DNA of 64,000 bases, taken from contig JAHDYR010000033.1 of assembly GCA_019828565.1 (NCBI GenBank), positions 62,001 through 126,000 on the forward strand, given 5' to 3'. Below the pieces are notes generated by a model, which worked only from the letters and a program-made list of their open reading frames with translations, had not been told where the DNA came from and searched no databases. The DNA comes from Carpediemonas membranifera BICM. Taxonomy: Eukaryota > Protista > Fornicata. The position numbers and the translations under genes are program-made. Positions 1 to 64,000 of the stretch are shown one piece after another; the first letter of the stretch is position 1, and each line of letters starts with the position of its first letter.

Positions 1-225
1 TTCACCTCGGCCCCGCAAAGCCTGGCGACGAGGTCCGCATCGAGGCCGTGCTGTCCAAGATTGACGGCCGCAAGCTCGTGTTTGTCCCACTTGTGCGATA
101 TACCGTTTATATAGCTACGAAGTCGAGGCCAAGGTCGACAACCGCGTCATTGGCACTTGTATGTACCCGACCCTTCGATCCCAGCTCACCCAGGCAAGCA
201 CACCAGAGTTGTCGTCGGCAAGTGA
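1..225 (+). CDS. 3' part of a FlK-like hotdog-fold thioesterase, two 35-nt introns (80-114, 159-193); 5' end lies outside the window
   Basis: Removing GTTTGT..TAG (80-114) and GTATGT..CTCACCCAG (159-193) gives HLGPAKPGDEVRIEAVLSKIDGRKLVYEVEAKVDNRVIGTCKHTRVVVGK*, which fits the FlK thioesterase C-terminal pattern. The stop lies inside AGTGAAC. Confidence 0.75.
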
Positions 226-491
226 ACGATTATGTGATAAATATGAACTAGCTAACTGAGAGCGTCACTTTCTGCTGACTAGTTGACTGAGCTCAAACGT
301 TTGTCCTATTTCAACTTGGGCATATTGGAAAACGTTGGGTCGCGCCATTTAAAAATCAAATGAGTATGAATGAGGGTCATCTGAGCACGTATGCTGTGTT
401 GCGTGACTCTGGGAATTCTTTTCAGAGTTAAAGCCATTTTTGTAAGCACAATGAGAAAACCCCATCCTTTTCGTGTTGTTAGACGACGATT

Positions 492-956
492 ATGGCTCTG
501 GTGCGTGAAGAGAACTCGTTCAACCACATCCTCCGTGTCATGAACACCAACCTCAACGGTAAGGAGAACATTGAGGTCGCTCTCACTGCTATCCGTGGTG
601 TTGGCCGCCGTTTTGCTAACGTCGTCCTCAAGATCGCCGACATTGACACCACTATCCGCGCTGGTGAGATCAGCAACGAGCAGATGGATCGCATCGTCGA
701 GATCATGCAGAACCCCGAGCAGTTCAAGATCCCCGCCTGGATGCTCAACCGTCAGAAGGACTACGACACTGGCGTCAATATGCACAACCTTGCTGGCTCC
801 ATCGACTCCACCCTCCGTAACGACATCGAGCGCATGCGTAAGGTCCGCTGCAACCGTGGTCTCCGCCACTCCTGGGGCTGCAAGGTCCGTGGCCAGAAGA
901 CCAAGAGCACTGGTCGCTTTGGCCGTACCGTTGGTGTTGCCACCAAGAAGAAGTAA
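492..956 (+). CDS. RPS18: 40S ribosomal protein S18 (uS13)
   Basis: HILRVMNTNLNG, IRGVGRRFA, KIPAWMLNRQKD and RGLRHSWGCKVRGQKTKSTGR motifs; strongly biased codon usage. Confidence 0.98.
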   Translation: MALVREENSFNHILRVMNTNLNGKENIEVALTAIRGVGRRFANVVLKIADIDTTIRAGEISNEQMDRIVEIMQNPEQFKIPAWMLNRQKDYDTGVNMHNLAGSIDSTLRNDIERMRKVRCNRGLRHSWGCKVRGQKTKSTGRFGRTVGVATKKK

Positions 957-1389
957 ATTCGACGGTTGCCGTAGCGCTATGGGGCATAGATCTGGGTGAA
1001 GTGGTGCACTCTTTCATAATGACCATGGTGGTAGGCCAGGACCATGATCGAACAGCCAGGGGGCATGGGACATTTAACCGTCGATAATACCTTGTTTGCA
1101 AGCCCTCTCCGATGGTCAAAAAACGCTGGTCTGTTCCAAAAATCGCGCCCAGCCAAGTGCTAGCAGCTCGTATGAGTCTCCTGGTGAGATTTAGACCCAC
1201 ACCACCGTGCGAACTGAACTGCGGGAACCACGGCATGCAACATTATAACGAGATAGACTCGGCATTGGTGAGGCAGACGCAAATTCGAGCAGTGATGGAT
1301 GTTTAGGCTGTCAATCGAGACTAGATCGGAAGCGTATCTGCGGTCTGCCGAGATTTCGCCTCGCGTTGACCAGCGAGGAGACAAAGCAA

Positions 1390-2295
1390 ATGCCCGCATC
1401 CTTCTCTGACGATTTGGCGCAGAAATTGGGCCAATTTGCGGCCGGTGTTGTGTCCGGGGCGCTGAGTAGCGTTGTGACTGCCCCAATCACGATCCTGCAA
1501 GCTCGCGTGTCAGTAGGCGAAGAAACTGTTCGCTCTCCTGCGGACTTCGTCAAGAAGGCCGCTTCTATCGTGCAGGAAGAAGGACTTGGGAAGCTCTACG
1601 AAGGCTGTGGCCCCCAGGTGCTTGGCTCCGCGCTCTCCTGGGGCCTATTCCACCCGATTGTCTCGTACACGAAGAACGCCTTCCGGACGATGGAACGCAC
1701 CCTGTACAACGACCCCAGCCGCCCCCTCTCGCACTACAGTCGCTTTCTCGCCACGTGCATCGCCGGCGCCGCCACGAACACCCTCATGAACCCCGTCTTG
1801 CTCGTCCGCACCCGCCTCCAGATCCAGCGCAGACACCACAAGGGCGCATACACCAGTTCCGTGGACTGCTTCCGCCGTGTGGTGCGGGAGGAGGGCCCGC
1901 TCGCCCTGTTCCGCGGCCTGACGATGTACCAGCTCGCCTCTCTCGGCCCCGCGTTTAGATACACCATGTACGACGCCGGGATCGAGCGGCTGGTGAGAGA
2001 GGGCCATGCGACACGTGGGCGGCGGCTTGCTCTGAACACGGGCACGACCCTGGCGAGCGTGTGGCTATTCTACCCGTTCACGGTGGTGCGAACTCGGATG
2101 AGGAACGACCACAGCAGCCAGCCCGCATGGCAGCACATCTCCGACGTCTACCAGGAGTTCGGGGCCCGTGGGTTCTACCGCGGCTTCTGGCTGCACTTTG
2201 TCCGGAACGTGCCGTCGTCTGTGATCAACCTCCACCTCTATGACAAGTTCGAGGACAGGTGGACCCGCGGCTCGAGGGGGAGGAAGGTCCGCTAG
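1390..2295 (+). CDS. Mitochondrial carrier family (SLC25) protein
   Basis: Three ~100-aa repeats with degenerate Px[DE]xx[KR]xR signatures (PITILQAR, PVLLVRTRLQ, PFTVVRTRMR) and EEGLGKLYEG / EEGPLALFRG / GARGFYRG motifs. First ATG is at 1390. Confidence 0.9.
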   Translation: MPASFSDDLAQKLGQFAAGVVSGALSSVVTAPITILQARVSVGEETVRSPADFVKKAASIVQEEGLGKLYEGCGPQVLGSALSWGLFHPIVSYTKNAFRTMERTLYNDPSRPLSHYSRFLATCIAGAATNTLMNPVLLVRTRLQIQRRHHKGAYTSSVDCFRRVVREEGPLALFRGLTMYQLASLGPAFRYTMYDAGIERLVREGHATRGRRLALNTGTTLASVWLFYPFTVVRTRMRNDHSSQPAWQHISDVYQEFGARGFYRGFWLHFVRNVPSSVINLHLYDKFEDRWTRGSRGRKVR

Positions 2296-2507
2296 GGTGT
2301 GGTCTGACCGGCAACGCTGTCTGAAGCAGCCCATGCGATATTACTCTAAACCATGCCTCGTCGTGTTGATCGAGTCCGAGATTGGCGAGACGAGAGCCAC
2401 CTCGGGCTGTTCTCACTGCATAGCGACACTACTATCGTCCTCCGAGCGCCATTCACTCGACAGCATCGGTGGAAGATTCTTTGGGCGAGTGCAGCGGAGT
2501 CGGTTGA

Positions 2508-3264
2508 ATGGATGAAAGGCACGATAGCCAGAGGATACTACGGTTCTCCAATAACCTTGACAGCCTCACAGAGACTATGGCAGTTCGTATAGGTCCTCTT
2601 TCTCACGCAGTCCACCAAAAAGCAGACGGTGATCCGGTATGAGAACACGCTGGCCTCGCTGCAGGAGAAATTCGCCGAAATGGAGAACACACGTCGCAGC
2701 GGCACCATCGAAGAGCATTTGCGGGCGATTACGGCGACATTTTCGGAGACGAAGCTCGAGAACGAAACGTCTGTCGCGATGTTCACCCAGACCACGCGCC
2801 AGCTCGACTCCAGATTGCGGCAGACACTGAACTCGATGGGCAAGGAGCGCGACGATGGCCGATGCCGTATGGAGAAGGCGCTGGACGGGAGGATCGGCCT
2901 CGTCGAGGACACCCGCCGCAAATTCAGCCCAGCGCAGTCGTTCACCAACAAGACCCTGCTCACAGACCTGGATAGACTGGCAAAGGAGTGCGAGGCGCTC
3001 GTCAGCGGGGGGAGGCGGGCAGATCATGCCTTCGAGGAGACCATCGCCCGCGACATCGCTGAGCTGCGGGCTGGGATGAAGCGATCCCTCGCTGTTGCCC
3101 AGAGGCGGCGGGATGAGATGCGGTCGAAGTTCGAGGCCGTGGTGGCGGGGCTGGACGAGGCTATGGCGAGGGAGGCGTCCGACAGGCGAGAGAGCGAGCA
3201 TACCCTGTGCGGTCTGGTCGAGTCCGCGTGCTACAGGGTCAGCAGAGCGAAGGCGCTGTCCTGA
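2508..3264 (+). CDS. SF-assemblin / beta-giardin family striated-fibre coiled-coil protein, 28-nt intron 2583-2610
   Basis: Exon 1 MDERHDSQ..ETMA joins the 2629 ORF in frame after removing GTTCGT..CTCACGCAG. C-terminal AREASDRRESEHTLCGLVE fits the SF-assemblin pattern. Confidence 0.7.
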
Positions 3265-4322
3265 GGGTCTTGGATGAAGGCATTGCTGGGCATTCCCGAC
3301 GCTGGCCGCTTGAAACAGTCAATTGGACCAACATCCACTCTGAGACGCCGTGTCTCTTGAGCTTTCTATGTGTAAAAGCTTTGGTGAGCTTGCCGACAGT
3401 CTGCTCGCCCCACTGGGTCAAGGCTGGCGGGCCCCTTATGACTCGCCTGGGTCAAGAGTGAAGAAGTCACGACAAGAACCAAGCCAGACCGGCTCACCTG
3501 GCATGTGGCAGTGATAAAATGTCATGGCCACAGACCACATTGGCGAATGGGGTGGGCTGACTCGAGGCTGTCTTGTGATTCTGTACGAACGTCTGGGCCC
3601 GACTGGGGTCCGCTGGATCACCCAAATTGCCATCTAATAGCTTCATAGGCCATGCAAGAGCTATATCCTCCGTCAATTTGGTTGGCGACATGTTCACCTG
3701 ACTTTCGAAATCGTTCCGAGTCTGCGGGTCCGAAGCTGAGCGATACTTTCACCTCGACTACAACCATCGAATCGCTGTCGCTCTGCCATAAAGCTTGTAT
3801 AGCTCTCTAACATCTGGATCCGGGCCATTACCAGCGGGCGCACACTGGAAGTATGCGTTTGGAGTCGACCCGAACTTAGTTTCGATGGACATCGAACATG
3901 ACGAGTAGAGGTCGGAGAGGGCTGAAACTCAGACGATTGCATCAAAATAGAAGCTCATACAGGATGGTTCACTTGAATTCGTTAAGGAAGACCACTCGGT
4001 TGACTCAATCCACTCAGCCCAGAATTCGGATGACACTCATCCAATGATTGAAAGCAGGGCAGCAGACATATATTACTCCAGACGTAGGACACATGACCAG
4101 ATTACCAAGTGCCGCAGTGGTGTTAGTTATCTTCGAAGTCACCTTCGAAATGAGAATCGAAATGACTCAGCGAGGACTCGGGAGGTATAGCAGAGTCGGC
4201 CGAACATATTCAGTGCTTCATATGGCTGGCTGATCGATAAATGGCCGTTTTGTACCGCCAGAAGGGTGGGAATTTGTCATTTTCTTTCATTTTATCATCG
4301 CAGTTTATGTCTTGTCGAAAAT

Positions 4323-7061
4323 ATGCGTCTCAGTTTCGTTCTTGCCGTGGCCTTGCTAGTGTCCTTATCACTGCAGGCATGTGCAGCCGGTTATTCTGAG
4401 ATCACAGCTCCGAATGGAACGGCGATCTGTTACGATGATACTGTGATTGCAGCAATCGACTCATACTCGACGCCCTACGCAACAACGTACCATTCAGTAT
4501 TGTCAGATGGATCATCCTCATATTCTTCTCGTCAGATTACCGAATCTGCTCTCTTGAAAAGTTACTTCCGCTGGGCGGGCATCTCGTGCAAAGCTGAGGA
4601 GGACACTGACGGCTGCAGCCTCCTCCACAACCTCTGCGCACTTCAGCACCATGACACATCATTTGCTTCATGCGCTGTCCATGAATATATCGCTGGCAGC
4701 GCTTCAGCATCGTTTGAATCGCTCTTTTTTGACGGCACGAGCGTTCTTTCCAACTCTTTCGACAAGTCCTCCATGACCTACGGGGAAGAGTCCACCATGG
4801 CCTTCACACTGTACACATACTACGTCAACGGGACTCTGGAGAAGGCAGCCCCCCTAGGATCCGAGCTCCAGCTCTGCACGGGGGGAGGGTCACTCGGCCT
4901 GCCCGTCTGGCGCCAGATCGCCCGCGGCCACGAGGAGCACTGCCGTATCCCCATCAATGACATCATTGAAGTCGGCTCCCAGCGCCTGTATGAGCTGTAC
5001 ATCGAGACCGACAGCGGCAATGCTACCATGGTCCCCATCCTGGATAAGAGGATGACAACGAGCGGCGGAACGGTCAACACAGGGTCGACAGAGTCATCAT
5101 GGACCCTGAGTAAGCGGTTCGCCATGTGGGACACGGAGCTCGGTCTGGAGACGGGCGAGACCGAGCCCACGGTGGTGTCACTGACAGCGACGGTCGAGCT
5201 TGTCATTACTCCGTCTGTACTCGATCAGAAGATCTATATCCCGTATCTTGCCATATCTGGAGTTGATGTGCTCAAAGGTGATATCGGATCTTCTGGTCCG
5301 ATCGAGTTATCTGACGATCAGATCCCCTATATCTCAGAGCTCCTCGAGGATGCATCCGAGCCCTTCATTTCCTTCACAGTGACCTATGAGGGCAACGATC
5401 TCATCTTCTGGCTTGTCGTTCTCGCCGTTGTCGCCGTCATTGTCATCCCGACCGTCGTGGTCTGGGTGGTGTATCGGGCCTTTGTTATCATCAGACTCGG
5501 GGGCACGCTGACGATCAGTATCAACCTTATCCTGCACCTTTCAGCGACAGTGTGCGGGTCGATCGCGGACACGCTCTTCCTCGCCCTCCTCGCGATCGCA
5601 GCAGTCGTATTCGTGGTCTACCGCCTCCAGGTCCTGATCCTCCTCATGCCGCCGGTCTACCCCCAGCCTCTCTTCATCGCAGCCGCCGTGACCATCGTGT
5701 TCAAGCTGGTCCAGGTCTCGCTCGTGTACCTCAACGCCGCGGTCACGAGGATATTCATCGTCGACTGGGAGCACCACACTGGGAGGAAGAAGACGGGGCC
5801 GGGAGACGAAGAGGAGCCCATCTCGACTTGGCGCAGAGTCATGGTCACAAATGAACTCATCAAACTGGCGTGTAGGCGGCCGTTCAGCGTAACCCTCAAC
5901 ATCACTGCCACCCTCATCATTCTCCACGGCATGGGGGCACTTAAGCTGGCCCTCCTACAGCCCAAGTTTTGGAATGATTACGAGTCAATATTCACCCCAA
6001 CCGACTATATCTTCAGATTTGTGATTGTATCCATCACGTCCATGGCAGTGGCAGTGTGCCAAGTGATGTTCTCGACATACATCCTCCACCGCTTCTTGAC
6101 TTCTGACCCCGTCCGCACTTTCGTAGATTTACTCTCTGTATCCAATCTCTCCTGTATCTTGATGAATATGGAGAGATCCGGATACTACATCCATGGTCGG
6201 TCAATCCACAACCGGGCCGACACCACGATGCCCGAGCTATGCGACCAGCTCCGCAGGGAACAGCAGGGCATGACCCAGCCAAGGGGCCTGGCCGACGGAC
6301 GGCAGTGCTTCCGGCTTTTCCTGACCGAGACCGCGTGGACCGACATCGAGTCGGCTTTCAGTGAGAGTGCGCCTGTTGCTGGGCCCAAAACTGCCCTGCT
6401 CAAGAAGGAGCCGAGCTCGAAGACGGTCAAGGACACCAAAGTGAAGGGGCAGACGCCCCGCGGTGTGCCGGATGAGGACGATTCGGAGCAGTCAGAGTCG
6501 CAGTCGGAGGCGTCGGACGACAACGGGATGATTGAGACCGACGACGGCACTGACGAGGACGAGGACGAGTTCCGTTCCCTCGCGGTGGCCCCCATGCAGA
6601 ACCCCCTGCTGGCGATATGGAACATGCTCGTCGGCTCCTCAGCCCTGCCGGAGACGGAGGTGCTCAACCGGTGGCACCTGATCAACAGGAAGTACAAGAA
6701 CGTCATCTTCGAGGGCACGAAGACGTCCCCCAAGGCCGAGGTGGTCACAGACTCGTCCATTCAGAACACACTCCTCCGCGTGCTCGACATCGGCCCAAAC
6801 ATGCTCGACCCGACCGTCAACCGGCCCATGCTGTTCCCGGACCTCGGGATGACATTCACCAGGGCATTCCCCATGGGCCACTGGGTCATGATCGTGCTGC
6901 TGCAGGGCTTGTTGTTCGCGACGCTGGACTATGTGCTGGGGTCATTCTTTGCCGCCCTCGTGTGTCTGATCGTCCAGACTGCCCTGCACGCCATGTTTAT
7001 GGTTGTCATTCGGGCATCTGTTGCCAGGAAGACGTTCATGGCACCGCAGTTCATCATTTGA
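4323..7061 (+). CDS. TMEM67: Meckelin (MKS3), ciliary transition-zone membrane protein
   Basis: Signal peptide, several TM segments, and IFIVDWE, ISTWRRVMVTNEL, FVDLLSVSNLS, GYYIHGRSIH.RADTTM motifs. Confidence 0.93.
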   Translation: MRLSFVLAVALLVSLSLQACAAGYSEITAPNGTAICYDDTVIAAIDSYSTPYATTYHSVLSDGSSSYSSRQITESALLKSYFRWAGISCKAEEDTDGCSLLHNLCALQHHDTSFASCAVHEYIAGSASASFESLFFDGTSVLSNSFDKSSMTYGEESTMAFTLYTYYVNGTLEKAAPLGSELQLCTGGGSLGLPVWRQIARGHEEHCRIPINDIIEVGSQRLYELYIETDSGNATMVPILDKRMTTSGGTVNTGSTESSWTLSKRFAMWDTELGLETGETEPTVVSLTATVELVITPSVLDQKIYIPYLAISGVDVLKGDIGSSGPIELSDDQIPYISELLEDASEPFISFTVTYEGNDLIFWLVVLAVVAVIVIPTVVVWVVYRAFVIIRLGGTLTISINLILHLSATVCGSIADTLFLALLAIAAVVFVVYRLQVLILLMPPVYPQPLFIAAAVTIVFKLVQVSLVYLNAAVTRIFIVDWEHHTGRKKTGPGDEEEPISTWRRVMVTNELIKLACRRPFSVTLNITATLIILHGMGALKLALLQPKFWNDYESIFTPTDYIFRFVIVSITSMAVAVCQVMFSTYILHRFLTSDPVRTFVDLLSVSNLSCILMNMERSGYYIHGRSIHNRADTTMPELCDQLRREQQGMTQPRGLADGRQCFRLFLTETAWTDIESAFSESAPVAGPKTALLKKEPSSKTVKDTKVKGQTPRGVPDEDDSEQSESQSEASDDNGMIETDDGTDEDEDEFRSLAVAPMQNPLLAIWNMLVGSSALPETEVLNRWHLINRKYKNVIFEGTKTSPKAEVVTDSSIQNTLLRVLDIGPNMLDPTVNRPMLFPDLGMTFTRAFPMGHWVMIVLLQGLLFATLDYVLGSFFAALVCLIVQTALHAMFMVVIRASVARKTFMAPQFII

Positions 7062-7424
7062 GGGCGCCTGGTGCGTCTATCAAGCCCTGTACCCTGCATG
7101 AACATAAACAAGCCTGCCTGAGTGCGAGTTTGTTTGGTGACTCCCGATTGGCGATGAAGCACTCAGTGTTGTTCGATGGCGGAATCAATCTGCTTGAATG
7201 GGACTGAGTGTTGGGGTGGGTGGAGCATGATAAAGCCACGCCACAGAATGGAATGGATGTAACAAGGGCAAGCACGCAGGAAGAAGAGGACTGGAAAGTG
7301 GAGCATGCCCGGAATTTCGCAACTCAGTGAAGTATCATAAAGTGCACAGTGCAAGCAGTAAAGTAACTCTCAATCGTCTATAGCAGACTTCACTCAGATA
7401 AAGTGCAGTTTAAGGCATAGAAGG

Positions 7425-9192
7425 TGTGGTCTGGTGGACTCAACAATTCTAATCCTGCGCGGCACACTACCTCCACTCACCCACTTCAGCCCTCGTCTGT
7501 ACCATCTGGCTTTCGTGCTTTCAGTCGTCGGTCTGCACGAAAAGATGCGTCGTCCATCGTCTGTGTCGAACGCTGCTGTCTTCTTTCGCGTCTGTGCTCG
7601 TCTGTTACGCGCTCATCTGTCGTCCATTGCCGGCGTCTGAAGCTCATGTCGTCGTCGTCTTCGTCATCTTAGTCTGTTGTGAGAGACACTAGTGGTGGAA
7701 AGCGGTTGTAGCTGGTAGTAAAGACGCTTTGTGTTGTATGATGCTGGTTTCTTGTGTTTTGAGGGATGCTGCTAGCTGATGAACCCTGAAAAGAAATGAT
7801 CGATGCAGGCAGCTCAATAGACTCCGATGCCTTCAAAGATATACACGGTGAAGGCTTCCGTTAACAAGGCCATTGGCGAGATTAACGGCGGAGGCGATAA
7901 CAACGCGCCGCGGCGAGGAAATCTTGAACCCGGCATGCGTTCTTTCACGCAGGCTAAGTACACATTCACTTGCCTGCTTGCGTGCGTCTCTGCATCTGCG
8001 CACGCGTTGACCCTACCGAGGACGGTCAACCTGTTCGACGAGGAGGTCCTCAAGCAGATCGTCAGCATTGCTCAGCAAAAGGTGTCGAAGGCAAAGGCAG
8101 CGGATCGGTGCAGGTGGATTGGCGACCTGGCGATGTGGAGGGACCCTGACATAACCCCACTCGTCCGGGACTTCAGGGAAGCCTACGTTGGAATTGCAGC
8201 GCCATTTCAGAGCTGGTTGGGCGAGTACTCCACAGCCACCCGGGTCTGGCTCTCGCGCGCGTCACCCGGGTACCTGACCCGTCTTCGTGCTGGATTAGAA
8301 CGGGTGCGTCCGCTCCTCCATGATCGGCCGGGTGTTCGACAGGATTTTCTCGACACCCAAGGCGAGCTCGACACTGAGGTTGCCGCCATAGCCGCCGATC
8401 ATGGCATGCATCGCCCGAGGGGCAACGGGTGGGTCGCACTGGTACCGTGGCCGAGGCCCTCGTCGGCGTGCTGTCGTGCGTCACGCGCATGAGTGCTGCA
8501 GTGACCAAGCTGGTCACACTCCCTCGTGCCGTGAACCTCGAGCTCAGTCAGGCCCTGCCAGAGCCGAAGCTCGTTCCGTTCGTGCCGATGGCACCGGTCA
8601 GGCCTGGGTTCATGACCATCGAGTACGGTTATATGTCGCTCACCCCAGCGATGAAGAGGCGCCTCCGTATCTATCGGGATTGGTCAGCGAAGAGCAACTT
8701 GACCGACGAGCAGGTTGATAGATACGAGCGTGATCACGGCGACATCACCAAGCTCCGCAGAGTGCTCTCCGTGAAGACTGACGGGGTCTCTGCTGCTGTG
8801 ACGGTTTGGGTGGGTCGCGAGAAATACCGTGGCGGTCGGGTGGCTGACCGGCCCACGTACAAAAAGGGTAGCAGCAACAAGCGGGCTCGGCTCGGTCAGG
8901 ATCCGCCGCCCAGACGGGCAGAGTGTATCTGGCGTACTCGCTAAGTGTGGCTACACTGCCACCCCCTCTTTCCGCGTGAATATGAGCGCAGCATCGTTCA
9001 AAACGACAAGTCTAGAGGCTCTCAAACAGTCGATTAGGATTGTCCATGAGAACATCGTTCAGATCATCAACGAGGGGACGAGAAAGTGTTTCCGCCGTGC
9101 GACATTTGCCAATCACTGTCTGCGTCTGAAGCACTTCGCCCGGGCTGGACGTCATTGTTTTGGACTCAACAATTCTAATCCTGCGCAGCACA
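7425..9192 (-). mobile_element. Non-autonomous micro-LTR-like element E1 carrying a Fanzor1 fragment in antisense
   Basis: TGT..ACA termini; 5-bp TSD GAAGG (7420-7424 and 9193-9197); direct repeats 7435-7466 and 9161-9192 (31/32 identical); minus-strand purine tract ..GGAGGTAG abuts the left repeat. Confidence 0.8.
7827..9153 (+). pseudogene. Fanzor1 (TnpB-like nuclease) N-terminal and middle fragment, frameshifted, lacking the C-terminal RuvC part
   Basis: YTVKASV N-terminus, FVPMAPVRPGFMTIE, SVKTDGVSAAV, and SFKTTSL..RRATFANHCLRLKHFAR across ORFs 7827, 8429 and 8829; these are Fanzor1-type motifs. Confidence 0.7.
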
Positions 9193-10714
9193 GAAGGTCG
9201 TGTAAAGTGCACCTCTGAGTTTTTGTTCAGTTAACGCCACATCGTGCAGCATTGAAGTCCTGCTGTGTGCAGCTCTGTCATTGAATTTGCACATAGTATT
9301 GATGCAAATACGACTTGCTTCGGATTTGATCACGTTATTGTCCATTTCGGTCACTTCATGGTGCCGAACTAAACAACATCAATCAGGTGCGCCGACGGGA
9401 CCCTGGAGCGGCACAAGATAAGTCCGCCACCATCTTATGATGTTACAATCCAAGCTGTGCGCCACGGTGTCTTCGGACCCGTGGTTTTGCATTGGCCTGT
9501 GGCCCTTGCTGCACACCGGGACATCCGCGTCACATTGTACGGCGCGGAACCCGGCTTCTAGCTAGGAGCGCGTGGGCAGTGTGAGACTGCCGCGCGGACA
9601 TCAGATGGACCTAGGACAGTGAGCCTAGATGATACACTTGGACCCAGCAGCTGCTGGGGTGAGCGAGTGTATGCGGGAGGGCAGCCCGCGGCGTGAAGCC
9701 CCCGTTGGATTCACACCCTTGTGGTGGTCATTTTCGTCCGAATTTCTGATTTGTCAGATTTGCCCACAGCAGTCGCTGCAGCGTCCCACACGAGAAGGAA
9801 TGATATTGATGAAACCAGCTGCCAGAACGACGCTTGCACTGTCCCGCCCGACGATGACCTGAGCAGCCTCTCTGTCTTGTCTCGGTCAGAGAGGTCGCGC
9901 GTCTTTGAGACCTTGGTTCTCTCGGGCTTGGTTTGGCGATACTGTCGCAGCTTGGCAGGCTCCGACTGTTTGCACGCGAATGCGCCTTGGTATTCCCTGC
10001 TGATTCAGCTCGGCGCTAACCCTCGTTCGACAAGGCGTCGCCGACGAAGGGCTCGGCCGACTCGCACGAAGACGGCAGCCGTGTAGAGTGGTTCGGGGCC
10101 AATAGTCCCCTCGGGGGGCAGCTCGACGCCGTTGGGTTGGGGCGGGAGGACATTGCCGCCCAACTGAGGGGGACTCGGCGGGACCATAGCGCCCCGCCGC
10201 GGCTACCAGGCGATGGCTTTGGGGAGCATAGGGGGGTCCTTCATTGGGCATCAATTAGCTAATGCAGCCGATGACGCGTAAACAATACAACCAAAAGCGT
10301 GGGCAGTTTAAGTACAACTGCAGAAGTTGCAGTATTGAATCAAAAATCAACAAAAACTCTTCCACAGACGACAGACACAGTGCCCGAAGTAGGTAGCAGT
10401 GGCTTCATTGTTATTGGCTCAACACGCTTGTGTGGCGCTGAACTGAACAAGACAACCATGGTGCACTTTTGAGACTCAGAGTGTGAAGCAGTTTAATGCA
10501 TATCCTCCTGTGCTATTGAAGGGTCAAACAATGTGTTTATACTGCGCAACACTGCCCTGTCTCCCTCCTACTCACGTCTTAAGTCGGTAGGGAGATCGTC
10601 TTCTCCAGGGCTTCCACAAAGCGTCTTCTTCGTGGACGTCAGCACAGCTGCAAACATCACAATCGCTCACACGTCGTCTCATTGTCTTCTATTCCACATT
10701 AAATTCACCTCTAC

Positions 10715-11230
10715 ACTTGTATAGTTCGCCAGAAGCACTTCGCCCGCTGCGGCCAACAGTTGGCTCGGGAGTTGCGGTCGCCACCATCCCATCGCCACCC
10801 CCATTCGCCTGAAAGTCTTCTACGGGAGCTCGGGATTCACCACGCCTGCTGGTATGTTCATTCCTTGCGCGCCATATCGAAAGTTCGCGAGAGAGATAGT
10901 TCCCCTTCTCAAGGGGTATAACATTGTCGTCGATCTTAACATGGTTAACGAGGATCGCACCACCGTCGTCTGCCCTCACTGCCACGCCCCCTACAAGCGA
11001 GTTCGTCCGCGTGATGACCAGCACGTTCACCCACATCGTGTGATGCTCTGCGAATATCCACAGTGCCGTGGTGCTCAGTGGCGCGCAACAGTTCCTGATG
11101 CTCTGAATGTTGATCATCGGGACAAGAGTGCTGCAGAGAACATCCTGTGGCGTTCTCTTGCCACGGAAGATGAGCTCAGTGGCTCTCCGTTCAGTCGCAC
11201 ATCCCACGTCTTCAAACTTCATTCCAGTAT
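10715..11230 (+). pseudogene. Fanzor1 C-terminal fragment: RuvC-II, zinc finger, RuvC-III
   Basis: RQKHFAR, then (after a frameshift) VFYGSSGF..PCAPYRKF, VNEDRTTVVCPHC..CEYPQC..HRDKSAAENIL, matching the TnpB/Fanzor E-x-x-T-S/T-x-x-C-x-x-C ... RD-x-x-AA-x-NI signature. Confidence 0.85.
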
Positions 11231-11236
11231 CATCAA

Positions 11237-11353
11237 TTGGCTAACCGCCAACATTCGTCTACGGACGGATGATGTTGTGCAGTTTGGCACTTTGATCGTT
11301 CCTTTCAGGCCCAGTCTGGGAGGTTCGAACAATGTGTTTTATACTGCGCAACA
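11237..11353 (+). ncRNA. Putative omega-RNA scaffold; predicted guide begins at 11354
   Basis: 11-bp stem 11273-11283 (TGTTGTGCAGT) / 11343-11353 (ACTGCGCAACA) with one G-U pair, closing on the last base of E2; further hairpins at 11237-11251 and 11256-11267; lies directly downstream of the RuvC-III codons. Confidence 0.55.
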
Positions 11354-11364
11354 CCTCCAAAGAG

Positions 11365-11757
11365 ATGGGCTCGAATACCAGCAAGCCAGCTGCTGACGCC
11401 GCTAAAAACAAAGCTAGACCTACGATGGAGGTTCTTGAAAATCCTCCGAAGCCTGATACTGTTAACGAGTGCTCAGTTTCGTATGTAGCGACAATTCGTT
11501 GATTACTCAGCGAGGAAGATTTCGGCAACGCTATTTTCAACCAGTTTAAGAATAACAGCAACGAGCAAGAGTTCAGCTATCTCGCCAAGACGATCACGAC
11601 TCTTGTCTTTAAGAAATCAATCCTCTCCCAGCCCAACGCCCGACTCGACACCAAGCGCCACCTGTCATGGCTCGACAAGGCCAAGATCAGGCACGGCGTG
11701 GCCATGTACGGTCTTGTCCGCGAGTCCGTCGAGGAGGCCTTCCCTCGCCCCTCTTGA
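11365..11757 (+). CDS. Small hypothetical protein, probably N-myristoylated (MGSNTS), with a 30-nt intron 11481-11510
   Basis: The in-frame TGA is removed by intron GTATGT..TTACTCAG and the frame continues to TGA 11755-11757. Not in the ORF track. An alternative donor at 11469 is also in frame. Confidence 0.55.
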
Positions 11758-11903
11758 CGAGCCGAGGACCAGAACCGAAGCTCAGGGGCGACTTGTGGAG
11801 AGGACGGATACATCCGTGTAGACCGGGACCCACGAGGACTTGTAAACAGTGGGGCGAGTTGGAACGCAGGCAAACAATACAACTTTGGACAAACGACGCC
11901 ACA

Positions 11904-14495
11904 ATGCAGGCAAAATACGCGCAGGTATGTTTATTTGTCTGCAATAGCAGTACAGTCATCGATTCCTGCTTATTCAGATCGGAGATCCGCTCGATTATGC
12001 CGTTGGTCTCTTTGCCCAGTTTGACAACGAACAAGACCTGAATACATGCATTATTAGCCATATGCGCACATTAGACACTGTATCAAGGGACCTCAGTGAC
12101 CAAATGCTCTCCAGGATGTCTGATTTTAGTTTGTCCGTCCCCTCACCCTCACACAGTCGATGCCATGGCCGGAATCCGCGTTCTTCAGAACAACACGGCC
12201 GTCGTGCGTATCCTCACTGCCAATTCGCGAAAGATCCTCGGCACTGCCCGGCGGAACCTCGTCGACACGTCTGACGCGGTCGAGGAAAGACACAGGGTCC
12301 TCACAGACCTCGAAGAGACACTCGACCTGGCCAAACGTATCCAGAAGCTGATTGCGGACGTGCAGGAGCTCGAGTCTATCGAGACCTCGGATCTCCCTAA
12401 GGCTCTCGGGATGTGCGAGGCCCTACGCGCCCAGCAGCGGGAGATGACGGGCATCCTGTGCCTCGAGCCGCTGTTCGACAGAGTCATGGCCTCTAGGGAC
12501 AGGATAGACACACAGCTGGTGACATCAACGGGCAACCTTATCGATCACTTCACCTCGGACCTGCTCGAGACACTCGTAGCTGCCCATACCAACGCCGGGC
12601 GCCTGAGCGAGTTTATCAACGAGTACCAGACGTCACTCACACGCCGCCTAGCACGCCAGCCTATCCAGCTGGCGAGCTCGCTGACCCACAACCCCGAGGC
12701 CGTGGGCGACACGCTTGCCGAGACAGTCAAGGGCGTTGCCCCGAAGCACGTGGCCGACCTCATGCTCCTGGTGTGCAGCACCATTGGCGGCCTGGCCCTG
12801 GGCTTCCACGGAGCGATCTCGACCTACTCGACCCTGAAGTCAAGCGAGGTCTACCGTTCGCTGTTCACGTGGCGGTCCTTCATCGTCAGCGCCATCGACA
12901 AGGACCTCTCCTCGGCCATTCTCGCACTCAACCTGAGTCTCGAATTCCCTGAGACCGTGGGAAGGGTCAGCACAACGGTCGACGCCCTGCATCTGATGCT
13001 CTACCGGTCCTTCGGGTACGGCCTCCATTCATCCCTCGCGGCGATGGAGACGGCCTCGGCCTCGGTGATCTCGAAGCTGACAGACGGGCTGGACAAGGCG
13101 ATCCGGGGCTACTTCATCGACCACGGTGCCAGGACGACCAAGTTCGTACCCATCACCAACCCCACGGGATCAGAGTTCACCGGACTCAGGAATGCGCTCG
13201 CACAGTCGCACCCGACCCACCTGGCGCCGTTCCTGGCAACGGACGACCTGCTTCCCATCCCAGAGAACTTGGTCCACCCTGAGAGCTTCCAGATCTTGAA
13301 CGACCACCCACCCAGAGAGGCCGCGAGGTTCTTCATCGAGGCCTGTCTCAACGCCCGGCCCGAGGTCACAGCGATCGACCTGCCGCCCTTCCTGGACGCG
13401 GCCGTGGGCACCGAGGGCGTCCTTGCCATGTGCCACACCCTGTGCAGCATCGCCACCATCGTCGAGTCGAGGCCGCACTCGGTCGTCGTGGCGGACAGAA
13501 GCGTCAAGGCCTTTTTAATCGACGCAGTGGGTCTCATTGCCAAGCGAGCCATCATTGAGATCGGTGGAGAAATTCCAGCCGAGATGGATTCCGGCGTGCC
13601 GGAAATACTCGACGTCCTTGAGTCGGCCCTGCTCCGGTCAACCCCCTCGGTCAACGACAAGAAGCAGCCGCTCATCGTGGACTACATGACTTTCGTCGTC
13701 ACTGTGATCGAGTCCCTCGCCATGCTCTCCGGCACTCTCTCATACATCTCACACCGTCTCTCTGGCGCCCACGCCATTGCCATGGACCCTAATGCACTGA
13801 TCCACCTCTCCACGATCGAGTCCCTCGCCGCTGTCATGCACAGTGCATTGAATGGGACGAGGAAGGTAGTATACAGCCACCTGTCGGTCGTGTGCATGCC
13901 AGACCTGCCCGAGCTCGTCGCCGCCGTGGCTAGCATGAAGTGGGAGCCCCACAGCGACTCAACCGCCACCTCGCCATACGTGTCGAACGCCCTCCAGGAC
14001 GTCGGAAAGCTCGTGGCGTCGGTCGACCAGCTCATGAAGGGCCGCATCCCACCTCAAGCCAGGAAGCTCATCGTTGAGAACGCCGGGGCAGCCATCGTCG
14101 CGGTGCTCATCGACTGCTACAGCAAGGTCCGGAAGTGCAACACCAACGGCCGGTCCCAGATGGCCAGGGACGCGAGACAGCTGACTTCCGGACTGTGCAC
14201 GTTGACCGGTGTTGACTCTGTGCCCGGGGAGGAGGCGCTCGGGGCCTATATCCGGGGCTGGTTCGAGGTTGAAACCGACTTCTTCGTGTGGCTGCACGAG
14301 AAGGGCATGTCAATGTTCACGGCGCCGCAGATCATTGGTCTGCTCAACAGCGTCAAGCTGACGGACGGGTACACGCTGCGGGCAAAGCAGGATTTCACGA
14401 CGCACGTCCGGGAGATGCAGAACCTGGGGCAGCTCAAGGCCGTGCCGCATCCGGCCATTGCCGCGGTTGCAAACATGACTAGGAACAAAAAGTGA
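11904..14495 (+). CDS. VPS50: Syndetin / VPS50 (EARP complex subunit); 28-nt intron 12129-12156 and a probable first intron from 11925
   Basis: C-terminal YSKVRKCNTNGRSQMARD and SPYV motifs. GTTTGT..CTCACACAG joins ORF 12062 to ORF 12096. Acceptor of the first intron is uncertain (11947, 11950 or 11977). Confidence 0.8.
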
Positions 14496-15868
14496 GGTAG
14501 GTAGTGTAAATCAGGCCGTTCGTTAGCCAGGCCTGGGAGTCAGAAGGGTCTCCGGGGTTGGTGTCACTTGTTGAGCATGCCGGGTCGGCCAGGCCGCGTC
14601 AGGTCTCTCCCTGCAGTGCGCCTCTCGCCTTTGCCGCGATATTCGTCGGTGCGCTGCCGGTTTCTTTTGCTCCCTCGAGCATGTTCTCGAGCGGCAGTCG
14701 GCTGTGTGATTCCTGGTCTGCCGCACGCGAAGCACTTGCCGGGGTTGCGGGCCTTGACGGGGTCCCCACTCCAGTTCCCCCAGCTGTGTGCCTTCTCTTC
14801 TCGGTGCTCCTGCGGTTGTTGCTCACAGATCCTTGGCGTGCCATATTTTTCGTTGATTGTTAGTCGTGATGCCGCTGCGGAGAGGAACCACTACTTCCTG
14901 GATAGCTGGGCAGGCAGGACGTTGCTGCCATCTGAGGCCGTCGTCCGAGCATGGGCCATCCTAACCCAGCATTACCGGGGCTTCTCGCTGGAACACTCCC
15001 AGGCCATGTGTCCCAGCTGACCGCAGGCACAGCAGCGCTTCTGGGTCAGGTCCGCACGGCCTTCATCATCCTGGTCTCCGCCGGTCTGGCCCTCCCCGGC
15101 AGGCTGACGTTTGGTGGCCATCACGGTACGTCAGACGGCAAAAATAACTGGCAGAAATGGCGGGCTAAGTCTCATGGGTTCACAGTCAGTATTGTTGATG
15201 AGTATACGCGTGCTGTATCTGTTTTGGACGGTGTGAACGGGTACGGCCGACTCACGAACGTGAATCTCGCACGGTGCCAGGCGCGCAGGGTCCTTACTGA
15301 GCGGGCCGAAGATGAGGGCGAAGGTGCCCAGCAGAAGGAGGAGGAACTTTGCTCGGATGTCGCCCACGTTGCTTTTGTCAAGCTGCGGTAGTGTCGCTGT
15401 CTGATCGGGCGTGAGCAGGTTGAGTATCTCGGACGTGTTCGACACTTCGTGGATACGAGGATCCTCGGGCGTGACAGTGCTGGGCCCGAAGTCCATGCCG
15501 GTGCGGCGAAGGAGGCTCTTGCCCAGCAAGCAGGCGACAGGGAAGGTCGACGATGTGGGCGGAGACCGTAATCGTAGTCGGAACCGGGAAGTGGGGCGCT
15601 TGCATGAGCTGTGTTTCACGCTTGAGCTCCTGGAGTTTCCGTTCGTCCTTGTCGGACGGTCTCCTTGTGTCGGGCTTGTGCTTTTCGATTGCACGGAGGA
15701 GGTAGAATAGACCTGCTATCAGTGACCTGCGACGGGTCAGTTGCGATCTTCTTAAGGACGTCGCAGTCGGACGAATTGCCAACACACATTTTGGACCGTC
15801 ATAGATCCACAGTATCGAGAATTTTACTTTTTTCCTGCAAAACCATCGCGCACAGTACGAATACAGCT

Positions 15869-17353
15869 ATGGCAGCGTTACCACGCTTATTGCCTCGTAA
15901 ATGCAAGGCAATGGTCACGCGAAGCAAAATGTCAGCGACAAGATGCCAAAGGATGCACCTCCGGAGGAGATTGAGCACTTTGTCTGACGAATGGCTTCAC
16001 GCAGCGCTCCTTCTGATCGTAACCCTTTGTATTATGACCAATAACGGCTGTATTGCTGCGGATTGGGAGGAGCAGGCGAAGCTTTCCTTCTCGGACCAGG
16101 GTGATGTTCGCCGCGTTGCTGGCATCGGCATCGACGGCAACACGCTCATCGCCGGCTCCAATATCGGCGATAATATTGACACGTTTTCCGGCGCAGCATT
16201 TGTCTTCGTTCGCAGCGGCGCTTCGTGGCAGCAGGAGGCGTGGCTGAACGGCACCGACGCCGCGACGAGCGACGCCTTTGGATTCAGTACTGACGTCAGC
16301 GGAGACATCGCTATCATCGGTGCGATTGGCGACGACGACAACGGCACCGACTCGGGCACTGCGTACGTCTTCACACGTGACGGGACGTGGAGCCAGACTA
16401 CGAAGCTGTACGGTCCCGACACGACCGAGGGCGACGCTTTCGGGACAGAAGTAGCAATCGATGGCAATTCCATCATTGTGGGAGCGCCCAACAACGCGAA
16501 CGCGACCGGTGCAGCTTACGTCTTCACGATGGACGGCGACTGGGCAATTGAGGGCACTCTCAGAGCTACCGACGCCAACACCTCGGACCTCTTTGGCACG
16601 AGCGTCGACATTGACGGGGACACCGCGGTCGTAGGGGCGGTCCAGGAGGGCGAGACCTTCGCAGGGTCCGCGTACGTCTTTGTGAGAACTAACGGCGTCT
16701 GGTCTCAGCAGGCGAAGCTCACAGCTGACGATGCGGCAGAGGGCGACATGTTTGGGGCATCTGTCGCAATCACCGGGGACCACGTTCTGGTCGGGGCCCC
16801 CGCTGCATCCGTCGACTCCGTCATGTCGGCGGGTGCGGTGTACTATTTCAACAGAACCGACTCAACGTGGAGTCAGTGTGCAAAATTGGTCGCGTCAGAT
16901 AATTCAGCCAACGACAACGCCTATTTTGGGACCTCCGTCGCCGTCGAGGGCTCTGTTGCCGTCGTCGGGGCGTATTGGGCCGATTCGATGGCTGGCGCAG
17001 CGTACACCTTCACGATGAGTGAGAACGGGACGTGGATCCAGCAGGCACGGCTCTCGGCTGCCGATGGCGACGAGAGCACCATGTTCGGGGCCTCTGTCGC
17101 CGTGTCCGGTGGCTATACAGCGGCCATCCAGGCCTTTGGAGACGACAGTCTCGGCGCGGCCTTTGTTTTCCAAGGACCGGGGTCGGCTGAGTCCGGCTCT
17201 ATCACCCACTGGCTCCCGATAGCAATCGCCGCCGCTGCCGTGGGGGCGATGGCCATGGCGGCGACTGTGCTCGGGTTCGGCGGAGTCATCGCGACCCTCC
17301 GGTGGCGGGGTAAGCGTGTGTCGCGTGCAACGAAGCTGTACACCCCTCTGTAA
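15869..17353 (+). CDS. FG-GAP (integrin-alpha-like beta-propeller) type I membrane protein; start uncertain (15869 or 15953)
   Basis: Seven D.FG.SV.I.GD..VVGA...G.AYVF..W.Q.AKL repeats, a hydrophobic N-terminal segment, and a C-terminal TM segment with a basic tail. Confidence 0.88.
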   Translation: MAALPRLLPRKCKAMVTRSKMSATRCQRMHLRRRLSTLSDEWLHAALLLIVTLCIMTNNGCIAADWEEQAKLSFSDQGDVRRVAGIGIDGNTLIAGSNIGDNIDTFSGAAFVFVRSGASWQQEAWLNGTDAATSDAFGFSTDVSGDIAIIGAIGDDDNGTDSGTAYVFTRDGTWSQTTKLYGPDTTEGDAFGTEVAIDGNSIIVGAPNNANATGAAYVFTMDGDWAIEGTLRATDANTSDLFGTSVDIDGDTAVVGAVQEGETFAGSAYVFVRTNGVWSQQAKLTADDAAEGDMFGASVAITGDHVLVGAPAASVDSVMSAGAVYYFNRTDSTWSQCAKLVASDNSANDNAYFGTSVAVEGSVAVVGAYWADSMAGAAYTFTMSENGTWIQQARLSAADGDESTMFGASVAVSGGYTAAIQAFGDDSLGAAFVFQGPGSAESGSITHWLPIAIAAAAVGAMAMAATVLGFGGVIATLRWRGKRVSRATKLYTPL

Positions 17354-17419
17354 AACTAGCGATCAGGCGATGGATGACTGAATTTATCACCACGTACAGA
17401 AGAAGACCTCTTGGAGGTC

Positions 17420-18227
17420 CAGCGTTATCTGTCGCGGATTTGATGCTTTCTCCACGGTCGCCTCACACTGTCACAGAGGTAGAGTACATCGACATGACGA
17501 TCGATCTGCGCGACATGACGGTGTCATTGCCTCGGCGCAGCCTCTCAGTTGTCACGGCGACGGAATGTGGAAGCAGACCACCAGCATGGGCACTTGGCCC
17601 TGCGGCCCGTTGAGAATCTCTCGCACAAGCAGTTCAGCCAGTAAATTGCGGTCCCGTGGGGGAAGGCGCCTTGCCGGGATGGTTGACTTCACTCAGCTGG
17701 TTGCTTACGCTGGACCGATCGGGGTTGACCGGCGTGCAAGAAGTCATAGCGGCACGATAGCGGCTGCGCGCTGTAAACTGGAGAAGACAGAGAACGGTAT
17801 GTCGACAGTACCAGGCTCCGTATCTCAGACTCCAAGTGCGAGTTGGAGCTGGCGACGAGGATCAATCCGCGGGCTAGACATCGACCTCACAGAGGAGATG
17901 GTCTTCCTACCCATGGACAAACGGGCGAGGCTGGTCGAGACGCTCAGGGGCTTGGCCCGGAAGGGACCGCACGCCTCGGCCCCGCTGGAGCGAACAGCCG
18001 GCAGGGTCGAATTCGCATTCAGCGCGGTCAGGGAAGCCCGCTTCCTCATCGTAGAGACTCACAGATGTCTCAAGGCGACGCAAAGCCAAAGCAAAGAGCA
18101 CTTTGAGAGGGATGCTCACGCAACGCGCTCCCGACGCACCTTTCCGAAGAGGCACGGGCAGACATCAAGACACTCACCCGACTCATCGAGGCCAACATGG
18201 GTGGAGAAGACAGAGAACGGTTTCTGA
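17420..18227 (+). pseudogene. DIRS/Ngaro-like reverse-transcriptase thumb remnants (two fragments)
   Basis: VEYIDMTIDLRDMTVSLPRR and RGLDIDLTEEMVFLPMDKRARL..LERTAGRVEFAFSAV..RFL resemble the C-terminal part of YR-retrotransposon RT. A 20-bp direct repeat sits at 17779-17798 and 18202-18221. Confidence 0.5.
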
Positions 18228-18305
18228 CACTGACCGCGTGTCACGCGGAACGGGTGCAGTTTTAGAATTTCTCGTGAGGCGCCGAAGTTGAAACATCGCT
18301 GTTTG

Positions 18306-19106
18306 ATGACTGAGACACGGCCTGATCTGCGCAATAGTCGCGGTAGCTCTATTTGCTCCCAAGAGGTTGTCGAAAAGCACGATGCCAAGCATAACGAGGA
18401 GAATAGCACCTCTCTGACATCGCAGAAGCTTGAGCACCCATGGGCGCTGTGGACACCTGTGAAGAACGGTGACAACTACTCCAATGTGAAGCGCTTCACC
18501 TTCAAAACCCTCGAGGAGGTTTTCATGCTGCTGAATTCCGAGACCTTCAGGTCCCCCACCGGCTTCTTCTGCCAACCCTTCTTCCTCATGCGGGATACGC
18601 CCGGACACGAGCCTGACTGGGATCTAGAGCCTCTAGCGTTCGGTGGCCGGATCTCGTGCATCACGGTGTGCTCGATCCCGTGCATGATCAAGATATTCAC
18701 GCAGCTCCTTCTCTCCCTGGTCGGGGGGTCGATCCCACACTACTCCAAGGTCCACGGCATCGAGTTCAGCATACGTAAGAAGCCCACTGCCAACAACCCC
18801 GACGCCGTCCGCACGACGCTGCGGCTGTGGCTTCCGTACACATCCCTCGAGGTCGTTGAGGAGATCGGCATGCATACTGCTGGTATCATCGACCGCGTAT
18901 TTGAGTACAAACCAGACACGTGGCCGAGGCCGCAGATCAGCTACGAGCCGTTCGTCGCCTACTACAAGGATGACGAGAAAACGGTCGACGAGTACTACTC
19001 AAAACCGGGTCGGGAGTCGTGGGTGAGGCCGGACGGGCCGGTGACGGTGATGGACAGGGTGGATATCGCTTACAAGGGCCGCAACGTGCGCCGTAACCGC
19101 GAGTAG
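18306..19106 (+). CDS. Divergent eIF4E-family cap-binding protein
   Basis: KLEHPWALW, FKTLEEVF, FFLMRD..PDWD..FGGR, LLSLVGG, VHGIEFSIRK and LRLW motifs. Confidence 0.85.
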   Translation: MTETRPDLRNSRGSSICSQEVVEKHDAKHNEENSTSLTSQKLEHPWALWTPVKNGDNYSNVKRFTFKTLEEVFMLLNSETFRSPTGFFCQPFFLMRDTPGHEPDWDLEPLAFGGRISCITVCSIPCMIKIFTQLLLSLVGGSIPHYSKVHGIEFSIRKKPTANNPDAVRTTLRLWLPYTSLEVVEEIGMHTAGIIDRVFEYKPDTWPRPQISYEPFVAYYKDDEKTVDEYYSKPGRESWVRPDGPVTVMDRVDIAYKGRNVRRNRE

Positions 19107-19699
19107 TTAAAAGCTTGGCTTATGTTTGGCTGACATTTATTTATGAGGATATCCACCGGACGTGATGGAGGTACTCAGTGTACAGGACAAATTTATGATG
19201 GCCAGATCGACACTGTTGTCGGCGTACTGGCCGCGCGTTGAGCTCCTCTTCGCGTTGAATTGAGTAGCTCTCTCCAACAGTGATGAGAGGACGAGAGGTT
19301 TGCCGATGTTGGCGTTGGTGACGCAGATGTCGGCTGTGCGGTCTTCAGAGACTGAGTCTGAACTTCCTGACCTGAGTGTGGCGGGTTGGGCAGGTGCGGT
19401 TGCGCTGTTGTCAGGGTTACTCTGCATGGTCCCCGCCCTTCGATGTAGTTAGTCCAGGCTTGTAGATGTAGTTGGCCGTCACTGCTTAAATTTGCTCCAT
19501 CGTAGGCGGCGTGCCAGTGATCAATCGGCCTGTGGAACCCTGATCCACCGTCGGCTACCTCCGTGAACAGGCGGCAGGGGTCAACACATGTACAAAGGCA
19601 TCTTGTGGCTTGCGCGACAATGGCGGCTTAGAGGCGCGCACACAAGGGAATGCCAGGCGGGCACGATGTAAGCGCGCCTCGTCCATTCGGAGTCGCCAG

Positions 19700-20260
19700 C
19701 ACGACTACGCTGTCAACACGACCGATCCAGTAGTGCTACAGCAGTTCCGAGCATCGTCACGCCCATCGTTGGCCGAGTCCACCATCTCGGGCTACACCAA
19801 CGTGCTTGAGAGGCTCACGTCGAGTCAAGCCTTGGCCACCCTGGGCCGCAGGTCCCAGGCTCAAAGCCTCTTCTGCCTGGTCACCGGGGCCCGCCCGAAC
19901 GAGATGGCGTGGGCCGTGGGCGATGTCTAGCCGGTAGAGGAGCCCGCCGAGTTCACCGTCCAGATCCACCAGACGAAGACTCGAGCCGCAAGTGAGGACG
20001 ACGTCGACATGAGGGCAGCCTGGGTTCCCCTGCAGGCGTGGCCGTCCGAGGTCGGCGCTGCCCTTCAGCACTTCCTCTTCCTCCGTCGCGAGGCAGGCGG
20101 CACCCCGCTCCAGCTGGTGTTCCCTCGGATTGGGGACGAAGAGCCTGTCCAACGTGACCGTATTGCCGCCCACACGACGACACGTCTCGCCGCATGGCGC
20201 CACGAGGGCCTGACATCGTACTCGTGCCATCGGACCTTTGTCACCTAGCTTGCGACCTGG
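19700..20260 (+). pseudogene. Tyrosine recombinase remnant (DIRS/Ngaro/Crypton-like)
   Basis: LAESTISGY, LFCLVTGARPNEM (catalytic R box), QIHQTKT and LTSYSCHRTFVT (HxxR-like box), interrupted by stops and frameshifts. Confidence 0.6.
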
Positions 20261-20573
20261 GGAAATTCCTCCCGTGTCCTTTGCGATGTCTCACTGATAC
20301 CTCTGGGAATATGTTGGACCCCAGAGACTCTTTGTCTCCCTGTAACACGGGTGACGCTGACTTTACCCAGCACGCCCTCAATGTCGGTTTCGTGGTCGAC
20401 CATGGTCGTCGACCAGCTGATGCGGTTCTGCCTGTGGAGGCGGCGGATCGTCTTTATCATCACCGGGTTGGGGATGGTGGCAGGAAAGTCTGGGTCATTG
20501 AGGGTTCTGCACCCCGACGTGTCGAGCTGGTGTCCTTTCCTTTGAAGGTGCAGGTTAAGGAGGGAGAGCAGCG

Positions 20574-22378
20574 ATGTCGTCAGTCATCGTTGGACAGTTC
20601 GTTCACTTCTCAGAGTGGGTGGATAACTCACTGGAATTCAACAAGATTGTTCGTTATAACTCTCTATTCTCATGCAGGAGCTGTCCGAGCTGCTTTTCCC
20701 ACTTTTCATCCGCACATATCTCCATCTCGTCTCAGATCGAAAGATTGATCAAGCCAAGCAGTTCTTCAATGATATAGGTACCCAGCACTCCTTCTTCACA
20801 CTTTCCGATGACGAAATTGCCCGCTTCCGCGCGTTGACCTACGAGCAGCTCTCCGCAGCGCCATACGATAAGCGCGACGACCTTATATACAAGTGGATCA
20901 AGTACAAGTATCGTGTTCGCATGGGCGCGCCCGTCCGGGAGCTCCTCGAACAGAAGCTGTCGGCGATGGAGCCAGCGTTCCGTGAGGTTGTGAACGAAAC
21001 AGTGAGCATCAAGATGATCAAGCAGACTACAACACAGCTAGGCCGCTCACAGCGGGGCTGGGGCCGTTTGAGCGTGGAGCTGCCCACGGTCGACGAGGAC
21101 TCGAGGGACACGGTGCACCCCACCCTGAAGGACGACCACCGCTGGGTCTCGAACCCAGAACACTTCGTAACATGCGCTGAAAAGATGGAGGAGGTGCTCA
21201 CAGAGGAGGCAGAGGAGGAGGAGGACGAGGAGGACGACACGAAGGCCCTCCAGCCCCCCAGACGGCGGCACGAGTTCCGTGCTCCCGACATGCCCAGGGT
21301 CAGAATGCCCATGGCGGTGCAGGAGAGGATTCTGGCGATGGTGAATCATGCAGACCATGTCAGCGCCAACAGCCTGCCCTCGATATGCCAGTTCACGGCC
21401 CTAAACGTCGGCCCGACCTCGTCGATGACGATCTCGAGGTTCGGCGACCTTGCTATGGTCGGGTCGAGGCGGGGAGTGATCTCCGTGTGGGATCTGAACC
21501 AACCGAGGGACGCCGCGCCCTCGGCCAACAGGTACACGCTCGTCGGGCACAGCAGCATGGTCACGAGCCTCTCCCTCAGTGCAGACAACGCCCTGCTGCT
21601 CTCCAGCGACGCCGAGGGGGCAGTCCGCATGTGGCTGGCGGGCTCTTCGGAGTCCCGGGGCCAGGTGGCGCGGCGGGAGGGGTGTAAGTGCCCCGTGTGG
21701 TCTGTCAGCTGGTCCCCGTACGGTCTCTACTACGTCACCGGCTCCCACAACGGCACCGCGACGCTCTGGAACTGCGAGCGCGCCGCCCCGTGCATGCATT
21801 TCACAGGGCATCTGTCCGACGTCAACGACGCCATCATCCACACCTCAGGCGACATCGTGGTCACCGCGGGGGCCGACGCCACGGCCCGCATGTTTGACAC
21901 GAGGGTCGGGTCCAACAGCTGCCACCTCTACACCCTCTCCCCGCACACAGAGGCCGCCGTGAAGGTCAGGGCAAGCCCAGACGGCCGTGTGCTGGCGACC
22001 GCTGACATGAACGGTCTTGTTATGATCTGGGACACACGGATGGGGCGTTTACTTGCCACACTCAACGGTCACACGGCAGCTGTGAAGGATCTCGACTTCT
22101 CCCGCTCCGGCACGCTGTTGTCAACCGTTGCGGTCGACGGGGTCCGCCTGTGGGATATGACCACACTCAGATCGCTCGCCAGGGTGCCCTGCACGGCCAG
22201 TTTCCCGCAGTATGAACCCGAGGACGAGGAGACGGCCCCAGCTCTGCCGTTCAGCACCAACAGCGTGCCTGAGCTGCATCTGAGCGTCTATCCTACCAAG
22301 CAGCCTCTACTGGCGACACGGTTCACGTACAGTGATGTGCTGATCGCCGGAGGGGTGTTCACTGGCCAGACCGAGTGA
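20574..22378 (+). CDS. TAF5: TFIID subunit TAF5 (NTD2 plus WD40), 29-nt intron 20649-20677
   Basis: The spliced N-terminus FSEWVDNSLEFNKI|ELSELLFPLFIRTYLHLV is the TAF5 NTD2; followed by LPSICQF, SPYGLYYVTGSH and GHLSDV WD repeats. Confidence 0.9.
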
Positions 22379-22826
22379 GATGATCTTATCGATCGATGGC
22401 ATAGTAAATCCTGGCGACGTTCGGCCGAGCTCGCTCCCTCTGACAGACGAGACATGCGTCAAGAGCTGGAACTTGGTTGGCTGCAAACTTAGCGATGCGG
22501 CCCTCGCTCCTTGATCTCCTGTGGTCGAGAAAGAGGCCTGGCTGGCTTAGACCATCGCGTTCGCCCTCACCGAATTCTCAACGGTGTCGAGGTCGGGGGA
22601 TGTTAGATGCCTCAGGACCGCAGACGTCTCCACGCATGGGAGTGAGCTCAGTTGGTCGGTTCTATCACAGAGGTCATCTGGAGCTGCCAGTGGGCTCAGT
22701 CAATCAGATCCGCCCAGGAGACAATATTGCGTCCTGGGGCGGAAATAGTGGTCATTTTGGTGACTGTAGAAGCTTCTGTGATCACGAAAGAGCAGATCAT
22801 TCGGTGCAGTTTATCACAATTGACAA

Positions 22827-24473
22827 ATGGCGAGTGATGGAATCCTGCATTTTGCAGATCGTCTGAGGCAAGAATTGGACTCGCTGAAGCTCAAAATCAT
22901 AGAAAGGGAAACTGAGATCCAACGACTGAAGCAGGAGCTCCTGGACCGGAAGATCGCCGCGAATACAGACCGAAGGGTGCAGGAGGAGGAGCATGCACAG
23001 CTGATACACGAAAAAGACGAGGCACATGCCGCAGAATGTGCGCAATATGACGAGAAGATCGGCCGAATGAAGAGCACTCTTGAGCGCTGTCTCACTCAGC
23101 TCGAGAGCATCAAGGCCGAGAACTACGAGGCAACGTCCGCCTTCAATACGCTCAAAGCGAAGTACCAGGACATGCAGAAGCGGCAGGAGGAGGTTATTCT
23201 GAACTCCGTGAAGCAGCGGATCCAGGGAGAGCGGGCGAAGCTGCGGCTGGAGACCAAGGAGCTGCGGTTGAGGTACCAGGAGGATGCCACGAAGAAAATG
23301 CAGCCAGTCATGGCAGCTGCTATTGACGAGGAGAAGCAGAAGCACTGCAAGGCTGTTTCCGAGCTCGAGGCGAGACACCAGCAGGAGCTCGAGGAGCTGC
23401 GGGCGTCGATGGCTCAGCAGCAGAGCAGCATGCTCGTCAATGTCCACAGGGAGGGCGACATGGCCAGACAGAGGGCGGTCGAGGCAGAGTACCAGCGCAT
23501 GGCCGGGGAGCTGCAGGCTAAGGCCGCCCAGCACGACGAGTACGTCAAGAAGCTGAGGGCAAGACACGAGGCTGACCTGGAGAGCCTCAGGGAGTCCCAC
23601 AGGAGAGCCCTGGATGAGGCGAAAGAACGCTACGACACAATGGTCGAGGGCGAGAAGGCCGCACACGAGAGGACGCAGCGAGCGACACATGAGAGGTTCG
23701 TTGATGCTCTCGAGAAGGAGCGGTCGAATCTGAGATCTGCCTTGAATGATATCAGATCCGGATATGCCAAAGAATCTGCTGACTACCGGGCAGAGCTTGT
23801 CAAACAGCTCGAGGCCAAGGTCAGTGTCGTCGAGGAGGAGGCAATCGCCCAGATTGAGTCCCAGCGGGACACCTGGCTGGCGTCAGCAGTGCGTCCCCTG
23901 GTTGAGCGGTGGAAGGCCGAGGAAAAGCAGCTCCGGGATGACGCCGCGCTGGAGGCAAGGAGCGCCAGACAGGCTCTCAAGGCGGAGAAGGCGCGGTATA
24001 TCTCGGCCTTGGAGACGTTGGAAGCCGACCGGGAGGCCGAGCGTGAGGCCCTCCGCAAGGACCGACTGGGGCTAAAGATGAAGCAGCAGCAGGCGGAGGA
24101 GACCGAGCTCCAGTACGCGGCCCTGCAGACAGAGCTTGAGAGCCACAGACGGATGCTGAGGGACGCCAAGACCCAGCTCAACGACAGGGCCGAGGCAATG
24201 AATGATGCCGAGGCCGAGCACAAGGCCCGGCTGCAGGCGCTGCGGCGGGACTACGAGCGGGAGAACGCCGACCTACACGCCAGGGTCGGCGAGCTCGAGA
24301 CTGCGCTGACTCAAGCCAAGGCTGTCGCGGCAGAAGAGGCAGAGGTGGCTGCGGCTGCGTGGCAGAAGCGTGCAGAGGAGGCCGAGGAGGAGACCAGCCA
24401 GTATAAGGCCCAGCTAGAGGGCCTCCAGGAGCAGGTCCGGGGCATCGAGGCCGCCATGGGGTCCCTCATATGA
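22827..24473 (+). CDS. Long coiled-coil protein, CEP131/AZI1-like
   Basis: 548-aa E/K/R/Q-rich heptad pattern; the segment ATKKMQPVM..KHCKAVSELEARHQQEL loosely resembles CEP131. Gene is secure, family is tentative. Confidence 0.55.
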   Translation: MASDGILHFADRLRQELDSLKLKIIERETEIQRLKQELLDRKIAANTDRRVQEEEHAQLIHEKDEAHAAECAQYDEKIGRMKSTLERCLTQLESIKAENYEATSAFNTLKAKYQDMQKRQEEVILNSVKQRIQGERAKLRLETKELRLRYQEDATKKMQPVMAAAIDEEKQKHCKAVSELEARHQQELEELRASMAQQQSSMLVNVHREGDMARQRAVEAEYQRMAGELQAKAAQHDEYVKKLRARHEADLESLRESHRRALDEAKERYDTMVEGEKAAHERTQRATHERFVDALEKERSNLRSALNDIRSGYAKESADYRAELVKQLEAKVSVVEEEAIAQIESQRDTWLASAVRPLVERWKAEEKQLRDDAALEARSARQALKAEKARYISALETLEADREAEREALRKDRLGLKMKQQQAEETELQYAALQTELESHRRMLRDAKTQLNDRAEAMNDAEAEHKARLQALRRDYERENADLHARVGELETALTQAKAVAAEEAEVAAAAWQKRAEEAEEETSQYKAQLEGLQEQVRGIEAAMGSLI

Positions 24474-24559
24474 TGTGCAGTTTAATGCTGGTGTTATAGT
24501 CCCGTCTTCAAAGTATGTGATTGGACTGTCAGAGCATTGATGTTGACCTCCGCTTGGGC

Positions 24560-25210
24560 CATGGTGTTGCGCTACTGATGCCGCGGACAATCGCCCAGAG
24601 TGCCAAGCGACCCTGAGCTGCTTGTCAGCATCCCTATTGAACCTCCACAAGACCGTTCGCTCCATGCCTCTCTGGCGCAGTGATGCAATGATTTATACCA
24701 AAGGAAGCGCAGAAAGTGCTGAACTCGTGGTCGAAAAAATACTGACTCCTGCCTCAGTCACAATTCGATCCGGGCACGCCCAACGCGCGGTGAAAGTTCG
24801 GATTGCCAGAATAGTCTCCAGGGTCTCCGGGGTCTTCAAGGCAAATCAAATGAGCGAGGGGTGAGCCTCTAGAGCCTTGAGTGGAGTGAGGTGGAGCCCC
24901 CATCCGCACACGTCATGATGTAACGATAGCCATTGTCCTCCTGAGATGGGGCCAATAGTATCATTGTGAAGGGTAGCAAGGGGTTTGTCAGCCGGGAGCT
25001 GTCGCTCGACGTAGAGGACATTGGTCGACCGCTGGCACGTGACAATCTTCTCAACAGAGGACTCGATGCCCTTCCGGGCCCCGGCCCAATAGAGTCTGGC
25101 GACCTCCAGAAGGTGTAGAGTTGTATCTACTCCAGCGTGATGACGGCCACACATGTCAGGATATAACCCGTCGAAAAGATGTTGATCATAAAACTCGCGG
25201 GACGGGTCGG
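24560..25210 (-). pseudogene. Degenerate Ty3/Gypsy integrase remnant
   Basis: HHAGVDTT..LYW..TCQR..LHNDTIGPI in ORF 24846-25154, homologous to the integrases of elements A-C. Confidence 0.6.
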
Positions 25211-26601
25211 TAATGCGGACGGCTGAGGATTTTGGTCACAATCTCCTGGACCGAGGGCAGGATGGCGCGGCCTGCCGCTGTCTTCAGGTCGTCGAAGTCC
25301 CACGGCACCTGTCTTTGTCTGAGGGCAATACCAAGCCCGAGGATTGGACTCAAGAGGTGAGTGAGGCGCAGAGGGTTACCCTCTTACCACTATTACGACT
25401 ATGCGATATAATAAGCGATGCCAACATATTATTTACGATCAATTTAATCTCTGCAGGGTTCCGCGTCTGACACGCTTGCCACGGCCACGATTTGGATACA
25501 GCGCGGGATAATATTATCGGTGTGGGAGAGGCGCTTGTAGTGTCGTCAGACGGGCCGGCAGCTGCCTAAAAGTCCATATATCTCCGCTCACAAACGGCAC
25601 ACCTTAAACTGCGGCCGACTCGGTTTTCGAGTACAGCGCTTCAGCGATAACCACGAGATGCTGAACAACCGCGGGCTTCCGTCGATCCCTTCGATTCCTA
25701 GTATGGCCAATCTGCGCGAAAGCGTGCAGACTACGACCAATGATAACAAGCACGCCACACCACAGCACAGATCGTCGCTTGCGCACCCACCGAGTTGCAT
25801 CGGCTTTTATACGGGCACTAAGGACACTGTATCTACCTGTTTGTGCATATAACACCCCGTTTACACAGCATACGTCGGCCCACTGCCCGGAACAAAGCCT
25901 TCGGATCTGCCGATCGCCAGATCAACCGACCTTTCGATGTGAACGTGCCACCCACGCTGAATATTATGCCATACGTGGCACCCTATCGTGTTTATAAACT
26001 CTATCTAGGTTGATTCGGACCCAATCAAGAAAGGGATGCGTCTTGGACTGATATCTGATTTGCTGGCCGCCGCCTATCGTGAGATCGAAATAGCCAGGCT
26101 CACAGCGGCAATATACACAGGAGAATGCATGGTCAGAAGGTCCTTCCTAGTCCCGCAGGCCCCGTGTAATGGTCTGCGGTGAGGTTTGAGGACGCTGCGA
26201 GAGAAGGAGCGAGTTTCTCATCATCCCATCGACATCAAAATCCTTGTTGAGGCCATCAAAGGGCAACGGCAGGCCGGGCGTCCTGGCTCAGGGACAAGGC
26301 CTCGGGCGACCCAAGCCACGAGGGCCTGGCACACGGAGTGGGCGTGGTACTGTGAAGTTAATTACCTGGTGTGAGAGATTTAAGTTTTTCAGTTTAAACA
26401 ACCAGGCAACTTGTGACACGGGGCAATTATGGTCGGCTCCGTTGGACAATTTTGCTGATCTATCAGGTGCGTAATAATCGGTCTTCAATGCTGCTGGGCA
26501 TTCTAGTCCTTCTAATGCGGTGCACCATAGTTTCTTCCTCGCCTGAAATTTGATGAGGATCGTCATCACTTTTTTTCTTGCTGAGCAGTAGCTGCTTTGG
26601 G

Positions 26602-27124
26602 ATGGTTTTGCTGTACAAGGACGCCTTCACTGGTGACGAGCTTTGCACTGATGTGTACCCCTGCAAGGAGATCGAGAACGGGTTCGTTTTATTCGGATTT
26701 CTCACACAGCATGGGCCTCGTCTTCACTGGCGCCATGGTTCAGGTGAAGGACGGTGTTGAGGGCTTCGAGAACAACGACGAGGAGGGCGGTGCCCTCGAG
26801 GACGGTGTCCGTACCGTCGTCAACATCGTTGAGTACAACTCCCTTGAGCAGACTGCCTTCGACAAGAAGTCCTTCCAGGTCTTCCTCAAGTCTTACGTCA
26901 AGAAGATCCTCAAGCACCTCGAGGAGAAGCACCCCGATCAGGTCGCTGATTTCAAGGCCAACGCCACCGGCTTCGTCAAGTACCTCATCTCCAACTTCAA
27001 GGAGTTCGACTTCTACCAGGGTGCGTCCATGGACCCAGAGGGCGGTGTTGTCATGAACATGTGGGAGGGCGAGACCCCTCTCTTCATTTTCTTCAAGCAC
27101 GGCCTCGAGGAGGAGAAGCTCTAA
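26602..27124 (+). CDS. TCTP: Translationally controlled tumour protein, 28-nt intron 26682-26709
   Basis: MVLLYKDAFTGDELCTDVYP exon 1 splices (GTTCGT..CTCACACAG) to ..FDKKSF..FYQGASMDPEG..FFKHGLEEEKL. Confidence 0.95.
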
Positions 27125-27254
27125 GCGTAAATGAGTTCGTCGATTGGGTCGGGTGAGTTGGGCAGCACGGCAGCAAGCGCTTGGAGATCTCCTCGCGAGG
27201 CCGCTTTCGATTAGAGTCGCGTGATCTGAGGGGACTCGTGTGAGTGTCGTAGTG

Positions 27255-27263
27255 TGCACTTTA
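27255..27263 (+). promoter_or_regulatory. TGCACTTTA candidate core-promoter element (representative copy)
   Basis: 25 nt upstream of the PCYT2 ATG; at least eight exact intergenic copies in the window. Confidence 0.55.
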
Positions 27264-27288
27264 TCGACAGCTCAAGCCAACAAGTCCA

Positions 27289-28287
27289 ATGAGCGAAAAG
27301 AAGGAGGTGCGTGTCTTTATTGACGGCTGTTTCGATCTTGTGCACTTTGGCCATGCCAATGCCATGCGCCAGGCGAAGGGAAAGGGTTCATGGCTCTGTG
27401 TCGGCGTCCACACTGATGCAGACATCATTGCGAACAAAGGACCGCCTATCATGACAGAAGAGGAGCGGTACGAAGCTGTCCGTGCGGTGAAATGGGTAGA
27501 TCAGGTCCATGAGGCCAGTCCTTATGTCACATACATCGAGACGCTCGACAAGCTCAACTGCGACTTCGTATGCCACGGTGAGGACATCACCCTGTCTGCG
27601 GACGGAAACGACTGCTACTCCATTGCCCAGCGGGAGGGCCGGTTCCAGTTCATCCACCGTACCGAGGGCGTATCGACCTCTGACATTGCCAACAGGATCA
27701 TGGCCCGCCTCGGCCTTGACATCGGCGACGCAGTAAGTGCTTCTACCGGTTCCGACCGTTTCCTCCCCTCTGCTCGCAAGATCGCGCTCTTCAGCGACAT
27801 GACGGAACCCACCGACGAGACTATAGTGGTCTGGGTGGACGGCTCCTTCGACCTGCTCCATCCCGGCCACCTTGCATGGCTCAAGACCATCAAGGAGACC
27901 ATCCCCGGTGCATACATCATCGCGGGTGTCCACTCTGACGCCGTGGTCGAGCAGTACACGGGTGAGGCGCCCTACATGACCATGCACGAGCGCGGCCTCG
28001 GTCTGCTCGCCTGCAGATACGTGGACGACGTCGTCTTTGACTCCCCCCTCGAGCTTAGCCCCGCCCTGCTCGACGAGTACAAGGTCAAGACAGTGGCCAT
28101 CGGCCCGAGCGGCGATAAGTACAAGATCGACGGGTATTCCGAGGCTAGGCAGCGTGGGATCATGCGCACCATCGCTGGACCCCGGGATATGGACATGTAC
28201 ACCGTGATTAACAGGATCCGGCAGAACCAGGAGGTCTACATCGCCAAGAACAGGGCAAAGGCCGCTAAGGAGGCTGGTAAGGCTTAA
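27289..28287 (+). CDS. PCYT2: Ethanolamine-phosphate cytidylyltransferase
   Basis: Two cytidylyltransferase domains: DGCFDLVHFGH with RTEGVSTS, and DGSFDLLHPGH. Confidence 0.93.
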   Translation: MSEKKEVRVFIDGCFDLVHFGHANAMRQAKGKGSWLCVGVHTDADIIANKGPPIMTEEERYEAVRAVKWVDQVHEASPYVTYIETLDKLNCDFVCHGEDITLSADGNDCYSIAQREGRFQFIHRTEGVSTSDIANRIMARLGLDIGDAVSASTGSDRFLPSARKIALFSDMTEPTDETIVVWVDGSFDLLHPGHLAWLKTIKETIPGAYIIAGVHSDAVVEQYTGEAPYMTMHERGLGLLACRYVDDVVFDSPLELSPALLDEYKVKTVAIGPSGDKYKIDGYSEARQRGIMRTIAGPRDMDMYTVINRIRQNQEVYIAKNRAKAAKEAGKA

Positions 28288-28512
28288 GGGCGGCTCGGAA
28301 AGGGTAAATTTCGTTTAGTGGTGATGGTCTGGTCAGGGCCTGCGAGCACCCGCAGAGAACAATGGTAAGCGTAAAATGTTGAAGATCAGCTCAATACAGG
28401 CGGTTAAGCTCTGGGATATGGCCACGCTGCCCTTGGTCATGCCCGAGAAGCTCGTACAATGTCTGGTGCAGATTATGCTTCAAAACGTTCTTTTCTGCCA
28501 TTCTCTCCCAAA

Positions 28513-28704
28513 ATGGACCAAACTCCGCAAGATCTCTCGAATTTTGTAGCTAACGTGCTTAATCAGATGCAGGAGCAATTCCAGAACACGTCTCAATCCA
28601 TTCTGCAGAAGATAGACAGCATGGGGGCCCGAATCCAGGACCTCGAGGGCGCTGTGGCGGAGCTTGTTGACCAGGCGAATGTCAACCCCGAGGAGGACAA
28701 GTGA
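28513..28704 (+). CDS. HSBP1: Heat shock factor binding protein 1-like
   Basis: DLSNFVANVLNQMQEQFQNTSQSILQKIDSMGARIQDLE, the canonical HSBP1 coiled coil. Confidence 0.88.
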   Translation: MDQTPQDLSNFVANVLNQMQEQFQNTSQSILQKIDSMGARIQDLEGAVAELVDQANVNPEEDK

Positions 28705-29175
28705 AGCTGCTGAATCGCTCTCCACTTTCATTAAACGCGCATGTGATAGATGGGCTCTGAGGCCCGAGGACTACATCAGCCGCTGCCTAAGGCAAGTATC
28801 GGGCCGTGTACAACAGTACTGGCAGCCTTGCTATCCTTCTCCAGCTTTAGCGACAGCTCTGCCGTCGATTCCCAGTCAGTACGGTTGGGCAAGTTGGGTA
28901 ACTCAAGAAGATGAGAATGGCGGATAGGTCATAGTTCGGAATCTGACCCAGTCGGCTGCATTGTGGTGGGAGTTCTTCGGCTAACCCTCGTCATCGTGGC
29001 CTCTTCTTCATTGATGTGCAGTATTTCTGTGCTGCAGGGATATTATTCGAGTGAGCTAGCAAGGGAGGTCGACACCACTGGCGGCAAATACCCTTACTCA
29101 CGCAAGTCGCAAGGAAGTTTGTCTTGGTGCATTTTATGGTCAAAACAGGGCGAACGCGACGAAAAACAGCCCCGA

Positions 29176-30936
29176 ATGTCGTTACGCGTCCCAAGCTTCT
29201 CAAAGAGTACGGGGAACTCTCTACGGGGCTCAATGCGCGGCTCTATGCGCGGTTCAGCGCGAGGATCCGCTGTTGCACAGAGCGGTATCTCGATGGCGAG
29301 CACCAGAGCCGGCGACGGCACTGGGAAGAACAAAGAAGTCACTGTAATCAAGGATTTATCAACTCGCAGTGCCTTCTTCCGCCAGCAGCTTGTTGAGGAA
29401 TTTCGCATCAGCGATCAGTTCGAATGGAACTCCAAAGATGCCCCCGTATACTCCACAAGGGACCTGATGCTGGACCCAGAGCAGTATCACACCATCCTCC
29501 GAGACGCTCCTACCCAGCTTGTGAAGTTCAAGCACTTTAAGCGCCAAAAGCACACCGAGGAGTTCGACAAGCGCCTCACGCGGGTCCGCAACATCTACCA
29601 CATGCCAGTTGGTGTCTGGGCGGCCTGGCTGACGAACACCCGAGTGTTCCGGTGGTGGTACATGTTCCTCGTCATTGTCTCGTCGCTCCTCGTCGTCCTC
29701 CAGTCTGAGCTGGACTCCTCAGTTTATTATCTCGTCCAGGACGGCATCCGGATCCTGGACTACCTCATTGTAGCCCTATTCTTCTTTGAAATCGGGTTGA
29801 AGTGGTGCGACTCGTTTTCGGCATACTGGAAGGACGGCTGGAACGTCTTCGACTTCCTGGTGACCGTCATCGCCCTCCCCGACATCCTTCTCTACTTCAG
29901 TACCCTGCAGTTCGCCGACTCGTCCTACGTCATGCAGGTCATCGGCGTCATCAGGCTGGTGCGGACCATCCGGCCGCTTCGTATGGTCGGCCGGTTCTCG
30001 TTCTTGCGAATCATCATGCAGACAATCATCCGGGCCACGGTCAACCTGCTATTTATCGTTGTTCTGCTATTTATCCTTATGTATATCATGGCTATTTTCG
30101 GTATCAACCTCTTCTCTGATTACACCAACAGCAACCGGTCAGATCTGATCTACCAGTATCAGTTTGAATCTTTATACGAGGCCGTTGTCACAATGTTCCA
30201 GATCATGACATTTGACCACTGGTTGGCCCTATACATGGATATCAAGAAGGTGGTCCCCACATATGTGGTCATCCCTTACTTCATGCTCTGGATTTGGGTC
30301 GGCGCGCTAATATTCCGTAACATCTTTGTCGGCATCATGGTCAACCACTTTCAGAACATCAAGCGCGAGCTCCAGGTCCAGGCAGACATTGTCAAGAAGG
30401 CACGGCGGATCCAGAAGCTTCAGCGGCAGCTCAAGCGACGGAAGATGGCCAAGGACAAGGAGCGGCACGAGGGGCAGCAGGACGGGCCGGCCAACGACCA
30501 GGCCATTGCCCCAGAGCGTGCCGACGGGGCGAGCTCGGCCACGGGCCATGAGAGCGACACGGCCGTGTCATCTCTGGGCAACCGGGCCATGTCCAACCTG
30601 TCCGACGAGACGCTCTCCGTCGCCAACTCGGGCCACAGTCGCCGCATATCGGACCTGTCGTCGGCTGTGGGGTCAGACGCCAGCAAGGCCCGGGTCGAGG
30701 TGATTCAGAGCGACCCGACCGCCGAGGTCACGGGCGCCGAGCTCCGACAGCAGCTTGACAACCTTGGGGCCCGCCGGCCTGACACGACATGGCCGCGGGA
30801 CACGCTGTTCCGGTACCTGCGGGCGATGGATAACCTCATGGAGAACCAGCGGGAGTTCCAGGAGCTTGAGCTGCTGTGCGCCATGGCACTACACCAGCTG
30901 CATGACACGGCGACGTTTGCGAGAGGTGGTATTTGA
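29176..30936 (+). CDS. CATSPER2: CatSper2-like single-domain 6-TM Ca2+ channel subunit
   Basis: YWKDGWNVFDF, S4 IRLVRTIRPLRMV, pore TFDHW (TxDxW CatSper filter), QLVKF and C-terminal WPRDTLFRY, which are CatSper2-type motifs. Confidence 0.85.
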   Translation: MSLRVPSFSKSTGNSLRGSMRGSMRGSARGSAVAQSGISMASTRAGDGTGKNKEVTVIKDLSTRSAFFRQQLVEEFRISDQFEWNSKDAPVYSTRDLMLDPEQYHTILRDAPTQLVKFKHFKRQKHTEEFDKRLTRVRNIYHMPVGVWAAWLTNTRVFRWWYMFLVIVSSLLVVLQSELDSSVYYLVQDGIRILDYLIVALFFFEIGLKWCDSFSAYWKDGWNVFDFLVTVIALPDILLYFSTLQFADSSYVMQVIGVIRLVRTIRPLRMVGRFSFLRIIMQTIIRATVNLLFIVVLLFILMYIMAIFGINLFSDYTNSNRSDLIYQYQFESLYEAVVTMFQIMTFDHWLALYMDIKKVVPTYVVIPYFMLWIWVGALIFRNIFVGIMVNHFQNIKRELQVQADIVKKARRIQKLQRQLKRRKMAKDKERHEGQQDGPANDQAIAPERADGASSATGHESDTAVSSLGNRAMSNLSDETLSVANSGHSRRISDLSSAVGSDASKARVEVIQSDPTAEVTGAELRQQLDNLGARRPDTTWPRDTLFRYLRAMDNLMENQREFQELELLCAMALHQLHDTATFARGGI

Positions 30937-32651
30937 ACGACTGGCTGCTTGACGGTGGCTATATCTGACAATTTATAAAGGAGCGTGCTGCTTTGTTGAG
31001 GGGTCCGACAACTGATCATGACGACATTCCAGTTTTTGCCGTAGGAACCGTTCTACATGACCAGCCAAGATGATTACTGCTGCGGCAACCCCAAGCGGAG
31101 CCTGAAAGAAAGAAGAAATAACTTTACTGTGCTTGGTATCTGACCCCGGTTACTTTGGGCTGCTTTCCCATTCCAAGCGGAGCCTGGGTTTGGCTCTCAC
31201 TGCTCCGCAGTTTAGTGTAGCGAGAGTATACCCGTTTGCCTCATTTCGAAAAGGATTCCGTGTAAACATGAAGAGTAACCATGGAGAAGACACTCAGTCT
31301 ATTTCGAAGCTACTTGAAGAAATAGAGCGGCTCCGAACAAAGAACACTGACCGGGGGGGCTGCAGGCGTACCGTGCAGTGGGTCCCCATCTACCGTCCGA
31401 TGCTGTCCGTGGGTGCGCCCCTCCCAAGTTGTGTCAGTCCCTGGGGTGGCTATGTGTCCCTTGGGCTCACAGGGTTTCTCTACCGGGTACCATTTCTTAG
31501 GTCATAACTCCACTTTCTTTTTGTCAGAATGGTCTGGTCGCAACCTTGGCTGAGCCAGCGATGTCCCAGGGGTATTCTCCATTTCCGTCCGTGCTTCCCC
31601 TCCAGTGTAGTGCACCTACCTGTACTGTAAGTTTCCTTGCCTACTGGGTAGGGTCCTCCGTGGTGTCCCCCGCAAGTAGGGTGTCTTGTCCATGTGTCCG
31701 ATCTAGTCCAGTCCTATCTGTTCGCCTACTTTCCCCAGTCCTTTCATGCCTTCCTCCAGTCCCTTCCAGATTTCATCCTTGTTCCAGGCCATCATGATGT
31801 GGAGCTCCAGGATGGGTCTGTCCTTATACCATCCGAACCCGGCCCTCCGTCTAAGCCTGCTCCCACTTGTTTCCCTCCTGGCTCTTTCTAGGAGAGCTGG
31901 CCATCTCGGGCCTCTGTCCACTGCTGGGCATTCACATATGATATGCGATGCCGATCCCAGTCTGCTGTCCTCTGTCCACTTCCTGATCTTGTCCTCTCTC
32001 GCCTGTCCGGTGATATGGTTGTCCAGGATGTCCTGGAGAACTTCTACTTCCGAGTTCAGTGTACAGAGCGGGCACAGTTTTCCTTATGCTCACCTTGAGC
32101 TCCTCGTCCACTGCTAGGTCCGCTATGCTCCTGTATACTCCCTCCTTGTTTGACGATGGCGACGGGCTGACGTTGCTGACCATTACCACCTTCCTCGTCC
32201 ACTCCCCCCTCGTCTCTCCTTTTGTGATATTCCGTTTGGTTTGGGGTTTCCCCATGAGGACCTTTCCTGCATTCCTTGCTCCGAGCCTTTCTATGAGGCT
32301 CTCTGCTGTCCGACTTTTGACTCTTTTTGCCAGTTTGATCCATGCGTTCCTCTTGGCTAGGTCCAGTTTGGCTCCTAGAGTCCCCGGTGTCCCGTATTTG
32401 ACTAGTCTCCTTGACTGTCTCGCGAGGTTCCCCAGTACTGTATCTCCGTCCCAGTTAATCCGTCTCGGACTTATTGGCATGTCGATGTCCTCTTCACTTG
32501 CCTCAGGAAAATCCTGGCTGCGAGTAGTCCCATCTCTCCCTCAAAGTCCATCCATCCGTTTAGGGCTCTTGCCGCTGAGCCTCCTCCTGGGCCCGCTCCT
32601 GAGAGAATGCCCATCCAATCTGTCCATATTTTCCTGCCCCCCGGGACTTGG

Positions 32652-32704
32652 TGTGGCGTAAACGACGGGTATTCGAGAATTCGTTTTAATCAGGTGATGC
32701 GTCA
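32652..32704 (-). repeat. 3' LTR of element A (53 bp)
   Basis: TG..CA; preceded on the minus strand by PPT AGGGAGGGCAG; contains the pol stop codon. Confidence 0.92.
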
Positions 32705-34721
32705 CTGCCCTCCCTGAGCAGCTCGGGGTGAGCGGCTAAGAACTTCTTGGCGGCGGGAGTGTGGCGGACGGCGTCGATGGGCTCCCAGGACAGCTCGGAG
32801 CTACCGAGCCACTTGACGCGCAGGAAGCCGGGCTTGGACTTGACGATCCGTTCAACGTACCATTCCTCTTGGTCTGTAGCGGCGAAGTAGGCGAGCTCGC
32901 CCTCAGAGAGGTCGGACTTGAGCGGAATGAGGTGGGACAGGTGGACTGTGCGTCGCGGTTCGTTGGCGAGGAGCGGTACGACGACTGCCGTGAACGGGTT
33001 GACCTCAATGACCTTGAACGGTCCGGTGTGGCCGTGGAGCTTGCTTTCAGCGTGGTTCTTGCGCAAGACGTAATCACCGGGCTTGACTGGAACCGACTGC
33101 GTCTCTGCCCTCCCCTCACGAGTCTTGGACTGGCGTTTGTGAGCCTTGCGGCAGAGCTTGGCCAGGAGCGCGTCCATGACGGTGAGGTATTCGGCGACAG
33201 AGGTAAGCGGGGTCTCGTCCTCGGCGTTGTTGTCTGGCTGGGGTATCTGCCGGTCGGCAGCGTGTGCCGTAGAGTAGCTCGAACGGGGTGAACCCCGTCG
33301 CGCTGTGAACCGTGCTGTTGATTATCCACGCGACATATGGCAGTAGGGTCGTGGACCATGCGTCGAAGGAGTTAAATGCCAGCGCTAGGGTACGTAGGTG
33401 GCGCTTGATTTCGCGATTGACGCGTTCGACGTGACCGTTCGACTGCGGATGGAAAGGCGTGGTCCGGTGGTGTGTGACCGATAAGCGCTCGGTTAGAGCG
33501 GTGATGATACGGTTGGCGTATTCCGGGCCTCCGTCTGTGTGCAGGATGGCCGGGATGCCGTGGCGGCAGATAGACGCCCAGATAGCGGCGGCAGCCGCGT
33601 CTGCATTGTTCGAGGGGGCTGGCACGAGCTCAGTAAAGTGCGTGAATGTGTCAGTAATCACGACGACATACCGGTTGCCGGCCGAGTCCTCTGAGATGGG
33701 GCCGAGCGTGTCGACGGCTACGCGTTCGAATGGTGTGCTGCTCGGGGTCGCGCCCATCTTCAGCTTGATGAAGTTCGCCAGACGGGTCTTCTGACAGATC
33801 AAACAGGCGTTGATCAGGTCGGATACGGTGTGTTCGAGCTGTGGCCAGCCGTAACCCAAGTCACGCACGGCCTGAGTGGTCTTCTTGACGCCCAAGTGCA
33901 GCCGGTGGGCCTCGGCTAGGACGTCGCGACGCGCGTCGGCGGGTACGAATGTGCGACCGTGATACTTGACGACACCGTTGACGATGGTGTGCTTGGAGGG
34001 TCTCTCGTCAGCGTGCTCCTTCTGAGAGGCGAGCACTCTCGACTCTAGCGTGTTAGCCGTGACCTCGGCGATCTCTGCGGGGCGGGTCTGGAAAGGGAAA
34101 CGGCTTAAGAAGTCGGCCGTGACGTTGGACTCGCCCGGGACGTGGTGGATCTTGAGTCTGAACTCCAAGAACGACAGTAGCCATCGGCGATGCTTCCGAT
34201 TGTGAGCGGCCATGCGGTGGAGTGCCATCAGATTCTTATGGTCGGTGAACACGGTCAGATCGGGGTGGCCCAGGAAGAGAGAGTACATGTCAGGACGTGT
34301 CAGACAGTATATCAGAGCATACATCTCCTGGTCGTAGGTGCTCCATCTTTGTTGAACGTCCGAGAACGCCTTGGAGAAGTAGGCGACGACTCTCCAGTCT
34401 GTGGGCGTTTGCTGTTGTAGCAGTATGCCGCCTAGGCCGAGGAGACTAGCGTCCGTCTCGAGGCGCCAGGGTTTGGAGAGGTCTGGTATGGCGAGTGACT
34501 CCTCAGAGGCGAGCTGTGTCAGAACAGCCGCGATAGCCTCTTGGTGTGCTGAAGTCCACACGACCTTGGCGTCCTTGCGGAGGAGGCCATTGATGGGCGC
34601 TAGGATGCGCTGGCAGTCAGGGATAAAATCTGCCACGTAGTTGATGTGGCCGAGGATCTGACGTACCTCGTGCGTGGTCGTCGGGCGTGGGAGGCTCTTG
34701 ATCGTGTCAATGCGTGAGGGC

Positions 34722-37700
34722 TGTGGCAGTGTGCCAATCAAATAAAATATTTGATTGGCGATTCGATCCGCCATTCCGGTCGACACTGTTGTGTCGACTT
34801 CTCTTTGACTAAAGCACCAAGTTGTTTTTCCGTCCTCTCGAGCACAGTATTAATACTCTCCATCATGGTGTTGCCTACTCCCATAGAGCAGCCCAGTATC
34901 CCCTTGGCCGGTCTTTCCGCCGACTCCTGGCGGGCCGCCAAGCGCTCATTCAGAAAGTTCCAGGTATACTACCCCGAGGCCAAGATCTCCCTGTTTTTAG
35001 ACGACGACCTCTACAACGCCCTCGAGCTCCAGTTCGATGCCGATCTGGACACGCTCACTGACGAAGAGGTGGGTCACCTCATCGAGCGTCTGATCGCTCC
35101 AAGAGACCTACTCTCACTCAAGGAACGTCTCGATAAGATTGTCTGTGCCGTGGACGCAACGCACAAGAAGTCTAGAATCGTTCTAGTCCGAGACTATATC
35201 CACCGCTTCAACGAGGTTTTTAACCTGCACACCGTACTACAACGTGATGACGACAACGACTCCGACTCCGAATCCGACAGCAGCTCCGACAGCGACTACG
35301 AAGAAGCAGCCATCGTCCCTGTAAGGCACGTCGACGGTGATGCCCCTGATGACGACGATCCCGATCCTCAATCCCCCTCAGGCTTTCTGAAAGACTGTAT
35401 GAGGATCTTCACCGACAACCTACGTCCGAAGCCCTTCAAGGAGGTCATGAAGTTCAAGAAGGCTGAACGCAAGCCCACCGCCATGGATGATCTCCAGCGC
35501 CTTGCCCTCCGCGTTGCCAAACGCGACGACAACGCCCGCGAGGAGGCTCTCCGCTACGGCTACTACGCCCAGAGCTCCACTCCAGCCAACAATAACGGCA
35601 ACACCGGGCCCTCGGGCGACAACACCCGGCAGCCGGCACGCCCCTGTCGCCACTGTCAGGGCAACCACTTTGACCGAGATTGCCCCTCTCGTCAGTCACG
35701 TGGTCCCCAGACACAGGTCAACTTCGCGAAAAGCCGCGGAGCCGACGCCCTTAAGGTGCCCGCCTCATGCGGCACGTCCCACTTCCAAGCCATCATTGAC
35801 ACGGGCGCAGCAATCTCATGCACGAGTGATCGTTACGCAAAGATATGGCAGCTCCCCCGCACCAGCATCGACCACTCTACGCCAGCGGCTGACGACGTCG
35901 TCCTCCCAGTGTTCTCGGTGTCCGGATCAAGGCTACAGTCAGCCCTTGCAGACTACCGCTCGGGCTGGCAGTCAGTCCAAATACCCTCGGACGAGCTCCG
36001 CTCTCGCGTCGTGCCACTTCTGCGAGAGTTCTCAGACATCTTCGAGCCGCTCGGTCCTGAACCGGCCAACGTTCCCCCCATGGTCTTGCACGTCAAGGAC
36101 GATACCCTCGTGCAGATTAAGCCGCGCCGCCTCTCGCCTGATAACAGGAAGAAGACGAAGGAGATCGTAGCGGAGCTCGCCCAGAATGGCATCGTCACTC
36201 CCTCCAAAGGCCCTTTCGCCTCACCTATCGTCCTCGTCAAGCAGAAAGACAAGACACGCATGTGCGTCGACTACTCGGAGCTGAACAAGCACCTCGTGGA
36301 GGATCACTTCCCGCTACCTAACATCAGAGAGTTTCTGATGTCCATGCGCGGCGCGAAGTGGTTCGCTGCTCTTGACCTCGTCAAGGGATATCACCAGCTT
36401 CCCCTCCACGAAGATTCACAAGCCCTCTCCGCCTTTGTCACGCCAGACGACTACCTACAGTACACCCGCGTCCCGTTCGGCCTTGCCTCGGCGCCCTCGT
36501 ACTTCCAGCGTACCATCCAGGCTGTCATAGCACCCGCCATTGCCACCGGCCGCTGCAAGGCGTACCTCGACGACATCCTCGAGGCCGCCCACTCAGATGA
36601 CACGTTCATCGACGACCTGCGCACCATATTCATGGCCTTGCGGGAGCATAACCTCAAGCTCTCGCCCGCAAAATGCGTCATCGGCGCCTCCGAGGTCAGA
36701 TCGGTCGGCTTTATCGTCGACCGAAATGGCATACATGTCGACCCCGACCGCATCCAGGCCATCGTCAGCCTCAGGCCCCCCGGGACCAGTCTGAGTTGAA
36801 GTCAATCCTCGGAAAGATCAACTACATCGCACAGTTCCTGCCTGACGCCACCAAGTCACTCGCCACACTCAACCGGTCACTCAGAGCCGGCGAGTTCGTC
36901 TTCGGCGAGGAACAACTGACTGCTTTTGACGACATCAAGTCCCAGTTGGCGCTTCACATCAGCCTAACATACCCAGACCTCGATAGACCCTGGCACATTT
37001 ACACCGACGCTTCATCACTTGGCGAAGGAGGCGTGCTAATACAAGATGAGGAGGACGGTACTCGCTCAATTCTGGCCTGTTTCCAGAAGACCTACGACAA
37101 GACCATGTCGAATTGGTCAACATACGAACAAGAGTTGCATGCCGTGATCTCTGTCCTCACCAACAAGGTCTTCGAACCCCTCTTCCAGATCAAGTCTGAC
37201 CTACATGTCCACACCGACCATAGCAACCTCGTCCAACTCAGACGGAAGGCCCCGACTGTCAAAAAGCTTCTCCGCTGGGCCCTACGACTATCCGAGTTTC
37301 GCTTCACCATTCAGCACGTCCGTGGCGTCGACAACGTCATTGCAGACGTCCTCTCCCGGATCCTCCCCGACGCGCCTGTAGTCAACGCTGTCGTCCAAGA
37401 GCCTCACTTCGACAAGTTCTCCGCCGTCCACAATGACGCGGTCGGACACTTCGGCGTCGACGAGTGCATTCGCCGTGTCAAAGCCGCCAAGACCACGTGG
37501 CCTGGCATGTACAAAGACATCAGACGCTGGATCAAGGCCTGCCCCCACTGCCAGCTGCATGCCCCTGCCAGAGAGTGCCCCATCGCGTATCACCCATCCT
37601 CCTCGGACGCTCCTTTCCACAGAGTTCAGGTCGACACTCTTGGGCCCCTACCCACCACGCCGTCGGGAAACTCCTACATCATCTCGATCGTGGACACCTT

Positions 37701-38969
37701 CTCCAGGTACATCAGACTGTTCCCAGCCACGTCCACTGACGCCCTCGCGGCCGCTCGCGCACTTTATGCTTACTGCGGTGCCTACGGCGTACCTCGCGAG
37801 ATCCAGTCCGACAACGGCTCGCAGTTCACAGCGAAGCTAATAGATGAGCTTACATGCGCACTCTCGTTGAATCACCGCTTTTCCGCCCCTTACAGCCCAC
37901 AGTCCAACGGCATTGTGGAAAGGTACAACTTCGAGATCGAAAAGATCATCAAGCCCGCTACGATGCAACCCTGGGACGAACATCTGCCCTCTGTCGAGCT
38001 TATCCTCAATTCCAAGCAGGTTTCGTCCACCAAGGCCTCTCCTCTGGACATCCTCTTCCCATTCACCGAAGGGAAGGCCGATCCTTCGCGCCTAAAGGCC
38101 GCCCGCGAAGCCCTCGCTCGCTACGCCGCCAAGAAGGCTGCAATTCCCACCAATGTGCCCCCCACGCACGAGCCCGGCTCTCTCGTACTCCTCCTTCGCC
38201 CGAAGTCCGCCAAGATCGAGGCAAACTGGCGCGGTCCGTTCAGATATCTGCGCCGCGGTGACCACACGTCGTCGTCGATCATCCAACACATCACGACCGA
38301 TAAGACCATGGAAGTTTCCGACCGCCGCATCAAGGCCTGGACTGGCTCCACGGACCTCGACGAGCTCAAGACCCTAGTCGCCGAGCAAGAGGGGGAGTAC
38401 GCCGTAGACCACATCGTCTCGGCCCGTCGTCCAGCCAGATCGAAGACCATATACCTCCTAGTCCACTGGGCCGGGTGCGAGTCAGCAGAGGATTCGGAGG
38501 TCACGCTCAACGCTGAGACAGCCCAGATGGCCGCTCTCGACGACTTTCTCAACGTCAGCCCTTCATGGAGACAGCCAGTCGAGGCCGCCTGCCGCCGCAA
38601 TGGCTGGCAACTCTAAGCTACTGTCAAGGCAGGACATTGGTTCAGCGTCCTGCCCAAACAAATAAACGATCCGTGCTAGTACAAGTTGTCTCTACTCTCC
38701 CACCCGTCAGAGCCTTGAGGGAAGGTGTGCCCGGCCAAGATGTCCGCCCGTGTCCTGCTGCAGGACCCGCTGTGCGCCTGTCGCCAGGCGGAAATGAGCT
38801 TTGACCGCTCTTGAAGGTCTCGGGCTCCGCCTCTGGGGAGGTAGTGTGGCAGTGTGCCAATCAAATAAAATATTTGATTGGCGATTCGATCCGCCATTCC
38901 GGTCGACACTGTTGTGTCGACTTCTCTTTGACTAAAGCACCAAGTTGTTTTTCCGTCCTCTCGAGCACA
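34722..38969 (+). mobile_element. Ty3/Gypsy chromovirus-like LTR retrotransposon B (125-bp LTRs), nested in A
   Basis: Identical LTRs 34722-34846 and 38845-38969, TSD GGGC, PPT GGGGAGGTAG; gag-pol 34865-38616 (CRHCQGNHFDRDC knuckle, IDTGA, YLDD, TDAS, integrase, chromodomain) with one frameshift near 36780. Confidence 0.95.
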
Positions 38970-41780
38970 GGGCTGAGGGCGACGACCGTGTTCGGAGACG
39001 ATCTCGCCGAGACAGTCGAGAGTCTGGTAGCCAAAATGACACTTCTCGGCGCGCAGCCTGATGTTCTTGTCACTGAGTAGAGCGAGCGTGCGCTGGGTGC
39101 GCATGACGAGTACCTCGGGCGATGGCGCGCCAGCAAAGATGTCGTCTATGTAGTTCCTGACGCCATCTGAGTATACCGGGCGCAGGACGTTGGCGATGGC
39201 CCGCTGGAATTGTGCGGGGAGGTTCTTTAGGCCAAACGGGGCGACCATATATTCGAAAAACTCGCCCGGGACCCGCACCGCGGACAGGTAACGGTGGGCA
39301 TCCTTCAATGGCATCTGGTGAAACCCTTGGCGAAGGTCTAGACCGAAGAAGTACTTGCTGCCGACGAGGTCCTGGATGAGCGTGCGGGTATCTGTCATGG
39401 GGAAAGCGTCAGTCACAGTTGCCTCGTTGAGGGCCCTGTAGTCTGCGCAAAGTCGTAGTGGGCGGCGTCCGTCCGCGTCGGGCTTCTTCTGGACAATCAC
39501 AGCCGGGCTAGAGACTGGGCCGTGTGCGTCGCGGATGAGCTGGGCTTCGTACATTTCATGGAGCTGTCGCTTGATCTCGGGAAGCCAGTCGGCGCGGATG
39601 CCGCGTGGGTTGGCTTGTGGCAGAATGGCGTCCGGCTTCAGGTCAATGGTGGCTTCCGCGATGTCGGCGCCGCCGAGAGGCAGCTTGGGGTCGAAGACGT
39701 CGGCGTTGGCCTGGAGCACAGCGAGTAGCTCGTCGTGTAGAGGGAACGAGGGGTCAATGTCGAAGGTTGGCGTGGCGAAGGACGAGACGTCGTCCGGCAG
39801 GTCGTCAGTCTCCGAGTCAACCTCGTCGATGTATTGATTCTGGGCCGGTGTGACATCGTCGGCGGGGTCCTCCGCTGACGGTGGTAGCTGAATGTTGATG
39901 CCCGTGTCCGACATGAGGCCTAGGTGCCGGAGGAGGTCTGCCCCGAACAGGAACTTGTGGGCCTCCCCGGAGATGACTGGTACGGTCCACGTCAGCTCGA
40001 CAGCGTTTGGTACGATGCCGTCGATAACGAGCTCGGCTATGACGGCGGTGGTGTCCTCGCAAGGTCGCTGGTCGGCCATCTTCAGCGTGTAAGCATGATT
40101 TGTGATCATTACCGGGCCGGCCTCCTTCAGCGTGGCGAACGTGGCCTCCGAGATACAGGTCTTGGCGGCTGCCGGGTCGAGCTTCGCCCGCAGTCTCGTG
40201 CCGTTGACGAGGATGTCGTGGTAGATCGGCTTACCGATGTTTTCGCGCTGCGCTGACGTGTCGACTTCGTCGATTGACTCATCGGTGTCGGACTCGGCGT
40301 CTATGTCGACCTCGTTGATGGATTGACTGAGGCGCTCGAGCCGGTTCGTCTCCTTGTTTCGCGTCCAGCCTGCCGCTGGGTTAGGGGCTCTCGCGTTGCG
40401 TTTGGGCGCTTGGGTGGTCGTTGTTGCAGGTCGGTCAGGGTTGTTGTGGTGGCCAGGGGCCTTCTTGGGCTTGGCACCCACAACAGCTGGTTGAATAGGA
40501 CGCGATGGTTGGGGGCGGCACTGCGCTGTGTCTTCAGATGAGGGCACGCCTGAGTGACGTGGGACGAGTTGTATCCGTGGTAGTCGCAGAAGTGGCGGAA
40601 GGTGGGGTTGATGTAGTAGTTCGCCTTGTCTTTCAGCTGGACATACGGGTCTGGGCCGCTGATCTTGCGGGCTATGGGTTTGCGTGTGCGGGATCCGCCT
40701 GTCGCTTGCTCACCGTGGGGTTGCGGGGGCTGGCCGGTGCGGAATGCTCTCCAAGGAACGACGATGTAACCGTCGTGGTCCTCTTTGAGGTCCCTAAGGT
40801 TATCAAGGACGTCATCGATGTCCTCTGCATCATCTATGATGTAGGAGTCGAAATAGTCCTTTGCTTCGGCGGAGAATCCCTTAAGTGCAAGCTCTCTGAC
40901 TCTTGCGGCGAGAACCTTCCAAGGAATGGCTTGCAGTGCAGGAGCAGAAGCATCAGTGTTCACGAGATCGATGAACTCGCGCAAAGCGGCAATAGTTGAG
41001 CGATGTTTGGATGCTTTGCCATAGAGTGCACCGGGAAGGTTGATGGACTTGATGCGCGCGCCGACGTCCAGGGACGGCATGAGTGTGACGGAGCAGGCGG
41101 CTACGATGTCGTCGGCCTCGTCATGGAGGTAGGCGCGAATGTCGGTGACGTCGTCCCAGTCGGACTCGTCACTGGACGTGTCGGAGTTGTTGGTGGCGGC
41201 AGCCTCGTCATCGGCCGGCTTGGGTGGGGCCAGGGCTGCGTTGACCTCGGCGACGTACTCGTCGTCGCGGAGGGGACATCTGGGTTGAACTTGTTGATGA
41301 GGGGCACATAAACCGGGGCGTTGTGGTCGATCTCGGCTACTGCAGCCGTGAATACGGCTTCTGCGCGGCGCTGTGCAGCCGCGGCCATCGGGCCTTCAGG
41401 AAAGGCCGCGGCCGCCGCTTCAGCGAGCATAAACAGGTCTTCTTCGAGAGCGGCGGTTAGACGGGCTACTGCCTGCTTGGGGGGTGGCGTGGAGGTGCTT
41501 GGGGGCGTGATGGGAAGTGAGAGCTTCATCTCGCGCCTAATGGCGCTGCGGATTACCGCATCGGGACATACATCGTCTTCTAGGTCCTCGAAGGTCTTAT
41601 AATCAGAGGTGGGTCTCCAATTGGCCCGTAAGAACTCCTGCGAGCTGATGCTTAGGCATCTGAGGAACGATGTAGGAAATCTTGCATGAGGAAGTTCCCG
41701 CTTGTATTCCTTCGCGGCGGAGTTGAGCAGTGGAAGGGAACTTACGTCGAATTTCGTAGCCATAGGGAGTGATTAATCAC

Positions 41781-41833
41781 TGTGGCGTAAACGACGGGTA
41801 TTCGAGAATTCGTTTTAATCAGGTGATGCGTCA
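41781..41833 (-). repeat. 5' LTR of element A (53 bp)
   Basis: Identical to 32652-32704; abuts the palindrome AGTGATTAATCACT (41768-41781). Confidence 0.92.
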
Positions 41834-44800
41834 TTGGCCCCACACTATTATTCCGAATGCTATCCTTGGCCATATGTAGGTCTGGAGTAGCAGTCTGCTG
41901 GCTACTGCCGGCATGTCCTTCCGTGTCCATCCTGTCCTTCGTACCAGTTTCTTGTATTTCTCACTCTGCTCCATTTTCTTGGCTATGCACGCCTTGAGGG
42001 GGTCCCTTCCGCTTGATATCCACAGTCCTAGGTACCTTTCACTCTCGCTAGCTTTGAGTGGGGTGCCTCCTAGTGTGATTTCCATGTCCTTGTCTCTTGC
42101 AATCAGTACGTTCTTGTCCAAGTTGATCCTCATCTCGTGCGCTTCGACCACTTGGATGGCGATGTTGGATATCACCTCCGTATTTGTCTTTCCGTTCCCT
42201 GTGATCGCAGTGTCATCTACAAACATTGTGATCTTTGCTGGGAGTTTCTCTCTGTATTTGTCCGGGGCCGCTTCAGGCAGCATGTCCACTGTGGCTGGTA
42301 GTCCTTGATGTAACTTCCGTATCATCGTTGGCCAGTTGACCATGAATAGTACAAAGAGCATGGGGGCGAGGACGCACCCCTGCTTTACGCCAGTGTTCGT
42401 CCTCTCCCACCTCTCCGCTCCGTCCACTGTGATCCACGATTCCTCCAATGTGCCTCGGACTGCCCTTACTAATTGCGGGGCGACTCCCATCATCACTAGC
42501 TTCCTGACTAACATGTCCCTTGGGACTGTGTCGTATGCCTTAGCTATGTCCAACATGACTGTAGCCGCATCGTCCAATGTCTGGTGCAGTTGTACTACGT
42601 GCATGATCTGGTTTGTGACCTGTTTCCTTCCCTGGAAACCTGCCTGCTCCATTGGTAGGTATTTGTCCGCCGTATCCTGCAGTCTTCCTTTTAGGAGCCT
42701 TCCATATACCCTGTATAACAGGGGTGTGAGTGAGATTGGTCTGAACGACGCTGCCTCCATTTTGTCCTTCCCCACCTTGTGGGTCGGGGACACGGTTGCG
42801 TATCTCCACGTGGTCGGCATCTTCCCTGTCCGGTAGACCTCATTCATGAGTGTTGTGACTTGTCTTATTCCCTGTTTTGGTAACTTCCTGAGTCTAGCTG
42901 CCGACATTCCATCCGGTCCTACTGCTGTGTCCGCCTTCATCCCGCTTATCGCCTTCCGTACCTCATCTTCCGTAAACTTGTCAATCGGCCTCTGCGGTAG
43001 TCCGAGTGGTTCCCACTCCGGTTCTCTACCTTTGCTGATGCCTGCGAACTGTCCGAGCAGGGCTCCTGCTATTTTTCCTTCGTCCGTTGTCAGTGCTCCT
43101 CCTACTTTGAGGACCTTCGGGGGGCCTCTGTACTGGGATTCACCCCACCATCGCTGGATTGCTCCGTCCACCATGGCCCTTGTGACCTTATACCCTTCCT
43201 TTGTACTGAGTTCTATTTCCTTAATCCACTGTTCTCTGCTCTCCTCCCTGTGTTGTTGGACCGCCTCGTTCATTCTGTCTTGCATCCTTCTTGCTCCCTC
43301 CTTGTTCCAGGGCAGCCTTCCGAGTGTAGTCCATAGGTCCTCCGGGAGGACTAGCTCCCTCTCTCTCCTCTTGGCTTCTCTCGGGCAGGGTCTGTCCATT
43401 ATTTCCTTCCTCAGGATCCTCTCCCATACTTCCGTGCTTTTCAGTCCGCCATCGAATTCAGCTAAGTCGAAAGACTATGTTCGGGGATGGATAAAAGGCC
43501 AACGGCCTGTCCCAGTAAACTGGTACAGCGCCCCCATCAGCTCAGAAGGAGCGGCCTCAGCTTCCTGTCCGCCAAACTCAAAGGTGCATTCATGGATCTC
43601 CGCCGGGCGCGAGTGGGAGCTCCACGCCCAACACAGAGACACTATAAGAGGATAATGAACAGAGATTTAACAGAGAAAGCAGGGAAACCCACAGAGAACA
43701 CCGAGAAGCCGCGACCACTTTTGGTGAAGGAGGAGTGATCAAGCAGAGGCACAGAGACCAAAGATAGCCCTCATGTAGGCACTACCTGGAGTGAAGTCAG
43801 TCCTAAAATCCCGAGACCACCCAGCGAGAAAATCAGCGTGCATTTTTGGACAGTGCGCCATTTCGCCGTAACGCAGTTTACGGCCGAACCAGAGAAAAAG
43901 AAGAAAACTGAGACCCCTACACAGTTGCAGGAGCCGCACAAGGCCACGCTGACCGATTTTCAGGACGATACATTAGCCAACTTTTTTTCATGCAGGCGAA
44001 AATGGCAACGAAGAATCGCAGCAAAAGTATCAGAGAATTACAGAGAAACAAACAGTGACCGCAGATAACGAACATATTTATAGTAAGCAACCATATGACC
44101 AACATAGACCATCCGGGAAGCTTTCAGAGACAGTGCATCGACGAACATCCTGAGACCAAATGCAGATATGCCTCAAAGGTATGCAGAGACCAAAGCAAAC
44201 AGCAACATACAAATACTAACAGCACCTCCAGCAGATTCAGCAGCGTGCATGGACCACAGCGGCCACACTAGACCGACAGTTTTGCCTTTCAGAGGCTGAG
44301 ACCAGACAACAACAGCACATCAAGAGCAGAGACCGAGCAGAGATCAGAGAATACCAGGGGCAGGTGAGGGTGGCCGGGCAGTCCACGGATGAGAAGGCCC
44401 CCCCCCTGCCGCCGCCGACACACCCCAGTCAGTAGGCGGTACCTGGGGCAGTGGCATGACAGTAGCGACGAACGTGGAATGGCCATCGAGCAGGTTGCTC
44501 TCTCAAGTCTCGCAGTAAACGCAAGACTGGAACAGGAGGGAGTAAAGTAACGTATTGCAGAGTTTCAGAGACCATGCAGTCAATTCTGGTACCTTTTCTG
44601 GAACAAATAGTTCCAGAATTGGTTCCAGAATGCCAGAAAAAATGGCATTTGCAAGAAAAACTAAACGCGTTCAAACAATTTAGCGACGCCTTGCCACGGG
44701 GTGTAAAGCAATATGCAACTAATACTGGGCCCAAGGAACGTTGATACGTACTGCTCTCATGAACTCACTCACTTTTCAGCAGAGCTCGACCAAAAACTAA

Positions 44801-45339
44801 CAGAGGCTTGCCCGAGGTGTGCTTAAGCCAGCTCCAACTCTCTCTCAGTCTGTGACAGCTCCCCCAAAAAATTATTCTTGCTCAAAGTTGAGGTTTTCGG
44901 AAATACTGCCAAAAAGTTTGCTTCTGCTCAAGAACGGGGGATGCGCGTTGGATACCGACACCGTTACGTAACAGTTTAACATTCATTATAACAGCGCTAG
45001 CCTCCAGATTTCCTTGCGCACGCCTTTATCTGGAGAAAATAGCACAAACTTTCGCAAGCAAACGCAAATCGATAGAAAAATATGTTTCATGTCCAACGGA
45101 GCTAAAACTGAGCACAGTGTTATTCATCCTTCTATTCTACTAGTTTATCACTTCAAAAGGATCTGAACTTCAGTATTGATGGTGTTATAGGCACTGGTTC
45201 GGTTCGAGTCAAAACTGACTAAACTGTGACGACGGCTAGGTGTTGAAACATGCCATGCTCACTCGTAGCGTGGCGCTTAATAGTGCCAGAATTGCTTCAA
45301 ATCAATGGAGGTTCATGTTTGTGCATAAAGTGCACAAAC

Positions 45340-45501
45340 ATGAGAAGACACGAATTCGTCACTGAATTACAGACGATGCGCAGAAGAATCAAAGATTTGG
45401 TTCAAATAGAGGAATACTACCTCTTTGCAGACGATATCGCGAAGGAATACCTTGATGTTGCGTCCATATACCTGATGAAGGCAATCCTACGTTCTCAGTG
45501 A
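45340..45501 (+). CDS. Small helical hypothetical ORF convergent on the transposase-like gene
   Basis: 53 aa from ATG 45340; mirrors ORF 52816-53022 in position. Confidence 0.3.
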   Translation: MRRHEFVTELQTMRRRIKDLVQIEEYYLFADDIAKEYLDVASIYLMKAILRSQ

Positions 45502-45639
45502 GGCAACTAGCAAACATGAACCGTATCAAGAGACAAATATTGAAGCACTCCCCGTCCACATCATGTTTGGTAAATTTTCTGGTGTCATTCTGCTGTTAAT
45601 ATCAGACAAGCAAACAACGTAGTGATGCGGAGAGACCGC

Positions 45640-45690
45640 GTGCTGCTAGAATACGCAGGGCATGATGCGCCCTGTTGATACCAGGAGCGC
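45640..45690 (-). other. Conserved 51-nt stem-loop 3' of transposase copy 1
   Basis: 40/51 identical to 52661-52711, same fold, variable loop. Confidence 0.7.
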
Positions 45691-45718
45691 TGTCCTTAAT
45701 CGCTGAGCTAACATTGCA

Positions 45719-47662
45719 TTATTTATATATCGCATATATCCGGAGATACCAATTTGGGAAGAGACTTGCGATTGTGGCATCGGTGACGTGATCCGATGAG
45801 TAATAAAGGGCCTGAAGCTTTCCAATCAGGAAAATAAATGAGCGAAGGGTGCTGTCAAATCCATCAATGTGATCATTCACGAGAGTGGCCAGCTTCCGCC
45901 GATTCCACCTCTGCTCGTTGCAACCCGTGGTCCTCTTAAAGTCGGCCTCAATCTTGTCTAATGTGTAAACATTGGAACCTGCACAGCTTTTCTTGATCAA
46001 TCCAAGGACAATCCAAAGATCCTTCATCAAATAATGGCTTATATGCATGACTGGCGGAATAAGCAAGGTCCCCGCGAACATTGGCTGGATTTCATGGATA
46101 CCACTAGACGTCAGGCGACTGAAACAACACATATCGATATTGCGTCCGTCTGCCTGCCCAAAACGCTGTGTGTCAGGGGTAAGCCCGTTGAAACGCAAGC
46201 TGACAGTGTCGCGTAGTGTCAAACGATTACACCTGTCCTTAAATGGATCGGTTGCGACGTAGAACATGTTAAGAGAGGAGAATGGTGAGCGGTAATAGCC
46301 ACCCCGCTTCACACCTGAGACAATTTGAAGAGCCTTGTGATCACCGCTAAGACCAAGGAGTCGCACGATGATTCTACTAGCTGGCCTGTAGTGACTCACG
46401 CCAGAAGGAAGCGGCACATCAACCAATGAGCGAAGCAGGCGCTCGATCGTGCCAAAGAAATCCGGTAAGAACTTCTCAGACCCTTGATACATGAGAAGAG
46501 TCATGGGAGGAGTTATTCGCTGTGGTAGAACACACCCTGTCCTGTCAAATAGTCTGAACTTCACTGCCGTAGCATCAGCTCGATATCCATCAAACCAGAC
46601 GATCAAATCTATCGTTTGCTCTCTGGAATCATCGGCAACAACAGAGCCCATCAAAGCCTTTTTGTAAGCCTTAATATCGCGTTCAATCCGTGAAGGATGC
46701 TGCAGGCAAAACTTAACAAGCGCGAGTGGGTCATAAGTCACAGATTTGACAACAATGCGCTCTTTTCTGGCACAGATATCAACAGCTGAAAACTTCAAAT
46801 CCGTACAGATCTCCTTTGCCCGACTGAGTGTCTCTGCATTCTCGTGGCAGACGAACACTCGACCAGCGCCATTTCCAAGCTTCTCGTGGTGATACACATA
46901 GGCGCACTCAAGGTGCTGCAATCTCATGTAGAGATCAGGCAGCCGGGCGCTGTCATCTTCATTGTCAGAAACTTTCACAGGTACGTAGAACACATTCGTG
47001 ACGGAAACTGCCTGTGAGAATCCGGCAGCACAGTTCATCTGCAGTGACTGTGTCGTAACACCATCATGACCAGTCACATCCTTGTGCTCAGGCGTGAACG
47101 CCATCATATCATGGATGAGCGTGGGCGTGCGCTGTAACACACACTTCATTTCATCTCTTGAAACTATGTCATATCCCAAGCTATCAAGACTCTGGACAGC
47201 AGGTGGTGTATAGGCTTCAAGGGCCGTCCTCAACCCCATGTTATCTGCCAAGTCAAGGAACACCTTTCTGAGGCGAGAAAACTTATTGATGCCAAGATCG
47301 ACGGCCAAAATCGTTGACATCGCCTTGTACAGTGGGAGCGCTTCGTCCCTGATATCCCTTCGCGTCACACGCACATGATGGTTGCTAGCTCGTTGCGCGT
47401 GTAGTTTTTGCCAATCCTCATCAACAATCGCCTTTCGAAGCGGCATTTCTACGCCCTTTGTCGCTCTAGCTGTACGCGACAAGAACTGAATCAGACAACG
47501 CTTGCATTGTTCTTTGGAGTCACAAGTGAAAGCTCCTTGTCTGTTCTTCCGCAAGAATTCGTCGAGAATTGCTGAAACGATCTCCTTCAAGGTGCTATTG
47601 TCCAAGAACTCGATCACAGCGTCATCTGTCACAGTGGATAGTTGAAATGATGCGTTACTCAT
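45719..47662 (-). CDS. RAG1/Transib-like (CMC-type) DDE transposase, copy 1, C-terminally shortened
   Basis: VWFDGY (D1), LSGDHKALQIVSG (D2) and PPVMHISH; paralogous to 50090-52611 but lacks the segment with the third acidic residue. Confidence 0.6.
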   Translation of the reverse strand: MSNASFQLSTVTDDAVIEFLDNSTLKEIVSAILDEFLRKNRQGAFTCDSKEQCKRCLIQFLSRTARATKGVEMPLRKAIVDEDWQKLHAQRASNHHVRVTRRDIRDEALPLYKAMSTILAVDLGINKFSRLRKVFLDLADNMGLRTALEAYTPPAVQSLDSLGYDIVSRDEMKCVLQRTPTLIHDMMAFTPEHKDVTGHDGVTTQSLQMNCAAGFSQAVSVTNVFYVPVKVSDNEDDSARLPDLYMRLQHLECAYVYHHEKLGNGAGRVFVCHENAETLSRAKEICTDLKFSAVDICARKERIVVKSVTYDPLALVKFCLQHPSRIERDIKAYKKALMGSVVADDSREQTIDLIVWFDGYRADATAVKFRLFDRTGCVLPQRITPPMTLLMYQGSEKFLPDFFGTIERLLRSLVDVPLPSGVSHYRPASRIIVRLLGLSGDHKALQIVSGVKRGGYYRSPFSSLNMFYVATDPFKDRCNRLTLRDTVSLRFNGLTPDTQRFGQADGRNIDMCCFSRLTSSGIHEIQPMFAGTLLIPPVMHISHYLMKDLWIVLGLIKKSCAGSNVYTLDKIEADFKRTTGCNEQRWNRRKLATLVNDHIDGFDSTLRSFIFLIGKLQALYYSSDHVTDATIASLFPNWYLRIYAIYK

Positions 47663-48616
47663 TCTGAGATGTCTTATGCCCTAAAGTGCACGGCCATGTG
47701 GCTTTCATCAACAGGCCCGTCACATCAGCCATATCAGGGTGACTAGTAAGGCAAGCTAAGCAGATATTCAGCTGCATGAATGCCGCCACTTGCCCCGAAT
47801 TGTTCTGATTTCATTTAGTGTGCACTTTAGGGGATAGTTTCATTGCAACGCCAAAATGGCGAGTTCAGGTTGTAGCAATGATCTGATGCGCGGAACGTAC
47901 TAGAAAACATTGCAATTACAACGCAAAGCAGCGAAAAGCGGAGAAATCAACATCAATAAGAAGAGAGAGCAGGAAAAGCACCAGAAGTAAATGGCGAGTG
48001 ATTATCAACTGGATGCAGAGGCTGAGCAGCGTAACTAGCCTGCCAGGGTCCGTGTACACAGTATGTGTCTTGGCCAAGCTTGACTTCGTCGGTTGGCCGA
48101 AAAAGCATAAACTGCACGGGTCCAGGTCGGCAACCGTTGCCGACCTGGAAGCCGCTCCTTGGGCGTTGAAGAACAGAAGAGAAAGCGATCAGCGATGCTT
48201 TTATGCAGTATTAAGCAGGTTGTGCGCGTAAAATGTCCGGTAATGCATTCGTCACCATCTAATCAACATCAACTCTTTTTCTCGGCAATGCAGAGGAGAA
48301 TGCCCGTCACTAAAGGATGATTTGGTACTAACAGGCTTTTAATAAGCATGTCAAGCCTGTGATCACGATAACAGCCTTCAATAACTACATCAAGGCAATA
48401 CATCAAGAAGATTGTTTAAAGAGACGGCGGGGAGCAAGATGCAGGGAGAGCGGCAGGGAAACGAAGGCATGGGGACAGGAGCCCGAGAAGAGCGCCTGGA
48501 GAACGGTGAGGAAGAACGGCGGGGAAGAGCAGCCGGGCGCATGGGTACACACATCTGTCATCATGTGGCATCAACATTGCCACAGTGGTCAACTCAATAA
48601 CAAGCAATGTCTTCAT

Positions 48617-49899
48617 TTACTCACTGTTCTGGATCACCAATTCGTACGACGAGTAACAGTCGGGACAGAGCCGAATCTTGGGAATCGACTTGCCACAGAT
48701 GACAATCTTCAGCAGCTCCATCTGTACGCAGTTGGCAGAGTTACAGAACCAGTGCCCGCACTGCCTACAGTGCACGGCTGAGTCGTTGCGTCGGCATGCG
48801 TAACACTTCTTCTCATTGAGGCAATAGCTACACGTGTATTTCCAGCGACCCTTAGTGGACTCGGCCCAGTTCTTGTTCTTTCCAGTCTTAGGCCGGGGAG
48901 GGACACAGCGTGAGTTGTCGTGGAAGTTCACTTTGCATTCCTGGCAAGTCACAAACTTTGACGTCACGCGATTGTCGATCCAGTCCAGACTGTGGCAATG
49001 GCCGCAACAGAAACAAAGCAGCCTATTCTGAATGTCGAGAATCGAGAAAGAATCATCACCGACCTCAGACACATCGTCATCGTTGTCCCCTTGGCTGGCC
49101 AGACGTGCCTCCACGGTGGCGAGCCTCTGATCGACACTCATCGCGACACGGTGAACATCGTGCAGCACAATCGACTCGCGAGGCGCTTGAGGGGAAGCTG
49201 GAGAGGGAACCGAAGTGGGACCGGACGATGAGTGCAGGAAAGGCTTCACTTTTCACGCAAAGCTCTTGCTTCACGTGTGTAAGGGCGGGGGTGGCAGGGT
49301 TGGGGATTTCAACTGTTCTGCACTTGCCCACAAATCTCTCCGGGTCATTGATATCGGGCACACAGAGATTAAAGTCTCGGGAGTCGAGATTATCTGGCAC
49401 AGGAATATTGAGTCTCGACAGGACGGATCTGATCGCGCTGGTTAGCTCCGAACGGACTGGGCGAGGAGCTCTTGCAGAGAGCATGGACAACCTTGGGTTT
49501 CCCGTCAGATATGGCCACAGTCACCCCCATCGTCTCAGCCCAATCTCGGACGTTCTTCGCAACAACCCTTCCCATCGAGACGCCAGGTTTCAACTTCAGC
49601 TCATCGAGGAAGTCCGGTGTTTCGGAGCACGGCTGAAGAAACGACACGATGATGTGGTTGAACGCATTTCCGAGCTTTTTGATGGACAGGCCAGTTGGGT
49701 TTGAGTCAAAGACGTCAAACGCAAACGTGAAGAAGGCCTTAAGCATGCCCATCATGAGAATTGACCGGCAAGTACTCAAAGCGGTTGTGTTCCACTTCGT
49801 CATCGGTCTCGATCTCTTAGAAACAGCCTTAACTGCATGATCGTCCGCCATGTTCTCATTTACGGCCGCGCGCTTCGTTTCTAGCTCCGTTTCTGTCAT
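48617..49899 (-). CDS. PHD-finger / Cys-rich zinc-finger protein, probably one gene broken into three overlapping frames
   Basis: CFCC..CQEC..FH..C..CSYC (C4HC3-like), then CYAC..CRQC..CNSANC..CPDC. Same-strand ORFs 49390-49899, 49077-49490 and 48617-49249 overlap in series. Confidence 0.6.
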
Positions 49900-50089
49900 T
49901 CCAGAGTAGATTTTCTACTAAAAATTGGCATTGTTACAACCAATCATTAACATTAATAGAGAAGGAGAATAAAGACTCACCAGCCCGCGGCCAATCGTGA
50001 CTCAGGTTCGCATCAGACGTCGAAAGAGACGAGTTAAACATGAGGCTGGGCAATTGTCTTCTGAGCTAATCCTTAACCTTTCAAAGAGG

Positions 50090-52611
50090 ATGCTAATACC
50101 GAAGTGGACGCTATTACACGGCACTATTTATGCTCCTCAAGAGGATACTGGCATCAACACCATTCTATGCAGCGTGTACCTTTCCATTGACTCAGATAAC
50201 GTCAGCACACATCGGTTTCGTGTTTCCAAAGCTCCCCAACGCCGTGAGTTCGTCCAGGTTGTTCAAGAGTTGCTCAGTGCAGGATATATATGTCGCCAGG
50301 ATGTTTCAAAGCAGCTGTACCCCTCTCCGACTGCCACATCTATCGCTGCGGAGAAGAGGAATCACACGACTTACCCAAGAGCCTACGTGAAGCATACATC
50401 CGCAGTTGACACTCTCGCAGCCGAGAATGAGTGTCTACGGAAGCGTCTGGCCGACACGGAGCGCCTGATTCAACTAACGAACCAGCTCAAGTCCATCACA
50501 AACGGATACAATGCCGTTAACGACGAGATCCGCATAATGAACTCTCTTGCAGGTAGGCTTAACCTTGATATTGTGCGGATATCTCCTGTTACCTCGAAGA
50601 TCAAGTCTCTCGCGTGTAATATCCAGAATATGGAGGAGATAGAATCACTTCTCCAATCTGACACCGCTTGGAGGAGATTTATCCGCAGTCACGTTCCCGC
50701 CAACATTCAGCACAGGGTAACGGCGAGAAGGTCTGATCAGGCCAATCAGGAATATGAGCTCGACCTCATCACCCATGTCGAAGCTCCTCTTGATGTTGTA
50801 CGATCATCTATTCAGGGCGACTCGGCCCATGCAGAGCACGTTGCAGGAAAGATCGTCGTCTTCTATGACTCAGAGCAGGACCGTGAGACTCACTATAGCA
50901 TCATGAAAGAGCAAGGCCTCACCCCTCGGATGCAGACGAGTGCAAGATATACCCATGTATATCATGCATCATTTGATATCATGGAGTATTATCGCCAAGC
51001 GGTTGCATTCCCCGTATCGCTGGAGACGTCACGATCCGGGCGCAAGAGTGCAGCTCGGACATTAAGACGACAGAGTCATTCCGCTGAGACGGGGACGATC
51101 CCACTCGTGTTAGAGTTGTGGGTCGATGCGTGGAGAGGGCTGACAACCGCTGTTAAGATTCGTTTCCTCGACGACTCCCACAAAGTCTTTCCGTCTGGTG
51201 CGACTCCTCCTTTCCGGATTCTTGAATACAACGGCCCAGAAAGTCTCATCACTGAGCATTTTGCCTTCATTGAACAGTCCATCGAGAGCACACACCGCGA
51301 GGTGCTGGAAGTCAGGAACACGGGTCTCCTCTGCCGAGTAACGCGTGTCTTTATTATCGCTGACCATCCAGCCATGTCCAAGGTTTGCGGGGCACTCATT
51401 GGAGGCAATTACCCCTCGCCATTCAGTCCCGTTCATTCGAAGAACAAGGGCTGGAGTCCCTTTGGTCGCACCCCGCGCTGCACCTTGGCAGATATCCTGC
51501 TGGCGAAGCATAAGTCACAGTTCGACACTATTATGGACAGAGAGGCCAAATGGGGATCCTTCTATAACCATCAGAAGAAGTGCATCGCTCCCACTTTGTT
51601 TGAGACGTCGACTGCGTCGCTGCCCAGAGACTGCGTCTTCTTATTCCCTCCAATCATGCATGTCAGTCATGACTTTGTGTCGTTGATTCATGCCATGTGC
51701 CGCATGTTCAAGCCAGAGCCAATTGACCCAGAGAGCGACCCTCGTCAAATTAAGGAGGTGAAGGCAAGGAACGCGATGCTAGCGAATCTGGCGTCGTTTG
51801 AGCCACCCAGCCGTACGACGGGCTGCAACGAGCAAGTCAAGGGGAGAAAGATGATAGCATCGATTGGACTTAAGCTGCATCGTGCGTTCCCGCCCCCGTG
51901 CAGTCATTATTCATACTCGCTGCATACCTCCAGGAGCACTACTATTCCCACGAGGATGTAACTGAGAACATGGTCGTGTGGCATCGCTTGACAGCACTTC
52001 TCGTGCACCTCTTCTCTGTGACCATGTGTCTTAGCACATCTAACACGGTTGCCCCAGACATTCCGATCCGTCAACCATCTGCGACTCCCGATACGGCGCC
52101 GTGTGTTGATACACTTCACGGATTGGCGCGTATTGCCGCGCTGCCGGATATACAAGCGAAGACTCGGGCTTCCTTTGGTCGAGTCATCGAAGAGTGCTTT
52201 GAACGTGATTTCATTGGGAATCAGGAGAGTCGAGTGCGATTGCGTCAGAACCAGACGGTTCTTGAGAGCACTATTCTGAAGGAGCAGGTTGAGTTGCTGT
52301 TCAGATGCCTTCGTGGAGTGATTTCCTACGGAAGACGCGAAACAGATGTCCCACCCCAGTCACCCCTGAAACATATGCGCATTCATAAGTGTTGTAAGGA
52401 TGCCAATTGGTGGCTTCGTATCCGGAGTGTGCATTCTAAGACGCTGACAGCGACTGAGTGCCAAAAGCTGCACATGGTGTTTACGAAGGAAGTCAACGGC
52501 CTATGGCGCACTGTCTTGTCGAAAGCAGACTGTACCTTTGACTCAGACTGGCTGTATGTTCCCATTCACGAGCAGGGACACACTCTTGATGTTTGCATAT
52601 GTAAGAGATAG
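50090..52611 (+). CDS. RAG1/Transib-like (CMC-type) DDE transposase, copy 2, frameshift near 51895
   Basis: LWVDAW (D1), IADHPAMSKVCG (D2), PPIMHVSH, TLHGL and FGRVIEECFE (E3 region). Confidence 0.62.
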
Positions 52612-52660
52612 TAAAGATCGGATTTAGTCTCGCGGTCAATCTCACGTGGCCCAGAGCAGC

Positions 52661-52711
52661 GTGCTCCTGGAATCAACAGGGCATAAAACACCCTGCGTAT
52701 TCCGGTAGCAC
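52661..52711 (+). other. Conserved 51-nt stem-loop 3' of transposase copy 2
   Basis: Nested stems GTGCT/AGCAC, CTGGAAT/ATTCCGG and CAGGG/CCCTG. Confidence 0.7.
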
Positions 52712-52815
52712 ACCGTTCTGACTCATACGTCCGTCTCTGGTTGTCGTATACAGGTCTATTTACGTGTTTGGCGATGGCGCTCCCTTAAATCTGCTTGAAC
52801 AGCGTGTCGTGGCTG

Positions 52816-53022
52816 TCAGTATGCTGCAAATGTCTCAGCGAGAAAGGAGTCACCAATCGCGTTCAGCTTTCTTGTTTCTCGCCTGATAAGGCTCGTAATA
52901 TCGTTCAAGCGTGAATCTATGAAGTAATGGGACTGAATGGCCTCTATTGCGTCAATTTCTTGCGTAATCGTTGTTGAATGGCCTAGAATAGATGTTGCAG
53001 CTGCTTCCAGCTCCTGTTGCAT
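52816..53022 (-). CDS. Small helical hypothetical ORF convergent on transposase copy 2
   Basis: 68-aa ORF with ATG start and a TGCACTTT motif about 55 nt upstream. Confidence 0.35.
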   Translation of the reverse strand: MQQELEAAATSILGHSTTITQEIDAIEAIQSHYFIDSRLNDITSLIRRETRKLNAIGDSFLAETFAAY

Positions 53023-53905
53023 AGTATATGCTGTGTTTTGGATAATTGGTCGTGTTCAGGCAGAATTTTTTCGTGCAAAGTGCAGGCTAATACGCGCCCT
53101 TAAACTGTGGGATCAGCCGATGGGTAAATATACTGAGAAAAAACCATATAGCTGAGTTCACTGTCTTGTGCTGAATACGGTGGTGCCATTTATTTCTCTG
53201 AATCGCTAAGTTTTGTCAGCGTTGACCGCGCACGACCGGTCGTCCTTACGCGATGTCACCAACACCATCATATTCTTCCCCCTGATATTCTACGTGTCCC
53301 CCAGTCTGGATTCGTGGTCTGCAATATTCACAGAGATATTCGCCTTCTCTTTCGCGAATTTGACTCTGATCAAGTCGAAAACCGAAAAAACGACCATATC
53401 TCGAAATCTACACGTTGGAATCGGTACCAGAGTGATTTTGCGCATATGTACATCCCGTCAGCAGTCTGCAAAATCACTCTCATACCGATTCCAACGTGTC
53501 AATTTTGAGATATTGCTCGTTTCATCGTTTTGCCTTAACCTGCGTCGCAAAGAAGTCGAAATCAGTGCTTAGACCGCACTTTACCTCTTTACAGGCTCTC
53601 TGCATACGCGCTTTAGTATGCAATGAAGGTATTCATTTTCCCGTAAATTGTTTAAATTCAATGAATACTTCATTTTCGGTCCGGAAGAAATAGATAATCT
53701 AGGGTTTTTAGGCCCTAGATTATCTAGAAAAAATCGTAGATTATCTACCGACTTTCACAGTATGGCGAGCATAAAGTGCGCGAATGCGCGGGTCAGTTCC
53801 CCCGTTTTCAGCGAAGCTGATGCGACAACACAGAGGCAAGCGAATCCTTACACCTCAGGCGTTTCCAAGAGGCCGTTGTCTGCCAGGATCTATAAGCAGT
53901 GATGA

Positions 53906-54233
53906 GATATACGGATTTCAGACTTTCTGCCTGCACGACCTCAAATGTTGACTCCCCTCGGCACCGAAAAGGCACCTATATCCATGAATACCCTCTACAG
54001 TGATGTATCCACCCGATAAATGGATTTCAAATTTGTCGGGTCTCATGATAAATGGATTTCAGACTTTCGTACTGTTGGCCAGCTGAGAATTTATGAACGA
54101 CCTCTAGAATATTTTGAAATGCAAGAACGTGCCTATGGCACTCTTTTGTACCCCTGAACACGGGTTGACCACTGTTTTGGGCATTTGGAGATTCGAATTT
54201 TTGTGCATGACGAAAGTCTGAAATCCGTATATC
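53906..54233. repeat. 22-bp perfect inverted repeat with two internal partial direct copies
   Basis: GATATACGGATTTCAGACTTTC at 53906-53927, reverse complement at 54212-54233; variants at 54015-54034 and 54047-54068. Confidence 0.85.
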
Positions 54234-54234
54234 G

Positions 54235-55457
54235 ATGGAAGGAAGCCCGCAGGAGATGGAAACAACCATGGAAGCTGTGAAGAATGCTTGGTTGTGCACC
54301 ATCAGTAAGAAATCTTCCCGGAAAGCGGCTGCAAACAACCTTTCGCGGTTCGTTCAATTCTTACAACGTGAGCGAGGGAGTACCGAGGACGAAGCGCTCT
54401 CCGTGATCCGGTCCGAGGAGGTTAGATCGCTTGTGCCCGGTTTTGCTGCATCATTGAACAAGGCAACCGCTGCTGTCACTCTCAGTGCCGTCAACTCATT
54501 CCGAAACTCCGGCAGAGACAATGTCAAGCCGCTTGGGCAGTTTGAGCCTGTCGCATCGGAAGCTATTGTCCGACTAGTCTTCCCCTACAATGCGCTGGCT
54601 CTTATCATCAGCCACACGGGCATGACTGCCACATCAGCCCGCGATATTGATGTGAGCGAGCTCCAGATTCCCCGGAACTCTCTGACTGGTTGCTATTCAC
54701 CGGGGCACCATCTGCGATGTCCGCTGTGATGCCTAGCACCTTCTCGCAGGCTCTCAAGTCGGTCGGGCTGAGTGTTAACCAGCTTCGCTATGCGCCCACT
54801 GTGCATGTCGATCTCAATCAGCTCAAGAAGCGGGTGATTGAGACACAAAGACGGACTGGCAGGCCCAGGGATCCGATCAAGGTTCGTAAGGTCATTAAGG
54901 ACAAGCGCATCAGCCTGACCGATGAGCAGTTCAGGCACCAGTTGGCGTCCAGTCACTTAACGACCACGCGGCGCCCAACGATCCTCGATCTCAACCCGGA
55001 GATCCGAAGCTCTGCCGACCTGGTGCCGCCGACGCTCGATAACTGGCTTTACAACAGGCTCAAGGCCAGAATGATCGAGCTTCACGATACTAAGAAGAAA
55101 GAGAGGCAGAGCGAGGCTGACAAGGAGGCGGAGTTCGGCTCGCCGACTCGCGAGACAGAGATGCCAGAGGGCGAGAGAGAGGGCGATACTGACGAGGAGG
55201 CGGTGTCCGACGAGCCAGCTTACCAGGCAGAGTGGATGCACTACGAGGTGCCAGCTCGCGAGGAGAGCGAGGAGGGCGCCTTTGGTGAGGAGGTGGACTT
55301 ATGCAAGAGTGCCGATGAGGAACCAAAGATCGACCACGACGAGCATGGCGGGGAGGTGGCGGGCAGAGATGGTGATGGGGAGATTCAAGAGAACGTGACT
55401 GATGAGGAGCGCTCAGAGAGCGATACTGCCGACAGTATCGTCTTTTCCTTCATCTGA
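54235..55457 (+). CDS. Degenerate tyrosine-recombinase-like protein with an acidic tail, frameshift near 54690-54720
   Basis: SAM-like N-terminus (SSRKAAANNLSRFVQFL), LIISHTGMTATSARDIDVSEL (TGxR box, R replaced by T) and GLSVNQLRY (HxLR box, H replaced by N). Confidence 0.45.
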
Positions 55458-55621
55458 CATTGTAAAGAGGAAGAGTTTATGATTGGAGCATAGCTGATGT
55501 CCATAAACACCATTCATAAGCCAGTCCTGTCTTGTTTTCCACTGCTACTTCTCTCGTTGCGACGCACAGCTAGCTGTCGCGAAATGCACTTTAAGACCGA
55601 ATTTCACACAGCTACCTGTGC

Positions 55622-56644
55622 ATGGTGTTTGAGCTAGATAGCGACAAGCTGGAGCGACTGACTTCCTTACCTGGTAATAGTAGACAATATCTGCACGACT
55701 TTGAACCTGAAAAGCTGCAGGTTGTGATCAAAGTTGATGAGCATTATGGTATGGAGGTTCCCACCCTGCTAGCGCTCAAGGACAGTCCGCATGTCCTCCC
55801 TGTCGTCGATACAGGTTTTGTCGACCGTGATCCAGCCTTCATGGCTCCTTTGGTCAACTGTACCCCCTTCGCTGGCATCTGCAAGGCTCACTCCAGCGTG
55901 CAGTTCCGCTATGTTTCGCATCTGCTGCAGGCAGTATGCTACATGCATGACCACGGGGTTGTCCATTGCGATATTAAGCCAGACAACTTCCTCTTCAGCA
56001 AGAGTCAGAAGGGATACCTCATTGATTTTGGGTCTGCAATGAGGAAGCCGGCTAATGGCGACGACAGGTGGGCCATACAACTGAGATTCGCATCCGAGTA
56101 TCGCGGCACCCATGGATATTTGCCCCCAGAGCTTTTCTACGAGTACCTTGTCTCGCGCTCAGTGATTCCTGCTGCACGCGACACCTCCAAGCTCGCGCGC
56201 ATGACGGCAGGGGCTCTTTCCGTCACTTCTTATGTCGTGACACCTGCATCGGACATTTACTCTTGCGGTATTGTCATTATGATGCTCGTTAACGGTCTCT
56301 CTAAGTCCCCCTTTGCCGCGAAGGTGACTGACATGGGTGCAAACATGGCGCAGATCGACAACAAGAAGAAGAAGAAGATGCTGAAGCTTGGTAGCTTGCT
56401 GAACTGGTGCCAATTCTATGGTGGGCAGTTGCAGTTGTCACCTCAGGCACAGACACATTTCAAAGATTGCCTCGAGTGTGTCAACGTGAACTCTGAGCTC
56501 CCGATTCGCGGCACCACGCCACCTACTTGTCTCAGCCTGTACGACCTGGCAATGCAGATGCTCCACATCGCCGATAAAAAATTGCAAATTTTGAGATACA
56601 GAAGATTGAATCTGTCCCCCAGAAAACCGAACATACTCCGATGA
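55622..56644 (+). CDS. Ser/Thr protein kinase, CDC7-like, no Gly-rich loop
   Basis: VVIK, HCDIKPDNFLF, LIDFGSA, GTHGYLPPE and SDIYSCG motifs. Confidence 0.8.
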   Translation: MVFELDSDKLERLTSLPGNSRQYLHDFEPEKLQVVIKVDEHYGMEVPTLLALKDSPHVLPVVDTGFVDRDPAFMAPLVNCTPFAGICKAHSSVQFRYVSHLLQAVCYMHDHGVVHCDIKPDNFLFSKSQKGYLIDFGSAMRKPANGDDRWAIQLRFASEYRGTHGYLPPELFYEYLVSRSVIPAARDTSKLARMTAGALSVTSYVVTPASDIYSCGIVIMMLVNGLSKSPFAAKVTDMGANMAQIDNKKKKKMLKLGSLLNWCQFYGGQLQLSPQAQTHFKDCLECVNVNSELPIRGTTPPTCLSLYDLAMQMLHIADKKLQILRYRRLNLSPRKPNILR

Positions 56645-57019
56645 TGTATACTGACTATATACCACCGTAGTATGGCCTGCTTTCTGGGGGACAGCTTCAT
56701 TCTTTTGATTGGTTGATTCAGTCATTAGTTCCCGGCGACTGAGAAGGAGTTGACGCATAAAAACAACAGAGGATACTCTTTAGAACACACAGACTTTGCT
56801 GACAAGGCCACTTGGTCGTACGACCACTTTTGCCTTCGACCTTAAAATGCGAGAGGCAATTTGCTCGACCACCAATCTCGCACATGTTACATCAAGCATG
56901 GATATGTCATTAATGCACTCGCATCTATCATTTCAGCTGCTTCTTAGGACTTCGAACGCCCTGAAGCACAAATAAGGAATTTGCGTTTATCCTCCGTATA
57001 TCCCCGGATTAACTGGCCA

Positions 57020-60000
57020 TTCTAACAGTATGATGCCACGCGGTCTGGCGCGCTTGGATCTGTCGAGTCTTCAGACATGCCGGACAGGTCCGAACGAAGG
57101 CGTCGATGTAGGGGTCAATGGTCTCGCGTTGAGCTTGTCGGTTGAAATCATTTACAGTAAACCGCAGCGGGGTAAAAGTGGTCAAAACTGGACGGAGCAG
57201 TTTATAGACCGGTGACACTACCTCCCTTTTTGATGAGAAAACCCCCAACCTGCAAGGAACGGGGGAAAAAGATGGTTAGTAGAGTTTCAGGTTCTTCCTC
57301 GCCTTACGGGCCAACCTCTTCATCTCCTCGAGGTGTTTCACTCCCGAGAGTGGTTCTTCCGTTATGTTTTCGAATCCTACCCACTTGATGGCGGCTGTCA
57401 CTTCTTTCCAGTCTACCGATACTACTCGCTCTACCTCCCATTTTTTCTGGTCGAAGCTTGCAAGTTGAAGCATCATCGTGTCCGTTACGGCATCCGTGTC
57501 GAACATCATGAGTTTTTCAATGTGGGTTGATCTGGTCGATCCGTCGAGTATCGACTGCAGGACTATTCTGTTATTATCAAGTACATCGTGTACCTTCCAT
57601 GGGCCCCTGTTGCGCGCGTCTAGCTTCTGAGGGGCCTCATCTTTCCAGAGGACGTAGTCACCCGGCTTCAGTTCGGTGTTGACTATTGTCTTTTGGCCCG
57701 GGTTCACACTCTCTCTGGCAGTGGTCTCCAGGGCGTTAAGGGCCAGCTCCAGGTCCTTTTTGAACTCTGGGAAATCTCTGATCGGAGAGTTGTTGTCGTT
57801 CGTCCACCAGCTTGTAAACATGTTGTGCTCATGGCCAAATATCAGCTCGTGCGGGGAGAACTTCGTGGCCGTATGTGTCGTGCCGTTGATAATCATCTGG
57901 ACCGTCGGTAGGAGTCCGCACCACTGGTCTTTGTAGGCTATTGCCAGGACAAGCCACCGTAGGTGTCTTCCAATCTCCGCATTCCTTCTCTCCACGAGAC
58001 CATTGCTCTGTGGATGAAACGGGATGGTGAAGTGGTGTGCGACTTTCAATGACGTTGTGAGTTGTTCAACTATCGAGTTCGCGTACTCCGGGCCGCCGTC
58101 GGACAGAATCTCCGCCGGTATCCCGTGTCGCGTGAAAACGTGGTCCCATAGGGCCCTGGCGGAGGTCTCGGCGTCGATCGATGCGACTGCGACGAGCTCG
58201 GTGTATCTTGTAAACATGTCTACAGCCACAATGATGTAGCGAGCGCCCAGCGAATCCGTTGGGAGAGGGCCAATTGTGTCGACTGCCACTGTCTCCCATG
58301 GTCTGGTGCGTCTTGTCTGGCCCTTTTGGGCGATAAAGTAGTCCTTGATGCGAGTCTTCAGACAAATGGGGCACGTCTTGATGTGCTTTTTGACGTCCAA
58401 GAGCATCCCCGGCCAAAATGCAGACGTGGCGAGTGCTTGGAACGTTGAATTTGCTCCCGTATGAAATTGGTGAGCGGTCCGAAGGGCCTTGTCGCGTGTC
58501 TCTCCCTTGGGGATAATCGGCACTCCGTCCTTGAAGTAGATCGAGTTTTCGATGGATACTCCCTCTAGTTTCTCCCAGCCGACTCGAGTTGACTCAGGTG
58601 CCATGGCCTGGGCAGCCTGGATCAACTCAAGGGTCAGCCCTGGGCCGGCGTCCTCCGCCTCTAGCAGGTTCAGCTGCGGCCCGAGGTCCCCCTCGGGGAA
58701 GGATACGCGACAGCATGTCTGCCATCTTGTTTGTCTCTCCAGCAATATGCTCGATCGTAATGTTGTAGTCCGACAAGACAGACGTCCACCGGAGGAGTTT
58801 CTTGGAAAGCTCCTTCCTCTGCATGAGATATACCAGATTCTGGTGGTCGGTGCGGATCTGTATGTTGTCCTTGAGGCGGAAAAGTTGAGCCATGTCAGGT
58901 CTCGTGAGACAAAAGATGATAGCATGAAGCTCTTGTTCGTAGGTCGGCCACCTAGTCTGGGTTGGCGTATGACACTTTGCGAAGAGCGAGACGATCTCTC
59001 GGTTGCCGGAGTCGTCTTCTTGGAACAGAATGCCCCCTAGTCCGTCGTTCGACGCGTCCGTCTCGAGGGTCCACTTCTTTGAGAAGTCGGGGAAATGGAG
59101 GACTGTGTCTGAGCTGAGTCTCTCCTTGAACGTTGTAAACGCCTCTTCTTGTTTGGGGGTTCCAAGTTATGTTCTTTGAGTTCTCCTGTGCCGTTAGCAT
59201 CTCGTTGAGAGGTTTGAGGATTCGTGATGAGTCCGGGACGAACTGGGCGACATAGTTGAATGATCCCAGTGTCCTCTGAAGCTCCTTTGCGGTGGACGGG
59301 AGCGGTATGGCGTTTACCGCCTCTACCTTCTCTGGGGCAAGTTGTTTCCCCTTCTCCGAGACAATATACCCGACGGCCTCGACGTGGGCTGAGCCTATCG
59401 TGCACTTCGGGCCTTTATGGCGCAGTGAATAATGTCTACAGATCCTGAAGACGGTTTTGATCAGGGTGAGAAACTGGGCCTCGGTCTTGGCGTAAATCAA
59501 GATGTCGTCAAGATAGATGTCCACCCCTTTGTGGAGGACCTCGGCGAACGCCTTCTGCATGGCGCGTTGGAATCTCGCCGGGGCGTTCATCAGGCCGAAT
59601 GGACATCTGGTGAACTCGCAGTATGCGTCTGGAGTGACAAAAGCGGTTTTGGGGATATCTTCCTCGTGCATCCGCATCTGGTAGTAGCCTTGTCTGAGGT
59701 CTAGGCCTGCAAAGTATTTGCAGCCTGATGCTCGGTCTACAAACTCGCGCGTGTTAGGCAGGGGGAAGTTATCCCTCACTGTCTTGGAGTTTAACTCCTT
59801 GTAGTCAATGCAAAGACGGATCTTGGTCGATCCTTTGTGGCCCTGCCTGACTACTACGATCGGCGAGCTGTACGGCCCAGTCGAGTCCTGGATTATCCCG
59901 TCTCGCCTGAGTTGTTCTAGCTCTGTCGACACCAGGCCTTGGGTCACTGGGTCGAGTCTGCGAGCGCGGCATTGTACAATTGCCCGCTCGTCTATCAGTT

Positions 60001-63000
60001 CAATCGACATGGGTTCCAGTCGAGACCCTTCCTTGGGTAGTTCTTCCTCGAAGATATCGTCAAATGAGTTGATTATCTCGAGAATCTCGGGTCGGATCTT
60101 CGACTCCGGGACGTGGACACCACAGTAGTCGTCGGTTATCGCCATGTTTGCGTCCTCCGTGAGATATTCATGGTAGAACGGCAGCCAGTCCTCGTCCTCC
60201 CTCAATTGAGGAGAGCTTGTGCAGGTTAAGGTTGAGTGTGCCATCGCCAATGAGTGCGAGTGACCTCAGCAAGTCACACCCGATGAGAGCCTTGAAGAAC
60301 TCACCGGGGAGTACGTAGTACTTCCATGTAACCTCCAACGGTGTGACACCTAGTGCTGGGAATGCTGCCTTAAATGTGACTGCTTGATCTGTCACGAGGG
60401 AGCGTCCGTCTCCTAGCGTGACCTTGATCTTTTCCTCGAGAGAGGTCTGCACTGTGTCCTTGGGTAGGGTACGTAGTGCCTTCGAACTAATGAAGCTTCG
60501 GCTTGCACCAGTGTCTACAACGAACGAGTAAGTTTTGCCTTTTACAGTAGCGGGGGTCGTCAGTGGACCCTTCCCGCCCTTCTCGTTAGTCGACGCGCTG
60601 TCGGCGTTGTTGTTCTCGCTGTAGCGGGGGTGCTTATCGCATCTGAAGTCCATGTGGGGACCGCCACAGAAACGACAGGGGCGCGACGGCTTCTTGGGTC
60701 CGTCGGCCGGCGGGCGCTTGGCCGTGTCCGGGCGGTACTGGGCCTTCCTGGCCTGGGCCGGGGCCTTGGGTCCGCCGGCCGGGGTTTGCGAGAGGGGTTG
60801 ATCATGGTCATACGCCCTAGCAGCCCTAAGAGCCACCGCTACGGTGTCCTCGAAGGTCTTGACGTTGTGGAGAGCAAGCAAGGTCTGTGCCTTCTTGCGG
60901 AATGCTGTCGGGTTCAGGGACTCCCTGAAGAGCCGTGCAGCCAGCTTATCAAAGCTTGCGAGCAGTTCGTCGGCATTGGGGTTGTCGTCGATGGGGTCCA
61001 AGAACCCTTCTGGGTCTGGCGTCTTGGAGTAGAGCTCGATGCGCTTGCGGAATGCTGCCGCTTGTAGTCTCGTGCCAGCTTCGAAGTTGCGTGCGGTGCT
61101 CGGCACCATGGGGAAACGAAGGTCTTGGAGCTCTTCGACGAGTGCTAGGATGGAGTGGGGAAGGAGCCGCTGGCGACACCATTCGGTGAAGTTCTTGAGA
61201 GTGTAGTTCTTGTCGGATGTGTCTATGCCTTCGGCCTTGAGTTCGAGGGCAAATGACTCCTCAATGAGGACGGACAGTGGGATGCTTGGGTTTTGTATAG
61301 TAAAAATCGTTGCTCGGCGCTCAAACTCCTCAAGAGTCTCTAGTGTTAGATTTGAAGGAGAAAGCTCAGGAATTTGAACAGTTAACGACATCAGCACAGC
61401 TAATACTAGTATTGTCGGTTGAAATCATTTACAGTAAACCGCAGCGGGGTAAAAGTGGTCAAAACTGGACGGAGCAGTTTATAGACCGGTGACAAGCTGG
61501 CGTTGCCAGCCTGCGGATGATTCTGGCTGATGGGTGGCCGGCGGATCCTCCATGAAGGGTCCGGAGGATGGCGCGGGCGTCTTCTGGTATGTCGTCAGTG
61601 GTCAGGAAGCAGCAGCGACTAAGAGCGTCTGCTACAGCGTTGTCCTCCCCTGCCACATGTGATATCTCCGCGGGGAACTGCTGGAGGGTGATCCTCCAGC
61701 GCATTACCTTCGGTGAGCAGTCCGAGCGCTTCATGAGGTAGACGATATTGCGATGGTCCGTGTGGACGTGTAGGTCCGTGGCCATGGTGAACAGGGGCTG
61801 CATGTCTGATCTGGTGAGTGCACTAAGGATACCATACAGTTCCTTATCATAGGTGCACCAGCGGCGTTGCACATCAGTTAGTCTCTTGGAGAATAACGTG
61901 ACGGGCTGATGTTGGCCGTCCGCAGCGATCTGGTATAGAATACCGCCGACCGCGTTGTCGGACGCGTCTGTATAGAGATGCCAGGGTAGACCCGGGTCCG
62001 GCTGGGTGAGGGTGATGGCCTCCGCTGTGGCCTCCTTGAGGCTCTGGAGGGCCTGTTCTTGTGGATCACCCCACTCCTCGGCCTTGATTGCGTCATAGAG
62101 CGGGCCAAGAAGCTCCTGTGCGCGCGGAAGGTGCTCAGCGATGTAATTGAACATGCCAGCGATGCGTCGCATGTCCTTGACAGAGGTGGGAGATGTGATG
62201 TCGTTGAGGGCCTTGGCTCTCTCGGGGTCCACGCTGCGACCTTGCTCCGAGATGTCGAAGCCGACGACCTTGACCTTACGGGAGGCGAACTTGCACTTCG
62301 CGAGGTTAAGTCTCAAGTCATGGCGATCGAGTAGCACTAAGGTGTGCTCTAGCGTCTGGAGGAATTCCTCCTGTGTCTTTGCGTGGATGAGGATGTCATC
62401 AATGTAGACCATAACACCCTTGTGAAGCACGGGTGCGAGGACTCCTTGCATGACTCTTTGGAAGTGAGACGGCGCATTTGCTAGGCCGAATGGCACCCGC
62501 ACGAACTCGTCATACGCGTCTGGGGTGATCATAGCCGTCTTGCGGACGTCGTCCGGGTGGACTGGGACTTGATGATACCCGGACGTGAGGTCCAGCGCCG
62601 CGAAGAAGCGTGAGCCGGATGCTTCCCGTACAAACGACTTCAAGTCGGGGAGGGGGAAGTGGTCCTTGACTGTGATCCTATTGAGAGCTGTATAGTCAAT
62701 ACACAGTCTGATGGCGCCGGATGCCTTGTCTACGACGACAATGGGAGAGGCAAACGGTCCCTGTGAGGCCCGTGTGATACCTGCCGATCGCAGGCGCTGC
62801 AGCTCTTCTCTGACTTGCTCACGGCGTCTGGGATTGAGGCGGCGGGGCTTGGCTTGCACGAGGTGCTGTTCGTCCACTAGCGGGATGCGCATGGCGGGCA
62901 CCTTGGCTCCTCCGGGCGCCAGGCCGTCAAAAACGTGAGGGTGCTGCACCAATATCGCTGTGATCGGTTGCTTAAGCTCCTCGATCTCAATGTTGGGCTG

Positions 63001-64000
63001 TACGTCGTCGGCCAGCAGTAATTCTTCTGCTGGTCTGAAAGGAATATCGTCCCCTTCGTCTGCTGCGGTTTCTTTCACGAGCTTAACAAAAAGGCCATCG
63101 GAAGTGAGGCATCCGAGGCTTCTCAGAATATCGCAGCCTATGAGGATCAGGGGGTTTTCCCTGGTATGATGTCGAGGTTGGCAGTGAAGCGGGTCTCGTG
63201 GCCAGCTAGGGCCACTCGGAGGTCCGCGGAGGTCCGGCCATTAGCGGTGGCCACTGACTGGTCTGCCAGTAAATAATGCCGCGTAGGGCCCGTTGAATGG
63301 GGTAGGGCGAGATCCTTTGCTAGTCCCTCCGAAACTCCTGAACGTCTGGCGCATGAATCAATGTGGAACACGTACTCTTGGCCATTTATATGGCCCGTAG
63401 TCTTGAGCACGTCGTCCTCGGTGTCGATCTCGGCATCGTCAAGGATCATGGCCTCGAACGGGGTCTTGGCCTTGAGCTCAGATTTGGCTCTGAGGCCGCC
63501 GCCCGACTCCCTGGAGCGTGTCTTCTCTGAACGGGGACACTCGTTCCGCCAGTGATTGCCCTGGCAGATGGGGCAAGGGGTCTTCGGGGGCCTGTTGGTC
63601 GGATGGATGTCGTTCGGACGCGGCTTGGAGGTGGGAGCCGCTTCCTTGGCCTTGATGGGGAGGGCCTGCTTGGTGCTGGAGGATTCGTCAGTGTCGGGGT
63701 CGCTGTTGGCCTTGGTTCTGGCCTTCTTGGTGCGCACTAGATCGTAGCCGTAGCGCGTCATGTCCAGGCGAAGCTGGTCTTCAACCCGGGCGGCCTCGGT
63801 GATGAGTTTGTACACGTCCTCGAGCTTGGTTGGCTTTCGGAGGTCATACTCCGTGCGGACGACACGTTGGAAAGCGTCAGGTGCCAGATGGGAGAGGCAC
63901 AGCTTGGTGTCTTTTTCGATGACGGTATCGTCGTCGCGGGAGAGGTTCTCCTCTTCGGAGAATGTGCCCTTTGTGTAGAGCTGGAAGATGTCCTGGAATG
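57020..64000 (-). mobile_element. Ty3/Gypsy element D, 3'-truncated within the integrase, split by C, continuing past the window end
   Basis: Gag knuckle CPICQGNHWRNEC, protease IDSCA, RT YIDD, RNase H TDAS; the integrase HHCC motif rejoins across C (HGGSAGH..ATPA|QRETID..CPAC). Confidence 0.88.
57136..61494 (-). mobile_element. Ty3/Gypsy chromovirus-like LTR retrotransposon C (82-bp LTRs)
   Basis: Identical LTRs 57136-57217 and 61413-61494, TSD AGCT, PPT AAAAAGGGAGGTAG; gag from ATG 61391, VDTGA, YLDD, integrase and chromodomain (KWEVERVV..IKWVG), with frameshifts. Confidence 0.95.

Follow-up and report, generated by a model that had tools for sequence, protein, structure and literature searches.

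Fanzors are the eukaryotic RNA-guided nucleases now under development for genome editing. By what route their host elements move, and what makes them retain the nuclease, are questions that a 64-kb stretch of Carpediemonas membranifera DNA, here called the window, raises in concrete form. Within it, two short elements, E1 and E2, hold Fanzor remnants between ends that resemble those of LTR retroelements. The initial annotation took them for micro-LTR units whose terminal repeat doubles as the 3' scaffold of the omega-RNA. Is the nuclease then carried by a retroelement, or by an element that moves as DNA?

Both elements are present with the TG..CA ends and exact 5-bp target-site duplications first ascribed to them. 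E1 (1768 bp, 7425-9192) opens with TGTG, closes with CACA and is flanked by GAAGG; E2 (845 bp, 10509-11353) is flanked by CCTCC (10504-10508 and 11354-11358). Chance can be dismissed as their cause, because duplications of 5 bp were seen again in over 20 further copies. The direct repeats also exist, but they are shorter than the 42-43 bp at first assigned. The E1 repeat spans 32 nt, 31 of them identical, and of the 42 nt first assigned to it the outer 10 find no convincing match; that of E2 has a core of about 27-29 nt (10524-10551 versus 11325-11353) with one indel and one substitution, and the outer 15-17 nt beyond the core differ consistently in all members of its family. The Fanzor fragments proved to be as annotated: by tblastn, E1 holds the N-terminal part and E2 the RuvC-II, zinc-finger and RuvC-III part, with KHFAR common to both. 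E1 lacks the RuvC-I motif (GFDPG), removed by a deletion of about 83 bp, and has a C-terminal deletion after KHFAR; E2 retains the RuvC-II E and RuvC-III D and changes frame twice, near 10775 and at 11195-11205. Beside E1 lies a short element of a third family, F3, flanked by CTGAG (ctcag on the + strand, at 7323-7327 and 7393-7397).

Table 1. Coordinates of E1, E2, the adjacent F3 solo and the nearby motifs in the window.
Feature	Position	Strand	Remark
F3 solo, 65 bp	7328..7392	-	Left arm plus one repeat copy, TG..CA ends
Bidirectional candidate host core-promoter motif	7396..7415	.	GCAGTTTAAGG on + (7405-7415), GCACTTTATCT on - (7406-7396)
E1 left duplication copy, GAAGG	7420..7424	+	
E1 left terminus, remnant of family terminus TGTGGTATT...	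7425..7434	+	Following arm of fuller copies deleted here
E1 inner copy of 32-nt right-end repeat	7435..7466	+	
E1 pyrimidine-rich tract leading into Fanzor 5' leader	7467..7500	+	- strand purine tract, GGAGGTAG adjoining repeat
E1 Fanzor pseudogene	7827..9150	+	Residues 1-367 and 390 to about 476, three frames
E1 right-end repeat	9161..9192	+	Hairpin partner deleted
E1 right duplication copy, GAAGG	9193..9197	+	
Candidate host core-promoter motif GCAGTTTAATG	10488..10498	+	Start 21 nt ahead of E2 insertion point
E2 left end: 15-17-nt family-specific terminus (TGTGCTATTGAAGGG..), then inner copy of right-end repeat	10509..10551	+	
E2 pyrimidine-rich tract	10552..10585	+	- strand AGGGCAG adjoins repeat
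E2 Fanzor fragment, KHFAR to C-terminus	10721..11269	+	RuvC-II E, CxxC..CxxC zinc finger, RuvC-III D
E2 terminal hairpin, 81 nt; 3' strand is right-end repeat	11273..11353	+	Candidate omega-RNA 3' scaffold
E2 right duplication copy, CCTCC	11354..11358	+	Host ATG at 11365

E1 and E2 are decayed deletion derivatives of two related high-copy Fanzor1-element families of C. membranifera; their description as internally deleted copies stands, and both are mobile family members. A genome search for full-length copies with RuvC-I, the first check proposed, recovered them: the complete element measures about 2.4 kb, has an intact RuvC triad, and encodes Fanzor1 (634 aa) as its sole coding content. At least 85 of 447 candidates scored as Fanzor matches, and the E1 family alone yielded 65 left termini and 172 repeat copies. 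All three families share one layout. From left to right, a family-specific TG terminus is followed by an optional arm, an inner copy of the element's last 30-35 nt, a pyrimidine-rich leader, the Fanzor gene, and a long hairpin whose 3' strand is the 30-35-nt repeat, ending in the boundary CA. Within the fuller copies of the E1 family, the left repeat lies inside the element, up to about 190 bp from the terminus TGTGGTATTTAGAGG... (about 250 bp if copies are combined into a composite), and 94-186 bp separate that terminus from the pyrimidine tract. The left terminal segment of this family has no counterpart at the right end in any copy. Left and right repeat copies differ consistently just beyond the core, different variants often occur within one element, and the relationship tree of the copies is star-like, with variants shuffled. 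One chimeric, 5' truncated copy joins an E1 left part to an F3 right part. Tandem E1 left termini on one contig, considered as paired LTRs, were traced to a segmental triplication of that locus, and an intron or 'introner' reading of the element ends was dropped, as E2 does not end in GT..AG.

Judged by motifs and profiles, the encoded proteins are of the Fanzor1 type, products of TnpB-type RuvC nuclease genes. The intact 634-aa ORF (L015:700-2601:-) carries the triad D384 (GFDPG), E539 (SEFRTS) and D597 (HRDKSA), which is invariant in the family alignment A1 and aligns with the corresponding motifs of Fanzor1-like proteins; CPYC and C..NPAC of a zinc finger lie between RuvC-II and RuvC-III. 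Single ORFs searched directly gave nothing significant in Pfam or the PDB, PF07282 being weak on single sequences (E 0.029). The family profile, searched against 1.8 billion sequences, matched PF07282-bearing Fanzor1-like proteins above the Pfam cut-off (E 3.5e-7 to 7.7e-4). Using hhalign, A1 aligned with a Fanzor1-like set, A3, at 99.5% probability (E 1.6e-22), with GFDPG, EFRTS, the CxxC pairs and HRDKSA in register, and A3 in turn matched the structures of SpuFz1 (8GKH, E 3.2e-25), PpFz1 (1.5e-16) and GtFz1 (3.1e-13). The suggested profile comparison with SpuFz1 therefore links the family to that protein through an intermediate set; A1 searched directly against the PDB found at best Cas12f, at E 0.6. 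An AlphaFold2 model of the 634-aa protein, built on a 7-row alignment, reached a pLDDT of only 37. The close homologues are all C. membranifera proteins.

Where the elements insert is regular. Each of the three families keeps its own spacing from GTGCA(G/C)TTTAWG and integrates 3, 9 or 10 nt downstream of it, in the orientation of the host gene and often just upstream of its start codon, so that the element comes to lie among the first nucleotides of that gene's 5' UTR. Of 17 E1-family sites, 12 have the motif start at -20, and of 15 E2-family sites, 10 have it at -21, against a background of 0.23%; at F3 sites, read by eye, it lies at about -14/-15. In the window it occurs 22 times versus 4.3 expected, and it stands 11-43 nt ahead of the ATG in six host genes. 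An ORF of 100 aa or more begins within 50 nt in 23 of 59 right flanks, versus 13% in controls. From its position and enrichment we infer that GTGCA(G/C)TTTAWG is a candidate core promoter motif. The 9-10 nt between motif and insertion point show no conservation. A single bidirectional copy serves as the landmark for E1 on its right side and for the F3 solo on its left. The E1 and E2 repeats themselves bear a good match to the motif on their antisense strand, U3-like, whereas the F3 repeat has it on the sense and not the antisense strand. Promoter-targeted insertion by these families is new here.

At its other end the element terminates in a stable hairpin, closed at the boundary, with the repeat as its 3' strand (z -4.3 in the copy L005; z -6.8 in E2, with 0 of 200 shuffles as stable). 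E1, whose hairpin partner is deleted, has no significant fold left at its right end (z +0.8). Between families the closing stem exchanges C-G for U-A; within families, variation breaks pairs as often as it keeps them, and we make no claim of covariation. RNAalifold gave no consensus fold for the joint E1 and E2 alignment, in which MAFFT had left the hairpins unaligned. Of the proposal that the repeat is both omega-RNA scaffold and LTR, the first half gains from the stable boundary hairpin, which would suit a 3' scaffold, but the identity as a replicative LTR is not supported. By analogy with Fanzor biology, the guide would be directed against the element's own empty site, and the precise insertion 3-10 nt past the motif would direct the predicted guide to the 5' UTR and start codon of host genes, as in E2, where it would cover the 5' UTR and the ATG at 11365. 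No conserved TAM was found next to the duplication at the insertion sites. In Logan contigs from four small runs of one sample, possibly RNA, depth varied strongly along E1 and E2. These contigs also contain a 21-nt linker that has no match in the genome, joined to + sequence from 7466, the end of the E1 inner repeat, and to - sequence from 7399, 7945 and 11332-11339; a spliced-leader reading of this linker was rejected, as the junctions lack AG and there is no genomic copy.

The best overall explanation, to which we would give an even chance, is that these are promoter-targeted, non-autonomous Fanzor1 elements integrated as DNA by an enzyme supplied in trans. Linear double-stranded copies would be inserted by an integrase- or DDE-type enzyme, the host promoter would read into the element, and the right-end hairpin would serve as 3' scaffold in an omega-RNA that has the host 5' UTR as its guide. 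The inner repeat would be a duplicated end, providing promoter or leader function and allowing recombination to short 'solo' forms. We lean towards a DNA-level intermediate and rank a cDNA route second. As no transposase with matching ends was found, the enzyme acting in trans is hypothetical. Neither the TIRs nor the encoded transposase of a Ginger/TDD-like or other DDE-type transposon were found either, the inverted end identity extending to only 4 nt (E1, E2) or 6 nt (F3) and Fanzor being the sole ORF. Transib/RAG elements agree in the 5-bp duplication and differ in their CACWATG-type TIRs, and an IS200/IS605 type does not accord with 5-bp duplications throughout and insertion 3-10 nt beyond an 11-nt motif. 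Elsewhere in the window, a multi-copy ORF (49997-51961, at least 68 matches) looks RAG1-like by language-model features alone (0.91); it has no Pfam match, and its element ends are not definable within the 64 kb.

Several observations speak against integration as DNA. Solos, TG..CA ends, 5-bp duplications and the star-like tree suit a copy-and-paste retroelement, and a purine tract, which a DNA transposon does not need, is kept on the antisense strand beside the inner repeat in three families (GGAGGTAG in E1, AGGGCAG in E2, GGGAAGGGGTAA in F3). The tracts of E1 and E2 are identical to the PPT/U3 junctions of Gypsy elements in the window (X1, 34722-38970; X2, 57136-61494; X3, 32652-41833), a match pointed out from the start that we could reproduce. 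On the reverse strand, GGAGGTAG runs directly into TGT in E1, X1 and X2 (8 nt plus TGT identical), and AGGGCAG into TG in E2 and X3 (7 nt plus TG).

An amended form of the initial model, which we consider doubtful, accommodates these junctions. The elements would be non-autonomous LTR-type retroelements with a genomic RNA antisense to Fanzor; the 30-nt repeat would represent U3 and the start of R, the purine tract would prime plus-strand DNA, and minus-strand synthesis would begin at the RNA 3' end, giving an asymmetric copy, [U3-R]-body-PPT-[U3-R-U5], for insertion by an LTR-element integrase that makes 5-bp duplications. Retention of the tract in all three families and the TG..CA ends would then be explained. 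The solos (43-65 bp) fall within the sizes of genuine local LTRs (53, 82 and 126 bp), the E1 and E2 repeats have their antisense promoter-motif match, with linker-tagged contigs ending there (11332-11339), shuffled variants in a star-like tree are expected from copy-choice, and the genome holds at least 150 integrase genes.

The structure of the elements argues otherwise. What survives of the micro-LTR proposal is its ends, duplications and purine tract; repeats at both termini, a PBS and an autonomous partner do not. With the left repeat internal, the left terminus unique and variants mixed within single elements, the sequences do not support the view that the repeats are LTRs regenerated by reverse transcription. 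The 5' side lacks U5 and PBS, and next to the right repeat there is no tRNA-like sequence, nor a palindrome like the short ones that follow the 5' LTRs of X1-X3; the window contains no tRNA genes or tRNA-like ends. E1 and a copy at a different locus, L003, moved or were copied despite the loss of everything beside the right repeat, a deletion because of which they retain no PBS-like sequence. Among the sampled Gypsy elements, duplications are 4 bp, not 5 bp, in 8 of 8, targets are random and the Fanzor elements' site is not used; X1-X3 and four further X2 copies show 4-bp duplications and no promoter motif. None of these elements shares ends, duplication length and target with the Fanzor elements, and the proposed search for an autonomous partner with 5-bp duplications ended with none of the 65 E1-family left termini pairing with a gag-pol-sized element. 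The sense-strand motif of the F3 repeat also fits poorly. A 2026 review knows of no Fanzor-encoding retrotransposon, and holds that homing without excision brings no benefit (PMC13565253). Were this tentative reading correct, the families would be the first known retroelements with an RNA-guided nuclease. Their Fanzor-only units would be copied from an antisense RNA by the reverse transcriptase of LTR retroelements, with one-sided LTR regeneration, and inserted in the TSS region, and every copy would gain a guide against promoter-proximal sequence of the gene it occupies.

We regard as improbable a third arrangement, in which the mobile unit is the short solo (left arm plus one repeat) and a Fanzor cassette (leader, gene, hairpin and repeat) recombines in or out at the 30-nt repeat, like a circle at an att site. 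Solos do have their own 5-bp duplications at promoter sites (7328-7392, L017, L037, L057, L024), the inner and outer repeats of a single element are often different variants, and there is a precedent in CMe-1A, whose 5' part corresponds to a separate element, TE-N2_CMe (PMC3627910). Against this, no recombinase is encoded, circular junctions and free cassettes were not seen, and solos are explained more simply if the two repeats of a full element recombine.

Finally, the elements might be autonomous: Fanzor would itself make a staggered cut at a fixed distance from a TAM-like promoter motif, with the element pasted there, which would yield both a 5-bp duplication and family-specific spacing. 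Fanzor is the sole protein encoded in three families, the spacing is family-dependent (3, 9, 10 nt), no partner shares the ends, and TnpB-type nucleases leave 5' overhangs. This is very improbable: the 9-10 nt between motif and insertion point are not conserved and would give a fixed guide nothing to pair with, clean duplications persist in decayed copies such as E1, and TnpB is dispensable for transposition in tested IS elements (PMC3627910).

This genome makes a useful case: in a compact, free-living protist there are hundreds of elements that carry only Fanzor, one or more of the genes is intact, and the terminal hairpin is clear. Predicted guides fall on the 5' UTRs and start codons of host genes that include apparently essential ones, for a CDK-like kinase, a Rab GTPase and a thymidine kinase. 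Use of the nuclease in homing, replacement of the interrupted promoter, and carriage of Fanzor by a copy-and-paste element are thereby made testable, and a candidate core promoter motif for Carpediemonas is a by-product.

Integrase-type ends combined with retroelement-like features form an architecture undescribed for Fanzor carriers. With Fanzor1 elements such as that of SpuFz1 from Spizellomyces punctatus, the families share the RuvC D-E-D triad, the zinc finger, the TDGV motif near the N-terminus, a non-coding 3' region that is structured up to the boundary and many internally deleted copies (PMC3627910). The carriers described so far belong to Mariner, Helitron, IS4-like, Sola or MuDr elements or are unclassified, and they have TIRs or other duplication lengths; for none of them are TG..CA ends reported, nor 5-bp duplications, an inner right-end copy or promoter-specific insertion, and our literature search found no paper naming Fanzor together with Carpediemonas. 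TRIM-like elements and solo LTRs have in common with them TG..CA ends, 5-bp duplications, a purine tract beside a TG-starting repeat, solos, and a repeat size near that of this genome's tiny genuine LTRs, but here the repeats are not both terminal and not homogenised, the left segment is unique, a PBS is lacking, and the duplication length is unlike that of the sampled Gypsy elements. Integrase-type DNA transposons such as Ginger2/TDD, the alternative named in the initial annotation, have TGT..ACA termini, short duplications, long TIRs and an integrase-like transposase; our elements resemble Ginger2/TDD in their termini and short fixed duplication, and differ in an inverted identity of 4-6 nt only and in encoding no transposase. 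IS200/IS605 elements also combine a TnpB-family nuclease, a right-end subterminal hairpin and insertion near a short specific motif, and their omega-RNA ends at the right boundary, as is predicted here from the hairpin; they differ in making no target duplication, inserting directly 3' of a tetra- or pentanucleotide and having hairpins at both ends. Among retroelements that target promoters or transcription starts, Ty3 inserts at Pol III starts, Tf1 at Pol II promoters, and certain Dictyostelium elements at tRNA genes. These too are placed at a set distance and in a set orientation relative to a transcription landmark, the spacing depending on the family, but they encode their own integrase or endonuclease; our elements have a Pol II-type core motif as landmark and carry Fanzor as cargo.

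The two Fanzor elements of the window, E1 and E2, lie exactly where the initial annotation had placed them, as the sequence itself bears out, and its reading of their coding fragments was correct. Of the E1 Fanzor, residues 1-367 and 390 to about 476 remain, spread over three frames; RuvC-I has gone with an 83-bp deletion, and nothing past KHFAR is left. What remains of the E2 Fanzor runs from KHFAR to the C-terminus and includes the RuvC-II Glu, the zinc finger and the RuvC-III Asp; its reading frame changes twice, near 10775 and 11195-11205. The terminal repeats, claimed to measure 42-43 nt, are genuine but in fact shorter. The direct repeat of E1 is a 32-nt core (31/32 identical, 7435-7466 versus 9161-9192) and that of E2 a 27-29-nt core with one indel; the outer 10-17 nt have no match, and show the same left/right difference in every family member. 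Between E1 and E2, a 29-nt inverted repeat (9204-9232 and 10441-10469, 76% complementary) brackets a GC-rich stretch, the interval being 1.2 kb; both arms hold promoter-type GTGCAC motifs.

Coordinates of elements, motifs and genes, in the window or at the named loci of the same assembly
Feature	Position	Strand	Details
E1, Fanzor element	7425-9192		starts TGTG, ends CACA; GAAGG on each flank
E2, Fanzor element	10509-11353		CCTCC flanking
F3 solos	window 7328-7392; L017; L037; L057	- (window copy)	65 bp; duplication CTGAG (window copy)
E2-type solo	L024		about 46 bp; one case
X1, Gypsy element	34722-38970	+	LTR 126 bp; nested in X3
X2, Gypsy element	57136-61494	-	LTR 82 bp
X3, Gypsy element	32652-41833	-	LTR about 53 bp
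ORF	45719-47662	-	distant relative of ORF 49997-51961 (+), 27% identity, mirror orientation
Motifs near ordinary genes	4300-4310, 18253-18264, 22791-22803, 27252-27264, 47681-47693 (-), 55583-55595, others
Start codons of six ordinary genes behind the motif	4323, 18306, 22827, 27289, 47662 (- strand), 55622

The window belongs to contig C34 of a 24.2-Mb assembly, in which E1-family left termini number 65 and the 26-nt repeat core of the family occurs 172 times, hence roughly 85 elements. With E2 DNA as the genome query, 54 matches were scored among 257 candidates. A third family of the same layout, F3, came to light with the protein P0015 as query, a search that gave 85 scored Fanzor-like matches, from several subfamilies, among 447 candidates. 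Full-length copies, which the initial annotation had proposed to seek in the genome, are present, one of them with an intact ORF (L015:700-2601:-, 634 codons); in the E1 family they span about 2.4 kb from repeat to repeat, with a single long ORF, and E2-family ORFs are 46% identical to the intact frame. One locus (L018, G000:C21:104213-108547) is chimeric: its E1-family sequence gives way to that of F3 within the part coding for the C-terminus, and its right end is an F3 one, which shows recombination between families. At another (L053, G000:C8:930000-936500), a 2,080-bp unit of host flank plus E1-family left end stands in tandem triplicate at 99.9-100% identity, a segmental duplication or an assembly feature.

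Close protein homologues all come from Carpediemonas membranifera, and single-sequence searches of Pfam and PDB gave no significant match. By profile methods, the claimed Fanzor identity holds. When 1.8 billion representative proteins were searched with a 7-sequence family profile, five matches from outside Carpediemonas were obtained (E 3.5e-7 to 7.7e-4); each of the five matches PF07282, with four exceeding the Pfam gathering score, and the Fanzor1 motifs TDGV, DPG, EFxTS and NRDxNAAxNI are seen in them. Comparison of the family alignment with an outgroup alignment by hhalign gave 99.5% probability (E 1.6e-22, 217 columns), pairing D384, E539, D597 and the cysteine pairs, and the outgroup alignment in turn matched the solved Fanzor1 structures SpuFz1 (E 3e-25), PpFz1 and GtFz1. 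Language-model features pointed in the same direction. On these profile, hhalign and outgroup-to-structure matches, we regard the assignment of the family to Fanzor1 as secure.

Alignment of E1-family left ends places the true left terminus at TGTGGTATTTAGAGG..., followed by an arm and then by an inner copy of the right-end repeat; the repeat of the window's E1 seems terminal because its arm has shrunk to ten bases. In single E1-family copies, which bear a wide variety of deletions, the distance between the left terminus and the onset of the pyrimidine tract is 94-186 bp; a composite suggests about 250 bp. In the E2 family, a family-specific terminus of 15-17 nt stands ahead of the repeat in all copies. 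The left terminal segment was never found at a right end. Inner and outer repeat copies differ consistently just beyond the core; in 5 of 16 cases the two repeats of one element carry different linked variants, and the variant combinations are scattered over the tree of element bodies. The sequence adjoining the right repeat is deleted in both E1 and L003, at different loci, so that no primer-binding site can lie there. Among the best 100 of 172 repeat copies examined, none of the E1-family termini was paired with a gag-pol-sized element. The duplications of the Fanzor elements are 5 bp in more than 20 readable cases, versus 4 bp for the Gypsy elements, namely the coding-complete X1, X2 and X3 and four further X2 copies with 100% identical LTRs; the flanks of these Gypsy copies hold no common motif. 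In X1-X3, the 5' LTR is immediately followed by a perfect palindrome of 8-12 nt, in the place where a primer-binding site would be expected. At least 40 LTR copies of the X2 family are all 100% identical, and on this identity the family appears to be currently active.

A single long hairpin takes up the last 81-100 nt of complete elements; the repeat makes up its 3' strand, and it closes at the element boundary. The hairpins of the E1-family copy L005 (z -4.3) and of E2 (11273-11353, z -6.8) each folded better than all of 200 shuffled sequences; the F3 hairpin is weaker (z -2.5), and the window's E1, without the 5' strand, has no fold (z +0.8). Fold output shows a C-G to U-A exchange in the closing stem between families. 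Cross-family RNAalifold gave no result, the alignment being unsuitable, and variation within families is uninformative on pairing. In form, this candidate hairpin would suit a Fanzor omega-RNA scaffold that stops where the transposon stops; the link once drawn from the right-end repeat to a scaffold stands in that the repeat lies in a scaffold-like hairpin.

When left flanks were aligned on the insertion point, a conserved motif emerged, with the consensus GTGCA(G/C)TTTAWG. Its first base lies at -20 for 12 of the 17 sites of the E1 family and at -21 for 10 of the 15 of the E2 family (background 0.23% at either offset); at F3 sites, read by eye, it starts at about -14/-15, i.e. the insertion is closer, and an automated forward-strand scan matched one site in seven. 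This family-specific spacing suggests an element-specific determinant. Element orientation is always that of the motif, and the aligned flanks hold no conserved TAM directly beside the duplication. In the window the motif is five-fold enriched (22 matches versus 4.3 expected); it precedes the start codon by 11-43 nt in six ordinary genes and also occurs inside the X2 LTR, upstream of gag. On the right, a host ATG within 6-50 nt opens a long ORF in 23 of 59 flanks, against 13% at random positions; examples begin like a CDK-type kinase, a Rab GTPase and a thymidine kinase. We regard this motif as a candidate for a core promoter or initiator element in C. membranifera, and infer that insertion places the elements among the first nucleotides of host 5' UTRs. 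Transcription from the host promoter would then run into the inserted element. The F3 repeat itself holds a perfect sense-strand motif, and therefore its inner copy could drive the Fanzor and its right copy the displaced host gene; repeat-driven expression is not evident from the repeats of E1 and E2. E1 and the F3 solo, one of the short derivatives described below, lie on opposite sides of a bidirectional motif pair (7396-7415), and each has upstream of it the motif that points its way, a back-to-back arrangement found also at L017 and L057.

Reads came from four small runs of one sample, all as Logan contigs and with RNA status guessed. Depth over the elements was far higher and more uneven than predicted from copy number. 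A 21-nt linker, absent from the genome, was joined to + sequence at 7466, the exact end of the E1 inner repeat, and to - sequence at 7399, 7945 and 11332-11339. The positions 7399 and 11332-11339 lie at or just past the 3' part of a promoter-type motif, where the linker, in junctions read without polarity, would fit 5' ends.

As to how the elements move, we lean tentatively, at slightly less than an even chance, towards a DNA intermediate with the enzyme supplied in trans. Integrase (rve) matches number at least 150 in the genome. For the ORF at 49997-51961, the genome holds at least 68 matches, which fall into several subfamilies, and it may represent a large DNA-transposase family; its likeness to RAG1 comes from language-model features alone (0.91), and Pfam and PDB searches with it found no match. 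Transib-type enzymes leave duplications of 5 bp, a length that fits the Fanzor elements, but the termini of the latter are not of the CACWATG type.

The main rival, which we consider unlikely, is a cDNA route with an asymmetric layout, [U3-R]-body-PPT-[U3-R-U5] (PPT, polypurine tract), primed at the RNA 3' end; it is retained because this scheme would reproduce the layout of the elements. In all three families the inner repeat, which begins TG, is immediately adjoined by a tract that is rich in purines on the antisense strand, and two of the three tracts have the same sequence as polypurine tracts of local Gypsy elements. The junctions noted at the outset as common to Fanzor and Gypsy elements are indeed present on the reverse strand: GGAGGTAG joined to TGT in E1, X1 and X2, and AGGGCAG joined to TG in E2 and X3. 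Solos consist of the left arm and one repeat, with TG..CA ends and a 5-bp duplication of their own; genuine LTRs of this genome go down to 53-126 bp, and the E1 and E2 repeats show a fair antisense match to the host promoter motif. According to a 2026 review (PMC13565253), Fanzor-encoding retrotransposons are not known, and the account given by Bao and Jurka (PMC3627910) has Fanzor1 solely in DNA transposons and unclassified elements. A cassette route or a Fanzor-dependent route would jointly take up the probability that the DNA intermediate and the cDNA route leave over. The micro-LTR mechanism as stated in the initial annotation is unsupported, given the inner left repeat, the unique left terminus, the lack of a primer-binding site and the 5-bp versus 4-bp duplications.

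In conclusion, the best description of the C. membranifera elements is that of a new type of Fanzor1 carrier: they have TG..CA ends, make duplications of 5 bp, bear their right end in duplicate and insert precisely behind a core promoter motif.
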